The notes: generated by a model from the letters alone, not told the origin. A stretch of DNA of 64,000 nt from an uncultured bacterium (GCA_964398765.1 CAYNNL010000001.1:2214-66213); one strand, 5' to 3'. Counted from the first letter of the stretch, positions 1 through 64,000 are shown. Translations and numbers: made by a program.

Positions 1-1288
<1,288 letters not shown>

Positions 1289-1324
1289 CTAGGACGCATC
1301 ATCCGCGGCACCATACTGGCGCGC

Positions 1325-1330
1325 AGTATA
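1325..1330 (-). promoter_or_regulatory. candidate -10 box (TATACT) for the metG leader transcript
   Basis: TATACT on the minus strand, 10 nt upstream of a mini-ORF ATG (1314). An AT-rich hexamer stands out in a ~70% GC background. Confidence 0.35.
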
Positions 1331-1413
1331 ACCCCGGCCGCCGCGGGCCGCGGCAGCCGTCGGCACGAGCGACCCGAGCCGGCGACGTCGGTGGCCCGAG
1401 CGACCCGTGCCGG

Positions 1414-2136
1414 TTAGGCCTGCGGCACCTCGCAGCCGTCGTCGGTGCAGACCGCGCCGTCGGCCCCGGCCGCCGCGAGCATCGTCACCGGGCGCTCCTT
1501 CGGGCCCAGCTGGCGCAGGGCTGAGAGGAAGAACTCGGTCGGCTGGGCGCCGGAGACGCCGTGCGTCTCGTCGATGACGAAGAACGGCACGCCGTCCACC
1601 CCCAGGGTGCGTGCGCGGCGCTCGTCGGCGAGGACGGCGTCAGCGAAGTCGTCGCCGGCCAGCATGCTCCGCACGGCGCCCTCGTCCAGGCCGCAACCCA
1701 CGGCGAGCCGCACGAGGGTGTCCGGGTCCGAGACGTCGGCGCCCTCGCACTGTTGCGCGCGCATGAGCCGCGTCATCACAGCGTGCCCGCCGTCCGCCGG
1801 GTCATAGGACGCGGCGAGGTGGATGAGGCGGTGCGCGTCGAACGTGTTGGCGGCGAACGCCCGGTCCAGGTGGTAGTCGAGGCCCTCGCCGGCGGCGACC
1901 TCGGTGACGCGGGCCAGCATCTCGCCCACCTGTTCGCGCGAGCGCCCGTACTTGGCCATCAGGTGGGCCACGCTCGGCTCCGGGTCGGTGCGCGGCGCGT
2001 CGGGCGCGAGCTCGAACGACCGCCACCTGATCTCCACCGCGTCGCGGTGCTCGTACGCTGCCAACGCCGCCTCGAAGCGCACCTTGCCCACGTAGCACCA
2101 GGGGCAGGCGATATCGGACCAGATCTCGATCAGCAT
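1414..2136 (-). CDS. DsbA/FrnE-family thiol:disulfide oxidoreductase
   Basis: 240-aa ORF. The N-terminus MLIEIWSDIACPWCYVGK carries the CPWC thioredoxin-fold active site typical of the DsbA/FrnE family. Confidence 0.85.
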   Translation of the reverse strand: MLIEIWSDIACPWCYVGKVRFEAALAAYEHRDAVEIRWRSFELAPDAPRTDPEPSVAHLMAKYGRSREQVGEMLARVTEVAAGEGLDYHLDRAFAANTFDAHRLIHLAASYDPADGGHAVMTRLMRAQQCEGADVSDPDTLVRLAVGCGLDEGAVRSMLAGDDFADAVLADERRARTLGVDGVPFFVIDETHGVSGAQPTEFFLSALRQLGPKERPVTMLAAAGADGAVCTDDGCEVPQA

Positions 2137-2142
2137 GCGGTG

Positions 2143-2148
2143 AGGCTA
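2143..2148 (-). promoter_or_regulatory. candidate -10 box (TAGCCT) 6 nt before the DsbA-like ATG (leaderless layout)
   Basis: Minus strand reads TAGCCT-caccgc-ATG, with no SD between. Confidence 0.4.
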
Positions 2149-2197
2149 ACCGGGCGGTGAGCCGCGCACCGCTCACGGCGCTACGCAGGACGCGTGG

Positions 2198-2203
2198 CAG
2201 AAT
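2198..2203 (+). promoter_or_regulatory. candidate -10 box (CAGAAT) 6 nt before the ATG at 2210 (leaderless layout)
   Basis: Sequence reads CAGAAT-gccggc-ATG, with no SD. Confidence 0.35.
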
Positions 2204-2209
2204 GCCGGC

Positions 2210-3931
2210 ATGGGCGAGCGGACCGCTCCCGCGGCCAACGCCATCGCAGACTTCCATAACGCGCGGCGCCGCGCCGACCTGCAGGCCGTGCTGGCTCAGC
2301 TGTCGGGGCAGAGCGACCGGCTCCTCACCTACGACGAGGTGCGGCGGCGGCTCAAGGCGGTGGAGGGCGCCGGCACGACGCTCGAGGACGTGCCGCTCGG
2401 CGCCATCGTCGGCAGCGTGGGCCGCTACCAGGACTTCAACCGCTCGTTCCTGCCACTGTCCGACTCCGACCGGTCGCGGTGGGTGAACGTGAAGCTCGCC
2501 ATGGAAGCCATGGAGGGCGTCCCGCCCGTCGACCTCTACCGCATCGGCGACGCCTACTTCGTGAAGGACGGCAACCACCGCGTGTCGGTGGCGCGCCAAC
2601 TCGGCGCCACGCACATCAACGCCTGGGTCACGCCCGTCGCCACGCGCGTGCCGTTCACGCCAGACATGGACCAGGACGACCTGATCATGGCGAGCGAGCT
2701 GGCCGAGTTCCTCGACGCCACCCACCTCGACGCGCTGCGCGAGGGCGCCGACCTGACCGTCACCGTGCCTGGCAAGTACCCGCAGCTACTGGAGCACATC
2801 CGCGTGCACCGCTACTACATGGGCATCGACCTAGGGCGGCCAGTGGGGTGGAGCGAGGCCGTAGGACACTTCTACGACGAGGTCTACCTGCCCGTGGTGG
2901 AGGAGATCCGGGCGCACGGCCTGCTCCTCGACTTCCCGGACCGCACGGAGGCGGACCTCTACCTCTACCTGTCCGAGCACCGTGCCGAACTGGCGGAGCG
3001 CTTCGGGTGGGAGCTGGAGGGCCCGCAGTTGGCCGAGGGGCTCGCGCGCACGCGGCCCGGCAGCGTCGACGAGCGCGCCGCCGAGCTGCAGGGCGCCGCG
3101 CGGCGCGTGCTGGCCGACAGCGTCCTCCTCGTCCTGGACGGCGGAGCGCTCGACGACGCCGTCACGGAGGCGGGGCTCGCGTTCGCGGCCAGGGAGGGGG
3201 CCCGGGCGTTCGCCCTCTACTCGCCGCGCCCGGCTGCAGACTCCGCGGTGGCCAAGGCCCTCGCCGCTGCCAACACGCCGCCCGAGGCGGGGGAGGAGGG
3301 CGCCGGCAGGACGTTCATGGCCGCGTGCGAGGCGCGCGGCGTGGTCGGCCAGTTCGCCGTGGGCACCGGCGAGCTGAGAGACGAGGTCGCCCTGCGCGCG
3401 CCCTACGTCGACCTGGTGGTCGCCGGACGCGCCGCCGCGGGAGCGGCGGGCGGCGAGGAGGGGCGGGAGCGCGCCTTCATGCGCCGCTGCCCCAAGCCGC
3501 TCCTCCTCGTGAGCCGGGCGGAGACCGACCTGACCCGTCCGCTCCTCGCCTTCGACGGCGGGTCCAAGTCGGAGGAGGCGCTCTTCGCGCTCGCCTACCT
3601 CGCCGTGAGGTGGCGGCTCGAGCCGGTGATCGTGACCGTGGAGCGGCGGGGCGGCGGGACCGCGACCGCCAACTGGCTGGCCGTCGACGACACGCCGCCC
3701 CCAGGACCGTTGGCGCGAGCAGGCGCCTACCTGACCAGACTGGGGGTCGCCGCGCGGCTCGTGGCGGCGGCGGGTCCGGTGGCGGAGGCGGTGGTGAACG
3801 TGGCGCGGGAGGGAGGGTGCGACGTCATATTCCTCGGGAGCCGCTCTGGTCCGCGGTGGCTGGAGGAGATGCTGGGCGGCGTGCTGGAGGAGGTCCTGGC
3901 CCTCACCGACCTGCCGCTGGTGATCACCTGA
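2210..3931 (+). CDS. ParB/Srx-fold N-terminal domain protein fused to tandem universal stress protein (USP) domains
   Basis: 573-aa ORF. YRIGDAYFVKDGNHRVSVARQLGATHINAWV matches the ParB/sulfiredoxin DGxHR core. The C-terminal half has two USP-like alpha/beta modules ending in VIFLGSRSGPRWLEEMLGGVLEEVLALTDLPLVIT, the USP ATP-binding-type tail. Confidence 0.75.
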   Translation: MGERTAPAANAIADFHNARRRADLQAVLAQLSGQSDRLLTYDEVRRRLKAVEGAGTTLEDVPLGAIVGSVGRYQDFNRSFLPLSDSDRSRWVNVKLAMEAMEGVPPVDLYRIGDAYFVKDGNHRVSVARQLGATHINAWVTPVATRVPFTPDMDQDDLIMASELAEFLDATHLDALREGADLTVTVPGKYPQLLEHIRVHRYYMGIDLGRPVGWSEAVGHFYDEVYLPVVEEIRAHGLLLDFPDRTEADLYLYLSEHRAELAERFGWELEGPQLAEGLARTRPGSVDERAAELQGAARRVLADSVLLVLDGGALDDAVTEAGLAFAAREGARAFALYSPRPAADSAVAKALAAANTPPEAGEEGAGRTFMAACEARGVVGQFAVGTGELRDEVALRAPYVDLVVAGRAAAGAAGGEEGRERAFMRRCPKPLLLVSRAETDLTRPLLAFDGGSKSEEALFALAYLAVRWRLEPVIVTVERRGGGTATANWLAVDDTPPPGPLARAGAYLTRLGVAARLVAAAGPVAEAVVNVAREGGCDVIFLGSRSGPRWLEEMLGGVLEEVLALTDLPLVIT

Positions 3932-5445
<1,514 letters not shown>

Positions 5446-5446
<1 letters not shown>

Positions 5447-5940
5447 TGGCGGCGCGACGCGACCCAGGGGCGTCCACCGCGGAGCCCTTAGGCGAGACCA
5501 AGCGGACGAGGGCGCCCGAGCCGGTGCCGCTCACCCAACCGAGCCCAGCCGAGGACCTGCAGGGCCGCATCCTGCGCGCTCAGGCGGTGATCCTGCAGCG
5601 GGCGCTGCGCGGCGGAGTGAAGGTGAGCTTCGGCGAGGGACGCCGCGCCACGGACGTGGCCATGGCGCTCCTGAAGGGCGACCGCGACGCCGTCCTGGCC
5701 ATCGTCACCGAGCTGGAGGACGCGCTGGAGTTCGACCTGCACGTCCTGCGCAGCACGTTCGCGCGCACCAACTTCGAGCTCCTGCTCGTGTTCATGGAGC
5801 CCATCGACGAGCAGGCGCTGCGCAGCCCCGAGCGGCGCAACCACCTCAAGAACCGCCTGCGGCACCTGCCGACGGACGAGGAGGGTCTCGACCTGCTGGA
5901 GCAGGAGCCGGTGGCGGCCCCTCAGCAGAGGCGCGACTGA
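5446..5940 (+). CDS. hypothetical protein, translationally coupled to proS
   Basis: The ATG overlaps the proS stop (TGATG). The 164 codons have a strongly G/C-biased third position by hand reading. I recognise no domain. The start could lie further downstream. Confidence 0.62.
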
Positions 5941-8636
5941 CAGACGGTGAGGCGCGCCCAGTCGCGCTCCCCCTGTTGGGCCAGCATTAGGTAGAGCCTG
6001 CCGGCCGCCGCGTCCACGAAGTACGCAGGGTCGGCCAGACCCCTGAGCACGCTCAGGGTGGGCGCCGCCGGGATCCGCCCGCGGTCGTCTATCCAGTAGT
6101 CGCGGTAGATGAAGGGCAGCTCGGTGCCGGCGTAGGGGATGCTGACCACCATGCGGTCGCCGGCCTCGAGTTCGCGCAGGTCGATGCTGAACTCGGTCGG
6201 GGTGCCGCGCGTGTGCTCGTAGGCGTACTCGTAGCCGGCACGGACGATGCTCCGGTAGTGCACGTTGGGCGTCTCGGGGCCGCCGTTGGGTGAGCCGTAG
6301 AGCGGGTGCTGTGAGGCCTCGCCGGCGCGGTGCAGGCCCAGCGGCGCGAAGCCCTGCGCCCGGTCGCCGTCGTCTCTCAGGGTGAGGCTCACGTAGCGGC
6401 CGTCGCACACGTTGGCGTTCCAGTCGGGGTGGTAGTCGCAGGTCGGCGCGGCGAGCAGCGGGTTCACGGCCGTCACGTAGCGCCCGGCCGTCCCCGTCAC
6501 GCTGCCGTCCACGTCCTTGAAGACGGCGCTGCGGTAGCCGTCCTCGCCAGAGTCGGTGGTGGCGGGGTCGTAACCGCTCATGTCGCGCGTCTCGAGCCTC
6601 ACCCGGTTGGTCGCCGCCGCGAACGTCAGGCCGCTCGCGTAGGAGAGCGGGCTCATCGACCACGAGGTGTAGTCGAGGACGCTGATGGCCGCCGCCTCGC
6701 GTTGGGCGTTCGGTTCGAACGCTTCGAAGTAGGTGTCCGTCACGTGCACGGGGCCGTCGTAGAACTCGAAGCCCCTGATGGCGAACTCGGGCTGCCAGTG
6801 ACGCGGGAGGGCGCGCCCGCCCGCGCCCGGCGTCTCCCAGGTGCGCGGCGATCCCAGGTTGGCGCTCTCGCCCACCAGCACGGAGCCCTCGAGGCCGGAC
6901 GCGCTGGACGCGAACGTCACGCCGATGGCGTTGTCTGCGAGCAGGGCGCCGCGCAACACCGTGTTGTCCCCGCGGAACCAGGCGCCCGCGCCCCGCTGCT
7001 TGTAGGCCACGAGGCCGTCGAAGTAGGCCGTCACGGGCGCCGAGGACGGTTCCGCCGGGTTGGCCCTGGGGGTGTACGACGTCGTCTCGGCGGCGAGGGT
7101 GCGCTCAGCCGGACCTCTGTCCACGTGCAGGCCGTCCTGGAAGTTGGAGTGAGCCAGGTTGTCCGCGAACGTGCCGAGCGGCGTGCGGCGCGGCCAGGTG
7201 TTGGCGCCGTCGAGCATGGCGAGGGAGGGGCCGGTCGGGTGCTCCGGGAGGGCGTACCAGAAGCCCGAGCCCTCCGAGGACGCCGCCACGTTGCCCACGA
7301 GGTGGTTGGCGGGGTTGGTGATCCAGAAGGCCGCGGGGCCCATGTGGCTGCGGTCGGTGGGGAGGATGGCGTCGGCCTCGTTCGGTTTGCGCACCTGCAG
7401 CGCGAGGTTGCCGCTCAGCAGGTTGCCGGTCTCGGAGCCGTCCTCGAGGAAGTAGCAGTGGCCCTGCGTGCGGTAGGCGGCGTTGGCGTCCAGCAACACG
7501 CCGGCCGTCCCGTGGATGGTGATGCAGCGGTTGTAGAGGTCGTGGAGCGTGGAGTTGCGCACGAAGCTGCCGGCGCCGGCGTCGCCCATCATGTGCCAGT
7601 GGACCGGGTAGCGGAGCAGGAGCCCCGCCTGGCCCATGCGGGACAGCTCGACCGAGTCGAGCCTGATGCGGCTCGCGCCCATGGCCATGATCTGCCCGCC
7701 GAACTGGTAGTCGGGACCGGTGGGGTCCGCCGCCCCGGCCGAGCCCTGCACGGTCACGTTGCGGGTGAGGCGCACCACCTCGGCGCGCGACTCGAGGGTC
7801 CTGCCACCGAACGTCTGCGCCGCGCCGTAGTGGAGGTAGTCGAGAGCGCGGTCTAGCGTGAGGCGGTTGCCCGCCACCGCCGTCACGGTGCGCTCCTCGA
7901 CCTGGCCGTCGCGCCGTTCGCCCGACGAACCCGTCTCGGCGTAGAAGTCGGTCGAGGCGATCGCCAGCCTGTCGCCCACGCGCCAGCCCGCCGCGTCGTC
8001 GACCTCGATGCTGGTCGCTCCCGCCGGAGCCGTGCCGGCCAGCCTCGTCCAGGCGGCGCCCTCGGGCGCCCCGTACAGCTCGAGGGTCCCGCCGAGCAGC
8101 GCGAGGTAGTTGGCTCCCAGGTGCCCGTCGTCGGGTCGGCTCGGCCTACCGGCGGAGAGCGTGATGACGGCGTGCTCGCGGAACGGCTCGTCTTGTGAAC
8201 CGATGTACAAGCCGCCGCACAGCAGGATGGAGTCGGCGGTCAGCTCCAGGTCGCGCCGGTCGAACACCAGCGCGCCCACGACCTCGAGCGACGCGAGGCG
8301 CGGCGTGGAGACGTCCAGGAGCACCACCTCGTCGGCACCGATGACGACGGCGGCGCCCTCCTCCGGCAGCACGCCGTCGGGCCAGCCGGCCGCGTCGGAC
8401 CACACCCGCGTGGGCGTGGGCGGAGCGGGGGAGGGGTCGGGCGCGGCCAGCCGCGCCGGGTCGAAGACCTTGCCCGTCGGCGGCGCCGTCATGGAGGCGT
8501 GCCGCTCGCAGCACGTGGAGCCAGCGCAGGCGGCACCCGGGCCGGACGCCTGGGTGCCGCACGCCGCCAGCACGAGCAGCCCGGCGAGGAGGCCCAGTTG
8601 GAGGCGGGCGGTTCTGAGCAGTCCAGGAAGTGCCAC
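5922..8636 (-). CDS. G8-domain / right-handed beta-helix lipoprotein (CEMIP/TMEM2-like putative glycan-degrading protein)
   Basis: 904-aa ORF. It has a lipoprotein signal, LLAGLLVLAACGT. The G8-like segment reads WSDAAGWPDGVLPEEGAAVVIGADEVVLLDVSTPRLASLEVVGALVFD. This is followed by RYPVHWHMMGD and NRCITIHGT, which are beta-helix-type repeats as seen in CEMIP-family proteins. Confidence 0.8.
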   Translation of the reverse strand: MALPGLLRTARLQLGLLAGLLVLAACGTQASGPGAACAGSTCCERHASMTAPPTGKVFDPARLAAPDPSPAPPTPTRVWSDAAGWPDGVLPEEGAAVVIGADEVVLLDVSTPRLASLEVVGALVFDRRDLELTADSILLCGGLYIGSQDEPFREHAVITLSAGRPSRPDDGHLGANYLALLGGTLELYGAPEGAAWTRLAGTAPAGATSIEVDDAAGWRVGDRLAIASTDFYAETGSSGERRDGQVEERTVTAVAGNRLTLDRALDYLHYGAAQTFGGRTLESRAEVVRLTRNVTVQGSAGAADPTGPDYQFGGQIMAMGASRIRLDSVELSRMGQAGLLLRYPVHWHMMGDAGAGSFVRNSTLHDLYNRCITIHGTAGVLLDANAAYRTQGHCYFLEDGSETGNLLSGNLALQVRKPNEADAILPTDRSHMGPAAFWITNPANHLVGNVAASSEGSGFWYALPEHPTGPSLAMLDGANTWPRRTPLGTFADNLAHSNFQDGLHVDRGPAERTLAAETTSYTPRANPAEPSSAPVTAYFDGLVAYKQRGAGAWFRGDNTVLRGALLADNAIGVTFASSASGLEGSVLVGESANLGSPRTWETPGAGGRALPRHWQPEFAIRGFEFYDGPVHVTDTYFEAFEPNAQREAAAISVLDYTSWSMSPLSYASGLTFAAATNRVRLETRDMSGYDPATTDSGEDGYRSAVFKDVDGSVTGTAGRYVTAVNPLLAAPTCDYHPDWNANVCDGRYVSLTLRDDGDRAQGFAPLGLHRAGEASQHPLYGSPNGGPETPNVHYRSIVRAGYEYAYEHTRGTPTEFSIDLRELEAGDRMVVSIPYAGTELPFIYRDYWIDDRGRIPAAPTLSVLRGLADPAYFVDAAAGRLYLMLAQQGERDWARLTVCQSRLC

Positions 8637-8643
8637 GAGTTCA

Positions 8644-8649
8644 GGCTAG
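8644..8649 (-). promoter_or_regulatory. candidate -10 box (TAGCCT) 7 nt before the GTG of the G8 lipoprotein gene
   Basis: Minus strand reads TAGCCT-gaactc(a)-GTG, with no SD. Confidence 0.35.
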
Positions 8650-8745
8650 GCGGCCTCCCGGAGAGCTTGATGTGAGAACCCTCAGGTGTGAAACTTCCCA
8701 TGCTCCTCCCGGGTAGGGCCGGGACGACACGGGCGTGGGTCCGTC

Positions 8746-8754
8746 TGGTATAGT
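8746..8754 (+). promoter_or_regulatory. candidate extended -10 promoter (TGgTATAGT)
   Basis: TGgTATAGT is a near-consensus extended -10 in a GC-rich spacer. It points toward the small ORF at 8972. Confidence 0.5.
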
Positions 8755-8971
8755 CACGTTTCGGCCCGGGCGCTGCGCGCCCGGCACACATCGGGGCCCG
8801 GACGCCCGGTCAGCAAGCGTCCAGGCAGGCAGTTGGATGCGCGGCCGCTCCCCGCGCGAAACCACCAAACCACCGCAAGAGCAGAGCGCAACCGGCCGCG
8901 CCGGCGGCGCCGCGTGGCGAGCCGCCCGGACCAGGGTGTGCCGGCCACGGATCCCGCTTGGAGGGAACAAC

Positions 8972-9148
8972 ATGTACGACAGCAACTACTACGCTCGCAT
9001 CAGCAGCCCCCGCGTCGACGCCGACCTCCGGCGCGCCGGCTACCACGACGGTGAACCCGCCCCGCGCCTCAGGAACCACTGGGCCAACCAGCCCGGCTCG
9101 GTGCGAGCCCACTCGCGCCTCTGGCGACGCCTGCGCCGCGCGGCCTGA
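8972..9148 (+). CDS. small basic hypothetical protein (58 aa)
   Basis: A GGAGGG SD sits 6 nt before the ATG. By hand count roughly nine in ten codons end in G/C, as in confirmed genes here. The sequence is MYDSNYYARISSPRVDADLRRAGYHDGEPAPRLRNHWANQPGSVRAHSRLWRRLRRAA. I recognise no family. Confidence 0.45.
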   Translation: MYDSNYYARISSPRVDADLRRAGYHDGEPAPRLRNHWANQPGSVRAHSRLWRRLRRAA

Positions 9149-9200
9149 GGGGCGCCTCCGACGCCGGTCGAGCGCCGCTAGCCATGAGCCGCCGCTCGCG

Positions 9201-10052
9201 CTAGGCCAGCGCCAGTAGCGACACGCCGACCACCATCCCCACGGCGCCGAGCATGCGGCGGGTGACGTCGCCCTCGGCCAGCAGGCGCGCGCCCAGCAGC
9301 GTGCCCAGCAAGATGCTCACCTCGCGCGTGGGCGCCACCAGGCTGACGGGCGTGAACGTCATGGCTATCAGCACCATCACGTAAGCGAGCGGGCTGAGCA
9401 CGGCTATGCCGGTCGCCTCCCACCGATGGCCCTGCCAAGCCGCCCGCAGCTGCGGGCGGCGCCTGGCCACCAGGGGCAGAAGCAGCAGCGAGCGGCCTAC
9501 CTCGCCCGCGTACGTGTAGAGGATGGGCGCGGCCGCCGCATGGCCGACCGCGAAGCCATCGAACACCGTGTAACTACCGATGAACAGACCGGTGATGAGG
9601 CCGTAACGCAGGCCCGCCCGCGACCCCGCGCCGCCCTTGCCGCCCGCCAGCACGAACACGCTGAAGACGACCAGCGCCGTGCCCGCCAGCGCCTGGACGC
9701 CGGGCCGCTCCCCCAGCAACAGGACCGCCAGTAGCGTCGCCAGAGCAGGCCCGCTCCCGCGCGCCGTGGGGTAGACGAGGGAGAGGTCCGCCAGGCGGTA
9801 GCCGCGCTGGAGGCTGATGAAGTACCCCACGTGAAGGAGGGACGACCCCGCGGCCAGCGCCGCGTGCTGCCAGGTGAACGTCGGCCTGACCACCAGGACG
9901 TAGCCGATCACGAGCGGCGCGTACAAGGCCGCCGTGAGGGTGGCGAACAGCCAGACGAACTCCGCGCCGCCGCGCGCCCGCTTGGCCAGCAGGTTCCACG
10001 TCGCGTGCAGGACGGCAGAGCCGCCCACCAGCGCCAGCGCCAGAGGCGTCAC
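9201..10052 (-). CDS. DMT-superfamily (EamA-like) transporter
   Basis: 283-aa polytopic membrane ORF with a duplicated EamA-like layout (..LHATWNLLAKR.., ..LLLGERP..). Confidence 0.8.
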   Translation of the reverse strand: MTPLALALVGGSAVLHATWNLLAKRARGGAEFVWLFATLTAALYAPLVIGYVLVVRPTFTWQHAALAAGSSLLHVGYFISLQRGYRLADLSLVYPTARGSGPALATLLAVLLLGERPGVQALAGTALVVFSVFVLAGGKGGAGSRAGLRYGLITGLFIGSYTVFDGFAVGHAAAAPILYTYAGEVGRSLLLLPLVARRRPQLRAAWQGHRWEATGIAVLSPLAYVMVLIAMTFTPVSLVAPTREVSILLGTLLGARLLAEGDVTRRMLGAVGMVVGVSLLALA

Positions 10053-10067
10053 GCTCCGCCGCGCGCC

Positions 10068-11033
10068 TCAGCCGTGAACGTAGGTGAGCCAGTGGTCGAA
10101 CTCCGGCACATCGCCGTGCACGACCCGCAGGTACTGCTCCCGTAGCCTCAGCGAGACCGGCCCCGCCGCGCCGGACCCGATCAGCCGCCTGTCGAGGCTT
10201 GCCACCGGCGTCAGCTCGGCGGCCGTGCCCACCAGGAACACCTCGTCGGCCGTGTAGAGCTCGTCGCGGGTGGCCATGACCGGCTCCACCTCCATGCCGA
10301 GAGACCTGGCTATCCTGGCGATGCTGTCGCGGGTGATGCCGCGCAGGTTCACCGAGTGCGCGATGGGCTGGAGCACGCCGCCGTTGACCATGAAGACGTT
10401 CTCACCGGACCCCTCGGCGACGAACCCCTCCTTGTCGAGCAGCAGCGCCTCGTCGAACCCGTTCGCTCGGGCCTCCAGGTTGGCGATCACGGAGTTCACG
10501 TAGTTGCCGCCGGCCTTGGCCTTCGTGGGCAGTATGTCGCCCGCTGACCTGCGCCACGAGCTCGTCATGAGCCGCGCCCCCTTGCGGATCACCTCCTCGC
10601 CGAGGTAGCTGCCCCAGGGGAGCGTGGCCACCATGAAGTGCAGGCTGTTGCGCTCCGGGTTGACCCCCAGCCCCTCCGACCCGTACCAGATGAGGGGCCG
10701 GACGTAGGCGTGCTTGCGCCCGTTGGCGCGCAGGGTCTCGACCACCGCTGCCGACACCTGTTCCGGCGTCAGCTCCACACGCATTCCCATGATCTTGGCC
10801 GAATCCAGCAGGCGCCGCGAGTGCTCGGGCAGCCGGAACACGGCCGCGCCGCGCGGGGTCTCGTAGGCCCTCAAACCCTCGAAGACGCTGGTGCCGTAGT
10901 GGAGGGCGTGCGTGAGGACGCTGACCCGCGCTCGCTCCTCCGGCACCAGCTCGCCGTCGAACCAGATGAGACCTGCGTCGTTGAGAAGCGTCGTGGGGCG
11001 CGCCGCCCCGCTCTGAGTGCTCATGCCCACCAT
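10068..11033 (-). CDS. ilvE: branched-chain amino acid aminotransferase
   Basis: 321 aa. Contains IWFDGELVPEERARVSVLTHALHYGTSVFEGLRAY, PTKAKAGGNYVNS and EVFLVGTAAELTPV, typical of class IV aminotransferases. The start may be the internal MSTQ. Confidence 0.9.
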   Translation of the reverse strand: MVGMSTQSGAARPTTLLNDAGLIWFDGELVPEERARVSVLTHALHYGTSVFEGLRAYETPRGAAVFRLPEHSRRLLDSAKIMGMRVELTPEQVSAAVVETLRANGRKHAYVRPLIWYGSEGLGVNPERNSLHFMVATLPWGSYLGEEVIRKGARLMTSSWRRSAGDILPTKAKAGGNYVNSVIANLEARANGFDEALLLDKEGFVAEGSGENVFMVNGGVLQPIAHSVNLRGITRDSIARIARSLGMEVEPVMATRDELYTADEVFLVGTAAELTPVASLDRRLIGSGAAGPVSLRLREQYLRVVHGDVPEFDHWLTYVHG

Positions 11034-11099
11034 CCTCCGTTGGTCCGGTCAGCCTACCCCCTCACCGGCGCCGCGCGGGCTCGGCCCGGGCGCGGCGGT

Positions 11100-11105
11100 T
11101 AGACT
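11100..11105 (+). promoter_or_regulatory. candidate -10 box (TAGACT) 7 nt before the galE ATG (leaderless layout)
   Basis: Sequence reads TAGACT-ctcctgc-ATG. Confidence 0.4.
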
Positions 11106-11112
11106 CTCCTGC

Positions 11113-12096
11113 ATGAACGTCCTCGTCACCGGCGGCGCCGGTTACATCGGATCGGTCACCGTGGCCGCCCTGCTGGCCGGCGGCCACGACGTCGTGGTGC
11201 TGGACGACCTGTCGACCGGCCACCGCGAGGCCGTGCCTGACGGCGTGCCGTTCGTGCACGCCTCCGTGGCCGACGCCGACATGGTCGACTTCACGTTGCG
11301 CCACCACGGCGTCAGCGCCATCGTCCACTTCGCGGCGGCTTCGCTGGTGGGCGAGAGCATGACCAAGCCCACCAAGTACTTCCTGCAGAACACCGCCGGC
11401 ACGTTCTCTCTCCTCGACGTTGCCGTGAAACGCGGCGTCGAGCGCTTCGTGCTCTCGTCAACGGCGGCCGTCTACGGCACGCCCACCAGCGTGCCGATCC
11501 CAGAGGGCGCCGAGCTGCGGCCCGAGAGCGTATACGGCGAGTCGAAGCTGATGATCGAGCGCGCCCTCGGCTGGCTGGCAGGCACGACGGGCCTGGCCTC
11601 CGCCGCGCTGCGCTACTTCAACGCCGCGGGCGCCACGGACGACCTGGGCGAGGACCACAGGCCGGAGACCCACCTCATCCCCCTGGTGCTCCAGGTGGCC
11701 GCCGGCACGCGCGACGCCGTCCAGGTCTACGGCACCGACTACCCGACGACCGACGGCACCGCCGTCCGCGACTACGTGCACGTGAGCGACCTGGCGGCGG
11801 CGCACGTCCTGGCGCTGGGGGCCCTCGAGGCGGGCGGTGCGCACGCCTACAACCTCGGCAGCGGCGCCGGCTACTCTGTGCGCGAGGTTGTCGAGGCGTG
11901 CCGACGCGTCACCGGGGCGACCATCCGCGAGGTGGAGGTGGGACGGCGCGCGGGAGACCCGCCCGTCCTGGTGGCCGACAGCACCAAGGCGCGGACGGAG
12001 CTCGGCTGGGCGCCGCGCCACGACGACCTCGCCACCATAGTGGGCAGCGCTTGGCGCTGGCACTCCGCCCACCCGCGCGGCTACGACGCCACCTGA
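11113..12096 (+). CDS. galE: UDP-glucose 4-epimerase
   Basis: I use the internal start MNVLVTGGAGYIGS (Rossmann GxxGxxG). Also present are YGESKLMIE (the YxxxK catalytic motif) and DGTAVRDYVHVSDLA. The track ORF 11017.. looks like an N-terminal over-extension. Confidence 0.9.
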   Translation: MNVLVTGGAGYIGSVTVAALLAGGHDVVVLDDLSTGHREAVPDGVPFVHASVADADMVDFTLRHHGVSAIVHFAAASLVGESMTKPTKYFLQNTAGTFSLLDVAVKRGVERFVLSSTAAVYGTPTSVPIPEGAELRPESVYGESKLMIERALGWLAGTTGLASAALRYFNAAGATDDLGEDHRPETHLIPLVLQVAAGTRDAVQVYGTDYPTTDGTAVRDYVHVSDLAAAHVLALGALEAGGAHAYNLGSGAGYSVREVVEACRRVTGATIREVEVGRRAGDPPVLVADSTKARTELGWAPRHDDLATIVGSAWRWHSAHPRGYDAT

Positions 12097-12207
12097 GCCT
12101 CGGTCACCGCGGTCGCCAGGCGCCCACCGGGCACGCGGCAGATGATGAGCTCGTTAAGCCCCCGCGGAGCATCCTCACCCGGCGGGTGCGGCCCGGGACC
12201 GAAGATG

Positions 12208-12213
12208 TGATAT
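12208..12213 (+). promoter_or_regulatory. candidate -10 box (TGATAT) in the galE-downstream spacer
   Basis: An AT-rich atgTGATATgac lies ~210 nt upstream of the next ATG (12427). Confidence 0.3.
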
Positions 12214-12426
12214 GACCTGTTGCGGTGCGTTCTCGGGCGCCGTCGGTGGCGTTGAGCCGGCCGCCGGTGAGCCCGGTGCAGCGTCACGCACGGTGAGCGG
12301 TGGACCAGGGGACCTACGGCCGCGGAGGTTCGTCCGCGGGGGACCCGGACGCCATGCGGCTGCCCCAGGAGGGCCGGTTCCGGCCGGGCAGCACCGTGCT
12401 ACTCTTCGACTCACTTGGAGCGTGTG

Positions 12427-13014
12427 ATGAAGCGACTACTCCTCACGACCCTACTTGCGCTCGCCGCACTGGCGTCTGCGCAGTCGGGGGCGGTCATGAG
12501 CGGCATCGTCAAGAGCGACGGGCCGCTGGCGGAAGGCACCCGCGTTGCCATCCACATCGTCGACTCCGACAACGTGTGGGGCCTCGAGGTCACCTCAGTG
12601 ACACCGGTGGGCGGCACCTTCCGCGTGTCGCCGGGCGCCGTGCCGGCCGACCAACTCAAGCCGTTCCGCTCCGGCAGCGTCCTCCTGCCCGGCCTGCAGA
12701 ACGAGTACCGCGTCAGCGAGACGGACGTGAACGTAGCCGTGGCGCGCTTCAACATGTACGTGGACCAGAACGGTAACGGCGTGTTCGACCGCGTCGTTGA
12801 CCGCTACTACATCGGCCTCGCGAGCCTCGAGGCGCCCGTCGGCTTCTTCACGCTCCTCTACGTCGACAAGGCGGCCACGCTCGTGGGCGGCGGCGCCGAG
12901 CTCAAGCTCAGCGCGGGCTGGAACGTGTTCACCGTGCGCTTCCCCGACGACAAGGCCGTCTACGCCGTCTCCGCCTCCGTCGACGACATCGTGCTCGACG
13001 TCGACCTCCAGTGA
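12427..13014 (+). CDS. secreted hypothetical protein
   Basis: Signal peptide [20 protein letters not shown], with a GGAG SD 6 nt upstream. The beta-rich sequence matches no family I recognise. It lies immediately upstream of ribH. Confidence 0.65.
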
Positions 13015-13042
13015 CGACGCGGGCCTACTCCAGGCTTCAGGC

Positions 13043-13546
13043 ATGAGGGTCTACGAAGGCACCCTGGCGGGTGCGGGTCTGCGGGTGGGCATCGTCGTGA
13101 GCCGCTTCAACGAGCTGGTCACCAGCCGCCTGCTCAGCGGCGCGCTCGACGCGCTGAGGCGCGTGGGCGTGGCCGACGACGACGTCAGCGTGGTGTGGGT
13201 CCCGGGAGCCGTCGAGATCCCGCTCCTCGCCGCCAAGCTGGCGGCCTCGGGCGGCGTCGACGCCGTGATCACGCTAGGCGCGGTCGTGCGGGGCGATACC
13301 AGCCACTACGATCACGTCTGCAGCATGGTCGCCTCGGGCGTGGCTCGAGCGGCCGAGACCAGCGGCGTGCCCGTCGTGTTCGGCGTGGTCACCACCGACA
13401 CGATGGAGCAGGCCATCGACCGCGCCGGCGGCAAGGCGGGCAACAAGGGCGCCGACGCGGCGGCCACGGCCGTGGAGATGGCCACCCTGCTCCAGCAGTT
13501 CGCAGCGCGGCCGGCTCGAGCGGGCCGGCGCCCCACCAAGGCCTGA
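13043..13546 (+). CDS. ribH: 6,7-dimethyl-8-ribityllumazine synthase
   Basis: Contains [40 protein letters not shown] and [15 protein letters not shown], the canonical RibH motifs. Confidence 0.93.
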
Positions 13547-13570
13547 CCCGGAACCGAACCGGGCTGCGTG

Positions 13571-14914
13571 CTAGCTCCCGGGCTTGGGTTCCAGGGTCCA
13601 GCCTTGCGCCGCAGCGTAGCGTCTAAGTAGCGCCTCTGCTCCCGGACGGTCCTGCACGTCGCCCACCGCGCGCGCCTCTGCCACGACGGCGAGCGCCTCG
13701 CCCACCCGGGGTCCCGGCGCGAGGCCGAGCAGCGCCATGACGTCGTTGCCGTCGAGCAGGGTGGCCGGGGGTGGCTCCGCCTCCAACGCCGCGAGCACGC
13801 TCGAAACCGCGACCCGGTAGTTGACTCGGGCGCCCTGGCTGGCGGCCCGTCCCCTCGACGCCTCGCGGTCGGCGAGCATGAGCTTGAGCAGGTCGGGGAG
13901 CAGCGCGCGGCGCCTATGCACGAACCGCCTCACCGCCCGCTCCTCCCGGGGGAGCGGCACCATGTGGTGGCGGACGAGCGCGGCGGCGCGCTCCACCTGC
14001 TCGTTCGGCAGGCGCAACCGCCGCAGGGCGCGCTGCACCATCTCGGCGCCCACCTTGTCGTGCCCGTAGAAGGTCGGCGTGCCGAGCGGCGTGCGGCCCT
14101 GACTGGCCGGCTTGCCTACGTCGTGGAGCAGGGTGGCCCAGCGCAGCGCAGCGTCCGCGTCGGGGAAGCCGGCCAGAAGCTGGTTCAGCGACTCGAGCTG
14201 GTGATCGAGCACGTCGAGGTGGTGGAGAGCGCCCTGCGCCACACCGCGCCCCAACTCGAGCTCAGGTAGGTAGATGGCGAGACCACCGAGGGCCTTCAGC
14301 AGGGCGAGGCCGCGCGGCGCGTGGCGCGAGACGATGAGCGCCTGGAGCTCGGCTCCCACCCGCTCCCAGGCCGGCGCCGGCGCCGCTCCCGTCCGCTGCG
14401 CGAAGAACGCCTCGATGACGGCGTCCTTCGTGGCGGGTTCCAGCTCGCACACGAGCGTGGCCGCGAAGCGCACGGCCCTGAGCGGCCTCACGGGGTCCGC
14501 TTCCAGGCTGGCGAGCGATGTCATCCGCACCCGGTGGCTCTTGAGGTCGGTCGCGCCACCGGTCGGGTCCATGAGCTCGCCCGCCGGGCTGAGAGCCATG
14601 GCGTTGCAGGTGAGGTCGCGGCGGCGCAGGTCCGCCTCGATGTCGCCCTCGCCGGCCCGGAAGGGCGTGAAGTCGTGGAGGACGCCGCCCGGTAGCGCGA
14701 CCCGCCAATGGCTCCGCTCCTCGTCCATCAGGAAGGCCGAGCCGCCGAGCTCCCTGGCCTGCCGGTCGGCGCTCGCGGCCGGGTCCGGCACCAGCCAGTC
14801 GAGGTCGCGGGCCGGGCGGCCGAGCAGCGCGTCGCGGACGGCACCGCCGACCAGCAGGGCGCCTGGCGGCCACGGCATAAACTGGCTCGTGTCTACTGGC
14901 TCCGGCACGGACAT
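13571..14914 (-). CDS. cca: CCA-adding enzyme / poly(A) polymerase family with HD domain
   Basis: Contains LLVGGAVRDALLGRPARDLDW (nucleotidyltransferase motif), RRDLTCNAMA and HD-domain LLHDVGKP. I chose the ATG at 14914 because a GGAGGTG SD lies 6 nt upstream. The ATG at 14878 is an alternative. The track ORF extending to 15274 is an over-extension. Confidence 0.85.
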   Translation of the reverse strand: MSVPEPVDTSQFMPWPPGALLVGGAVRDALLGRPARDLDWLVPDPAASADRQARELGGSAFLMDEERSHWRVALPGGVLHDFTPFRAGEGDIEADLRRRDLTCNAMALSPAGELMDPTGGATDLKSHRVRMTSLASLEADPVRPLRAVRFAATLVCELEPATKDAVIEAFFAQRTGAAPAPAWERVGAELQALIVSRHAPRGLALLKALGGLAIYLPELELGRGVAQGALHHLDVLDHQLESLNQLLAGFPDADAALRWATLLHDVGKPASQGRTPLGTPTFYGHDKVGAEMVQRALRRLRLPNEQVERAAALVRHHMVPLPREERAVRRFVHRRRALLPDLLKLMLADREASRGRAASQGARVNYRVAVSSVLAALEAEPPPATLLDGNDVMALLGLAPGPRVGEALAVVAEARAVGDVQDRPGAEALLRRYAAAQGWTLEPKPGS

Positions 14915-15590
14915 GTCCGGCACCTCCCCACCACCCACTCTAGACGGGCTGGGGCGCCCCCTGCGTGTGGGCCTGACCGGCAACATCGGTTCCGGCAAGT
15001 CGACGGTGGCACGCCTGCTGGCGGCGCGCGGCGCCGACGTCATAGACGCCGACGCCCTGGCCCGCGAGGCGACCGCCGACGCGGCGGTCCTCGCCGAGAT
15101 CGCGGCCGCGCTCGGGGCCGGGCTGGTGAAGGACGGTCGGCTCGACAGGGCGGCCACGGCCGCGCTGGTGTTCGCCGACCCCGCGGCGCGTAGGGCGCTC
15201 GACAGCATCGTCCACCCGTGGGTGGCGCGGCGGCGGCTCGAACTGGAGGCCGCCGCGGCGTCAAGGCGCCCCATGCCGCGCGTGGTGGTCCACGACGTGC
15301 CCCTGCTCTACGAGGTGGGACTCGATAAGGCCGTCGACGTGGTCGTGGTGGTGTACGCGCCGTTCGAGGTCAGGGCCCGGCGTCTGGCCCGGCGCAGCGG
15401 GCTCGACCGCGAGCAGGCGCTGGCGCGCGACCGCGCACAGCTTCCCCTGGAGGAGAAGGCCGCGCGCGCCGACCACGTGATCGACAACGGAGGCGACCTT
15501 GCCTCCCTGGAAGAACAGGTGGCGCGCCTCTGGGAGGAGCTGATCACCGCTCCGCCCGCCGGCGCGCCACCCGGTCCGGGCGCCGCCTAG
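14913..15590 (+). CDS. coaE: dephospho-CoA kinase
   Basis: Contains RVGLTGNIGSGKSTVARLL (P-loop), DADALARE and VHPWV. The start is uncertain: the ATG at 14913 shares the CATG with the cca start, and the GTG at 14967 is an alternative. Confidence 0.82.
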   Translation: MSGTSPPPTLDGLGRPLRVGLTGNIGSGKSTVARLLAARGADVIDADALAREATADAAVLAEIAAALGAGLVKDGRLDRAATAALVFADPAARRALDSIVHPWVARRRLELEAAAASRRPMPRVVVHDVPLLYEVGLDKAVDVVVVVYAPFEVRARRLARRSGLDREQALARDRAQLPLEEKAARADHVIDNGGDLASLEEQVARLWEELITAPPAGAPPGPGAA

Positions 15591-15626
15591 TCTGGCGGCG
15601 CCGGGCAACCAGAACCTAGCCGACGT

Positions 15627-17372
15627 TCACCAGTTGACCTGCGAGAGGCCGTAACCGCGCAACACGCCGCCGTCGACGACCTGGTAAGAGTACGAGCCGC
15701 CGAACTTGTCTGCCACGAAGTTCACGAACTCGGTGAGGGCCGCGCCGGCCGCCTCGGCGGCCTCGAAGTCGAGGTCCTCGCTGCCCGCCATGCCGACGGC
15801 CGTGCCGAACTGCGACAGGACCGTGTCGGCGAGCGACCTGAGGTTGGCCTGGTCGTTGGAGAGCGTGATGCTCACCGCGGCTCCCGGCACGTTCTGGAGT
15901 AGCGGGGCCAGGCTGCCCGACAGGCCGGCGCCCGCCGCGCCCGCGGCCAACGCAGCGTCCATGCCGCTCGAGCTCGTTGCCACCAACAGGAAGCCCTTCG
16001 AGAAGGCCACCTCCACCACGATGCCCTCGCCCAGGTCGTACGTGGTCACGTTGGTGCCGGAGGACGTGCGCGTGGTCGGCTGCACGAGGCCGGGGCCACC
16101 GCTGGGGTCCATGAACGACGACGCCAGGCTCGTGGTCATGGCGAGGAACTGGGAGAGGCCGGCCTGCGCCGCAGCCTCGTCCGTGACGGCCAGCAGGTAG
16201 ACGCTGTCTCCCAGGATGTTGTCAGGCGTCACCCCGGGGGCGGCCGTCGTGGGGGCCGACACGGTGATGGCGCCGGCGCCCGTGCCCATCCAGCTGAACA
16301 GCATCTGGTTGAGGTCGATGCCGAGGTTGTCGGCGAGGAACGAGTCGAGATCGCCGATCCCGAGTTCTGGCAGTTCCGAGACGAGCACGTTCAGGTAACG
16401 CCACCAGGCGCCGGCACTGAAGTTGTTGGCTTGCACGCCCAGGGCGCCGGCCGGGGTGAACCCGAGCGCCGCCGCGGGGTAACCGCCCTTGGCCGTGAGC
16501 AGGTCGTAGAGGGCGGGGTCGAGCGAGCGGTCGCCCAGTGCCTGGATGGAGAGCGTCTCTATGCCTGAGTCGGTGAGCCGCACCACGCTCGACACGACGC
16601 CCACGGTCTTGAGCATGGCGGCGACGCGCTCGATGCTCTGGTCGAAGCCCATGCCGGCGGCGAGGGGCTGCGCGACCTTGGCGGCACTCGGCAGGTCGAT
16701 CATGAACGAGACCACGGCGGGCGTGAGCCCGGCGAGCGTGGCCGCGTAGGCGGGGGAATCGGTGAAGTTGGCCTCAGCGGCGCCCTGGTAGCGGCGAAGC
16801 ACGCCGCGCAGGGTGTCGGGGTTCGACGTGAGGGCGACGAAGCGGCCGTCTTGCGCGAACGCCAGGGTCGAGCCGTCGTCGTCCGACGTGAAGACATCGA
16901 ACTTGAGGTTGCCCTCGGTGAGGGTCTCCACCGTGCCGCCTGCGTTCTCCTCATCGCGCAACTGCTTGATGAGCGCCGCGGCGCGGTCCGACACGCGGGC
17001 GACCACGATCAGGGCGGGCAGCGGGTTGAAGCTGGACGCCGACGCGGCGATCCATAACTCGTCGCCCAGCAGGTCGAAGAGGCTCATGTCCTTGAGCTCG
17101 GCGGGGATCTCGTCGGTCGCGTCCTCGCCGCCAGTGCGTTCGAGCAGGGTGGTCAGGTCGAGACGTTCCCACTCGTCGATGATCGGCCTGAGTTTGGCCT
17201 CGTGCTGGTTCAGACCCTGCACTCCGAACGCCACCAGCGTGTCGGACGGAAGCAGGGGCGCGAGCGACTGCGCGGCCGTGAGGGAGAGAAAGGCAGCGAG
17301 CAGGAACGCCAGGGCCGTGCGGCCGAGGCGGCCTAGCGGGCGGGCTGGGGGTGTTGGGGGCATGGGGTCCAT
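15627..17372 (-). CDS. secreted hypothetical protein (DUF3352-like, tentative)
   Basis: 581 aa with an N-terminal signal/anchor LAFLLAAFLSLTAAQS and an Ala/Gly/Ser-rich soluble domain. The family assignment is from memory only. Confidence 0.6.
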   Translation of the reverse strand: MDPMPPTPPARPLGRLGRTALAFLLAAFLSLTAAQSLAPLLPSDTLVAFGVQGLNQHEAKLRPIIDEWERLDLTTLLERTGGEDATDEIPAELKDMSLFDLLGDELWIAASASSFNPLPALIVVARVSDRAAALIKQLRDEENAGGTVETLTEGNLKFDVFTSDDDGSTLAFAQDGRFVALTSNPDTLRGVLRRYQGAAEANFTDSPAYAATLAGLTPAVVSFMIDLPSAAKVAQPLAAGMGFDQSIERVAAMLKTVGVVSSVVRLTDSGIETLSIQALGDRSLDPALYDLLTAKGGYPAAALGFTPAGALGVQANNFSAGAWWRYLNVLVSELPELGIGDLDSFLADNLGIDLNQMLFSWMGTGAGAITVSAPTTAAPGVTPDNILGDSVYLLAVTDEAAAQAGLSQFLAMTTSLASSFMDPSGGPGLVQPTTRTSSGTNVTTYDLGEGIVVEVAFSKGFLLVATSSSGMDAALAAGAAGAGLSGSLAPLLQNVPGAAVSITLSNDQANLRSLADTVLSQFGTAVGMAGSEDLDFEAAEAAGAALTEFVNFVADKFGGSYSYQVVDGGVLRGYGLSQVNW

Positions 17373-17466
17373 CTGTCCTCCTGGGGGTCGAGCACTCCCT
17401 ACCTTAGCGGGGTGAGCCGCCGGGCGCGGTGGTCATACTCACTGCCGGGCTGCAGGCTCCGGCGCG

Positions 17467-19542
17467 TCAGCTCCCGGCGCGCGCCAGGGTCCGCCTGGCG
17501 GCGGCGACGACGTTGTCGACCGTGAACCCGAACTCTCGCATCACCACGTCACCGGGCGCCGACGCGCCGAAACGGTCGATGCCTACGGTCTCACCGGCGC
17601 TTCCCGCGTAGCGGTCCCACCCCAAGGTGGTGCCGGCCTCCACCGTCACCCGGGCGCTCACCGCGGCCGGGAGCACGGCGGCGCGGTACTCCTCGGGCTG
17701 CCGCTCGAACAGCTCGAAGCTGGGCATGCTCACCACCCGGGTGCGGACGCCTTCAGCCTCGAGCACGTCGCGGGCGCCGAGGCAGAGCTGCACCTCGGAG
17801 CCGGTGCCGATGAGGATGAGGTCGGGTGGCTCCACCGGGTCGGGCCTGTTCGCCGTCGCCGCCGCGCCTCCTGCCGCCAGGCCGCCCGCGGCGCCGGCCT
17901 CGGCGATCACGTACGCTCCGCGCGCCACGGCGCCCTCCGGCACCGCCAGGTTCGGCACGTTCTGGCGCGTGAGCGCGAGGGCGGTGGGGTGGTCGCGCGA
18001 GGCCATGGCGTGAGCCCAGGCCTGCACGGTCTCGTTACCGTCGGCCGGCCGGATGACGTCCAACTCCGGTATGACGCGGAGCGACATGAGCTCGCCGATC
18101 GGCTGGTGGGTGGGGCCGTCGCCGCCGAGCCCGATGCTGTCGTGCGTGAAGTCGAAGATGGTCCCGATCCCCATGAGGGCCGACAGGCGCAGCGCGGGGC
18201 GTAGGTAGTCGGAGAAGATCAGGAAGGTGGCCACGAACGGCCTTAAGCCGCCGTGCAGGAACAGGCCGTTGCCTATGGCCGCCATGCCGTGCTCGCGGAT
18301 CCCGAAGTGGATGATGCGCCCGGAGTGATCGATGGGGCGCATGGCGGTCTCGCCCGCGATGTCGGTGTAGTTGGAGCCGGCCAGGTCGGCGGAGCCGCCG
18401 ACCAGCTCCGGTACCCGGGCGGCGACCGCGTTGAGCGCCTCGAGGGACGCCTTGCGCGTGGCCACGCTCTTGCCCACCGGGTAGCTCGGCATCTGAGCGT
18501 CGTACCCGGCCGGCAGCTCCCCGCGCATGACGCGCTCGAACTCGGCCGCCAGTTCGGGGTGCTCGGCGCGGTAGCGCTCGAACATGGCGCGCCAGGCGGC
18601 GTGGTCGCGAGCGCCGCGCTCCACGGCGGTGCGCATGTGGGCGAGCACGTCGTCGGGCACGGTGAAGGCGGGCCAGTCGATGCCGAGGTTGGCCTTGGTG
18701 GCAGCGCTCTCCGCCTCGCCCAGCACGGAGCCGTGCACCTTGGGGGTGCCGGCCAGGTGCGGCGAGCCGTAACCGATCACGGTGCGCACCGCTATGAGGC
18801 TCGGGCGCGCCGGCTCGTTGCGGGCCTTCGCGATGGCCTGCTCCAGCGCCGCCACGTCGTTGCCGTCGGCCACCTCCTGCACGTGCCAGCCGTAGGCGCG
18901 GTAGCGCGCCTGCACGTCCTCCGTGAAGGTGATGGTGGTGGACCCGTCTATCGAGATGCCGTTGTCGTCGTACAGCACGATCAGCTTGCCGAGGCCCTGA
19001 TGGCCGGCGAAGGACGACGCCTCGCTGGACACGCCCTCCATAAGGTCGCCGTCCGAGGCGATGACGTAGGTGAAGTGGTCGAGGATCGGGTAACCGGGGC
19101 GGTTGAAGCGAGCCGCCAGGTGGGCCTCGGCGAGGGCCATGCCCACCGAGGTGCTGATGCCCTGCCCCAGCGGACCGGTGGTCATCTCCACACCGGCGGT
19201 GTGGCGGTACTCGGGGTGGCCCGGGGTGAGGGAGCCCCACTGGCGGTAGCGCTTCAGCTCCTCCATGGGCAGGTCGAAGCCCGTGAGGTGGAGGAGGGAG
19301 TAGATGAGCATGGAGCCGTGACCCGCCGACTGCACGTAGCGGTCGCGGTTGGGCCAGTGGGGGTCGCGTGGGTCGTAGCGCATGGCGTGAGCGAAGAGCG
19401 TGTACCCCATGGTGGCAGAGCCCATCGGCATGCCGGGGTGGCCGTCGCCCGCGGCCTGGGTGGCGTCGATGGTGAGCGCGCGGATGGTGTTCACGGAGCG
19501 CTGCATGAGCGCCTTGTCAGTGGTGACGGTGGGGTCGGGCAT
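17467..19542 (-). CDS. tkt: transketolase
   Basis: Contains [24 protein letters not shown] (TPP-binding) and GIREHGMAA. The start MPDPTV is at 19542, with a GGAGGG SD. The track start at 19584 is an over-extension. Confidence 0.95.
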
Positions 19543-19690
19543 ATCGGTCCCTCCAGGTGCCGCTCGTGCTGGCCTGGACGGCACCGTGCGGCTCCGTCAC
19601 GATACCAGGGCCGCGCGCGGATCCCGCGGCGGGTGACGCCACCGTGGCGGCGGCGACCCGCTCGGTGCCGGAGGAGGTGGCGCGGCCGGC

Positions 19691-21679
19691 TCAGCGCACC
19701 GTGATGGGCAGGCGCGCCAGCGTCCTGTAGCTCCGGCCCGTGAGGTAGCGGACCTCGTACTGGCCGGGTTCCTCCGGCGCCGTCACGTGCGCCGGGTCGC
19801 CGTCGCTTACGTCGGCCCACGCTCCCCAGTTGCCCTCCTCGGTGCCGACCGGCACGACGGTCACGAAGTCATCGAGGCCGGGGGTGGCAGTCCAGTGCAC
19901 GACGATGTCGCCGCCCGGCGCCACCTCGGCCGGCGCCTCGAGCGTCACGTGCGGTTCGGTCGCGGTGACGCGTTGGGCCGCGATGATGTGGGCATCGGCC
20001 TCGGTGGCGTAGCGCACCTCGTAATCGCCCGGCTCGTCCGGGAGGTAGAGCGCGTAGGTTCCGGGGCCGGAGTCCACCGCGACGCTCGTGTCCAAGAAGC
20101 CATCGGGGACGCCCGCCTCGACGATCGTGAGGAAGTCGCCCGGGTTGGCCGTCGCGGTGGTGACCTCGATCTCGAGCGCGGTGCCGGCGGGGGCGGACGT
20201 GGCCGTGGTGAACGCGCCGGTGGCGGCCGTCACCGTGATCGCGCGCCGAGCCAGCGTCACTTCCTGGAGGCCCTCCAGGTAACGCAGCTCGTAGGCGCCC
20301 GGTGCGTCGGGGAGCTTGAGGCTGACGGGGTTCCCTGTGGCCGTGAGGACGTAGTGGTACACCACGCCCTCCGGTTCGCCGGCGGGCACCACGGTGATCG
20401 AGTCCCCGTCGCCGTCCGGGCCGGTCCAATGGACCTCGATGACGGACCCACCCACGGCCTCGTCCGGCGCGTCGAGGCCGGCCGTGGCCGCCACGACCTC
20501 GACGAGGCTCCTGCCGAGTATGACTGGCGCGCCGTCCGGGCCGTAGGCCACGAAGCGCAGCTCCAACGGTCCCTGGACCGCAGGCAGCCGCAGCTCGACC
20601 TCGCCGCTCGCGCCGTCCGCTCGCCCCTCGGCCAAGGCCACGTCCGATCCCTCGGGCCCTGCCTGAATCACTCCGCCTCCCTCCGGCGCTCCCTGCCACG
20701 CGACGCCGAGGGCGCCCGTCCCCAGCGGCGTAGGGGTGCTCGGCGTGAGGGTCACGGTCAGGCCGGCGGTGAGTTCGAAGGCGTAGGCGTTGGGACCGTC
20801 TGCCGTGACGATCACGCCTGGCACGTCGACCGGCTCCTTCGTGAGGGCGTCCTCGAGGCGCGCGGTGTAGGCGCCGGCCGGCAGCCTGCCGGTGAAGGAG
20901 GTCCCGCCGTCGGCGGGCGTGAGGCGGACGCCGTCGCTCGGTTGCCCGAGGGCGGGCACGAGCAGGACGGAGGCGCCCGCCACGACCGGGACCCCGTCAC
21001 GCTTCAGCGTCACCGCGACCTCGTAGGTGTCACCGTCCGCCGCCGGCGCCGCGGTCTGGACCGCCCGGCCCAGGGCCGCGAACAGTTCGGCGCCGCTGGC
21101 GGCGTTCTCGAAGGACCCGACTGCGCCGAGCGTCGCGGCCGCGGCGGGGTCCAGGTCGATGCCCACGATGCGCAGGTCGATGCCCGCCGCCTTGAGCGTC
21201 GCGGCCGCGGCGTCCACGTCGCCGCCACACACCTCGAGACCGTCCGTCACGAGCACCACCACCTTCGTGCCGGACCGCCCGGCGAGGTCGTCGGCGGCGA
21301 GGCTCAACGAGTAGGCGATGGGCGTGGCGCCGCGCGCCTGCGTGTCCGCCACGGCGGCCAAGAGCGCCTGGCGATCGACGCCGTCGACGGGCACGACCAG
21401 CTGGCTGTCCTCGCAAGCTCCGGGGTCGGTGCCCCTGAGCTGCGAGCCGTAGACGCGCAGGCCGACGCTCAGGTCCCCGCCCTGCGGCAGCGCGGCGATG
21501 AGCCCGGCGAGCACGTCTTTCGCGGCCGCGATCCGGTAGCGACCGTCCGACAGCTTGTTGAACATGGAGCCCGACGCGTCGAGGATGAGCTCGACGTGAC
21601 TCTCGGCGTGGGCCCGCGGCCACGCGGCGAGGCTAAGGGTGAGGAGCGAACAGACCAGCAGCAGCGTGATCTTGCGCAT
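19691..21679 (-). CDS. secreted von Willebrand factor A (VWA) domain protein with C-terminal tandem repeats
   Basis: Has a signal peptide, MRKITLLLVCSLLTLSLAAW. The MIDAS motif is LILDASGSM, with VVVLVTDGLE further on. Four ~85-aa repeats follow. Confidence 0.8.
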   Translation of the reverse strand: MRKITLLLVCSLLTLSLAAWPRAHAESHVELILDASGSMFNKLSDGRYRIAAAKDVLAGLIAALPQGGDLSVGLRVYGSQLRGTDPGACEDSQLVVPVDGVDRQALLAAVADTQARGATPIAYSLSLAADDLAGRSGTKVVVLVTDGLEVCGGDVDAAAATLKAAGIDLRIVGIDLDPAAAATLGAVGSFENAASGAELFAALGRAVQTAAPAADGDTYEVAVTLKRDGVPVVAGASVLLVPALGQPSDGVRLTPADGGTSFTGRLPAGAYTARLEDALTKEPVDVPGVIVTADGPNAYAFELTAGLTVTLTPSTPTPLGTGALGVAWQGAPEGGGVIQAGPEGSDVALAEGRADGASGEVELRLPAVQGPLELRFVAYGPDGAPVILGRSLVEVVAATAGLDAPDEAVGGSVIEVHWTGPDGDGDSITVVPAGEPEGVVYHYVLTATGNPVSLKLPDAPGAYELRYLEGLQEVTLARRAITVTAATGAFTTATSAPAGTALEIEVTTATANPGDFLTIVEAGVPDGFLDTSVAVDSGPGTYALYLPDEPGDYEVRYATEADAHIIAAQRVTATEPHVTLEAPAEVAPGGDIVVHWTATPGLDDFVTVVPVGTEEGNWGAWADVSDGDPAHVTAPEEPGQYEVRYLTGRSYRTLARLPITVR
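19694..20749 (-). repeat. four tandem ~85-aa protein repeats in the VWA protein (aa ~311-662)
   Basis: Units share L.AP.E...G..I.V.WTGP.G..D.ITVVP.G..EG....PG.YE.RYL......LAR..ITV. Examples are GAYELRYLEGLQEVTLARRAITV, GDYEVRYATEADAHIIAAQRVTA and GQYEVRYLTGRSYRTLARLPITV. Confidence 0.6.
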
Positions 21680-21805
21680 GCGTACCCCGATCCTGGGCGC
21701 CCCATAAGGAGCGTCCGCCTACGGCTTCGGGGAGATGCTAGGGGCTGGCGGACCGCTCGCGCAGTGCGCCATGGGCTTGCATGAGCTTGCGGCCGTTCCG
21801 GCGGC

Positions 21806-22300
21806 TCAGGTCGGTTCGTAGGCCTTGCGGGCCCGGCGGCGGTCGAGGTCCTCCCGCACCCGCTGCCCCGTCTCCCAGTGGCGCCGCTCCATCTCGGTCT
21901 CAACCCTGAGTGGCGGCACCGGGGTGGGTCCGCCGCCCTCGCCTATCGCCACGAAGTTCAGATGGCCGATGGTGCAGAGCCGCCGCTCGCCCGTCAGAGG
22001 GTTCTCGCCGTGCACCTCGCAGCGCACGATCATGCTGGTGCGGCCGGTCCAGGCCACGCGGCACTTGAGCTCGATGATCTCGCCGACGTGGATGGGGTTG
22101 CGGAAGTCGATGGCCTCGGTCGAGGCGGTCACCACGACCTGGCGGCAGAAGCGCTGAGCGGCCACGGCGGCGCCCATGTCCATGAGCTCCATGACGCGGC
22201 CACCGAAGAGGGTGCCGAGTGGGTTGGTCACGTTGGGGAAGGCCGTGTCGACGGAGATCACCCAGTCGGAGGCCCGTGGCGTCGCGGTGTCGTCTGGCAC
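21806..22300 (-). CDS. acyl-CoA thioesterase (hotdog fold)
   Basis: NPLGTLFGGRVMELMDMGAAVAAQRF..VVTASTEAIDFRNPIHVGEIIELKCRVAWTGRTSM is typical of YciA/BFIT-type thioesterases. Confidence 0.8.
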   Translation of the reverse strand: MPDDTATPRASDWVISVDTAFPNVTNPLGTLFGGRVMELMDMGAAVAAQRFCRQVVVTASTEAIDFRNPIHVGEIIELKCRVAWTGRTSMIVRCEVHGENPLTGERRLCTIGHLNFVAIGEGGGPTPVPPLRVETEMERRHWETGQRVREDLDRRRARKAYEPT

Positions 22301-22371
22301 GCGGCAAGTATAGGCGTTGTTATGCTGCTCCCCACCGGCCGCGGCCGGGCACGGAGGAGGCCGGAACGAAG

Positions 22372-22968
22372 ATGACTAGCACGACTCGCACGTCCACACT
22401 GGTAAGCAGGTTGCTGCCGGCGCCCACCGCCACCAGACTGGTAGGCCTCCGCGCCGCCGCCCTCGTGGTGGGCGGGGTGGCTTTCCTCGCGCTGTTGGCG
22501 CAGCTGCGGCTGCAACTCGGCCCCGTGCCGATCACGGGCCAGACACTGGGCGTGCTGCTGCTGGGCGCCGCCTACGGCTCGCGGCTGGGGACGCTGACGA
22601 GCGGAGCCTACCTGCTGCTGGGCGCGGCCGGGCTGCCGCTGTTCACTGGAGCTCAGGGTGGGGCGGCCTACCTGCTCGGCCCGACGGGCGGCTACCTCGT
22701 GGGTTTCGTGGCCGCGGCCTGGCTCCTCGGAACGTTGGCCGAGCGCGGGTGGGACCGGTCGCTCGGCTCCACCGCCCTCGCCATGCTGATGGCCAGCCTG
22801 GTCGTCTACGCCTGCGGGCTCGCCTGGCTCCACGTCGCGCTCGGCGGCACGTGGCTGCATACCGTCCAGGTCGGGCTGGTCCCGTTCCTGCTGGGCGATC
22901 TGATCAAGCTTGGTGTCGCGACCGCGCTGCTCCCCGCCGCGTGGCGCGTGACCCCGCGGCGCGCCTAG
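22372..22968 (+). CDS. bioY: biotin transporter S-component BioY
   Basis: Start MTSTTRT, with a GGAGGAGG SD upstream. PITGQTLGVLLLGAAYGSRLG..GAAYLLGPTGGYLVGF..LGDLIKL is the BioY signature. No bioMN genes are adjacent. Confidence 0.85.
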   Translation: MTSTTRTSTLVSRLLPAPTATRLVGLRAAALVVGGVAFLALLAQLRLQLGPVPITGQTLGVLLLGAAYGSRLGTLTSGAYLLLGAAGLPLFTGAQGGAAYLLGPTGGYLVGFVAAAWLLGTLAERGWDRSLGSTALAMLMASLVVYACGLAWLHVALGGTWLHTVQVGLVPFLLGDLIKLGVATALLPAAWRVTPRRA

Positions 22969-23000
22969 CGGCCGCACGCCTCGCTCAACCGGTGAAGGAA

Positions 23001-23031
23001 CTCGCCCCCGACCGAAGCGGTCGGGGGCGAG
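23001..23031. terminator. perfect 13-bp GC hairpin downstream of bioY (possibly a bidirectional terminator)
   Basis: CTCGCCCCCGACC-gaagc-GGTCGGGGGCGAG. On the minus strand it is followed by UUCCUUC; on the plus strand by UCGGUGCC. Confidence 0.6.
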
Positions 23032-23033
23032 TC

Positions 23034-23113
23034 GGTGCCAGCCTGGAATTCAGGGAACCCTTAGGGTCCGACCCTATCCAGGAGGCGGTCCTGGGCTACC
23101 CTAGGCGGGCACC
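23034..23113 (+). ncRNA. candidate structured RNA (three-way junction), class unknown, strand unresolved
   Basis: Hand folding gives three stems. P1 pairs GGTGCC (23034-39) with GGCACC (23108-13). P2 pairs CCTGG (23042-46) with CCAGG (23078-82) and encloses a GGG/CCC plus ACCC/GGGT extended hairpin. P3 pairs CCTGGG (23090-95) with CCTAGG (23100-105) and includes one G.U pair that is valid only on the plus strand. It overlaps no coding frame. Confidence 0.25.
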
Positions 23114-23406
23114 TCCACTGGTCATCTCTATGCGTTGAATATCAGACCACCTCCTTTCCGTGGTAGCGACATGTTAGTCCCAAGCCGCGCGCCGTGTCGG
23201 ACCTGAGCTACATGGCAGGTACACCGGGCCGGGCCGGGGCGGGGGGCCGGGGGTCGGTCGCGGGTCGGTGGCCGGGCGGTGGCCGGGAGGCGCTTGTACG
23301 CTGCCGCACTTGCCACGCTCACCCTCGGGGCCCGCTGCCTATACACTTGGCCCATCACCCCCCGAGCGGCGCGGTGCCGCCGACGGCGCAGAAGGACGCC
23401 CCACAC

Positions 23407-25542
23407 ATGCTGAGCATCCCCGAGAAGATCCTCTTCGTGCTGCTCGCCGCCGCGTCGCTCTACTTCGCGTACGTCGGCTTCAGGCGCGTCGTGCTCGTGA
23501 TCGCGCGCGGGCAGACCGGCCCCGTGCCGCGCCTCAACCAACTGCCCCGCCGCCTCGTCGAGGGCATCATGCGCACGCTCGGTCAGCGCACCGTGTTCAG
23601 GGCGCGCCCCGTCGCCAGCTTCTTCCACTCCTTCATCTTCTACGGCTTCATCCTGTACCTCGCCGTCAACGCCGTCGACGCGCTCAACGGCCTGCTCCCC
23701 GTCTCCCTCACCTCGCGGCTCCACTTCGGCGTGGTCGGCGACGCCTACCGCCTGGTGGCCGACCTCCTGACGTTCCTGATCCTGGTGGGGATGGTCTACT
23801 TCCTGGTAAGACGCTTCGCCGTGAAGCCCAAGACGATCGTGCACGGCGAGCGGGTGAAGCTCCACGAGGGCGTCAAGCGGGGCGGCGTCGAGCGCGACAG
23901 CCTCATCGTGGGCGGCTTCATCCTGCTGCACGTGGGCTCGAGGCTCCTCGCGGAGGGCTTCCTCCTCGCCGCGCACGGCGAGGCAGACGCCTTCCAACCC
24001 ATCACCAGCCTCGTGGCGGGCCTTATCGGGCCCGGTGAGGGCCGCATCATCGGCTGGCACGTCTTCTGGTGGGGTGCGCTCGGCATCATCCTCGCCTTCC
24101 TCCCGTACTTCCCACGCTCGAAGCACATCCACCTCTTCGCGGCGCCTGTTAACTTCGCGCTGGAGCGCCGCACCGAGGAGCTCGCCAAGGTGCCGCTCGG
24201 CGTCCTCGAACCCGTCGACCTCGAGGACGAGACGGCGGAGCAGTTCGGGGCCGCCAGGCTCGAGCACCTGCGCTTCCCTCAGATCCTCGACGCGTACGCG
24301 TGTATCCAGTGCAACCGCTGCGCGAACGTGTGCCCCGCCAACCAGACGGGCAAGGCGCTCAGCCCGGCGGCGCTCGAGATCAACAAGCGCTACGAGCTGA
24401 ACGCCATCGCCACCACCTTCGCTAGCGGCGAGGAGAGCCCGCGGCCACTGCTCGAGTTCGCCATCCCGGCGGAGGCAGTGTGGGCCTGCACCACGTGCGG
24501 CGCCTGCATGGAGGTCTGCCCGGTCGGGTGCGAGCAGATGATCGACATCGTCGACATCAGGCGCGACCTGGTGATGATGCAGGGCGAGTTCCCGGCCGAG
24601 CTTCAGACGGCGTTCAGGGGCATGGAGCGAAGCGGCAACCCGTGGGGCATCGCGCAGGACAAGCGCATGGAGTGGGCGGACGACCTGAGCGTGCCGACCG
24701 TGGAGGAGAACCCGGACTTCGAGGTGCTCTTCTGGGTGGGCTGCGCGGGCGCCTACGACCCGGCGGCGCAGAAGACCACCCGCGCCATGGTGAGGATCCT
24801 GGAGCAGGCGCGCGTCAACTACGCGGTGCTCGGCAAGGCCGAGAAGTGCACCGGCGACCCCGCCAGGCGCGCCGGCAACGAGTACCTGTACTACCAGCTC
24901 GCCACCGAGAACGTGGAGACGCTGAACGCCGCGCTGGTCGACGAGAAGCTCGATGCTGACAAGCGCAAGCTCGTCCTCACCACGTGTCCGCACTGCTTCA
25001 ACGCCCTCATCAACGATTACCCGCAGCTGGGCGGTGACTACCGTGTCACCCACCACACGCAGCTGATCGAGCAGCTCATGGCCGAGGGGCGCATTCCCAC
25101 CTTCGCCCTCGACGAATCGATCACGTACCACGACCCGTGCTACCTGGGGCGCCACAACGGCATCTACGACGCTCCGCGCAACGTGCTGACCAGCGGCGGC
25201 AACGAGATCGTCGAGATGCCGCGCAACCGCAACGACTCGTTCTGCTGCGGTGCCGGCGGAGCGCAGTTCTGGAAGGAAGAGGAGGAGGGCGACCAGCGCG
25301 TCTCGAACGCGCGATTCGACGAGGCCGTCGCCACGGGCGCGCAGGTGATCGCCACGGGCTGCCCGTTCTGCAAGGTCATGCTCTCCTCGAGCGACGGCGC
25401 AGAGGCGGAGGGGGCCCCTCAGGTGCTCGACATCGCGCAGCTCGTCGCGGCGCGCCTGGACGGCATCCAGGCCCTCTTCGACCACCACGGCGCAGGGGTG
25501 GGCGGCTCGGCAGGCCTGGGTGCGAGCGGCGGCAGCGACTGA
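23407..25542 (+). CDS. membrane-anchored Fe-S oxidoreductase (HdrD/GlpC/DsrK-like: 2x[4Fe-4S] plus two CCG domains)
   Basis: I use the internal start MLSIPEKILF. The N-terminal part is polytopic membrane (~5-6 TM). Ferredoxin motifs CIQCNRCANVCP and CTTCGACMEVCP are present. CCG-type cysteine motifs include VGCAGAYD, TTCPHCFNAL, DPCYLGRHNG, SFCCGAGG and GCPFCK. Confidence 0.8.
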   Translation: MLSIPEKILFVLLAAASLYFAYVGFRRVVLVIARGQTGPVPRLNQLPRRLVEGIMRTLGQRTVFRARPVASFFHSFIFYGFILYLAVNAVDALNGLLPVSLTSRLHFGVVGDAYRLVADLLTFLILVGMVYFLVRRFAVKPKTIVHGERVKLHEGVKRGGVERDSLIVGGFILLHVGSRLLAEGFLLAAHGEADAFQPITSLVAGLIGPGEGRIIGWHVFWWGALGIILAFLPYFPRSKHIHLFAAPVNFALERRTEELAKVPLGVLEPVDLEDETAEQFGAARLEHLRFPQILDAYACIQCNRCANVCPANQTGKALSPAALEINKRYELNAIATTFASGEESPRPLLEFAIPAEAVWACTTCGACMEVCPVGCEQMIDIVDIRRDLVMMQGEFPAELQTAFRGMERSGNPWGIAQDKRMEWADDLSVPTVEENPDFEVLFWVGCAGAYDPAAQKTTRAMVRILEQARVNYAVLGKAEKCTGDPARRAGNEYLYYQLATENVETLNAALVDEKLDADKRKLVLTTCPHCFNALINDYPQLGGDYRVTHHTQLIEQLMAEGRIPTFALDESITYHDPCYLGRHNGIYDAPRNVLTSGGNEIVEMPRNRNDSFCCGAGGAQFWKEEEEGDQRVSNARFDEAVATGAQVIATGCPFCKVMLSSSDGAEAEGAPQVLDIAQLVAARLDGIQALFDHHGAGVGGSAGLGASGGSD

Positions 25543-25663
25543 TCCCGGCCCCGGGAGAGTGCGATCTTCGTCAGCGGCGTTGACCGCTACATGCATATCC
25601 TGTTGTGGTCGCGAGGAGTGCCGTCTAGCCGGCGGCGCCTCGCCCTAGGAGACCACGCAGGCC

Positions 25664-28036
25664 GTGTGCACTGACCGTTCCCCCTCGCCGATACCGCCTG
25701 CGGAGGCGGACGTCTCCGCCAGGCACGGTCGTCGTCATGTGGGCGAGGGCGCGGCTGGCGGCGGCCGCGGCGGGGCGTCGAACGAACCGCTCACGGCGTT
25801 GGGGGCGCTGCTTCTCGCCGAGGTCTTCTCGCGCGTGCAAGACGCCATCTTGGTGCTGGACGCCACCGATCACGTCGCGGCCGCGAACCCCGCCGCCGAG
25901 GAGATGTTGCAGGTAAGGCCGGGCGCCCTCATCGGGATGGCGCTGGTGAAGCTCCTGCCGGTCTCGGCGCCGTTGTTCGCTCTCATCGTGGCGCCGGACC
26001 GGAACGGCCCCCTGGAGCTTGAGGTCGAGTTCGTCCGCCCGCAGGGCGGGCTCGTCCCGGCGGCCGTGAAGGCGTTCCGGCTCGACGACGGCCGCACGGT
26101 GCTCATGTGCCGGGCGCTCCCGACACGGCCGCTCGAAGCGCGCGGCCGCCGCTCCGAGCGGCGCTTCAGGACCATCATCGAGCGCTCGTCCGACGTGTTC
26201 TTCATCGTGGACAGGCACGGTCGCATCGACTACGCGTCGCCCGGCGGCGCGGTGCTCGGCCTCGTGGCCGGCGAGCACCGCGAGCTCGACGTCTGGCGGC
26301 TGGTGCACCCGCGCGACCGGGAGTCGGCGCAGACGGCGCTTGCCGCGCGCTACGACCCAACGAAGCACCCACTCACGAACGTGAAGGTGACGTTGCGGGT
26401 GCGCCTGGACGGTGGCTGGCGCTGGTTCGAGGTTGTGGCCACCGACCTGTCGAGCGACCCCGACGTGCAGGGGCTGCTGGTGCAGGCGCGCGACAGGACG
26501 GCGCAGGTCGTGGAGGCGCGGCGGCTCCGCTCGAGCGAGGCGTACTACCGGGCGATCTTCGAGCGCGGCAACGACGGGCTCGCGCTGCTCGACAAGTCGA
26601 GGCGCTTGGTCCGCGTGAACGACAACGAGAGGCCGTTGCTTGGGCACGAGGTGGGTGACCTGCTGGGCGCCAAGCAGGCGGACCTCGTACACCCTGACGA
26701 TGTGGCGGCACTGTCGGACGCGTTCGACCTGGTGGAGGCGCGCGTGGGCGCCAGCGAGCAGGTGCGGTTCCGGGTGAGGGGCGCGGCGGGCGAGTACCAC
26801 TGGCTCGAGGGCTCCGTCATCAACATGCTGCACGACCCCAACATCGCTGCCTTCGTCGTCACCTACCGGCGGGCCGGCGACAGGCAGGCGACGGTCGATA
26901 AGGTGCGATCACTGAACGACGAGCTCAGGCGGCGCCTCACCCACCTGCAGTCGCTGCGTCGCATCGACATGGCGATCACGAACAGTGTCGACGTGAGGGT
27001 CGTGTTCGACATCTTCATGGGGCAGGTGGTCCAGGACCTCGGCATCGACGCCATCGCCATCCTCCTGTACGACTCGCAGCTGCGCGCACTGGCGCCGACC
27101 ATGGGTTACGGCTTCGCCACGGAACTCAGGCTCAGGGCCCGCATCGAGTTGGGCGACGGTCCCGCGGGCGAGGCGGGCCTGGACCGGCGCTCCGTCTACC
27201 TTCCGGACCTGCGCGGCGGCGATGGTTGGGGCGCGGGCATCGAGCCGGCGCACCAGAGCGACTACACCTCCTACATGGCGGTCCCGATGGTGGCCAAGGG
27301 CCAGCTGCAGGGCGTGATCGAGCTGTATTCGAAGCGGCCCATGGAGACGACGCCGGAGTGGCTCGAGTTCCTCGAGACGTACGCCGACTCGGGGGCCATC
27401 GCGGTGGAGAACTCGCAGCTGTTCCGCTCGCTGGAGCGCAGCAACCTGGAGCTGCAGCGCGCGTACGACCGGACCATCGAGGGTTGGGCCAGTGCCCTCG
27501 ACCTGAAGGACGAGGAGACGGCCGGGCATAGCAAGCGGGTGACGGAGATGACGGTCAGGTTGGCGCGGCGCCTGGGGGTGACACCGGATGAGGTGGTGCA
27601 CCTGCAGCGCGGCGCCCTGCTGCACGACATCGGCAAGATGGGTATCCCAGACAGCATCCTGTTGAAGCGCGGGCCGCTGACCGACGAGGAGTTCGCCATC
27701 ATGCGGACGCACCCCGAGCTGGCCTTCCAACTGCTGTCGCCCATCGAGTTCCTGCGCCCGGCGCTCGACATCCCGTACTCGCATCACGAGTGGTGGGACG
27801 GTAGCGGTTACCCGCGCGGCTTGAAGGGCGACCAGATCCCCTTGGCGGCGCGGATCTTCGCGGTGGTGGATGTCTTCGACGCCCTCACGTCGGAGCGCCC
27901 CTACCGGGAGGCCTGGCCGACCGACAGGGCGCTGCAGCTCATCCGCGACGGTAGCGGCACGCATTTCGATCCGGACGTGGTGGCGGCCTTCTTCGAGATG
28001 TGGGAGTACGAGGCGAGGACCCCTAGGCCCGTATAG
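25664..28036 (+). CDS. PAS-PAS-PAS-GAF-HD-GYP signalling protein (putative c-di-GMP phosphodiesterase)
   Basis: Several PAS-like blocks are present (ILVLDATDHVAAANPAAEEML; FFIVDRHGRIDYASPG; GLALLDKSRRLVRVN), followed by a GAF-like region. The HD-GYP core reads HSKRVTEMT..LLHDIGKMGIP..HHEWWDGSGYPRGL. The start (GTG at 25664) is uncertain. Confidence 0.85.
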   Translation: MCTDRSPSPIPPAEADVSARHGRRHVGEGAAGGGRGGASNEPLTALGALLLAEVFSRVQDAILVLDATDHVAAANPAAEEMLQVRPGALIGMALVKLLPVSAPLFALIVAPDRNGPLELEVEFVRPQGGLVPAAVKAFRLDDGRTVLMCRALPTRPLEARGRRSERRFRTIIERSSDVFFIVDRHGRIDYASPGGAVLGLVAGEHRELDVWRLVHPRDRESAQTALAARYDPTKHPLTNVKVTLRVRLDGGWRWFEVVATDLSSDPDVQGLLVQARDRTAQVVEARRLRSSEAYYRAIFERGNDGLALLDKSRRLVRVNDNERPLLGHEVGDLLGAKQADLVHPDDVAALSDAFDLVEARVGASEQVRFRVRGAAGEYHWLEGSVINMLHDPNIAAFVVTYRRAGDRQATVDKVRSLNDELRRRLTHLQSLRRIDMAITNSVDVRVVFDIFMGQVVQDLGIDAIAILLYDSQLRALAPTMGYGFATELRLRARIELGDGPAGEAGLDRRSVYLPDLRGGDGWGAGIEPAHQSDYTSYMAVPMVAKGQLQGVIELYSKRPMETTPEWLEFLETYADSGAIAVENSQLFRSLERSNLELQRAYDRTIEGWASALDLKDEETAGHSKRVTEMTVRLARRLGVTPDEVVHLQRGALLHDIGKMGIPDSILLKRGPLTDEEFAIMRTHPELAFQLLSPIEFLRPALDIPYSHHEWWDGSGYPRGLKGDQIPLAARIFAVVDVFDALTSERPYREAWPTDRALQLIRDGSGTHFDPDVVAAFFEMWEYEARTPRPV

Positions 28037-28043
28037 TTGGCGC

Positions 28044-28634
28044 GTGGCGCGTTCCCTGAAGTACCTGTGGTTGGTCGCGGCGGTCGTCGTGCTGGGGGCC
28101 GGGGCGTTCTACCTCGGTACGTTGTTGGCGCCGAAGCCGGCGCTGGCCGGCACGGAGCTCAAGAACCCCGTGCAGGTGACGGGCCTGAGCCTCGTCGACA
28201 CCGCCGGCGAGCCGGTGGACCTGGCCGGCGACATGGCGGGGTCGGTGGCGCTCGTGTTCTTCGGCTACACGCGCTGCCCGGACGTGTGCCCGCTGACCAT
28301 GGCGCGGCTGGCCAGCGCGGTCGAGGCGGCGGGGGTCCCGCGTGACCTTGACGTCGTGATGGTGACGGTCGATCCGGGGTACGACACGCCTGAGGTGCTG
28401 GGCGAGTACGTCAAGCGTTTCCACCCGAGCTTCGTTGGCCTCACGGGCACGAACTCGCAGGTGGCCGAGGCCGCCAAGGCGTTCTTCGTGGGTTTCATCG
28501 ACGGGGGCGGCAGCGTGGCGCACACGGACGTGGTGGGCGTGGTGGACCGCCGCGGCTACCTGCGTTACATCTACGCTCAGGACGCGGTGCCGCACTTGGG
28601 TGAGGACGTGCCGGAACTGCTCAGGCGCCTCTGA
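28044..28634 (+). CDS. SCO1/SenC-family copper chaperone / thiol-disulfide protein
   Basis: The GTG start lies 7 nt after the HD-GYP stop. It has an N-terminal TM, LKYLWLVAAVVVLGAGAFY. FFGYTRCPDVCP (CxxxC) and ..VAHTD.. are typical of SCO proteins. Confidence 0.85.
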   Translation: MARSLKYLWLVAAVVVLGAGAFYLGTLLAPKPALAGTELKNPVQVTGLSLVDTAGEPVDLAGDMAGSVALVFFGYTRCPDVCPLTMARLASAVEAAGVPRDLDVVMVTVDPGYDTPEVLGEYVKRFHPSFVGLTGTNSQVAEAAKAFFVGFIDGGGSVAHTDVVGVVDRRGYLRYIYAQDAVPHLGEDVPELLRRL

Positions 28635-28679
28635 GGGCCGACCCGAGCGCCGCACGGCGCCAGCCCTGGCCTGGGCCGG

Positions 28680-29585
28680 TCACTCCGCCAGGGCGGCCTT
28701 GAGGGCGTACTCCGCGAGCGCGGCGGGCCGCATGCGGTAGTTGCCGCGCGTGCCGTCGAGCATGCCTAGCTGCCTGAACTCAGCTATCACGGCGGTGGTG
28801 GTCTCGCGCGCCGCGCCCACCATGGCCGCTAGCGTGTCGTGCGTGAGCGGCAGCGTGAGCCGGACGGTGCCGTCGGCCAGCGGCTGGCCGAAGCGCGACC
28901 CGAGGCGGAGGAACGCGCGCGCCACGCGGGCGGGGACGGGCTGCTCGGCCTCCTCGAGCGCGTGGGTGAGCACGGCCACCCGGGCGGCGGCGGCGCTCAG
29001 GAGCAGCTCGCTGAGCACGTCCGGCGGCAGTTCGGCCTGCGACCACTCGTCGAGGTGACGCACGACGACCTCGCCGCTGAGCGCGGTGGCCGTCTCGAGG
29101 TAGGCGCCGTGGCCGGGGGAGAGGGCGCCGATCACGTCTCCCGGACCCGCGAGCGCCACGACCCGCGGCCGGGGCACGTCGAGCTCGAGCGCCACCAGGC
29201 CGGCCTCGACGATGAGCGCGGCGTCAGCCCGTTCACCCGCCCGGTAGAGCACGTCGGCCCGCGCGTGCGCGCGCGAGGCGAGCCCCGACACGGCGAGCGG
29301 CTCGACCGGACCCGAGGGTGACCCGAACGGCGTGAGCGGCGCGCCCGGGCGGGGCGCGGCGCCCGCCAGCGCGGCGTGTACCTGGTCCGGTGCGCCGCTC
29401 CCGGCGTAGGGTGCCGGAGCTACCCGCGCCTGGATGACGGGAGCCGCGACCGAGCCCTGGTGCGCCGACGGGGTGGTTGGCGGCACGCCTTGCCGCAGCG
29501 CCGCAGGCGGTTCTGCTGCGCCAGCTGCCCCAAGGGGGTGGCGAGGGGTGAGCTGGTGGGCATCCGCGGCTGCCGTCATGCGCAC
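28680..29585 (-). CDS. Crp/Fnr-family transcriptional regulator (N-terminal boundary uncertain)
   Basis: The cNMP-binding-like core reads LYRAGERADAALIVEAGLVALE. The C-terminal HTH reads LTHDTLAAMVGAARETTTAVIAEFRQLGML. The first ~90 codons are Pro/Ala-rich with visibly more A/T-ending codons, so the true start may be internal. Confidence 0.72.
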   Translation of the reverse strand: MRMTAAADAHQLTPRHPLGAAGAAEPPAALRQGVPPTTPSAHQGSVAAPVIQARVAPAPYAGSGAPDQVHAALAGAAPRPGAPLTPFGSPSGPVEPLAVSGLASRAHARADVLYRAGERADAALIVEAGLVALELDVPRPRVVALAGPGDVIGALSPGHGAYLETATALSGEVVVRHLDEWSQAELPPDVLSELLLSAAAARVAVLTHALEEAEQPVPARVARAFLRLGSRFGQPLADGTVRLTLPLTHDTLAAMVGAARETTTAVIAEFRQLGMLDGTRGNYRMRPAALAEYALKAALAE

Positions 29586-29653
29586 ATTGTAGGCATGCTT
29601 GCGGCGGCCGATGAGGGATCCCCGTCACTTGCCCATGCGTGCTGGGCGCGCGC

Positions 29654-31006
29654 CTAGGGCACCGCGACGAAGCAGACCTCCCCGGCAACCATGGTGGCGC
29701 GGGGCCAGCCCCGCAGCATCCGGCCCTCCCACGGCCCGAGCTTCGCCTTGCTGGCGAAGCGGCTACCGTCGACGGCGCGCTCCGCCTCGAGGTCCAGCAC
29801 GGTCAGGTCGGCGGGCGAGCCGGGGGCCAGCGTGGGCTCGGGCCAGCCCATCACGGCGGCCGGGCCCGTCTGGAGCAGATGAAGCAGCCGCTGCAGAGGC
29901 AGCTCGCCCGTGACGACCAGCTCCGTGTACAGGAGCGCGAAGACCACCTCGAGGTTGGCGATGCCGAACGGCGCCTCGAGCAGGTCGCGCTCCTTCTCGG
30001 CGCGCGTGTGGGGTGCGTGGTCGGTGCCGATGCTGTCGACCGCGCCCGTCCGAACCGCCTCCCTCAGGTAGGCCACGTCCCCCGCGGTGCGCAGGGGCGG
30101 GGCGACCTTGAACACGGGGTCGAAGCCGCGAAGCGCCTCGTCCGTCAGGGTCAGGTGCTGCGGGGTCACCTCCACCGTGATCGGTGCACCGCTCCCCCGT
30201 TGCCAGGTGGCCACCTCGAGGGCGCGTCTGCTGGTCACGTGCGCGATATGGACGCGGGCACCGGTCATGCGGGCCAGCTCGGCGTCGCGGAACACCATGA
30301 TTGCCTCCGCCTCGGCTGGGTTGCCCGGTAGCCCGAGCACCCGACTGACTGGCCCCTCGTTCATCACGCCCTCGTGGCGCAGCGCGGGGTCCTCCGAGTG
30401 GGTCTGGATCACCAAGCCCAGGTCCGCGGCGTACTCGCAGGCGCGCCGCATGAGGTGCGAGTCCGCCACCGGGATGCCGTCGTCCGTGAGCATCACGGCG
30501 CCGGCCGCCTTCAGCGCAGCGAAGTCAGTGAGCCGCTCGCCTCTCAGCCCCACACTGAGGGCGGCGGCGGGCCGCAGACGCGCCTGCCGGACCGCTGCCG
30601 CGCGCCGCACGAGGTCGGCCACCAGCCCGGGCTCGTCGATCACGGGGACGGTGTTCGCCATGCTCACGACCGTCCCGAAGCCGCCGGCCGCTGCCGCCGT
30701 GAGCCCACTCGTCAGGTCCTCCTTCACCTCCTGGCCGGGGTCCCGCAGGTGCGCGTGGAGGTCGATGAAGGCAGGCGTGACGAGGGCGCCGGCCGCGTCG
30801 AGCTCCGTGTCGACCGCGCCGCCGAGGTCGAACCCCTCGATGACGCCGGCCTTCACGTAGAGGTCGACGGGCTCGCTGAGGCCGCGCTCCGTGGCCAGAC
30901 GGGCGCGTCGGATGACGGTCCGCGCGCCTGAGGTGCGGTCCCGGTCCGCGGCCGGCTCCACGCCGGTGACGGACCGGTTCGGTCGCTCTTCTCTCACTGC
31001 TGCCAT
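29654..31006 (-). CDS. pyrC: dihydroorotase
   Basis: Contains PAFIDLHAHLRDPG, GTDHAPHT and a KLGPWEGR.. tail. It lies downstream of pyrB in the same orientation. Confidence 0.9.
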   Translation of the reverse strand: MAAVREERPNRSVTGVEPAADRDRTSGARTVIRRARLATERGLSEPVDLYVKAGVIEGFDLGGAVDTELDAAGALVTPAFIDLHAHLRDPGQEVKEDLTSGLTAAAAGGFGTVVSMANTVPVIDEPGLVADLVRRAAAVRQARLRPAAALSVGLRGERLTDFAALKAAGAVMLTDDGIPVADSHLMRRACEYAADLGLVIQTHSEDPALRHEGVMNEGPVSRVLGLPGNPAEAEAIMVFRDAELARMTGARVHIAHVTSRRALEVATWQRGSGAPITVEVTPQHLTLTDEALRGFDPVFKVAPPLRTAGDVAYLREAVRTGAVDSIGTDHAPHTRAEKERDLLEAPFGIANLEVVFALLYTELVVTGELPLQRLLHLLQTGPAAVMGWPEPTLAPGSPADLTVLDLEAERAVDGSRFASKAKLGPWEGRMLRGWPRATMVAGEVCFVAVP

Positions 31007-31034
31007 CCGTTCTCGCTGCTCGCGGGTAGCCGGG

Positions 31035-32623
<1,589 letters not shown>

Positions 32624-32718
32624 TCACGCCACGATACAGCGTCGGGGTGGCCCACGTTGGGTGCCGGGGCGCGCCCCGCATGGCCCCGTGGACTGCCCGG
32701 CGGCGCCGAGGTGCGTGT

Positions 32719-32724
32719 TGTAAT
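32719..32724 (+). promoter_or_regulatory. candidate -10 box (TGTAAT) 6 nt before the aldehyde dehydrogenase ATG (leaderless layout)
   Basis: Sequence reads TGTAAT-gacccc-ATG. Confidence 0.4.
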
Positions 32725-32730
32725 GACCCC

Positions 32731-34299
32731 ATGAGCAGCGCGAGAACCTACCCACACCTCTACGGCGGGAAGGAGGTCCGGGGCGAACGGACCTTCGAGA
32801 GCCGCAACTCGAGCGACACCAGCGACGTGCTGGGCGCCTTCTATGAGGCCACCAAGGAGCAGGTCCAGGAGGCGGCCCGCGCCGCCAAGGCGGCCGCGCG
32901 CGGCTGGGCCAAGACCCCCGCTCCCATCCGCGGCCAGGTGATCGGGCTGGTGGGCCAGGCCATCGAACGCGAGAAGGAGTCGCTCTCGCGCCTCATCACG
33001 CGCGAGATGGGCAAGACCCTCAAGGAGGCCCGGGGGGACGTGCAGGAGGCCATCGACACCTGCTACTTCTTCCAGAGCGAGGGGCGGCGCCTCTACGGGC
33101 AGAGCGTGCCGAGCGAGATGCCCAACAAGGACCTCACCACCTACCGGCGCCCTCTCGGCGTTGTCGGCATCGTGACGGCCGGCAACTTCCCGGTCGCCGT
33201 GCCCAGCTGGAAGATCATCCCGGCCCTGCTGACGGGCAACACCATCGTGTGGAAGCCGTCCGAGGACGTGCCGGCGTGCTCCTACGCCTTCGCCAAGATC
33301 CTCCTGGGTGCCGGCCTGCCCGCCGGCGTCTTCAACGTCGTGTTCGGCGGCGGCAAGGACGCGGCGGGCCAGTACGTGATCGAGCTGATGGACGACGGCC
33401 TGATCGACAAGATGGCGTTCACCGGCTCCAGCGCCGTGGGCAGGTTGGTGGGCGAGGCCGCGGGCCGCAACCTGCAGCACCCCACGCTCGAGCTGGGCGG
33501 CAAGAACCCGCTGGTGGTCATGCGCGACGCCGACCTGGACAACGCCGTGCAGGGCGCCATCTTCTCCGCCTACGCCACGGGCGGCCAGCGCTGCACGAGT
33601 GCCGGGAACGTCATCGTGGACGCGCCCGTCTACGACGAGTTCAAGAGGCGGTTCCTCGCGGCCGTAGAGGCAATCCGTATCGGCGACCCGCTCAAGACCG
33701 AGGACGTGCTCTACGGTCCGTTCATCAACGAGCGGTTCTTCGAACGCTGGCAGAAGCAGTACGAGTGGGGCGAGGCGGACGGCGCTACGCTCCTCTACGG
33801 CAAGGGCCGCATCACGCCCGACTCGAAGCCGAGCGGCTTCGTGGGCGACCCCACCACCGGCATCTACGGCTGGCCGACCGTGTGGGAGGGCGTCAAGCCC
33901 GGTATGAAGCTCTTCCAGGAGGAGATCTTCGGCCCCACCATCAACCTCGTGATGGTCGACGGCATCGAGGAGGCCATCGCCACGGCCAACGCGGTCGACT
34001 ACGGCCTGTCCAGCAGCATCTACACCAACGACCGTGAGTGGGTGTACGCCTACAAGGACAACATCCAGGCCGGCATGACCAGCATCAACAACACCACCAA
34101 CGGCGCGGAGGCGCACATGCCGTTCGGCGGCGTGAAGGCGAGCGGCAACGGCACCCGCGAGAGCGGCATCTGGGTCATCGAGAGCTACACGTACTGGCAC
34201 GCCGTCAACGACGACGTGTCCGGCAAGCTCCAGCTCGCGCAGATGGACACCGCCTACGTGGAGCCGCAGGCGCCTGTGAAGGTCAGCGAGTTGTTCTGA
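32731..34299 (+). CDS. NAD(P)-dependent aldehyde dehydrogenase family protein
   Basis: I use the internal start MSSARTYPHLYGG. Contains VTAGNFPVAVPSWKIIPALLTGNTIVWKPSE, LELGGKNPLVV (catalytic Glu) and GQRCTSAGN (catalytic Cys). The substrate cannot be read from the sequence. Confidence 0.88.
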   Translation: MSSARTYPHLYGGKEVRGERTFESRNSSDTSDVLGAFYEATKEQVQEAARAAKAAARGWAKTPAPIRGQVIGLVGQAIEREKESLSRLITREMGKTLKEARGDVQEAIDTCYFFQSEGRRLYGQSVPSEMPNKDLTTYRRPLGVVGIVTAGNFPVAVPSWKIIPALLTGNTIVWKPSEDVPACSYAFAKILLGAGLPAGVFNVVFGGGKDAAGQYVIELMDDGLIDKMAFTGSSAVGRLVGEAAGRNLQHPTLELGGKNPLVVMRDADLDNAVQGAIFSAYATGGQRCTSAGNVIVDAPVYDEFKRRFLAAVEAIRIGDPLKTEDVLYGPFINERFFERWQKQYEWGEADGATLLYGKGRITPDSKPSGFVGDPTTGIYGWPTVWEGVKPGMKLFQEEIFGPTINLVMVDGIEEAIATANAVDYGLSSSIYTNDREWVYAYKDNIQAGMTSINNTTNGAEAHMPFGGVKASGNGTRESGIWVIESYTYWHAVNDDVSGKLQLAQMDTAYVEPQAPVKVSELF

Positions 34300-34308
34300 G
34301 GCTGGGGG

Positions 34309-35382
34309 TCAGTCGTCGCGCTGCAGCACCGCCGCCAGGCGCTCGTCGGCCAGGAGCGTCTTCAGCTCCTGCACCCGGTCCTTGTGCACGAGCAGCACGG
34401 CGTTGCCGCGCTTCACGATTACCAGGTCGTGCACGCCGAGGGTGACGATCACGTCGTCCGGGTCCTCCGTGTAGACGATGTTGCGCGACGTGTCTAGCCC
34501 CACGTGCCTGCCCACCACGGTGTTGGCGCCGCCGGGCCCGTCCTCGGGCGTGAGGAGGCGCTCCAGGGCCACCCAGTCGCCGATGTCGTCCCAACGGAAC
34601 GTGCCCGGCACGACCAGCGCCTTCTCCGTGCGCTCCATCAGCGCGAAGTCGATGCTGATCTTCTTGAGGGTGGGGAAGACCGCCTCGACCTCGCCGCTGG
34701 CGAAGGCGCGTCGCAGCGGCAGCATGAGGTCGGGGTCCAGCTCGTCGAGCTCGGCCAGCGCCGTTCGCACGCGCCAGACGAAGATCCCGGCGTTCCAGAG
34801 GTGACGGCCGCCCGCCAGGTAGGCCTTGGCGGTAGGCAGGTTCGGCTTCTCGACGAAGCGCGCCACGCGGTTGCCGGCGCCGACCGGCTCGCCCACCTCT
34901 ATGTAGCCGTAGCCCGTGGCGGGACGCGACGGCGTTATGCCGATGGTCACCAACCCCTGCTCGTCGGCCGCGAGGCGGATGGCGGCGCGGGTCACGTCCT
35001 GGAAGGCGTCTGCGTCGGCGATCTCGTGGTCGGAGGAGAAGAACCCGGCGACCACGTCACCGAAACGCTCCTCGATGGTCAGGCAGGCGAGCGCGATGGC
35101 GGGCGCGGAGTCGCGCGGGGTGGGCTCAACGAGCAGGTTCTCGGGAGGCAGCTCGGGTAGCTGCTGGCGCACCAACGGCACGTACCGCTCCGCCGTGGCT
35201 ACCAGGATCCGGCGCGGCGAGCCGGCGAGGGGCAGCACGCGGTCGAACGTGGCCTGCAGCAACGTGCGGCCCGACTGGCTCAGGTCTAGGAACTGCTTCG
35301 GTTTGCCCGGCGTGGAGAGGGGCCAGAAGCGCTGGCCCTGCCCGCCGGCCATGATGACCGCCACGAACTGCTCGCTGCTCAC
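34309..35382 (-). CDS. manC: mannose-1-phosphate guanylyltransferase (no PMI domain)
   Basis: Contains FVAVIMAGGQGQRFWPLSTPGKPKQFL and YGYIEVGE. At 357 aa it has no C-terminal cupin/PMI module. Confidence 0.85.
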   Translation of the reverse strand: MSSEQFVAVIMAGGQGQRFWPLSTPGKPKQFLDLSQSGRTLLQATFDRVLPLAGSPRRILVATAERYVPLVRQQLPELPPENLLVEPTPRDSAPAIALACLTIEERFGDVVAGFFSSDHEIADADAFQDVTRAAIRLAADEQGLVTIGITPSRPATGYGYIEVGEPVGAGNRVARFVEKPNLPTAKAYLAGGRHLWNAGIFVWRVRTALAELDELDPDLMLPLRRAFASGEVEAVFPTLKKISIDFALMERTEKALVVPGTFRWDDIGDWVALERLLTPEDGPGGANTVVGRHVGLDTSRNIVYTEDPDDVIVTLGVHDLVIVKRGNAVLLVHKDRVQELKTLLADERLAAVLQRDD

Positions 35383-35412
35383 GAGGCTTCCCCCCTGGTC
35401 ATGAGGTGGTGC

Positions 35413-36243
35413 TCACTTGCCGAACCGACGCTCGCGCGCCTGGAACGACCGCACGGCCCTGAGGAAATCGACCTTGCGGAACTCGGGCCAGTTGGCGTCG
35501 CAGAAGTAGAACTCGCTGTAGGCGGTCTGCCACAGCAGGAAGCCCGACAGCCGCACCTCGCCCGACGTGCGGATCACGAAGTCCGGGTCCGGCAGGCCCG
35601 CCGTGTAGAGGTGGCGTGTGATCTCCTCGGCCGTCAGGCCCGCGGCCACCTCGTCGAGCGTGGCGCCGGCGGCCGCGCGTTCCGCGGCCAACCGCTTGAC
35701 GGCGTCCACGATCTCCTCCCGCCCCCCGTACCCGAGCGCCACGTTCACGTGCATGCCGTCGTAACCGCTCGTGGCCTCCTCCATCGCCGCAAGCGCCTCC
35801 TTGGCGGCGGGCGGGAAGTCGGCGATGTCGCCGATGACCCTCACTCGCACCTTGTTGGCGTGCAGGCGCTCGTCGTTGAGGAGGCTCCGCGCCTGCTCGG
35901 CGAAGAGCTGATGCAGGTGCTCCACCTCGCTGCTCGACCGGGAGCGGTTCTCCGTGCTGAAGCCCCAGAGCGTCACGTGCGGGATGCCCAGCTCCAGGCA
36001 CCAGTCGAGGACCTCGCGTGCCTTGCCCGCGCCGTAGTCGTGCCCCGCCGCGATGTCGATGCCGGCCGCGCGCGCGAAGCGGCGGTTGCCGTCCATGATG
36101 ATGCCGATGTGCTTCGGAAGGTGACCCTCACTGCTCACGGCGCGAAGCAGGCGGCGCTCGTACAGCCAGTAGAGCGGTTTCGTGACGGCGGACACGGCGC
36201 CGAAGGCGCGCAAGGCACCGTTCGCTTGGCTGGCGTCTGGCAC
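35413..36243 (-). CDS. uppS: undecaprenyl diphosphate synthase (isoprenyl transferase)
   Basis: Contains HIGIIMDGNRRFA, TLWGFSTENRSR and RTSGEVRLSGFLLWQTAYSEFYF. Confidence 0.92.
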   Translation of the reverse strand: MPDASQANGALRAFGAVSAVTKPLYWLYERRLLRAVSSEGHLPKHIGIIMDGNRRFARAAGIDIAAGHDYGAGKAREVLDWCLELGIPHVTLWGFSTENRSRSSSEVEHLHQLFAEQARSLLNDERLHANKVRVRVIGDIADFPPAAKEALAAMEEATSGYDGMHVNVALGYGGREEIVDAVKRLAAERAAAGATLDEVAAGLTAEEITRHLYTAGLPDPDFVIRTSGEVRLSGFLLWQTAYSEFYFCDANWPEFRKVDFLRAVRSFQARERRFGK

Positions 36244-36297
36244 GCGGCAGTCTACCGCGGGCCGCCGCGGGCGGTCAGGCGGGCCGGGCGGAGCGGG

Positions 36298-39200
36298 TCA
36301 CTTGCCCGAGCCCCCCAGCATGGCCGCCGGGGTATGCAGCAGGATGTCGACGTCCCACCACACCGACCAGTTGCGCACGTAGTGCGCCTCCATGGCCTGC
36401 CGCTCCTCGAAGGTCACGTCGTTGCGCGCTTCCGTCTGCCAGTAACCGGTCATACCCGGCCTGGCGAGGAAGATGATGTCGCGTTCGGGGCCCATCAGGT
36501 CACGCTCCCTGACCATGTACGGCCGCGGACCGACCAGGCTCATCTGGCCCACGAACACGTTGAGGAGTTGCGGGAGCTCGTCGAGTGACGCGCGGCGGAG
36601 CAGCCGGCCGATCCGCGTCACCCGCGGGTCATGCTCGAGCTTGTGGTAGCGCCCATACTCCGCTCGCAGTTCCGGCTGCTCCGCCAGGAGCCCCTCGAGG
36701 CGCTCGTCGGCGTCTACGTGCATCGTGCGGAACTTGATGCAGCCGAACTCGCGGCCGTAACGGCCGATGCGGGGGGAGACGTACAGCGCCGGTCCGCGCG
36801 AGTCGAGGCGGATGAGGGCGGCGATGAGGAGGAGCGGCGGGCCGAGCACCACGAGGAGGAACGCAGCGCCGATCAGGTCGGTGACGCGCTTGACGGCCCG
36901 GTTGGTGGTCGAGGCGAGCTGGTTGCGGACCTCCAGACCCAGCGTCGGGCCCAGCGGCGCGGCGACGACCGAGTTGGTTGGCAGCCCACGCAGGTCGGGG
37001 AGGTACTGGATGTACTTGAGGCGCGCGCCCGACTGCAGGAGGACGCGGTCGAAGGCGGCCGCGGTCGCCGCGGCGGGGCTGATTATCGCGTGCCTCACCT
37101 CGTTGGTTTCGATGTAGGTCCAGGCGTGCTCCAGGCTGCCGGTGATCGGTAAGGCCGTGAGTGGCCAGTCGGTCGGGTCGCCGAACACCGCCATGGGGTG
37201 GAGGCCGATGTCGGGGTGACCCAGCAGGTGGCGGGTGACCTGGGCCGCGGCCGGCTCGGTGCCCAGCACGACGACGGGGCGGCCCCAGAGCCTGAGCAGC
37301 CGCAGCGCTCGTTGCGCGAGGAAGCGGAACGTGGGCGCCAACAGCGCCGCGGCCGGCACGGCCACGAAGAACACGCGCGCAGGCAGCCCGAACGCCTCCG
37401 GCGTCACCAGCGCGAGGAAGCCGACCACGACTGCCGCTGCTGCGGCGGCCTTCACGGAGCGGCCCAGCTTCTGGTGCGAAGGCAGGCCGTAGCCAGGGTA
37501 GAGGCCCGCGGCGGCGGCGATTGCCGGCCACACGAGCGTGGCGTACACGAGAGGAAGGCTCCACCCGGCGGCGGCCACGCCTGAGCCGTAGCGGCCCGCG
37601 GCGTACATGCCCAGCGAGAGGGCGGCAGCACCGGCGAAGCAGTCCGCGAACGCCAGACCGAGCCTCACGGCGGTCGCGCTGCCGACTCCCGTCTCGGCCT
37701 CGGCGATCTCCCGGCTCCCCACGGCTCGCCAACCCAGCACGGCGGCGAGGGGGTAGATGACCGCGCCGGACAGGAGGGTCGTGTCGAACAGGTTGAGCAC
37801 CACGATGCCGACGAGCACGAGGACGGCTGCCCGGTCGCGTTGTTGGACGGCCCTGGTAGCCAACAAGGCGAGCAACCCGAGCAGCCCTAACAACCCGATC
37901 ACGCCCCGGTCGACCCAAGCCGCGAGGAGCGAGTTGTGCGCGTGCGCGGCCACGGTTCGCAGAGGTACCTCGTCAGGATGCAGGGTCGCGACGGCGAGCG
38001 GGAAGCCGTCTGGTCCCCAGCCGAGCAGCGGCCTGGTCGCTATGGCCTCCATGGCGTCGCGCCAGATGGGGAAACGGGAGGTCCTCAGGTCCGCGACGCC
38101 GCGCGATGCGGCGCCCGGCTTGTAGGGAAGCAGCGTGCCTGACGGTGTCAACTGGAGCTCGGCGAACGAGGTCGTCGACCCCACTCGCTCCGAGCGGTCC
38201 GGCACGACGCCAACGTACCAGGTGAGCGGCCGCTCGCCCCGGTAACGGAACGTCACAGACGCGCGCACCCAGCCCTCACCGACCGGGTCGGCTTCGGCCG
38301 CCAAGACCTGGAGGGCCCCCGTGCTGCGCGCCGCGTGCGTTGGGCCGTCGAGGGTCGTGCCGAGGTTGGCCGCGGCCTCGTCGCCCACGCGGCCCCAGCC
38401 GTCGAACCCCGGCAGTGAGCCCGGCGGGACTTCCAGCAGCGCGCTGAGCGTGTAGCTCTGGCCGGGGGAGAGGGTGATGGCCTGCTGAAGCCTCGACCAT
38501 GGGTCGGGCGAGACCTTCGTGACGTCGAAGACGGTCCGGGCCGCCCCGGCCACCTGCTCTTGTCTGCCGACGAAGGTCACGCCGAGCGGGTACCACCAGT
38601 CGCCACGATTCACCTCTGTGCCCCTGAACAGGTTGCTCGGCTCGTCCGTGGGCGCCATGTCGGTCAGGAAGCCGGTGCGCCCCAACCCCAGCCAGGCGGC
38701 CACACCGCTGGCTATCAGCGCCATGACGACGATGAGGGCCCACTCGGCGCTCCTGGTGGAGCGCGTGCCCCGCCGACCCAGGAAACGGAGCCCGACGGCG
38801 ACTATCAGCCAGGCCGCCACCGCCTCGAGCGCACCGGACACCACCACGCCCACCGCGCCGATGGCCATGGCCACCACGCGCAGGCGCGGAGAGGGGAGCA
38901 CCAGCGCCACCGCCACCGACAGCACGAGGATCGCGTGACCGAACAGCGCGGGGTGGGTGTCCCACACGATTGCGTCGAGCGCGGTCCGGGCGACGTCGAA
39001 GCGGAAGCTCCCGATATGGCGGAGGCCGAGGCCCAGGGTGATCGCTAGGCCGACGACCAGCCCCGCGCTGATGTCGATCGGCGCGGTGGTGTTCTTCAGG
39101 CTGCGGCGGAGCTCCGTCGCCGACCGGAAGAGCAACCAGACCGCCAGCACCTGGGCGCTGCTCAGGAGGCCCTCCGTCACGTGGCCCCCGATGATGAACG

Positions 39201-39381
39201 GCAGCCCCAGCAGTAAGCTGCTGGCCCACCACCAGGCGTCCGCCCGCTGCAGGCGCACGTGGCCGCTGAAGATCGCCGTGACGGCGAGGAACGGACCGAC
39301 CGCCGGCATGGCGGCGAAGCTCAGCCCTGCGAGGAAGGCGGCACCGCGCTTGAAGGAGCTACTGGTCCTCGCGGACAACAC
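36298..39381 (-). CDS. fusion protein: O-antigen-ligase/polymerase-like (Wzy_C) membrane module with an inserted beta-rich domain, plus a complete WbaP-type polyprenyl-phosphate glycosyl-phosphotransferase
   Basis: A single open frame with no stop across both modules. The N-terminal module (~39381-37690) is polytopic, has AAHAHNSLLAAWVDRGVIGLLG (Wzy_C-type HN motif) and carries a ~160-aa insert. The C-terminal module (~37689-36298) has TM helices, a Rossmann-like RPVVVLGTEPAAAQVTRHLL, and the sugar-transferase core DSRGPALYVSPRIGRYGREFGCIKFRTM..LDELPQLLNVFVGQMSLVGPRP. I set the start at GTG 39381, with ATG 39309 as an alternative. The track start at 39759 overlaps wzx and is rejected. Confidence 0.75.
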   Translation of the reverse strand: MLSARTSSSFKRGAAFLAGLSFAAMPAVGPFLAVTAIFSGHVRLQRADAWWWASSLLLGLPFIIGGHVTEGLLSSAQVLAVWLLFRSATELRRSLKNTTAPIDISAGLVVGLAITLGLGLRHIGSFRFDVARTALDAIVWDTHPALFGHAILVLSVAVALVLPSPRLRVVAMAIGAVGVVVSGALEAVAAWLIVAVGLRFLGRRGTRSTRSAEWALIVVMALIASGVAAWLGLGRTGFLTDMAPTDEPSNLFRGTEVNRGDWWYPLGVTFVGRQEQVAGAARTVFDVTKVSPDPWSRLQQAITLSPGQSYTLSALLEVPPGSLPGFDGWGRVGDEAAANLGTTLDGPTHAARSTGALQVLAAEADPVGEGWVRASVTFRYRGERPLTWYVGVVPDRSERVGSTTSFAELQLTPSGTLLPYKPGAASRGVADLRTSRFPIWRDAMEAIATRPLLGWGPDGFPLAVATLHPDEVPLRTVAAHAHNSLLAAWVDRGVIGLLGLLGLLALLATRAVQQRDRAAVLVLVGIVVLNLFDTTLLSGAVIYPLAAVLGWRAVGSREIAEAETGVGSATAVRLGLAFADCFAGAAALSLGMYAAGRYGSGVAAAGWSLPLVYATLVWPAIAAAAGLYPGYGLPSHQKLGRSVKAAAAAAVVVGFLALVTPEAFGLPARVFFVAVPAAALLAPTFRFLAQRALRLLRLWGRPVVVLGTEPAAAQVTRHLLGHPDIGLHPMAVFGDPTDWPLTALPITGSLEHAWTYIETNEVRHAIISPAAATAAAFDRVLLQSGARLKYIQYLPDLRGLPTNSVVAAPLGPTLGLEVRNQLASTTNRAVKRVTDLIGAAFLLVVLGPPLLLIAALIRLDSRGPALYVSPRIGRYGREFGCIKFRTMHVDADERLEGLLAEQPELRAEYGRYHKLEHDPRVTRIGRLLRRASLDELPQLLNVFVGQMSLVGPRPYMVRERDLMGPERDIIFLARPGMTGYWQTEARNDVTFEERQAMEAHYVRNWSVWWDVDILLHTPAAMLGGSGK

Positions 39382-39498
39382 GCTACTGAGCTTACCTTCG
39401 TGGGGCGGCGGCCGGCGGCTGGACGGGGCCCTCGCGCCGCACGCTAGAGCCGAGCGGGCGGGCAGCGGGGGGCGCTGGCCCGGGTTAGCGTAGCGGCG

Positions 39499-40797
39499 AT
39501 GGGTCGAACCGACGGCTCCGGACCCGCGTGGCGAGGCCGCCTGCAGAGACTGACACAAGATAGGTTCCTCAGGAGCGTCCTCAAGGTCGGCGGGGGCGGC
39601 GCCCTGGGGCAGGCGGTCGTCGTCCTGGCGTCGCCGGTGCTGACGCGGCTGTTCGACCCGGCGGACTTCGGCCTCTACTCGCTGTACGCCTCGCTCGTGC
39701 TCATCGTCGGTGGTGTGGCCTGCCTGCGCTACGACGTGTCCATACCCGTCCCGAAGCAAGACGGGACCGCCGTCGCGCTCGGCCAGGTGGCCCTCGGCTG
39801 GTTGCTGCTCGTGGCCGGGCTCACCGCCGCCGTGGCCGCCGCCGTGACGAGTGGTGGCGCCTTCGGCGTCCGCGAGACGATGTCGGCGGCGGTGGCGGGG
39901 GCGCTCGTGTTCCTGGGCGTGGTCGGCTACGGCGGCTACCAGTTGCTCAACTACTGGGCGATCCGCCGTCAGCTCTACGCGGCCTTGGGGCAGACCAGGA
40001 TCGTGCGGGGGGTCATGCAGGTCGTCATCCAGGTCGCCGCCGGCTTAGCGGGTTCCGGACCTCAGGGCCTCATCTCCGGGCACGCGCTGGGTCACCTCTT
40101 CGGGTTCATGGCGATCGGGCGCGACTTCGGCCGGGCTGTGGCCGCCGCTCCGCTCCGGTGGACGCGCTTGCTCTGGGCCGCCAGGCGGTACCGGAAGTAC
40201 GCGCTCTACTCCGCCCCTGCCGCGTTGATCGCAAGCGCCACGCTCCAGCTTCCCCCGGTGCTGTTACTGCTCTTCTACGACCCCCAGGCCGCCGGCTTGT
40301 ACGCGATCGCCCAGCGCGTCGTCGCGACGCCTGCCGGGATCGTCGGGCTCGCGATCAGCCAGGTGTTCATGAGCGAGGCCATGATGGTGGTCAGGACCTC
40401 CAAGAGAGCACTGAGGCGCCGCTACCTCCGTACGGTCTTCCTGACGCTCCTGGTAGGGCTCGTGCCCATAGGCGCGATCGCGGTGGGAGGACCGGCCCTA
40501 TTCGGGTGGGCGTTCGGGGCACAGTGGGCCGGCTCGGGCGTCTTCGTCAGGGCGATGTCCATCATGTTCGTCGCGCAGTTCGCCGTGTACCCCATCTCCC
40601 AGACCCTTCATGCGATCGAACGCCCGGACCTCCAACTCACCTCCGACATGGTCAGGATGGTCCTCGGGCTTGGCGTCCTGGTCGCATTGGCGGCGCTCCG
40701 GGTGCCGGCGGTGAGCGCCCTGCTCGGCTACTCCGTCGCCATGACGGTCGCCTACGTCTTCAACGTGTGGTTGGGATACAGGGCCCTCGGCAGGTGA
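39499..40797 (+). CDS. wzx: oligosaccharide flippase (Wzx / MOP superfamily)
   Basis: 432-aa polytopic ORF. The N-terminus ..LRSVLKVGGGGALGQAVVVLASPVLTRLFDPADFGLYSLY.. is typical of polysaccharide biosynthesis (Wzx) proteins. A TAGCGT -10 lies 7 nt before the ATG. Confidence 0.8.
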   Translation: MGRTDGSGPAWRGRLQRLTQDRFLRSVLKVGGGGALGQAVVVLASPVLTRLFDPADFGLYSLYASLVLIVGGVACLRYDVSIPVPKQDGTAVALGQVALGWLLLVAGLTAAVAAAVTSGGAFGVRETMSAAVAGALVFLGVVGYGGYQLLNYWAIRRQLYAALGQTRIVRGVMQVVIQVAAGLAGSGPQGLISGHALGHLFGFMAIGRDFGRAVAAAPLRWTRLLWAARRYRKYALYSAPAALIASATLQLPPVLLLLFYDPQAAGLYAIAQRVVATPAGIVGLAISQVFMSEAMMVVRTSKRALRRRYLRTVFLTLLVGLVPIGAIAVGGPALFGWAFGAQWAGSGVFVRAMSIMFVAQFAVYPISQTLHAIERPDLQLTSDMVRMVLGLGVLVALAALRVPAVSALLGYSVAMTVAYVFNVWLGYRALGR

Positions 40798-40846
40798 GCC
40801 GGGGTGTGCGGCCATCGGGCGACCGCGGCGACGGTATCCTGCACCG

Positions 40847-42271
40847 GTGATGGCAACGGTTCTCGCCCTGGGACTCGTGGCAGCCGGGGTCGCCCTCATC
40901 CTTCTCGGACGCAGGCTCCAGTTCGTCCTGATCCTGCTGGTCGTCCTGCTGTTCCAGAACGTCGCGCTGATGCTCCTTCTGAAGGCGGGTTTGGTCACGG
41001 AGAGCGGCGCCAGGGTGTTGACAGCGACCAAGGAGCTGTTGCTTCTGGGGGGTCTGCTCGCTCTCGCTGGGATCAGGTTCGGGCGGGTGGTCCTCACGGG
41101 GCGCGCGCGCCGGGCCGTCATCCCGACGCTGGTGTTCGCTTGGTTCGCCCTCGTTGCGGTTCACGCGCTCGCTTTCGGCGAACCGTGGCTGGCGAGGCTC
41201 GCTGGTGCGCGTGCCGTCCTGATCCTCCCCGCGCTCTACCTGCTCGGTTACTGGCTGGCGCTCTCATGGCGGGACACGGGCCGGTTGATCCAGGTGCTGG
41301 TGGTCGTCGGGGTCTTGATGGCCGCGTTCGGTTTCGTGGAGGCGTACCTCCTGCCCGACACCTTCTGGCTGGACATCGGCCACGAGGAGTTCTACCTCCA
41401 GAAGATCGACCGTCCGGTCCAGGACGCGCTCTACGCCAACATGCGGTTCTGGTTTAACGGCCAGCCGATCAGGCGCGTCGCGTCGATCACTGGCGACCCC
41501 TTGATCTCGAGCTACCCGATGGCCCTGGTGCTCGTGCTGGTCGTCGCCTTCTTCGTCTATAGGGCGAGGCTGCACGTCACTCACCCGGTCCTCTTCGTCG
41601 TGGTCGGGGCGGCCACGTTGTTGACCCTCAGCCGCGGTGCCGTCCTCACGGTCCTCGTCGCCGGGTGCCTGGTCTTCCTTGGGAAGCGGTCCGGCCGCGG
41701 CCTCGCCTGGGTCACGGCGGTACTGCTGCTCGGGCTCGTGGTGGCGACCACGCTCTTCGGCGACGCCATCTTGAGGGTGACCACGGGGGCTGGGCACATC
41801 GACGAGTTGGTACAGGGGCTGCAGCGGGGCGTCGAGCGGCCTCTCGGCTTCGGGCTCGGTACAGCCAGCAGCCTCGCCACGGGCGTCGCCCGCTCGAGCG
41901 ACATCGGTGGGATCGTGCTCGGCGGTGGAGACAGCTACATGGGGTCCCTGGCCACACAGATGGGGTTGCCGGCGGTCGTGGCCTTCTACGCCCTCATGCT
42001 GCTGATGATCGCCGACCTGGCGCGTCACTCCGTACGCCTCTCTAGGGGCCGACACCCGAACGCCTGGTGGTTCGGCGCCGTGGCGGCGATGCTCGCGGGC
42101 CTGCTCGTCACGAGCGCCGTGAACGAGTCCGGGTTCGGGTTCGTGGCCTCTGGTGCCACGTACGTCTTGGCCGGGACCCTGGCACACCTAGGCGTCAGCC
42201 GCGCGCGCGTCGCCGTGCGGGTGGAGGCCGGGGCACGCATCCCGCGCGGGCTCGGGGTGGCGGATGCCTAA
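40847..42271 (+). CDS. O-antigen polymerase/ligase-like (Wzy_C family) membrane protein, no insert
   Basis: 474-aa ORF with ≥10 predicted TM segments and a large loop before the last helices. It sits in a glycan locus. A TATCCT -10 (40835-40840) lies 6 nt before the GTG/ATG. Confidence 0.7.
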   Translation: MMATVLALGLVAAGVALILLGRRLQFVLILLVVLLFQNVALMLLLKAGLVTESGARVLTATKELLLLGGLLALAGIRFGRVVLTGRARRAVIPTLVFAWFALVAVHALAFGEPWLARLAGARAVLILPALYLLGYWLALSWRDTGRLIQVLVVVGVLMAAFGFVEAYLLPDTFWLDIGHEEFYLQKIDRPVQDALYANMRFWFNGQPIRRVASITGDPLISSYPMALVLVLVVAFFVYRARLHVTHPVLFVVVGAATLLTLSRGAVLTVLVAGCLVFLGKRSGRGLAWVTAVLLLGLVVATTLFGDAILRVTTGAGHIDELVQGLQRGVERPLGFGLGTASSLATGVARSSDIGGIVLGGGDSYMGSLATQMGLPAVVAFYALMLLMIADLARHSVRLSRGRHPNAWWFGAVAAMLAGLLVTSAVNESGFGFVASGATYVLAGTLAHLGVSRARVAVRVEAGARIPRGLGVADA

Positions 42272-43262
42272 GGCAGGGGTGGGGCTTTACGTCGTCTGGC
42301 GCGACTACCAGCGCCGAGCGGAGCTGCTCGGGCCCGCGCTCGGGTGTGAAGTGGTCTTCCTGCCCAACCGCTGGAAGGCGCGCTGGCTTAGACCCCTCGA
42401 CTACCTGCTTAATCTGGTGGCCACCCTTCGGCTCATCCGGGAGCGGGCCCCGGCCTACCTCCTGTTCCAGAGCCCGCCGCCCTTCGTGGCCTACGCGGCC
42501 CTCATCGCGCGGGTCCCCTACCTCGTCGACGCCCACAACGCGGCCGTCCAGGGCCGCTGGGTCAGGCTGCCCTCGGTGAGGGCGCTGTCGCGACGCGCGT
42601 TGGCCGTGGTGGCTCATAACGACGAGGCCGCGGCCCTCGCGCGCCGCGCCTTCCCGGGCAGCAGCGTGCTCGCGCTGCGCGATCCGGTCACCGAGATCCG
42701 GTCGCAGCGGGACGGCGCGGGCAGGACCACCGGTCAGGTGCTGTTCATCTGTTCTTTCGGTGGAGACGAGCCCCTCGAGGTCATCTTCGGCCTCATCCAG
42801 GCGCGACCCGACCTTTCGTTCGTGATCACCGCGCCGCCGCACCGGCTCTCGCCGGAGTGGCGCCGCCGTTTCGAGACCTTGCCGAACCTGAGGTTGACGG
42901 GTTTCCTGCCCACCGAGCGGTACCAGGAACTCCTGACGACGTCCGGCGCCGCCGTGGTGTTGACCACCAGGGCGGCAACGCAACCCAGCGGGGCCTGCGA
43001 GGCCCTCGCATCCGATACCCCGCTCGTGGTCTCCAGGACGACGCTCACCGAGCGCCTCTTCGGCGCCTGGGCGCAGGTGGCGGCGACCGACGTAGCGAGC
43101 CTGTCGGCGGCCCTCGACGCAGCGCTGGCCGCGCCGAGAAGCCTCGCCTCAGAGCGCGCCGCCTGGCGGTCCGCCTTCGAGACCGAACTCCTCGCGGTGC
43201 GTGCCGTCTTGCCGTCAGACACGAGAACCTCAGGAGGTGATGCCGATCAGCGAACGGCCTAG
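42264..43262 (+). CDS. putative glycosyltransferase (GT-B-like, divergent)
   Basis: 332 aa, overlapping the upstream gene by 8 nt. The C-terminal part LTGFLPTERYQELLTTSGAAVVLTTRAATQPSGACEALASDTPLVVS resembles a GT4-type EX7E-region layout. The assignment is tentative. Confidence 0.6.
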   Translation: MPKAGVGLYVVWRDYQRRAELLGPALGCEVVFLPNRWKARWLRPLDYLLNLVATLRLIRERAPAYLLFQSPPPFVAYAALIARVPYLVDAHNAAVQGRWVRLPSVRALSRRALAVVAHNDEAAALARRAFPGSSVLALRDPVTEIRSQRDGAGRTTGQVLFICSFGGDEPLEVIFGLIQARPDLSFVITAPPHRLSPEWRRRFETLPNLRLTGFLPTERYQELLTTSGAAVVLTTRAATQPSGACEALASDTPLVVSRTTLTERLFGAWAQVAATDVASLSAALDAALAAPRSLASERAAWRSAFETELLAVRAVLPSDTRTSGGDADQRTA

Positions 43263-44442
43263 GTCGACGCTCATCATCGTCGAGAACCTGCCCGTGCCGT
43301 TCGATCGGCGCGTCTGGTACGAGGCGACCTCGCTGGCGGCCGCCGGTTACTCGGTGGCGGTGATATGTCCCACGGGGAAGGGGCACGACGCCAGGTACGA
43401 GGTCCTCGAGGGGGTGCGCGTCTACCGCCACCCGCTGCCTCTCGAGGGCAAAGGCGTGCTCAGCTACTTCCGCGAGTACTTCCTGGCGCTCTGGTGGGAG
43501 TTCAGGCTCTCGTTCCGGGCTTGGCGGGAGGAGAGGTTCGACGTCGTGCAGATCTGTAACCCGCCCGACGTCTTGTTCCTCGTCGCGCTCACGCACAAGC
43601 TCCTGCACCGAGCGCGGGTGATCTTCGACCACCACGACGTGACGCCGGAGCTCTTCGAGGAGAAGTTCAAGAAGCGCGGCCCGCTCTACCATCTGCTGCG
43701 CCTGAGCGAGCGACTGACGATGGCGACGGCGGACGTGGTCATATCCACGAACGAGTCGTACCGGAACATCGCCACGGGCCGCGGCCGGAAGCCGCCTGAA
43801 GACGTCTTCGTGGTGCGGAGCTCACCCGACGTCGGCAAGTTCCGCCGAGTCGAGCCCGATCCCGCCTTGAGGCGCGGCCGGCGCTGCGTGGTCGGCTATG
43901 TTGGCGTGATGGCCGAACAGGACGGGGTGGACACGGTCATCCACATCGCGAACGAGCTCGTCCACGGGCGCGGCCGCGACGACATCGGTTTCCTCCTGAT
44001 CGGCGGCGGGCCCGAGTTCGAATCGCTCGTCAAGCTGCGAGACGAGCTCGGCCTGGCCGAGCACGTCGAGTTCGCCGGGTTCCAGTCGGGCGACGACCTG
44101 CTCCGCCACCTGTCCTCCTGCGATGTCGGTATCAGTCCCGACCCGATCAGCACCTACAACGACCTCTGCACGATGAACAAGACGCTCGAGTACATGACAC
44201 TCGGGCTGCCGGTCGTCCAGTTCGACGTTGTCGAGGGGCGAGCGTCGGCCGCGGACGCGGCCATCTACGTGGCCGACAACGACGTCGGCGCCATGGCCGA
44301 CGCGGTGGCGCTCCTCGCCGACGATCCGGAGCTGCGCGGGCGGTTGGGTGCCAGGGGTCGCGAGAGGATCGAGACCTCGTTGTCGTGGGAGCACCAGGTC
44401 CCTGCGCTCCTGGCAGCGTACGACAAGGCGTTGGGTGGATGA
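43240..44442 (+). CDS. family-4-type glycosyltransferase
   Basis: Start MPISERP follows an AGGAGGTG SD. Contains IIVENLPVPFDRRVW and VGYVGVMAEQDGVD, with FAGF..CDVGISPD..NKTLEYMTLGLPVV as the GT4 C-terminal motif. Confidence 0.85.
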   Translation: MPISERPRSTLIIVENLPVPFDRRVWYEATSLAAAGYSVAVICPTGKGHDARYEVLEGVRVYRHPLPLEGKGVLSYFREYFLALWWEFRLSFRAWREERFDVVQICNPPDVLFLVALTHKLLHRARVIFDHHDVTPELFEEKFKKRGPLYHLLRLSERLTMATADVVISTNESYRNIATGRGRKPPEDVFVVRSSPDVGKFRRVEPDPALRRGRRCVVGYVGVMAEQDGVDTVIHIANELVHGRGRDDIGFLLIGGGPEFESLVKLRDELGLAEHVEFAGFQSGDDLLRHLSSCDVGISPDPISTYNDLCTMNKTLEYMTLGLPVVQFDVVEGRASAADAAIYVADNDVGAMADAVALLADDPELRGRLGARGRERIETSLSWEHQVPALLAAYDKALGG

Positions 44443-46070
44443 GGCTCCGGGGGGCCGGCGTCGTCGCGGGCGCGGTGACGGCCGTTTACCCGGGAGCGCT
44501 GGCCCTGCTGGGCGCGCTGGCCCTGGTGGGCCGCCGGTCCGTGCGCCTGCCGTACCCGGCGCTGCTCCTCGCCGCTAGCGTCCTCTGGCTCCTGCCCGCG
44601 GCCTCCGACCTTTTCCTGGGAAGGGTGGGCCCCGTCACCCTCGGGGAGGTCGGACAGCTCGCCGTCTTCCTCCTGGTAGCCGCGGGAGGCGCGGCACTCG
44701 GGCGCGCGCTCGGCTCGGCTCGGCACCTCGTACCGGGGCTGCTCGTCGGCCTCGGAGCCGTAGCGCTCGCGTCGGCCGCCGCAGCGTTCGAGGGGCCGGC
44801 GGGCCGCGTGGCCCTCTGGACCGATCATCCGAACATCCTTGGCGCCTCGGTGCTCCTGCCGGCGGCCGCGACCGCGCTGCTTGCGCGCAGCGTTCGGATC
44901 GGTGCCGCTGCCATCGCGGCAGCAGCCGTACCCGTCGGCCTGTCAGGCAGCCGGTCCGCACTCATCGTGCTGATCGTCACGGCAGCCTACCTCGTCGTGG
45001 CCGCTGCTGCGAGGCGGTGGCGCGGGGGGCGGGCGCGCCTCACGCTCGCCGTGGCGTCGCTGGCCGTCGCCGCGTTGGCGGTCGTCGGTGCCGTCATGGT
45101 CCAACCGCGGCTCGGGGCGTTCGTCAGCGACCTCGCGCGGCTGCCGCTGGCGGCGCTCAAGCCTGGCCTGCTGGGAGTGCCGCAGCCGCTTGGTGTCACG
45201 GTCACCGACCTGGAAGGCGGTGAGCTTCGGCTCGAGCGCACGGGCAGCGACTGGTGGTCGCGGCTCCAGTACCCGCTCGTGTTGTTGCCCGGTAAGACGT
45301 ACACGTTCTCCGTCGAGCTGGCGGCCTCGGGCCCGGCTGACACGATCGGCGTCTACGGCGCCGTGAACGCGGACGACACGGTCACGGCGGCAAGGCGAGG
45401 CGCGTGGGAGGCGACCGCCACCGGAGCGCTCGTCGTCACGCACCTGTCCACCGAGGAGCTGGCGGACGGTTGGACGAGGGTGACGTTGACGTTCGAGTCC
45501 GGCAGCCACGCCAAGTCGTGGATCTGGATCGGGCCGGCCCCCGACCTGGCCGGCGCTGGTGGGTCCGGGGCGGCGGTCAGGGTCAGGGCCACGAGCGCGT
45601 GGGAGGGTGGCGAGAACGCCAAGCCGGCAGGCGCCCAGACGGCCGAGGCCGCCTCGTTGGCGACGAACCAGGCCGTGGCAAGGGTGTACGCCTTCGTCGG
45701 CGCCTGGAGCGGGTTCGAGGCGGCGCCCGTTTTCGGGCAGCGAGGAGTGGAGTTCGCCTCCTACTTCCGCCACCAGGCACCGACCTTCTACACCGCCGTT
45801 CCCACCCACGCGCACAACGCCTTCCTCCAATCGCTGTTCGAGAGCGGAACCAGTGGCACGCTCGGGTTCCTGCTGCTGCTCGTGTGGGCCGGCGCGGCGA
45901 TCGCCAGCCGCAGTGATCACCGTGGGCTTCTCGTGCTCCTCGCCGTCGCCGTTCTTGCCAACACCGTGGACACGGTCATGTGGAGCGCAGGGATGATGTA
46001 CTTCCTGGCGGCCGTCGGGGGTATGGTGGCCGGGTTCGGCGCCCCACCCGCTGACTTGATGACCGAGTGA
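44439..46070 (+). CDS. O-antigen-ligase-like (Wzy_C) membrane protein with an inserted beta-rich (CBM-like) domain
   Basis: The ATG overlaps the upstream stop (ATGA). The protein is polytopic, with VPTHAHNAFLQSLFESGTSGTLG (HN motif). The ~140-aa insert (45177-45599) is clearly paralogous to the insert in the fusion protein. Confidence 0.7.
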   Translation: MRLRGAGVVAGAVTAVYPGALALLGALALVGRRSVRLPYPALLLAASVLWLLPAASDLFLGRVGPVTLGEVGQLAVFLLVAAGGAALGRALGSARHLVPGLLVGLGAVALASAAAAFEGPAGRVALWTDHPNILGASVLLPAAATALLARSVRIGAAAIAAAAVPVGLSGSRSALIVLIVTAAYLVVAAAARRWRGGRARLTLAVASLAVAALAVVGAVMVQPRLGAFVSDLARLPLAALKPGLLGVPQPLGVTVTDLEGGELRLERTGSDWWSRLQYPLVLLPGKTYTFSVELAASGPADTIGVYGAVNADDTVTAARRGAWEATATGALVVTHLSTEELADGWTRVTLTFESGSHAKSWIWIGPAPDLAGAGGSGAAVRVRATSAWEGGENAKPAGAQTAEAASLATNQAVARVYAFVGAWSGFEAAPVFGQRGVEFASYFRHQAPTFYTAVPTHAHNAFLQSLFESGTSGTLGFLLLLVWAGAAIASRSDHRGLLVLLAVAVLANTVDTVMWSAGMMYFLAAVGGMVAGFGAPPADLMTE

Positions 46071-46091
46071 CGAGAGGGACCAGGTGCGTCG

Positions 46092-47348
46092 ATGACCCAC
46101 ATAAAGGCGATCGCGAAGAAGCTCAGGGGGGTCACCGTCGACGCTCCCGCCCCTTTCCAGCGAAGACTGGACGCCGAGTGGCGGAGCGTATCCGAACTGG
46201 GCAGGTCGGTCGCCCCTGGCGACCGCCACCATGTCTTGTTAGCCCCGTCGGGAGCGGGCAACATCGGTGACCAGGCGATGTTCGAGGCGTTCGTCGAGAA
46301 CGTCGGCGGTCCTATCACGCTCGTCGCCTTCGCTGTCGGCGATTTCTCCGTCCCCGCGGCACACCGCGACCGGGTGTCGGTGGTCGCGCTGCCGGCCCTC
46401 GTCTCGGGGGCGGCCACGCGTGACCAGACGACCCTGCGCGAGTTCGTCGGGCTGCTGGACGGGAGTTCCGGGTTCTCCGTGATCGGCGCCGACGTGCTCG
46501 ACGGCGGGTACTCCTACCGACGCTCGGTGCAGCGGACCTCACTCGCCACCTACGCCGCTCGGCTGGGTGTCGACTCCAGGGTCCTCGGGTTCAGTCTCAA
46601 CGAGGCCCCGGACGGGCGCTGTGTGACCGCGTTGGCGGACGCCGGCAAGAGCGGTGTGCGCCTGCTGTTGCGCGATCCGGTGTCTGCTGAGAGGGCACGG
46701 GCGCTGGGGTTCGAGGGCGTCGAAGAGTCGGCCGACCTGGTGTTCGCTGCCAGGACCGTCGCCGGAGCGGAGACGATCACCGGTCTCCCAGACCTGACGG
46801 GCGGCTACGCCCTCGTCAACGCCAACAGCCTCATCGCAAGGACCATGGATCAGGTAGAAGAGTACCGGCGGATCGTCCGCTACCTACGTGAGCGTGACCT
46901 AGAGGTGGTGTTCGTCCCTCACGACACGCGCGACGGTTCAGACGACGTCGCCGAGTGCAGGCGGGTCCGCGATGCGGCCGGCTCTGCCGGTACCTGGCTC
47001 GTCGACAGGTTGCTTGAGCCGGCCCAAGTGCGCGGCCTCGCCGCTGGGGCGCGCGTGGTGGTGACGGGCAGGATGCACCTCGCGATAATGGCGCTGCATG
47101 GTGCCGTCCCGGCCATACCTCTGTCGTACCAGGGGAAGCTCAGTGGCCTGATGCGGCTCTTCGGTACCGAGGGGCTCTCCGTTGAGCCTCGCCCGGGCTT
47201 CGCGGCCGAGGTGGAGGAGCGGCTGGAGCGCGTCCTGGCGGCCGGCGACGCCATAAGGCGTTCGCTGTCGGAACGGTTGCCGCGGGTGAAGGAGCTCGCC
47301 GGCAAGAACTTTGGTGGGTTGCCACTCGTCGACGCGAGTCCTAGCTAG
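46092..47348 (+). CDS. polysaccharide pyruvyl transferase family protein
   Basis: Contains LLAPSGAGNIGDQAMFEAF, GADVLDGGYSY, LLLRDPVSAERA and VVVTGRMHLAIMAL, typical of PS_pyruv_trans (CsaB/WcaK-like) proteins. Confidence 0.8.
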   Translation: MTHIKAIAKKLRGVTVDAPAPFQRRLDAEWRSVSELGRSVAPGDRHHVLLAPSGAGNIGDQAMFEAFVENVGGPITLVAFAVGDFSVPAAHRDRVSVVALPALVSGAATRDQTTLREFVGLLDGSSGFSVIGADVLDGGYSYRRSVQRTSLATYAARLGVDSRVLGFSLNEAPDGRCVTALADAGKSGVRLLLRDPVSAERARALGFEGVEESADLVFAARTVAGAETITGLPDLTGGYALVNANSLIARTMDQVEEYRRIVRYLRERDLEVVFVPHDTRDGSDDVAECRRVRDAAGSAGTWLVDRLLEPAQVRGLAAGARVVVTGRMHLAIMALHGAVPAIPLSYQGKLSGLMRLFGTEGLSVEPRPGFAAEVEERLERVLAAGDAIRRSLSERLPRVKELAGKNFGGLPLVDASPS

Positions 47349-48160
47349 GGCTCGGCCATCGCCACGAACCCGGGGTTTGACAACAGGTCCCCCTCGTACC
47401 GCAACGACCGACCGTCGCCTGCCCCCAGCATCTTGCCCCCTGCCGCTTCCAGCACGGCTTGCGCCGCCGCCGTGTCCCACCACATCGTGGGTCCCAGCCG
47501 CGGGTAGAAGTGGGCGGTGCCGTCGGCCACGAGGCAGCTCTTGATGGCGGATCCGCGGGCGATCGTCTCCACCTCGCCGTGGCGTTCTCGCAACCGGTCT
47601 ATGTACTCGGCCGTGGCGGGGTTCGAGTGGGAGCGGCTGACCATCACGCGCACGGGCCCGCCCTGCGCGGGTGGGCGTACGTGGACGGGATGGGCGCCGC
47701 CTTCGGCGTCGAAGCGCCAGGCGCTGGCGGGTCTGCCGCTGTGCGCTGCCAAGCCGACGTACGTAAGGCCCGCCACCGGGGCGTGGACCACGCCGAGGAC
47801 GGGCACGCCGCCCTCCACCAGGGCGATGTTAACCGAGAACTCGCCGTTGCGCTTCACGAACTCCTTGGTGCCGTCGAGCGGGTCCACCAACCAGAAACGC
47901 GTCCAGGTGCGTCGCTCCTCATAACCGGGCGTGGCGGCCTCCTCGGCGATCACCGGCACGTCGGGCGTGAGGGCACCCAGGCCCTCGATGATCAGGGACT
48001 GGGAGGCCAGGTCGGCGGCGGTGACGGGCGAAGCGTCGGCCTTCTTGTTGACCTCGAAGTCGGTGGCGTACACCTCCAGGATGGCGCGGCCGGCCCGGGC
48101 GGCGAGGTCGATGACCTTGGGGGATAGCGCGTCTAGGTCCACGGGGGCGTCTGGTGGCAT
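47345..48160 (-). CDS. cysQ: 3'(2'),5'-bisphosphate nucleotidase
   Basis: Contains FWLVDPLDGTKEFV and WWDTAAAQAVLEAAGG, the inositol monophosphatase/CysQ motifs. Its stop overlaps the pyruvyl transferase stop in the palindrome CTAG. Confidence 0.85.
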   Translation of the reverse strand: MPPDAPVDLDALSPKVIDLAARAGRAILEVYATDFEVNKKADASPVTAADLASQSLIIEGLGALTPDVPVIAEEAATPGYEERRTWTRFWLVDPLDGTKEFVKRNGEFSVNIALVEGGVPVLGVVHAPVAGLTYVGLAAHSGRPASAWRFDAEGGAHPVHVRPPAQGGPVRVMVSRSHSNPATAEYIDRLRERHGEVETIARGSAIKSCLVADGTAHFYPRLGPTMWWDTAAAQAVLEAAGGKMLGAGDGRSLRYEGDLLSNPGFVAMAEP

Positions 48161-48207
48161 CTGTTCAAGCGTATCCCGCTCACCGCCGCGGGGTGGCGGG
48201 GTACGCC

Positions 48208-48238
48208 TTGACCCTAACGCGGCGTGAGGGTCTAGCCT
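48208..48238 (+). promoter_or_regulatory. MerR-type promoter/operator: TTGACC, a 19-bp spacer, TAGCCT, with dyad GACCCT-N11-AGGGTC
   Basis: The -35 TTGACC is at 48208-13 and the -10 TAGCCT at 48233-38. The spacer is exactly 19 nt and contains the inverted repeat GACCCT..AGGGTC (48210-48232). This is the hallmark geometry of MerR-family autoregulated promoters. Confidence 0.65.
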
Positions 48239-48261
48239 TGACCGGGGAGGGAGGGAGTCGG

Positions 48262-49032
48262 TTGAGGGAAGCTGAGGAGGGTTTGACCGTCGGCGAGGTC
48301 GCGCGGCTCGCGGGCGTGAGCGTGAGGACCCTGCACCACTACGACGAGATCGGGCTGCTCAAGCCCAGCAGTCGGAGCCGCGCCGGTTACCGCCTGTACG
48401 GCCGCGCCGACCTGGAGCGCCTGCACGCCGTGCTGGCTTACCGCGAGCTCGGCTTCGAACTTGAGGTCGTGGCCGAGCTCCTCGCCGCTCCCGACGTCAG
48501 CGCGCTCGAACACCTCAGGAAGCAGGAGGCGGTGCTGAACGCCCGCATCGAGCGGCTGCTCGACATGCGCCGCTCGCTACGCAAGCAGATGGAGGCGAAC
48601 AAGGTGGGGATCAACCTGAACCCGAAGGAACTGCTGGAGGTCTTCGGCGACCACGACCCGACCGAGCACGCGGCCGAGGCCGAGCAGCGCTGGGGCGAAA
48701 CGGACGCCTACCGCGAGAGCCGGAGGCGCACGAAGGGCTACGGCAAGGAAGACTGGAAGCGCATCGGCGCGGAGGCCGCGGCGATGGAGGAGGGCTTCGC
48801 GGGCCTCCTCAGGTCGGGCGTGCCGCCGACCGACGCGCGGGCCCTCGCCCTGGCCGAGGCGCACCGCGCTCACATCAGCCGTCACTACTACGATTGCTCT
48901 TACGAGATCCACCGCGGCCTGGCCGAGATGTACGTGGCCGACCCGCGCTTCACCGCCCATTACGAGGACCGCGCCGAGGGACTCGCCGCCTACGTGGCCG
49001 CAGCTATCGCTGCCAACGCGGCGGGGCGCTGA
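48262..49032 (+). CDS. MerR-family regulator with TipAS-like antibiotic-recognition C-terminal domain
   Basis: The TTG start follows a GGAGGGAGGGAG SD. The HTH reads LTVGEVARLAGVSVRTLHHYDEIGLLKPS..GYRLY. The C-terminal part QRWGETDAYRES..HISRHYYDCSYEIHRGLAEMYVADPRFTAHY is TipAS-like. Confidence 0.85.
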   Translation: MREAEEGLTVGEVARLAGVSVRTLHHYDEIGLLKPSSRSRAGYRLYGRADLERLHAVLAYRELGFELEVVAELLAAPDVSALEHLRKQEAVLNARIERLLDMRRSLRKQMEANKVGINLNPKELLEVFGDHDPTEHAAEAEQRWGETDAYRESRRRTKGYGKEDWKRIGAEAAAMEEGFAGLLRSGVPPTDARALALAEAHRAHISRHYYDCSYEIHRGLAEMYVADPRFTAHYEDRAEGLAAYVAAAIAANAAGR

Positions 49033-49049
49033 GGGGCGCTCAGCGCCCC
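49033..49049. terminator. GC hairpin between the convergent tipA-like and rfbA genes
   Basis: GGGGCGC-tca-GCGCCCC directly after the TGA at 49030-32. There is no clear U tract. Confidence 0.4.
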
Positions 49050-49060
49050 GCCCCACACGC

Positions 49061-49942
49061 TTACCGCGCTCCTCGCTCGAGCAGCCCCATCAGGTAGCGC
49101 CCGTAGGCGTTGCCCCGCATCGGCGCCGCCAGTCGCTCGAGCTGCGCGGCGTCGATCCAACCGCTCTCGTAGGCGATCTCCTCGGGACAAGCGATCTTGA
49201 GGCCCTGGCGCGTCTCCAGCGTCTCCACGAAGTTCGACGCCTGCAGGTAGCTCTCGTGCGTGCCCGTGTCGAGCCACGCCATCCCCCGGCCCATGAGCTC
49301 AACGCGCAGGCGGCCCTGCTCGAGGTAACGGCGGTTGAGGTCGGTGATCTCGAGCTCGCCGCGTTCGGAGGGCCGCAGCTCCCGCGCCTCCGCCGCCACT
49401 CCGGCGGGGTAGAAGTAGAGGCCCGTCACGGCGTGGCGGCTCTTGGGCTGGGCCGGCTTCTCCTCGATCCCGGTCACCCTGCCGCCGGCGTCGAAGCTCA
49501 CCACCCCGTAGCGCTCTGGGTCCGTCACCTCGTAGCCGAAGACGGTGGCCTCTCTCGTGCGCTCGTCGGCGGTCCGCAGGAGGCCCGTCAGGCCGTAACC
49601 GTGGAACAGGTTGTCGCCTAGCACGAGCGCCGACGGGCGGTCGCCCACGAACGCTTCGCCGATGAGGAACGCCTGGGCGATCCCCTCCGGGCGGTCCTGC
49701 ACCGCGTAGTCGAAGCGCATTCCCCAACCCTCGCCGCTACCGAGCAGCTCCCGGAACGCTGGCAGGTCGCGCGGGGTGGATATGACCAGCGCCTCGCGCA
49801 CACCGGCCAGCATCAGCGTCGAGAGCGGGTAGTAGACCATCGGCTTGTCGTAGACGGGCAGGAGCTGCTTGCTGACGGCCAGCGTGGCCGGGTAGAGGCG
49901 AGTGCCTGCGCCACCAGCCAGTACGATGCCGCGCCGGCTCAT
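49061..49942 (-). CDS. rfbA: glucose-1-phosphate thymidylyltransferase
   Basis: The start [20 protein letters not shown] overlaps the rfbB stop. Contains [18 protein letters not shown] and LGDNLF. Confidence 0.93.
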
Positions 49943-51030
49943 GCTCCCTCGACCTCGGACGTCGGTGCGGCGCCTCCGAGGCCCAGGCGGCTCATGTCGT
50001 AGCGCGACGCCACGGACCTCACCCACGCCTGGTTCTCCACGTACCACCGCACGGTCGCCAGGAGGCCGTCCTCGAACCGCACCTCACGGCGCCAGCCCAG
50101 CTCGCGCTCGGCGCGGGCCGAGTCGACGGCGTAGCGACGGTCGTGGCCCGGCCTGTCGGCCACGCTGGTGATGAGCTCGCGGTAGTCGCGCGGGCCGGGC
50201 GCCACCTCGTTCAGACAACCCAGAAGCTGATCGAGCAGGGCGCGGTTGGGTAGCTCGTGCGCCCCGCCCATGAGGTAGGTGGCGCCGGGCGTGCCGCGCC
50301 GGGCGGCTGCCAGCAGGCCGCGGGCGTGATCGTCCACGTGCAACCAGTCGCGGACCTGCATGCCGTCGCCGTACAGCGGCACGCTCTCGCCGGCGAGAGC
50401 CCGGCCCAGGGCGAGCGGCACGAGCTTCTCGGGGAACTGGAACGGGCCGTAGTTGTTCGACGCGTGGGTGGTCACGACCGGCAGGCCGTAGGTGTGGAAG
50501 TAGGCGGCCGCCATGTGGTCGGCGCTTGCCTTGCTGGCGCTGTAGGGCGAGCGGGGGTCGTAAGGGCTGTGCTCGTCGAACCTGCCGGTGGGGCCGAGGC
50601 TGCCGTACACCTCGTCGGTGCTCACGTTCACGAGCCTGAAGGCGGCGCGCTCGCCGGCGGGCAGCTCGCGCCAGTAGCGGCGCGCTGCCTCGAGCAGGTG
50701 GAAGGTCCCGAGCGTGTTGGTCAACACGAACTGTTCGGGGCCGTCTATCGACCTGTCCACGTGCGTCTCGGCGGCCAAGTGTATGACCGCAGCGGGGCGC
50801 TCCTCCTCGAACAGGGACAGCATGGCCGCCTGCTCGTTCACGTCGAGCTTCACGAAGCGGTGGCGCTCCCCGGACCCGGCCGCGCGCAGGCGCTCGGGGT
50901 CGGCGGCGTAGGTCATGGCGTCCACGCTGACCACGCGCGCGTCGCCGCCCGCCACGAGGAGGCGCACCAGGGCGGAGCCGATGAAACCGGCCGCGCCGGT
51001 CACCAGGTAGGTGGGTGCGCTCCGCGTCAT
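49939..51030 (-). CDS. rfbB: dTDP-glucose 4,6-dehydratase
   Basis: The start is [19 protein letters not shown]. Contains VSTDEVYG and YSASKASAD. The track start at 51300 is an over-extension. Confidence 0.93.
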
Positions 51031-51587
51031 GGCCTCGCCGCCGGGAAGACCCGCAGGTCGGCCAGCAGGGGCAGGGCCGCGTCGCGCTCCGAGACGATCG
51101 GCGCCGCGCCCGCGAGACGCCAGTCGACGCCGATGGTCGGGTCGTCCCAGCGCACCCCGGCGTCGGCGGCAGGAGCGTAGGGGCGGTCGGTCTTGTAGAT
51201 CACGTCGGCCTCCTCCGAGAGCACGGCGAAACCGTGCGCGAAGCCCGCGGGCACCCACAGCTGTTCGAGTTCCACGTCGTCCAGCACGGCGCTGACCCAC
51301 CTCCCGAACGTGGCGGAGCCGCGGCGCAGGTCCACGGCCACGTCGAGGATGGTCCCGCGCGTGACGCCGACGAGCTTGCCCTGGGCGTGCTCCCCCGCCT
51401 GGAAGTGGAGCCCCCTCACCACGCCCCTGACGGAGCGGGAGTGGTTGTCCTGCACGAACGTGAGGTCGAGCCCCGCGGCCGCGAAAGCGGCGGCGTTCCA
51501 GCGTTCGAGGAAGAAGCCGCGCCGGTCCTGGCGCACTGTGGGGGTCATCAGCTTGACCGCCGGGATCTCGAGGCTCGCGACGTTCAC
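51027..51587 (-). CDS. rfbC: dTDP-4-dehydrorhamnose 3,5-epimerase
   Basis: Contains QDRRGFFLERW, VRGLHFQ and WVPAGFAHGF. Confidence 0.92.
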   Translation of the reverse strand: MNVASLEIPAVKLMTPTVRQDRRGFFLERWNAAAFAAAGLDLTFVQDNHSRSVRGVVRGLHFQAGEHAQGKLVGVTRGTILDVAVDLRRGSATFGRWVSAVLDDVELEQLWVPAGFAHGFAVLSEEADVIYKTDRPYAPAADAGVRWDDPTIGVDWRLAGAAPIVSERDAALPLLADLRVFPAARP

Positions 51588-51591
51588 GGTC

Positions 51592-52347
51592 TCACCGCCC
51601 CCACGACGCGGCCAGGGCTTCGTAGCGGCTCACGTCGAGCGACACGTCGTCGGGCAGCGCCACGCCGGCGCCGGACTTGCTCGCCCGGCGCACCTGCGGC
51701 GCGCGCCGCCGGGCCAGCTCGAACACGCTCTTGCGCTCGGTGCCGACGTGCAGCGTGTCGTAACCGACCTGGTCCAGGTTCTCGATCACGGCGGCGAGCA
51801 TCGGGGCGATCACGTCCACGTAGTCTTGCGAGGTGAACAGGTCGTCGAACGCCGTCTCGTACGGCCACGACCGCGGCCTGAAGCTGGTGCGGACGACGAG
51901 GGCAGCGGGCGCCCTCCGAGCAGCCTCCTCGGCCACGAGCTTCGTCAGCGCGTAGTAGTTGCGCACCGGTCCGGGCGGGTCGTCCTCGCGGTAGCCGCCC
52001 ACGTCGCCGTGGAACACGTAGTCGGTGGACACGTGCACGAGCCGCGCGCCCACCTCCGCCGCCGCGCGGGCCACGTTGCGGGTGCCCTCCACGTTGACGC
52101 GCCAGCAGGTGGCGCGGTCGCCCTCGGCGCCGGCCACGTCCGTGTAGGCAGCGGCGTGCACGATGACCCGCGGGCGGGCGTCGGCCACGCCGGCGCTGGT
52201 GCTTGCGGCGTCGGCCACATCCAGCTCGCTCCGGAGGGGGGCGTAGGCGTGGGGCAGGAGCGCCGTGAGCTCGCGCCCGAGGCGACCGGTACCGCCGGTC
52301 AGAAGCAGCCCGCCCGCCGGGGGTCGACGTGCGCCGGCCGCGCCCAC
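51592..52347 (-). CDS. rfbD: dTDP-4-dehydrorhamnose reductase-like SDR
   Basis: Contains LLLTGGTGRLG, IVHAAAYTDV, VSTDYVF and YALTKLVAE. At 251 aa it is shorter than typical RfbD. The start is uncertain. Confidence 0.78.
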   Translation of the reverse strand: MGAAGARRPPAGGLLLTGGTGRLGRELTALLPHAYAPLRSELDVADAASTSAGVADARPRVIVHAAAYTDVAGAEGDRATCWRVNVEGTRNVARAAAEVGARLVHVSTDYVFHGDVGGYREDDPPGPVRNYYALTKLVAEEAARRAPAALVVRTSFRPRSWPYETAFDDLFTSQDYVDVIAPMLAAVIENLDQVGYDTLHVGTERKSVFELARRRAPQVRRASKSGAGVALPDDVSLDVSRYEALAASWGR

Positions 52348-52360
52348 CGGCCCCCGGCTC

Positions 52361-53746
52361 CTAGTCGCCCCGGCCCGTTGCCGGGACAGGTTCGTCGCCG
52401 CGGCTCGCGGGCGCGCCGGGAGCGGCTCTGGTCGGTGTCAGGAACGTGGCGCCCGGGGTCCCGGAGGCGCCGGTGCGCGCGTCTGGGGGCGCCACGGCGG
52501 CCCGTAGGAACACGAACAGCATGGCCAGAAGCCCGGCGACGAGCACGGCGGCGAGCGTGACCATCAGCCTGTTGGAAGGCACGGGCTTGAGGGGCGGGTC
52601 TGCGGCGATGACTACCTGGGCTGCGTCGGCAGTCATGCGCTGCTGGAGCGCGAGGAGCGGGATGGCGCCGGCGACGCGGTCGTGGGCCAGGCGCGCCACG
52701 GCGAGGGCGGCCTGCGGCTCCGCGGCGCGCTGCTCCAGGTCGGCCAAGCGGCCACGCAGGGTGGCGGCGGTGGCCTCCGCTCGCTCCGCGGCCGTCTCCA
52801 GCTCGGATCTCTCCGCCACCAGCGCGGCGAGGGTGCCGGCCACGCCGTCGAGCCTGGCCCTGTCGACGAGGTTGAGCAGGTCCTGCCCACCCACCGTGAG
52901 GCCGGGAGGGAGCTGACCGAGGCTGGCGGTCAGGGCGGCGGCGTCCTCTTCCGAGACCACGCCCGCGTCGATGAGCGCGCGCACCTGGTCGGCGAGGACC
53001 ACGCTCGTCCTGCCCTCGCGGGCGCCTATGCCCGCCGTGAGGAGCGACTGCTGGGCGCTGGCGGCAGCGATCTTGGCGTTCAGCTCCGCCAGCCGCGCGC
53101 GCGTGCCGGCCTGCTGCAGGGCCAACTGGTCGATCTGGCTCCTCAAGGAGACTCGCGCGTCGTCCTTGGTGAACTCCGTCCACCGCGCCTGAGCCTCGTC
53201 CAGTTCGGCGCCCCTGGCGGTCAGCTCGGTGTTGGCCGCCGCCAGCGCCCGCGCGACGGTCGTCTCCATGGCGGACCGCGCCGCGGCGGCGCTCGCCTCG
53301 GCCCAGGCGTTGGCGTGCTCGGCCGCGAGCTCCGCGGTGGCGGCCCGGGCCGTGTGCTCGATGGTGAGTTGTCCGCGGGTCTGGTTGGCGGCGTCGATCG
53401 CCTTCAGCCGAAGCCCATCGCTGATCTCCCTCAGCACGGCGGCGTCGGCGGCGAACGCCGCGCTCAGCACGGCGCTGCCGTTCGCCAGCGAGGTGTAGGC
53501 CTGCGACCCGAGGCCCACCTGCGGCACCAGGCTGGCCACCTCGCTGCCGGAGCTCACGGGCTGTGGCGCCGTGAGTTGCACGGTGGCGCTGGCGGCGTAG
53601 ACGATTGGGCGCGTTGAGACGTAGGCGAACGCTGCCGCGCCGACCACCAAGGCCGTCACGACGATGCCCGCGAACCCGCGCCTCAGTATCAGGTAGAGCT
53701 CGCGCAGCGAGACCTCGTCGGAGGGTTGGTACATGACGTCGTCCAA
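52361..53746 (-). CDS. wzz: Wzz-type polysaccharide co-polymerase (chain-length determinant), no kinase domain
   Basis: The N-terminus EVSLRELYLILRRGFAGIVVTALVVGAAAFAYVSTRPIVYAASATVQL is followed by a long Ala-rich coiled-coil periplasmic region and a C-terminal TM, LMVTLAAVLVAGLLAMLFVFL. Confidence 0.75.
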   Translation of the reverse strand: MDDVMYQPSDEVSLRELYLILRRGFAGIVVTALVVGAAAFAYVSTRPIVYAASATVQLTAPQPVSSGSEVASLVPQVGLGSQAYTSLANGSAVLSAAFAADAAVLREISDGLRLKAIDAANQTRGQLTIEHTARAATAELAAEHANAWAEASAAAARSAMETTVARALAAANTELTARGAELDEAQARWTEFTKDDARVSLRSQIDQLALQQAGTRARLAELNAKIAAASAQQSLLTAGIGAREGRTSVVLADQVRALIDAGVVSEEDAAALTASLGQLPPGLTVGGQDLLNLVDRARLDGVAGTLAALVAERSELETAAERAEATAATLRGRLADLEQRAAEPQAALAVARLAHDRVAGAIPLLALQQRMTADAAQVVIAADPPLKPVPSNRLMVTLAAVLVAGLLAMLFVFLRAAVAPPDARTGASGTPGATFLTPTRAAPGAPASRGDEPVPATGRGD

Positions 53747-53816
53747 GGCTCGCCCAGGATACGCCGCGCGCGCCGGTCTGACAAAGCCGGGCGCGGCGGG
53801 CGGTGGAAAGCGCTAG

Positions 53817-55402
<1,586 letters not shown>

Positions 55403-55432
55403 TCACTGCGTGCGGGGGAGGCGCGCGGCGCC

Positions 55433-56992
55433 TCAGCGCTTCGCCACCGTGCCGCCGCCGCGCAGGAACTCGAGGAGGCCGTCGGCCAGGCCTTGCGCCA
55501 GCTTCGTCTGGTAGGCGCCGGAGGCGAGCTTGGGGCCCTCGTCCGGGTTGGTGGTGAAGCCGAGTTCGACGAGGATGGCGGGGATGCGCGCTGTGCGGAT
55601 GACGTAGAACAGGTTGCGCTTGACGCCGCGGTCGCGGGCGCCCGTTGCCGCGACCAGGTTGCGCTGGACGGTCTCGGCGAGGCTCAGCGAGTAGTTTAGC
55701 TGCGCCTCGCGCAGGATGTCGCCGGCCAGGTCGCGGGCGCTGCGGCGCGCCTCGTCGGTAAGCGCCTGACCCTCGGCGCCGTCGCCGTTCTCCTTGATGG
55801 CGCGGTCGATGTACGACGGGTCGAGCGGCTCGCCGAACACCCACGTCTCGATGCCGGAGGCGTTCTGACTGGGGCCGGAGTTGGCATGGATCGACACGAA
55901 GACGTTGCGTTCGGGGGTGGCGAAGAGGGAGCGCTCCTGCAGCGTGATGAAGGTGTCGGTGTCGCGCGTCATGATCACCTGGATGCCTTCGGCCTCCAGC
56001 AGACGCTTCAGCTGCAGCGCCACGGCGAGGACGACCTGTTTCTCCACCGCGTGCCCGACCGTGCCGGGGTCGTGGCCGCCGTGCCCGGCGTCGATCACCA
56101 CCACCTGGCGCTGCTCGGGGACCGTCAGGAGCGCCTGGCTGACCTCCTCGGGGCGCGAGGTGCTGGGGACCAGGGCCGTGACCGCCGCGCCCTTGAGGCT
56201 CGGCGCGAAGTCCACGTAAAGCGTGGTGCCGCTCTCCTTGTCGACCGTGCCGACCTTGAAGCCCGTGCCGCTGGCGTCGACGGCGTACCGGAGCCTGACG
56301 GCGAGGGTCACCTGGCCGCCGGAGGCCGCCAGCTCGACGCGGGCGAGGTTGGGATCGTCGAGCGCCACCTGCATGGCCTCGGCGCGGGCGCCCGGCAGGG
56401 CTACGAGGAGCGTCTCCCCACCGGCGGCCACCTCGTAGGCGGCGCCCTTGGGCACGTCGATGGCGACCCGCGAGACGCCGTCGGTGATGCCCGTGCGGGG
56501 TCGCTCCAGGCTGTAGCCGAGCCGGTCGGCCGTGTCGACCGTGACCACGTGCCGTTCGGAGTTCCAGTCGCTCTGGCCTTCGAAGGCCGTCACCAGCGGG
56601 GTGATGGCCACGTAGGCCACACCGTTGACGAGGATGGCCTGCGGGCTGGCCATAGTGGTCTGACCGCCGAGCGCGGGGGAGAGCGTGACGGTGCCGGCGG
56701 CCTTCACGAGGCCGGCCGCGATGTCGGACGTGGCCTTGAACCGCGCGGTGCGCCGACCGTCGCTGAAGACGAGCAACTTGTCGTCCTGCACGTACTGGAC
56801 CGTGAGTCCCATCGCGTCGGCCAGCGGCTGGGCCTTGGCGAACGCGTTAGAGCTGTCGCCCTGTGCGATGAAGTAGTAAGGACCGGCCGGATCGACGATG
56901 ACGCCGTTCACGGCGAGGTAGTTGTGGCGCTCTTGAGCGGCGCCCGTGACCGCGGCGAGCAGGAGGAGGAGGGTCAGGAGGAACCGCTTCAC
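55433..56992 (-). CDS. N-acetylmuramoyl-L-alanine amidase (Amidase_3) with N-terminal stalk domains
   Basis: Has a signal peptide, MKRFLLTLLLLLAAVTGAAQ. The catalytic part reads VVIDAGHGGHDPGTVGH..SIHANS..PAILVELGF. Confidence 0.88.
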   Translation of the reverse strand: MKRFLLTLLLLLAAVTGAAQERHNYLAVNGVIVDPAGPYYFIAQGDSSNAFAKAQPLADAMGLTVQYVQDDKLLVFSDGRRTARFKATSDIAAGLVKAAGTVTLSPALGGQTTMASPQAILVNGVAYVAITPLVTAFEGQSDWNSERHVVTVDTADRLGYSLERPRTGITDGVSRVAIDVPKGAAYEVAAGGETLLVALPGARAEAMQVALDDPNLARVELAASGGQVTLAVRLRYAVDASGTGFKVGTVDKESGTTLYVDFAPSLKGAAVTALVPSTSRPEEVSQALLTVPEQRQVVVIDAGHGGHDPGTVGHAVEKQVVLAVALQLKRLLEAEGIQVIMTRDTDTFITLQERSLFATPERNVFVSIHANSGPSQNASGIETWVFGEPLDPSYIDRAIKENGDGAEGQALTDEARRSARDLAGDILREAQLNYSLSLAETVQRNLVAATGARDRGVKRNLFYVIRTARIPAILVELGFTTNPDEGPKLASGAYQTKLAQGLADGLLEFLRGGGTVAKR

Positions 56993-57138
56993 GTCGCCGC
57001 GAAGTCTATCACGGGGCGCTGCCCCCGAAACATGAGGAATATCGCCTCTGGAGCGCGGTTACGGCCGCTGGGAGGGTCGCCCTTCGGGGTGCCGATCCCC
57101 GCGCTGGTCGGACCAGTTCGGGCCGGTCTCGCGTCTCG

Positions 57139-57483
57139 TCACCGGCGCCCGAGACCCCCGTGAGGGTGCGTCCCGTGGGCGGTGTCCTCCAGCTCGCGCA
57201 GGCGCGACTGGACGGCATCTTCCGTGGTGAGGCTCGCCGCGCCCCGCTCCAGGTGGTGGTACAGCGACTCGACGTCGGTGCGGAGGCGGGTGATGAGCTC
57301 GCCCGACTCCTGGAAGTGCTGAGCGACCTCGCCCTGGAACCGGTCGAGCGTCGTCTGCATCTTGCGCAGGCGCTGCTCGCTCGGGTCACGGCGGCGCGAC
57401 GCGGTGGCCAGCAGCCAGCCCGCCGCCCCTCCGAGCGCGAACGCCGCGACCACCCACACCCACGGGCTCATGCCCACCAACAT
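57139..57483 (-). CDS. single-pass membrane coiled-coil protein, YhcB/DUF1043-like (tentative)
   Basis: Starts MLVGMSPWVWVVAAFALGGAAGWLLA (TM), then LDRFQGEVAQHFQESGELITRLRTDVESLYHHL. This resembles my recollection of E. coli YhcB (ELVSHFARSAELLDTMAHDYRQLYQHM). A GGAG SD is present. Confidence 0.5.
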   Translation of the reverse strand: MLVGMSPWVWVVAAFALGGAAGWLLATASRRRDPSEQRLRKMQTTLDRFQGEVAQHFQESGELITRLRTDVESLYHHLERGAASLTTEDAVQSRLRELEDTAHGTHPHGGLGRR

Positions 57484-57503
57484 AGCAACTCCGCCGCGCC
57501 GCC

Positions 57504-57509
57504 TACACT
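57504..57509 (+). promoter_or_regulatory. candidate -10 box (TACACT) 8 nt before the ATG at 57518 (leaderless layout)
   Basis: Sequence reads TACACT-gccgccag-ATG. Confidence 0.4.
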
Positions 57510-57517
57510 GCCGCCAG

Positions 57518-58363
57518 ATGCCCTCGCGACCTCCCGACCGCCCGAACCCAGGCGCCGCGCTCCAGGGCGTGTACCTCAGGCCCCTCCCGGACGAGGTGAT
57601 CCCCGCCCGCCACTCGGCGGGCGCGCGGGTGCGCGCCGGCCAGCTCCAGGCGTTCCTCCGGCCGCTCCAGGTCGCCGCCGGTCGCGCCCTCGCCAGGCCG
57701 GGCGCCACCCCGGGGACGGTCACGCTGCTCGTCGCCGCGTCCAGGGACTGGCACAAGCTCTGCCGCTACCCCTATGGGCTGCCGTTCACCCGCACCGGGG
57801 TCGGCGGCTCGAGCGCCACGGTGATCGCCGCGGCCGACTACCAGCCCCGCCTGCTCGGGCGCTTCGACGAGGTGATGTTGAGGGCCGCCAAGGCCGGGGT
57901 CATGGCTCCGGCGGAACCGGGCGAGTTCGTCGACCTCATGGTGGGCCACGAGTGGGGCCACGCCGTCTCCAACCTGGGTGGCCTGCGCACGCGCCTCAAG
58001 TGGCTCGACGAGCTGAACGCCACCTACGTGTTCGTGCAGGCGCTACACGACACGGGGCAGTCGGCGATGGTCGAGCGGCTGTCCGCCTGGGCCGCCTGGC
58101 AGGTGGCTGGCACCGAGCACGAGATGGGCGACCTGGCATCCTTCGAGTACCCACGCGGTCGCGCCGGTTGGAGCCGGCTCCTCTGGTACCAGGGGGTGTT
58201 CACCCAGCGGGCCCTCGAGCTGGCGCCGGCGCGCGGCTGGGACTACCTGTTGGAGCTACGTGACGCCCTGCCCGCCGGGGACCGCGGCGAGCTCGCCCGC
58301 AAGCTGGTCGAGGTGGAGCCGAGCTTCCGGCCGTGGTTCAGGGTGTTCGGTCGGAAGAGGTAG
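57518..58363 (+). CDS. hypothetical protein with HExxH zinc-metallopeptidase motif
   Basis: I use the internal start MPSRPPD. Contains FVDLMVGHEWGHAV (HExxH). I recognise no family. Confidence 0.55.
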   Translation: MPSRPPDRPNPGAALQGVYLRPLPDEVIPARHSAGARVRAGQLQAFLRPLQVAAGRALARPGATPGTVTLLVAASRDWHKLCRYPYGLPFTRTGVGGSSATVIAAADYQPRLLGRFDEVMLRAAKAGVMAPAEPGEFVDLMVGHEWGHAVSNLGGLRTRLKWLDELNATYVFVQALHDTGQSAMVERLSAWAAWQVAGTEHEMGDLASFEYPRGRAGWSRLLWYQGVFTQRALELAPARGWDYLLELRDALPAGDRGELARKLVEVEPSFRPWFRVFGRKR

Positions 58364-58414
58364 GCAGCGCTGGACCCGGCGCGTGGCGCCGGGGCTACGC
58401 GCTCCGCGCGGCGG

Positions 58415-60526
58415 TCACGCCGACAGCGCCAGGTCGCTCTGGAGCTGCTCGAGCACCACCTCGAGGTTGGCCCGCGCCTCGGGCTGACAGCCGGCGATCA
58501 GTGCCTCGGCGCGCACGAGCGCCTCGTGGGCCCGCACGTCGTCGCCGAAGCTCATCGCCGCTTGCGCCAGCGCGAGCGCCCCCTCCGCGGCCAGCTCGGG
58601 CGGCAGCTCGAGGGCCGACAGCTCGGTGTAGAGGTCGTACGTCGTCGCCACGTCCTCGCGCGAGGTGGCCAGGTCGGCGGCGGCGAGGTAATGCGCGTAG
58701 GCCGCCTCGGGCGCCCCGCCGAGGGCGAAATGCTCGGCGGTGCCCGCGGAGAAGGCTAGGGGGGCGTGCTGCTCGAGCCAGGTCGCGATGCGAAGGTGCA
58801 GCACCGGTCGGTCGGCGTAGGGGACCATCCGCAGTACGCCGTTGCGGAGGAGTTCGCTCTGGAAGCGGTACTCGATCTCACCGGGGATGGACGAGCCGAC
58901 CTGCGCCACGAGCATGTTCTCCCGGACGAGAGCCCCAACGTCGGACGCGGCCGAGGCCCCGCCGAGCTCGCGCAGCAGGCCCTCCCACACCACCTCGCCC
59001 GCCAGCGCGGCGTAGGCGAGGAGGCGCCGGTGCCGCGTCTCGATCATGTCGAGCCGGGCCTGGAGCAGGGAGGCGAGCGAGCCCGAGAACGTCTCCTCCG
59101 TGGCCACCGACAGGGCGCGGCCCAGCTCCAGCACGTAGGCGGGCACGCCCCCGACCTGCTCGAGCAGCCCCGCCACGGCCTCGCGCATGGGCGAACCGGT
59201 CACCTCGGCGAGCAGCAGCTCCGCCTCCGCCTTCTGCAGAGCCGGCAGGATGAGCTCCGCTCGCCGGCCCTCGCCCCCGGGACGGCGCGCCGTGCGGAGC
59301 AGCAGTAGCGGTGCCTCCGAGGCGGCCAGCAGGGCGAGGAACTCGTTGAGCGCCGGGTCGTGCGGCTCGTTCTCGACCACCAGCACGAGCGGCGCCGTGG
59401 GCCAGTTCGACCCGCCGCCCTGCCGGGCGAGGGCCACGAGCAGGTCGCGCCAGGCGAGGCTGGTTCGGTCGATGCTGCGGCGCTCGGCCCGCTTCCAGGT
59501 GCCGCGGGGCGCGAGGTCGAGGCTGGCCAGGATGAGCCGGTGCCAGCGCGGCTCCGTGGGGATGAGCTCCTCCAGGCGACGCTGCACGCGGGGTAGCGCC
59601 GCGCGCTCGTCGCCACCGACGTGTAGGCCGAACACCTGGCGGCCCAGGCTCTGGAACCCGAACTCCTCGCCCGCGGCCGGCTCCAGCCAGAGTGCGCGCT
59701 GGCCGCCGCCGAGGCCGCTCAGGAACTCGCGCAGGAGCCGCGTCTTGCCCCTGCCCGCCTCTCCCACGACCCAGAGCTCGCGCGGCCGGCCCGAGTTGGC
59801 CACCTCGGCGTGGAGCCTCCTGAGCGCCGCCAGCTCACCCTCGCGCCCCACGAAACGGACGTCCGCGTAAGGGTCCGCGTGACGCCTCGCCGGCGCCACC
59901 AGCACGTAGGCCTCACCCACGTCGGGGAAGCCGTGGAGGCTGACCGGACCCGTGGAGCGGTAGTGCAGGCGGTTGCGCGTCGTGTGATAGGTCTCGGGGC
60001 CCACCCAGACCTGTCCCGGCTCGGCCACCTCCTCCAGGCGCGCGGCCAGGTTGACGGCGCTTCCCATCACCGTGTACGAGCGCACGCGCCCGGAGCCGAC
60101 CGGCCCCGCGATCACGCTGCCCGTGTTCAAGCCGGCGCGCGCCGCGAGCGGCAGCCCGCGGGCCTTGCCGACCGCCTCGACCGCGCTGAGGCTGGCGGCG
60201 GCGGCCAGCACGGCCCTGAGCGCGTCGTCCGGGTGAGAGCGGGGGGCGCCGAAGAGCGCCAGCAGGCCGTCGCCCTTCAGCGCGTCGACGTAGCCGTCGT
60301 GCGCCTCCACCACGCCCGTGATCACCGTCAGGACCTCGTCGGCCAGGTCGCGCAGGTCCTCGGGATCGAGGTCACGCGTCAGGGCGCTGAAGTCCGCCAT
60401 GTCGACGAAGAGCATCGTCACGCGCCGACGCTCGCGCGCCGCCGACTGCCTGCCGAGCCGCACGCCGCACATGCCGCAGTAGCGCATCCCCGCCGGGTTG
60501 GCGGTGCCGCAGGAGGCGCAGATCAT
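58415..60526 (-). CDS. zinc-ribbon / class III nucleotidyl cyclase / AAA(STAND)-ATPase / TPR-like multidomain protein
   Basis: The domains in order are MICASCGTANPAGMRYCGMCG (zinc ribbon), VTMLFVDMADFSALT..GDGLLALFG..YTVMGSAVNLAARLE (class III cyclase), FVGREGELAALRRL..VVGEAGRGKTRLL (P-loop), and a helical repeat C-terminus. Confidence 0.8.
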   Translation of the reverse strand: MICASCGTANPAGMRYCGMCGVRLGRQSAARERRRVTMLFVDMADFSALTRDLDPEDLRDLADEVLTVITGVVEAHDGYVDALKGDGLLALFGAPRSHPDDALRAVLAAAASLSAVEAVGKARGLPLAARAGLNTGSVIAGPVGSGRVRSYTVMGSAVNLAARLEEVAEPGQVWVGPETYHTTRNRLHYRSTGPVSLHGFPDVGEAYVLVAPARRHADPYADVRFVGREGELAALRRLHAEVANSGRPRELWVVGEAGRGKTRLLREFLSGLGGGQRALWLEPAAGEEFGFQSLGRQVFGLHVGGDERAALPRVQRRLEELIPTEPRWHRLILASLDLAPRGTWKRAERRSIDRTSLAWRDLLVALARQGGGSNWPTAPLVLVVENEPHDPALNEFLALLAASEAPLLLLRTARRPGGEGRRAELILPALQKAEAELLLAEVTGSPMREAVAGLLEQVGGVPAYVLELGRALSVATEETFSGSLASLLQARLDMIETRHRRLLAYAALAGEVVWEGLLRELGGASAASDVGALVRENMLVAQVGSSIPGEIEYRFQSELLRNGVLRMVPYADRPVLHLRIATWLEQHAPLAFSAGTAEHFALGGAPEAAYAHYLAAADLATSREDVATTYDLYTELSALELPPELAAEGALALAQAAMSFGDDVRAHEALVRAEALIAGCQPEARANLEVVLEQLQSDLALSA

Positions 60527-60565
60527 CCGCTTCGCCGCCCGCGGCAGATGAGGGACGTCATCCGG

Positions 60566-61867
60566 TCACCATCCGAGTAGCGGCGCCGGGTCTATGAACG
60601 GACTCGAGCCGCTGCCCTCGCGCCTCGCGTAGAACTGCAGGACGTCGGGGCGGGTGAGGGTGCCGCCCCCGAGGTAACCGAGGACGGTACCCTGCTCCAC
60701 CGTGTCGAAGAGTTCCACGATGGGTTGGCGCAGGTTCACGTAGATGCTCACAAGGTCACCGGCGTGCTGTAGCGCCACCATGTAGCCGAGGTTGGCCCCG
60801 AGGTAGGTGATCGCCGTGACTCGCCCGGTCTGCACCGCGCGGACCGCGGAGTTGATGAGCGGCGCTTGGATGCCGAGGTACGAGTTGTTCCCCTCCCCGA
60901 AGCGGCTGATCAGCTTGGCGCCGTCGAAGGGCCTGACGAAGCCCGATGTGAGGGGCGAGAGCGGAGCCTCCAGCGCGTCGGCGCGGCTCCTCGCCACGTC
61001 GGCTTGCCGCTGGAGCTCGAGCTGCTTGTCGCGGTCCTGCGCGTACTCGGCGGCGGCGGCGCGCGCACGCTCCTCCTCGGCCCTCAAGCGGGCGATCTCG
61101 TTGGCGAGCTGCTGGTTGAGGTCGCCCACGCTGCGCTCGATGCGGTCCTGCTCCTCGAGGAGGCTCTGCTTCTGGATGAGCTGGCCGGCCTGGGTGGCGT
61201 TGAGCTCGGCCACCACCTGCTCGAGCCGTTGGCGCGACGCCTCCAGCTCCGTCTCCGTGCGCGCCAGTTCGGCCTGCGCCGCGCCCAGCTGGGCGATCTG
61301 GGTTTCCAGCTCCGCCTTGGCGCTCCGCTGCTCGGCCAGGACCGAGTCGAGCTCGCCGATCACGTCGGCGTCCTGCTGGGCGAGGATGCCCAGGTAATGG
61401 TTCCTGACTCGCAGCTCGTGGAAGCTCGTGCTCGAGCCGACGGAGGCCGTCAGGCGCCTGCCGCGCTGCTTGTAGTGGCTGAGGAGGAGGTCCTGCACGC
61501 GCTCCGCCATCTGGCCCAGGCGGTCGTCGAGGGCGTCGATGCGCTCCTCTGTGTCGGTGCGCTGAGCCTCGAGGTCGGCGATGCGGGTGACCAGGGCCTC
61601 GCGCTCTCGGCGCTTGGCGGCCAGCTCGTTGCTCACGGCGTCGCGCTCGGCGATGCGCTTCTCCAGCTGGGAGGCGGTCTGCCCGAGGGCCGCCGTGATG
61701 CTCGCCAGCTCCTGCCGGCGGTCCTCGAGGAGGCTCTCGTAGTCCTTCAGGTCGCGCTCCAACGCCTGCTTCTCGGCGCTGTCGAGCTGCACCTGACCGG
61801 TGGCGGTCCGCGTGAAGAGGAACGGGACCACCAGCAGGGCGAACAGCGCTATGGGACGCAGCGGCAC
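60566..61867 (-). CDS. envC: EnvC-like coiled-coil protein with degenerate LytM (M23) domain
   Basis: A signal/anchor is followed by ~270 aa of coiled coil and a C-terminal LytM fold. The metal-ligand positions appear substituted: SYLGIQAP instead of HxGxD, YVNL instead of Y.HL, and DVLQFYARRE instead of PHLHFE. It is adjacent to ftsX. Confidence 0.8.
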   Translation of the reverse strand: MPLRPIALFALLVVPFLFTRTATGQVQLDSAEKQALERDLKDYESLLEDRRQELASITAALGQTASQLEKRIAERDAVSNELAAKRREREALVTRIADLEAQRTDTEERIDALDDRLGQMAERVQDLLLSHYKQRGRRLTASVGSSTSFHELRVRNHYLGILAQQDADVIGELDSVLAEQRSAKAELETQIAQLGAAQAELARTETELEASRQRLEQVVAELNATQAGQLIQKQSLLEEQDRIERSVGDLNQQLANEIARLRAEEERARAAAAEYAQDRDKQLELQRQADVARSRADALEAPLSPLTSGFVRPFDGAKLISRFGEGNNSYLGIQAPLINSAVRAVQTGRVTAITYLGANLGYMVALQHAGDLVSIYVNLRQPIVELFDTVEQGTVLGYLGGGTLTRPDVLQFYARREGSGSSPFIDPAPLLGW

Positions 61868-61919
61868 CGGCCTAGTCTAGCAACCGCCACCCCGGGCGAA
61901 GTGTGGCGCGGAGAGCGGC

Positions 61920-62783
61920 CTACTGCTGCTCGCGGAGGTGGTGCGAGACGGCGATGGCGCTGCCCACGAGCCCGACAAGGATGGCCAGGAGGGCCAGGAG
62001 CCCGGCGATCCAGCCCAACAGTGCGGGGTCCCGCACGAACGGCACGAACGTGAACTGCTCCGACAGGCGCATCACGGCGACCTGGTAGCCGGGGATGGCG
62101 AGCCCGAGCGCCAGGGCGGCGCTGATGAGGCCGAGCAGGAAACCCTCCACGAGGAACGGCAGCCGGATGAAGCCGCGGCTGGCGCCCACGAGCCGCATGA
62201 CGTCTATCTCCTCCTTGCGCGCCGTGATGGCCGCGCGGATGGAGTTGACGATGGCGAACAGGGCGGCGCCCAAGAGCACCACTATGAGGATCGAGCCGCC
62301 GATGCGCAGGACGTCGTTCAGCGCCAGGAAGGTCGCCACCTCGGCGCTGGAGTCGTCCACCTCGTCCACGCCGGGCAGCTGTTCGAGGCGCAGCCGCACG
62401 AGGCTCGTCTGAGCCGGGTCGTAGAGGCGCAGGTGCAGCGTGTCGGGCAGCGGGTTCTCGACGAGGCCGGCGGCCCTCCCGAGCGACGGCAGGTCGGCGA
62501 CCATCTCCGCGAGCGCCTGCGCCTTGCTCACGAAGTCGAGCCGTTCAACCTCCGGCCAGGCGCGCACCGTGCTCGTCAACTGCTGAACGTTGGCGCCGTC
62601 CGTCAGGTACGCCGACAACTCCAGCTCGCCCTGCAGGACCGCCAGGGAGTTGTTGAGGTTGACCGACAGCAGGCTGAAGGCGACCAGGATGGTGAGCGAC
62701 AGCGTCATGGTCGTGAGCGTCGACACGCTGGCGATCCAGTTGCCCCGGATCGCGCGCATGGCCTGCAGGAACGCGTACATCAT
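61920..62783 (-). CDS. ftsX: cell division permease FtsX
   Basis: Contains MMYAFLQAMRAIRGNWIASVSTLTTMTLSLTIL, a periplasmic loop and RKEEIDVMRLVGASRGFIRLPFLVEG, the canonical FtsX motif. Confidence 0.88.
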   Translation of the reverse strand: MMYAFLQAMRAIRGNWIASVSTLTTMTLSLTILVAFSLLSVNLNNSLAVLQGELELSAYLTDGANVQQLTSTVRAWPEVERLDFVSKAQALAEMVADLPSLGRAAGLVENPLPDTLHLRLYDPAQTSLVRLRLEQLPGVDEVDDSSAEVATFLALNDVLRIGGSILIVVLLGAALFAIVNSIRAAITARKEEIDVMRLVGASRGFIRLPFLVEGFLLGLISAALALGLAIPGYQVAVMRLSEQFTFVPFVRDPALLGWIAGLLALLAILVGLVGSAIAVSHHLREQQ

Positions 62784-62864
62784 GCGCGTCGCCTGGGCGC
62801 CTGGCCCACTCCGGTTCCCTCTGGGGTCACGGGAGCAATATTACCCGGAGGCGCACGGTGACGG

Positions 62865-63857
62865 TCAGGCGAGTCCTGCGATCACGGCGTCCGTGAACGA
62901 GTCCGTCGTCGCGCCGCCTCCCAGGTCGGGCGTGAGCTCGCCTCCGGCGAGCACGGCGTCTACGGCCGCCTCGATCCTCGCGGCCGTGCTGCGCTCTCCC
63001 AGGTGGTCGAGGAGCATGGCGGCGGTGAGGAAGGTGGCGGTCGGGTTGGCCACGCCCTTGCCGGCGATGTCGGGGGCGCTACCGTGGACGGGTTCGAAGA
63101 TGGCGTACCGCTCGCCCACGTTGGCGCTGGGCGCCAGGCCGAGGCCGCCGGTGAGCCCCGCCATGAGGTCCGAGAGGATGTCGCCGAAGAGGTTGGTCGA
63201 GACGAGCACGTCGAACGCCTCGGGGGTCCTGACGAGCTTCATGGCGGCGGCGTCCACGATGATGTCGTACGCCTCCACCTCCGGGAACTCCTTGCCGACC
63301 TCCATGACCGTGTCGAGGAACAGGCCGGAGGTGAGCGGAAGGACGTTCGCCTTGTGCACGACGGCCAGCCGCTTGCGCCTGCGCGTCGCCTGCTCGAAGG
63401 CCACGCGCGCGATGCGCTCGGAAGCGCGGCGGGTGACGACCGCGTCGGCGATGGCCACGTCGCCGTAGCGCCGCTCCTTCTCGACGTAGAGGCCCTCCGT
63501 GTTCTCCCGCACCATGAGCATGTCGATGCCGGGGGTGGAGCCGGGAACGGGCCGCGAGCGGGCGGGGCGCAGGTTGGAGAACAGGTCGAGGGTGCGGCGC
63601 ATGTAACGGATGGCGCCCTGGTGCCCCTCCACGCGCTTGGACGGGCTGGTGAACGCCCCGGCGAGGGTGGCGTCGGCCGTGCGGACGGCGGTGAGGGTGG
63701 CCTCCGGCACGCTCGTGCCGTGGGCCTGGAAGGTGGCCCAACCGGCCTCGGCTTCCGTGAAGCTGAGGGGCAGGCCCGTGGCTTCCAGCAAGCGGCGTGC
63801 AGCCGGGATGACCTCCCGTCCTATGCCGTCGCCAGGGATCAAGCAGATGGTGCGCAT
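62865..63857 (-). CDS. homoisocitrate dehydrogenase-like beta-decarboxylating dehydrogenase (isocitrate/isopropylmalate DH family)
   Basis: The 330-aa sequence includes [49 protein letters not shown] and [15 protein letters not shown]. It aligns almost residue-for-residue with my recollection of Thermus thermophilus HICDH. Confidence 0.82.
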
Positions 63858-64000
63858 GTCACTCCTCGCTGTCGGTGGGCGTTCGCTGCCGGCCGTGCCG
63901 GCGTCGTTCGCAGGCGGCCCGAGCCCCGTGGGCGCGCCCGGAAGGCGCGCCGCCCGGGTGGCCGCCGAGGCCCGACCAAGGTACCACGGCCCGCGCGCGC

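What the first reader, a model, noticed from the sequence alone, without database searches (positions are those of the whole stretch)
36298..39381. Single open frame fusing an O-antigen-ligase/polymerase-like module to a complete WbaP-type phosphoglycosyl transferase
**Seen.** More than 1,020 codons run without a stop.
- The N-terminal ~560 aa form a polytopic Wzy_C-like module. It has the AHAHNSLL motif and a ~160-aa extracytoplasmic insert.
- At about aa 690 of the track ORF (nt ~37690) the protein continues into a full WbaP-like enzyme. This part has its own TM bundle, a Rossmann-like VVVLGTEPAAAQVTRHLL domain and the catalytic Bac_transf core (..GCIKFRTM..DELPQLLNVFVGQMSLVGPRP..).
- I found no convincing internal SD or start at the junction.

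**Established knowledge.** The PGT catalyses the first, cytoplasmic-face step on undecaprenyl phosphate. Wzy and WaaL-type proteins act at the last, periplasmic-face steps on the same lipid carrier.

**Inference.** A covalent fusion of the first and last lipid-carrier enzymes, followed directly by uppS, suggests a machine that recycles or channels undecaprenyl phosphate between release and re-initiation. I do not know of a characterised example.
Basis: partly seen in the sequence, partly recalled or inferred. Interest (0 to 1): 0.7.

Follow-up and report, generated by a model that had tools for sequence, protein, structure and literature searches.

The report
Glycan ligase fused to initiating transferase
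A conserved 1,027-residue membrane protein, probably from Trueperaceae-like bacteria, joins an O-antigen-ligase-like enzyme that works on the outer face of the membrane to the WbaP-type enzyme that starts glycan assembly on the inner face; this real but uncharacterised design could show how cells tie the start and end of lipid-carrier use together.

Summary
The minus-strand ORF 36298-39381 (GTG start, 1,027 aa) encodes three parts:
- a Wzy_C-family polytopic module (aa 1-552) with a ~150-aa beta-sandwich insert;
- a ~13-aa cytoplasmic tether;
- a complete WbaP-type large phosphoglycosyl transferase (aa 566-1027).

The fusion is not an assembly artefact. More than 110 protein clusters and 35 independent contigs (28-92% identity, 39-73% GC) keep both modules in one frame. 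The few "split" cases lie on frameshift-ridden or truncated contigs. PGT modules have been exchanged between lineages while the in-frame junction and tether length stayed the same.

The N-module carries the Arg and HxHN residues shared by WaaL and PglL. Its insert resembles carbohydrate-binding modules and phage spike fibres. uppS follows directly in 16 loci.

Most likely this is a "bookend" enzyme: the PGT loads undecaprenyl phosphate, and the ligase-type module later unloads the finished glycan onto an unknown acceptor, which cannot be lipid A-core if the organism is indeed Deinococcota, an LPS-less phylum. Whether the N-module is a ligase or a polymerase is unresolved. This is a new variant of the known bifunctional PGT fusions, of moderate interest.

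The parts
36298..39381 (-). Whole fusion gene, 1,027 codons plus stop, GTG start
   Evidence: Orthologues of the same length appear.
37726..39381 (-). N-module, aa 1-552: Wzy_C-family (WaaL/PglL-like) polytopic enzyme with 12 predicted helices
   Evidence: Pfam Wzy_C 42.3 bits. The AF2 model has helices 2-230 and 484-552. Foldseek hit to WaaL 7tpg_B, E 7e-3. The family profile hits the O-oligosaccharyltransferase 9rmk_A, E 5e-6.
38107..38664 (-). Insert in the large outer-face loop, aa 240-425; beta-sandwich strands at aa 264-412; invariant W262/W263, K289, R297-L298-Q299-Q300, W329, D395
   Evidence: pLDDT about 90 or above. Foldseek hits: CBM22/CBM4/CBM16/CBM27 and phage baseplate or tail-fibre proteins. 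NCBIfam NF048003 (GTA spike fibre domain) scores above its cut-off in the orthologues P0118, P0162 and P0146, but only 20.9 bits here.
37894..38091 (-). Putative catalytic loop, aa 431-496: invariant R436, H480, H482, G493; sequence HAHN-x9-G-x2-G
   Evidence: Invariant in 96 and in 10 diverse sequences. Aligned to R298 and THSHN of 9rmk_A. These correspond to WaaL R288/H338 and PglL R298/H349 (PMC3643930).
37687..37725 (-). Cytoplasmic tether, aa 553-565, between the last N-module helix and the first PGT helix
   Evidence: pLDDT about 68. The distance from W551 to D580 is 30 residues in 20 of 30 loci, range 26-32. No stop, ATG or well-spaced Shine-Dalgarno sequence.
37297..37686 (-). PGT four-helix transmembrane bundle, aa 566-695
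   Evidence: Aligned to WbaP residues 4 to about 130. Helices 566-596, 609-624, 635-664 and 668-695.
36922..37284 (-). Cytoplasmic Rossmann-like nucleotide-binding domain of large PGTs (PF13727-type), aa 700-820
   Evidence: WbaP alignment. Foldseek 8t53_A, TM 0.84. PF13727 is recorded for several orthologues but gave no hit at E <= 0.1 for this protein.
36301..36909 (-). PGT catalytic domain, aa 825-1027: re-entrant helix 825-860, KFRTM, DPRVT, D934-E935 dyad, GPRP
   Evidence: Pfam Bac_transf, E 3e-57. These residues are invariant in 96 sequences. Foldseek hits to PglC, E 1e-10.
35413..36243 (-). uppS (undecaprenyl diphosphate synthase), 54 nt downstream, probably in the same operon
   Evidence: PF01255, E 2e-77. 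No terminator-like site in the gap. Directly downstream in 16 related loci.
34309..35382 (-). manC-like mannose-1-phosphate guanylyltransferase, third gene of the conserved trio
   Evidence: Synteny is shown.
39499..40797 (+). Divergently transcribed Wzx-like flippase (Polysacc_synt_3)
   Evidence: No homologue in L081 or L083, so it belongs to the variable cassette.
40847..42271 (+). 474-aa polytopic protein with no family hit; candidate Wzy polymerase
   Evidence: Other loci carry a 400-476-aa full-length Wzy_C protein in their cassettes.
42264..44442 (+). Two glycosyltransferase genes (GT1-like, 332 aa; GT4, 413 aa)
44385..46070 (+). Stand-alone 561-aa paralogue of the N-module, with the same WWSRLQ insert motif and THAHN-x9-G-x2-G
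   Evidence: Wzy_C, E 5e-7. Sequence read. About 31% identity to the N-modules of L083 and L084, E 6e-18.
46092..47348 (+). Polysaccharide pyruvyl transferase
49061..53746 (-). rmlA, rmlB, rmlC and rmlD-like genes and a Wzz-like chain-length determinant (52361-53746)

Best explanation
**Overall.** This is a genuine bifunctional "bookend" enzyme of a Wzx/Wzy-type glycan pathway.

**Shown by homology.** The C-terminal module is a complete large monotopic phosphoglycosyl transferase. [quoted passage not shown]

**Inferred pathway.** The cluster's glycosyltransferases, pyruvyl transferase, Wzx, Wzy-like protein and Wzz then build, flip and polymerise the glycan.

**Inferred role of the N-module.** The N-terminal module is a WaaL/PglL-type GT-C enzyme. 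Its Arg436 / His480 / His482 site and carbohydrate-binding-like beta-sandwich face the outside. It most likely transfers the finished glycan from undecaprenyl diphosphate to a conserved acceptor and so frees the carrier. The acceptor is unknown, and it is not lipid A-core if the organism is Deinococcota, as the homologue names suggest, because that phylum lacks LPS.

**Inferred reason for the fusion.**
- A short cytoplasmic tether links the two membrane bundles, so initiation and termination are made 1:1 from one message together with uppS.
- Because the late-acting module comes first, a truncating mutation in it also removes the PGT. This would prevent lethal trapping of the carrier in dead-end intermediates.
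- Allosteric feedback between the modules is possible but untested.
For: **The fusion is real and selected.**
- About 115 of the 120 homologous clusters listed carry both Pfam domains at about 1,020-1,030 aa.
- 35 contigs at 28-92% N-module identity and 39-73% GC keep one frame.
- The ~1,000-aa representatives tested (except two shorter ones), down to 29% N-module identity, are Wzy_C + Bac_transf, most also with CoA_binding_3.
- PGT modules were exchanged while the fusion was kept. The L100 and L098 N-modules are 84% identical, but their PGT parts are 34% and 56% identical. The L091, L096, L098 and L099 N-modules group with this window, yet their PGT catalytic domains group with L106, L108 and L087.
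- Tether length is conserved.

**Both modules look catalytically intact.**
- The PGT motifs and the D934-E935 dyad are invariant.
- The C-part aligns with full-length WbaP.
- R436, H480 and H482 are invariant and align with the residues essential in WaaL and PglL.

**The topology is coherent.**
- The model has 12 helices, and the Arg-rich loops at 201-210 and 510-517 fit a cytoplasmic position.
- Model quality: pLDDT 86.6, pTM 0.76.

**Ligase is favoured over polymerase.**
- The gene sits in a fixed position with uppS, manC and the pyr genes, while the rest of the glycan cassette has no homologue in related genomes.
- The N-module tolerates different PGT partners.
- Other Wzy candidates and a Wzz are present in the window, and no family hit to an outer-membrane exporter was seen among the ORFs scanned.

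**Rationale for coupling.** Loss of waaL-type late steps causes Und-P sequestration, whereas loss of the initiating PGT does not (PMC12826051).
Against: - No biochemical data exist for any member.
- The cluster holds a stand-alone paralogue with the same motif and insert. That protein could be the ligase and the fused module the polymerase.
- The N-module evolves faster than its neighbours (64% versus 82-88% identity in L081; 37% versus 68-79% in L083). It is therefore not a strictly constant part.
- The third Arg of WaaL/PglL (R215/R224) has no clear invariant counterpart.
- Structural similarity to WaaL is weak because of the insert (TM 0.42).
- Internal initiation at GTG V572, giving a separate PGT, cannot be excluded from sequence alone.
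- Contacts between the modules could not be inspected, because no coordinates or PAE were available.
- uppS linkage is absent from about 8 loci that have downstream sequence.
- The window's assignment to Trueperaceae rests only on the names of 55-70%-identical homologues.
Confidence: 0.5

Rival explanations
1. The N-module is the Wzy-type polymerase of the pathway, or of one of two polymers, and is fused to the PGT. Ligation is then done by the stand-alone 561-aa paralogue or by another enzyme.
For: - The Pfam family Wzy_C covers polymerases as well as ligases.
- A paralogue with the same HAHN-x9-G-x2-G motif and insert lies in the same cluster.
- A carbohydrate-binding insert could hold a growing chain.
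- The N-module diverges quickly.
Against: - Polymerases are specific for the repeat unit. This module keeps its genomic position while the whole glycan cassette is replaced.
- The same N-module lineage works with different PGT modules.
- Each locus already has one or two other Wzy_C-type candidates.
Confidence: 0.22
2. The fusion is a carrier-recycling machine that passes undecaprenyl phosphate released at the ligase site directly to the PGT site.
For: - The fusion is covalent and has a short tether of conserved length.
- uppS is conserved directly downstream.
- pTM of 0.76 for the whole chain is compatible with a defined arrangement of the modules.
Against: - By the known families and the modelled topology, the ligase-type site releases Und-PP on the outer leaflet and the PGT needs Und-P on the inner leaflet.
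- The steps in between need an Und-PP phosphatase and a flippase. Neither is in the protein, and none was found among the scanned ORFs of the window or the recurrent neighbour families of about 40 related loci.
- No extra domain is left unaccounted for in the model.
Confidence: 0.1
3. The N-module no longer transfers glycan. It acts as a membrane sensor or scaffold that binds periplasmic Und-PP-glycan or wall polysaccharide and regulates or localises the PGT.
For: - The insert has its own invariant W/R/Q/D residues, which suggests a conserved ligand.
- Whether PGTs are feedback-controlled by lipid-linked intermediates is an open question (PMC12826051).
Against: The Arg and His residues essential for WaaL and PglL catalysis are invariant across sequences down to 28% identity. 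This is what one expects of an active enzyme.
Confidence: 0.08
4. The single frame is an assembly or sequencing artefact, or a recent pseudo-fusion; the organism really has two genes.
For: A few database relatives appear split or lack the PGT domain: P0105, P0116, P0120.
Against: - P0105 loses the frame only after aa 850.
- P0116 lies on a contig on which many other genes are also split.
- The cluster of P0120 contains a 1,031-aa member.
- 35 independent contigs from many samples keep the frame.
- Protein conservation runs through the junction.
Confidence: 0.02

Closest known systems
WbaP of Salmonella enterica, a large monotopic phosphoglycosyl transferase (PDB 8t53, 9s7s)
   Same: aa 566-1027 align over the full length of WbaP from its residue 4 (E 1e-111). 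Foldseek TM is 0.84. The four-helix bundle, the nucleotide-binding domain, the re-entrant helix and the Asp-Glu dyad are all present.
   Different: It carries a 565-aa N-terminal enzyme module. It scores just below the NCBIfam WbaP cut-off (398.3 versus 403) and passes only the generic EPS_sugtrans model, so the sugar it transfers cannot be named.
WaaL O-antigen ligase (E. coli; Cupriavidus metallidurans, PDB 7tpg)
   Same: Both have the Wzy_C domain, and a large outer-face loop with an invariant Arg and His at the positions of WaaL R288 and H338. About 12 helices are predicted. It behaves as a conserved-position gene beside a replaceable glycan cassette.
   Different: Named homologues are from Trueperaceae (Deinococcota), a phylum reported to lack LPS (PMC3133647), so the acceptor cannot be lipid A-core. 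A ~150-aa beta-sandwich is inserted in the loop. It is fused to a PGT. The structural match is weak (TM 0.42, E 7e-3).
PglL-type O-oligosaccharyltransferases (PDB 9rmk), and WsaB of Geobacillus S-layer glycosylation
   Same: 9rmk_A is the best solved-structure sequence match (E 5e-6), with R298 and THSHN aligned to R436 and AHAHN. There is a weak TfpM hit. WsaP (a WbaP homologue), WsaB (Wzy_C) and rml genes form one S-layer glycosylation cluster (PMC2943079), which gives a similar gene set as separate proteins.
   Different: There is no PglL_A (PF15864) hit at E <= 0.1. No TPR domain is present, and no candidate target protein gene lies next to it.
Bifunctional monotopic PGT fusions ("Bi-PGTs"; O'Toole et al. 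2021, as summarised in PMC10942596)
   Same: A PGT catalytic domain is joined in one polypeptide to another enzyme of the same glycan pathway.
   Different: From my own recollection, not checked here, the described partners are cytoplasmic enzymes of adjacent steps. Here the partner is a polytopic enzyme acting on the other side of the membrane at the far end of the pathway, and the PGT is of the large (WbaP) type. I could not read the 2021 paper, so I cannot say whether this architecture is listed there.
Carbohydrate-binding modules CBM4/16/22/27 and the phage / gene-transfer-agent head spike fibre domain (NCBIfam NF048003)
   Same: The fold of aa 264-412 matches them (Foldseek E 1e-4 to 1e-6, TM to target about 0.6). 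NF048003 scores above its cut-off in three orthologues.
   Different: The domain is inserted inside the catalytic loop of a membrane enzyme. Its ligand is unknown. This protein itself scores below the NF048003 cut-off (20.9 versus 36 bits).

Membership tests
Monotopic phosphoglycosyl transferases, large (WbaP-like) subfamily | Bac_transf (PF02397) catalytic domain above the Pfam gathering score | tested here: met
   193.3 bits against a cut-off of 27; aa 831-1022 cover profile positions 1-178 of 179.
Monotopic phosphoglycosyl transferases, large (WbaP-like) subfamily | Catalytic Asp-Glu dyad and flanking motifs (KFRTM, DPRVT, GPRP) are conserved | tested here: met
   D934, E935, K883, R885, D918-P919-R920 and G951-P952-R953-P954 are invariant in 96 sequences. 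That this Asp-Glu pair is the catalytic dyad is taken from my own knowledge of PglC.
Monotopic phosphoglycosyl transferases, large (WbaP-like) subfamily | N-terminal four-helix bundle plus a cytoplasmic nucleotide-binding domain ahead of the catalytic core | tested here: met
   Profile alignment to WbaP residues 4-476. Foldseek 8t53_A, TM 0.84. PF13727 is recorded for several orthologues but is not hit by this protein at E <= 0.1.
WbaP sensu stricto (UDP-Gal:Und-P Gal-1-P transferase, TIGR03022) | Score at or above the curated NCBIfam cut-off | tested here: not met
   398.3 bits against a cut-off of 403. TIGR03025 (generic EPS PGT) is passed, 326 against 295.6. Sugar specificity is therefore left open.
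Wzy_C superfamily (WaaL ligases, PglL/PilO O-OTases, some Wzy polymerases) | PF04932 above the gathering score | tested here: met
   42.3 bits against 31.7. Only profile positions 75-148 match, because the insert interrupts the domain.
Wzy_C superfamily (WaaL ligases, PglL/PilO O-OTases, some Wzy polymerases) | Conserved Arg and His of the large outer-face loop (WaaL R288/H338; PglL R298/H349) | tested here: met
   R436 and H480/H482 are invariant and align to R298 and THSHN of 9rmk_A. The residue equivalences come from PMC3643930.
Wzy_C superfamily (WaaL ligases, PglL/PilO O-OTases, some Wzy polymerases) | Second conserved Arg (WaaL R215; PglL R224) | tested here: inconclusive
   The candidate R235 (GLGRTGF) is nearly invariant among close relatives but is replaced in two of ten diverse sequences.
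WaaL O-antigen ligase sensu stricto | WaaL-like 12-helix GT-C fold | tested here: inconclusive
   12 helices are predicted. Foldseek 7tpg_B gives E 7e-3, probability 1.0, TM to target 0.42, with the alignment broken by the insert.
WaaL O-antigen ligase sensu stricto | The acceptor is lipid A-core of LPS | not testable with these tools
   Named homologues are Trueperaceae. Deinococcus-Thermus are reported to lack LPS genes (PMC3133647). The rest of this genome could not be searched.
PglL-type protein O-oligosaccharyltransferase | PglL_A motif (PF15864) beside the Wzy_C region | tested here: not met
   No hit at E <= 0.1 in the Pfam scan. The motif definition is from PMC3643930.
PglL-type protein O-oligosaccharyltransferase | Gene adjacent to its target glycoprotein (pilin or S-layer protein) | tested here: not met
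   No such gene was found in the window or among the recurrent neighbours in about 40 loci.
Wzy repeat-unit polymerase | Links repeat units and co-varies with repeat-unit structure (no universal sequence signature) | not testable with these tools
   Only indirect evidence is available: the N-module keeps its place while the cassette and the PGT partner change. This argues against a polymerase but does not exclude it.
Bifunctional PGT fusions (Bi-PGT) | PGT catalytic domain and a second pathway enzyme in one conserved open reading frame | tested here: met
   The class is described in PMC10942596.

The most novel reading that the evidence does not exclude
The two modules form a transmembrane feedback device. 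Occupancy or turnover of the outer-face ligase site, sensed through the tethered helix bundles, gates the cytoplasmic PGT. New undecaprenyl phosphate is then committed only as fast as finished glycan is unloaded. This would be a built-in answer to the open question of whether PGTs are feedback-controlled by Und-PP-linked intermediates. The ligase would attach the polymer to a so far unknown, non-LPS envelope acceptor of Deinococcota-like diderms.
Probability: 0.15. Interest if true: 0.8.

Novelty: new variant of a known kind. Interest (0 to 1): 0.55.

Why it matters
**Carrier economy.** Undecaprenyl phosphate is scarce and is shared with peptidoglycan synthesis. Blocking late glycan steps traps it and harms cells, whereas losing the initiating PGT does not (PMC12826051). 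How cells match initiation to completion is largely unknown.

**A natural test case.** Here the first enzyme is tied to a probable carrier-releasing enzyme, with the carrier synthase gene next in line. The fusion persisted even when the PGT half was swapped. Linked and unlinked versions can be compared directly for stoichiometric, genetic fail-safe or allosteric coupling.

**Other points of interest.**
- It points to an unidentified acceptor for a WaaL-like ligase in what is probably a Deinococcota lineage, a phylum without LPS.
- It shows a carbohydrate-binding module inserted into a GT-C catalytic loop.
- A single ~110-kDa protein holding both ends of a pathway is an attractive target for cryo-EM.

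Tried and rejected
**Searches that gave little.**
Its only relevant result was L002, a cyanobacterium with separate, overlapping wbaP then Wzy_C genes in the opposite order.
- The word-indexed protein search with the N-module profile returned only 38 hits and no new organism names. The taxonomy of the low-GC members therefore stays unknown.
- Six literature searches found no paper describing a Wzy_C-Bac_transf fusion. The key survey (O'Toole 2021, PMC7848588) and the WaaL structure paper (PMC9884178) are not held.

**Analyses that misled or could not be done.**
- Direct BLASTP of the N-module against the two other polytopic proteins of the cluster gave nothing significant. Paralogy of the 561-aa protein showed up only through tblastn against other N-modules and by reading its sequence.
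- Model coordinates and PAE are not available, so contacts between the modules and the position of the insert relative to the active site could not be examined.

**Ideas considered and rejected.**
- Internal translation start: no ATG, and the only in-frame GTGs have poor Shine-Dalgarno sequences. It remains unproven either way.
- Apparent unfused relatives (P0105, P0116, P0120) are frameshifted or truncated.
- L123 shares only 47 residues of the insert and is not informative.
- The motif H[NSQ]x9Gxx[GTY] for ligases is recalled from memory. The protein fits it, but I could not verify the motif in the library, and the paralogue fits it too, so it does not discriminate.

Full report
**1. The observation**

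The finding lies on the minus strand. The longest open frame is 36298-39759. The probable start is the GTG at 39381, preceded by GAAGG, which gives 1,027 aa. Third-position GC is 0.89, like the neighbouring genes.

Domain evidence:
- Pfam finds Bac_transf (aa 831-1022, 193 bits) and Wzy_C (aa 427-500, 42.3 bits, cut-off 31.7).
- NCBIfam TIGR03022 (WbaP) aligns aa 576-1026 to almost its whole model.
- A profile of the family aligns aa 566-1027 to solved WbaP chains from their residue 4 (E 1e-111).
- uppS follows 54 nt downstream and a manC-like gene 30 nt after that. No terminator-like site lies in either gap.

**2. Is the fusion real?**

Yes.
- A search of 5.8 billion proteins gave 122 relatives. 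About 115 of the 120 listed have both Pfam domains and lengths near 1,027 aa, at 40-91% identity.
- Protein conservation runs straight through the junction.
- A metagenome scan seeded only with N-module motifs returned 36 loci. Together with loci fetched by protein identity, 35 contigs continue past the junction, and all keep the PGT in the same frame as the N-module. They span 28-92% N-module identity and 39-73% GC.
- The apparent exceptions are artefacts. P0105 loses the frame after aa 850. P0116 sits on a contig where many genes are split. P0120 shares a cluster with a 1,031-aa member.
- At the junction there is no stop and no ATG. The GTG codons V554 and V572 lack a well-spaced Shine-Dalgarno sequence, and V572 is not conserved. 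A second, internally initiated product cannot be excluded from sequence alone.

**3. Anatomy**

AlphaFold2 with a 96-sequence alignment gave mean pLDDT 86.6 and pTM 0.76.

*The N-module.*
- It has nine helices (aa 2-230), a 250-residue loop, and three more helices (aa 484-552).
- Arg-rich loops at 201-210 and 510-517 fit a cytoplasmic position. This places the big loop outside and the C-terminus of the module inside.
- An inside C-terminus is what a connection to the N-in WbaP bundle requires. This step is inferred.

*The outer loop.*
- It holds a 12-strand beta-sandwich (aa 264-412).
- After the sandwich come the invariant R436, H480, H482 and G493.

*The tether.*
- aa 553-565 are less confidently modelled.
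- The distance from W551 to D580 is 30 residues in 20 of 30 loci (range 26-32), although the tether sequence itself is not conserved.

*The PGT part.*
- It has the four-helix bundle, the Rossmann-like domain and the re-entrant helix.
- The catalytic domain has invariant KFRTM, DPRVT, D934-E935 and GPRP.
- Foldseek gives WbaP 8t53 (TM 0.84) and PglC.

**4. What the N-module is**

- By sequence, its best solved relative is the O-oligosaccharyltransferase 9rmk_A (E 5e-6). There, R298 and THSHN align with R436 and AHAHN.
- Schulz et al. equate PglL R298/H349 with WaaL R288/H338, residues important for function (PMC3643930).
- By structure, WaaL 7tpg is found, but weakly (E 7e-3, TM 0.42), because the insert breaks the alignment.
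- The PglL_A motif family is not hit.
- The module is therefore a member of the Wzy_C superfamily of Und-PP-glycan transferases with the ligase/OTase catalytic residues. It is not a demonstrable WaaL or PglL orthologue.

**5. The insert**

- It matches CBM22, CBM4, CBM16 and CBM27 and phage baseplate or tail-fibre proteins.
- It also matches viral ConA-like lectin and CenC-like proteins.
- In three orthologues it passes the NCBIfam cut-off for the GTA/phage head spike fibre domain. In this protein that model scores below its cut-off.
- It has its own invariant Trp, Arg, Gln and Asp residues (WW, RLQQ, W329, D395).
- It is most simply read as a glycan-binding module with a conserved ligand. This is an inference.

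**6. Context**

*The cluster in the window*:
- a Wzx-like flippase;
- a 474-aa polytopic protein with no family hit;
- two glycosyltransferases;
- a 561-aa Wzy_C protein;
- a pyruvyl transferase;
- rmlA, rmlB, rmlC and an rmlD-like gene;
- a Wzz-like protein.

No other PGT is present. No family hit to an outer-membrane exporter, an Und-PP phosphatase, or a DedA/DUF368 flippase was found among the main ORFs of the window.

*The 561-aa paralogue.*
- The 561-aa protein is a distant paralogue of the N-module.
- It carries WWSRLQ and THAHN-x9-G-x2-G.
- It matches other N-modules at about 31% identity, E 6e-18.

*Synteny.*
- In orthologous loci at 68% and 40% identity, the order fusion-uppS-manC-aldehyde dehydrogenase-pyrR-pyrB-pyrC-crp is kept.
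- The flippase, glycosyltransferases, pyruvyl transferase and 474-aa protein have no homologue there.
- The fusion therefore sits at the fixed edge of a replaceable glycan cassette.

*Across related loci.*
- uppS is directly downstream in 16 loci, about 4 kb downstream in 4, and absent from the available flank in about 8.
- Recurrent neighbours are ordinary sugar-nucleotide and glycosyltransferase genes and short full-length Wzy_C proteins.

**7. Module exchange**

Identity matrices computed separately for the N-module, the PGT bundle plus Rossmann domain, and the PGT catalytic domain disagree.
- L100 and L098 share 84% in the N-module, but only 34% and 56% in the two PGT parts.
- The N-modules of L091, L096, L098 and L099 group with this window (53-69%). 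Their PGT catalytic domains group with L106, L108 and L087 (57-63%) rather than with this window (48-56%).
- A third type (P0117-P0119) has a PGT that fits TIGR03025 and resembles WcaJ, not WbaP.

The PGT half has thus been replaced at least once while the in-frame junction and tether length were preserved. This is the strongest evidence that the fused state itself is selected.

**8. Range**

- An exhaustive search of 1.84 billion representatives with the N-module found 588 relatives.
- Most full-length hits among the top ~25 are proteins of about 1,000 aa. Those tested carry Wzy_C + Bac_transf, most also with CoA_binding_3, down to 29% N-module identity.
- Below them come many stand-alone proteins of 520-610 aa that cover the whole module, insert included.
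- The only organism names attached are Trueperaceae MAGs, in the phylum Deinococcota. Members at 39-46% GC (L086, L087, L108) suggest a wider spread, but their taxonomy is unknown.

**9. Mechanism**

*Shown by homology.* The C-module makes Und-PP-sugar at the inner face.

*Inferred.* The N-module removes a glycan from Und-PP at the outer face.

*Why I favour a terminal ligase or OTase-type transfer to a conserved acceptor over polymerisation:*
- The module keeps its place while the cassette changes.
- It tolerates different PGT partners.
- It coexists with other Wzy candidates and a Wzz.
- No outer-membrane exporter was seen.

If the organism is Deinococcota, as the homologue names suggest, the acceptor cannot be lipid A-core, because Deinococcus-Thermus lack LPS (PMC3133647). 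A WbaP homologue with a Wzy_C O-OTase and rml genes is known, as separate proteins, in Geobacillus S-layer glycosylation (PMC2943079).

*Why fuse?*
- waaL-type late steps are "sequestration-associated", while the initiating PGT genes are not (PMC12826051).
- With the late module N-terminal, truncating mutations in it also abolish initiation.
- The two activities are made 1:1 and in one operon with uppS.
- Allosteric feedback is conceivable.

**10. Novelty and verdict**

PGT fusions ("Bi-PGTs") are a recognised class (PMC10942596), and this architecture already sits in databases under generic PGT names.

I rate it a new variant of a known kind. The fusion is real, conserved and mechanistically suggestive. 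Function is inferred only from homology and context.

Scores:
- Interest: 0.55.
- Confidence in the full best explanation (a single bifunctional protein with a ligase-type N-module and coupling as the reason for the fusion): about 0.5. The rival readings take 0.22 (polymerase), 0.10 (carrier channelling), 0.08 (non-catalytic sensor) and 0.02 (artefact).

Noticed in passing
window 44385-46070 (+): A stand-alone 561-aa Wzy_C protein has the same architecture as the fused N-module: a WWSRLQ beta-insert and THAHN-x9-G-x2-G. Comparable long Wzy_C proteins (532-643 aa) sit in every related cluster examined, often just upstream of the fusion. Their role relative to the fused module is unknown.
   Followed up: partly
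L100 vs L098; L091, L096, L098, L099 vs L106, L108, L087: Fusion genes are mosaic. Near-identical N-modules (84%) are joined to very different PGT modules (34% and 56%). This implies recombination at or near the junction with the reading frame preserved.
   Followed up: yes
P0118, P0162, P0146 (insert region); window 38107-38664: The loop insert is homologous to the NCBIfam "phage head spike fiber" (gene transfer agent) domain. So a phage-type glycan-recognition fold appears to be shared with a host glycan-assembly enzyme.
   Followed up: partly
L115 2543-3937 (+): Directly downstream of one fusion orthologue lies a gene that combines a cytidylyltransferase-like domain with PEP mutase. This suggests a phosphonate-decorated glycan in that lineage.
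   Followed up: no
L002 9785-12560: In a Coleofasciculaceae cyanobacterium, a separate wbaP (480 aa) is followed by an O-antigen-ligase-like gene (452 aa) that overlaps it by 26 nt. This is the opposite gene order, and the two are unfused.
   Followed up: partly
window 5922-8636 (-): A 904-aa protein with G8 and CEMIP beta-helix domains, a pairing best known from animal hyaluronan-degrading proteins.
   Followed up: no
window 51592-52347 (-) and 49939-51300 (-): The rmlD-like ORF is only 251 aa and matches only the first half of the RmlD profile (positions 3-149 of 287). The rmlB ORF as listed overlaps rmlC by about 270 nt. This may be a frameshift, a truncation or a start-codon artefact.
   Followed up: no
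window 48154-49032 (+): A MerR/TipAS-type regulator and an inositol monophosphatase-family gene (47345-48160) interrupt the glycan cluster between the pyruvyl transferase and the rml genes.
   Followed up: no
L123 1-141: A low-coverage bioreactor contig encodes a 500-aa ORF that shares only 47 residues (55% identity) with the insert domain and has no other part of the N-module. The beta-domain may therefore occur in other protein contexts.
   Followed up: no
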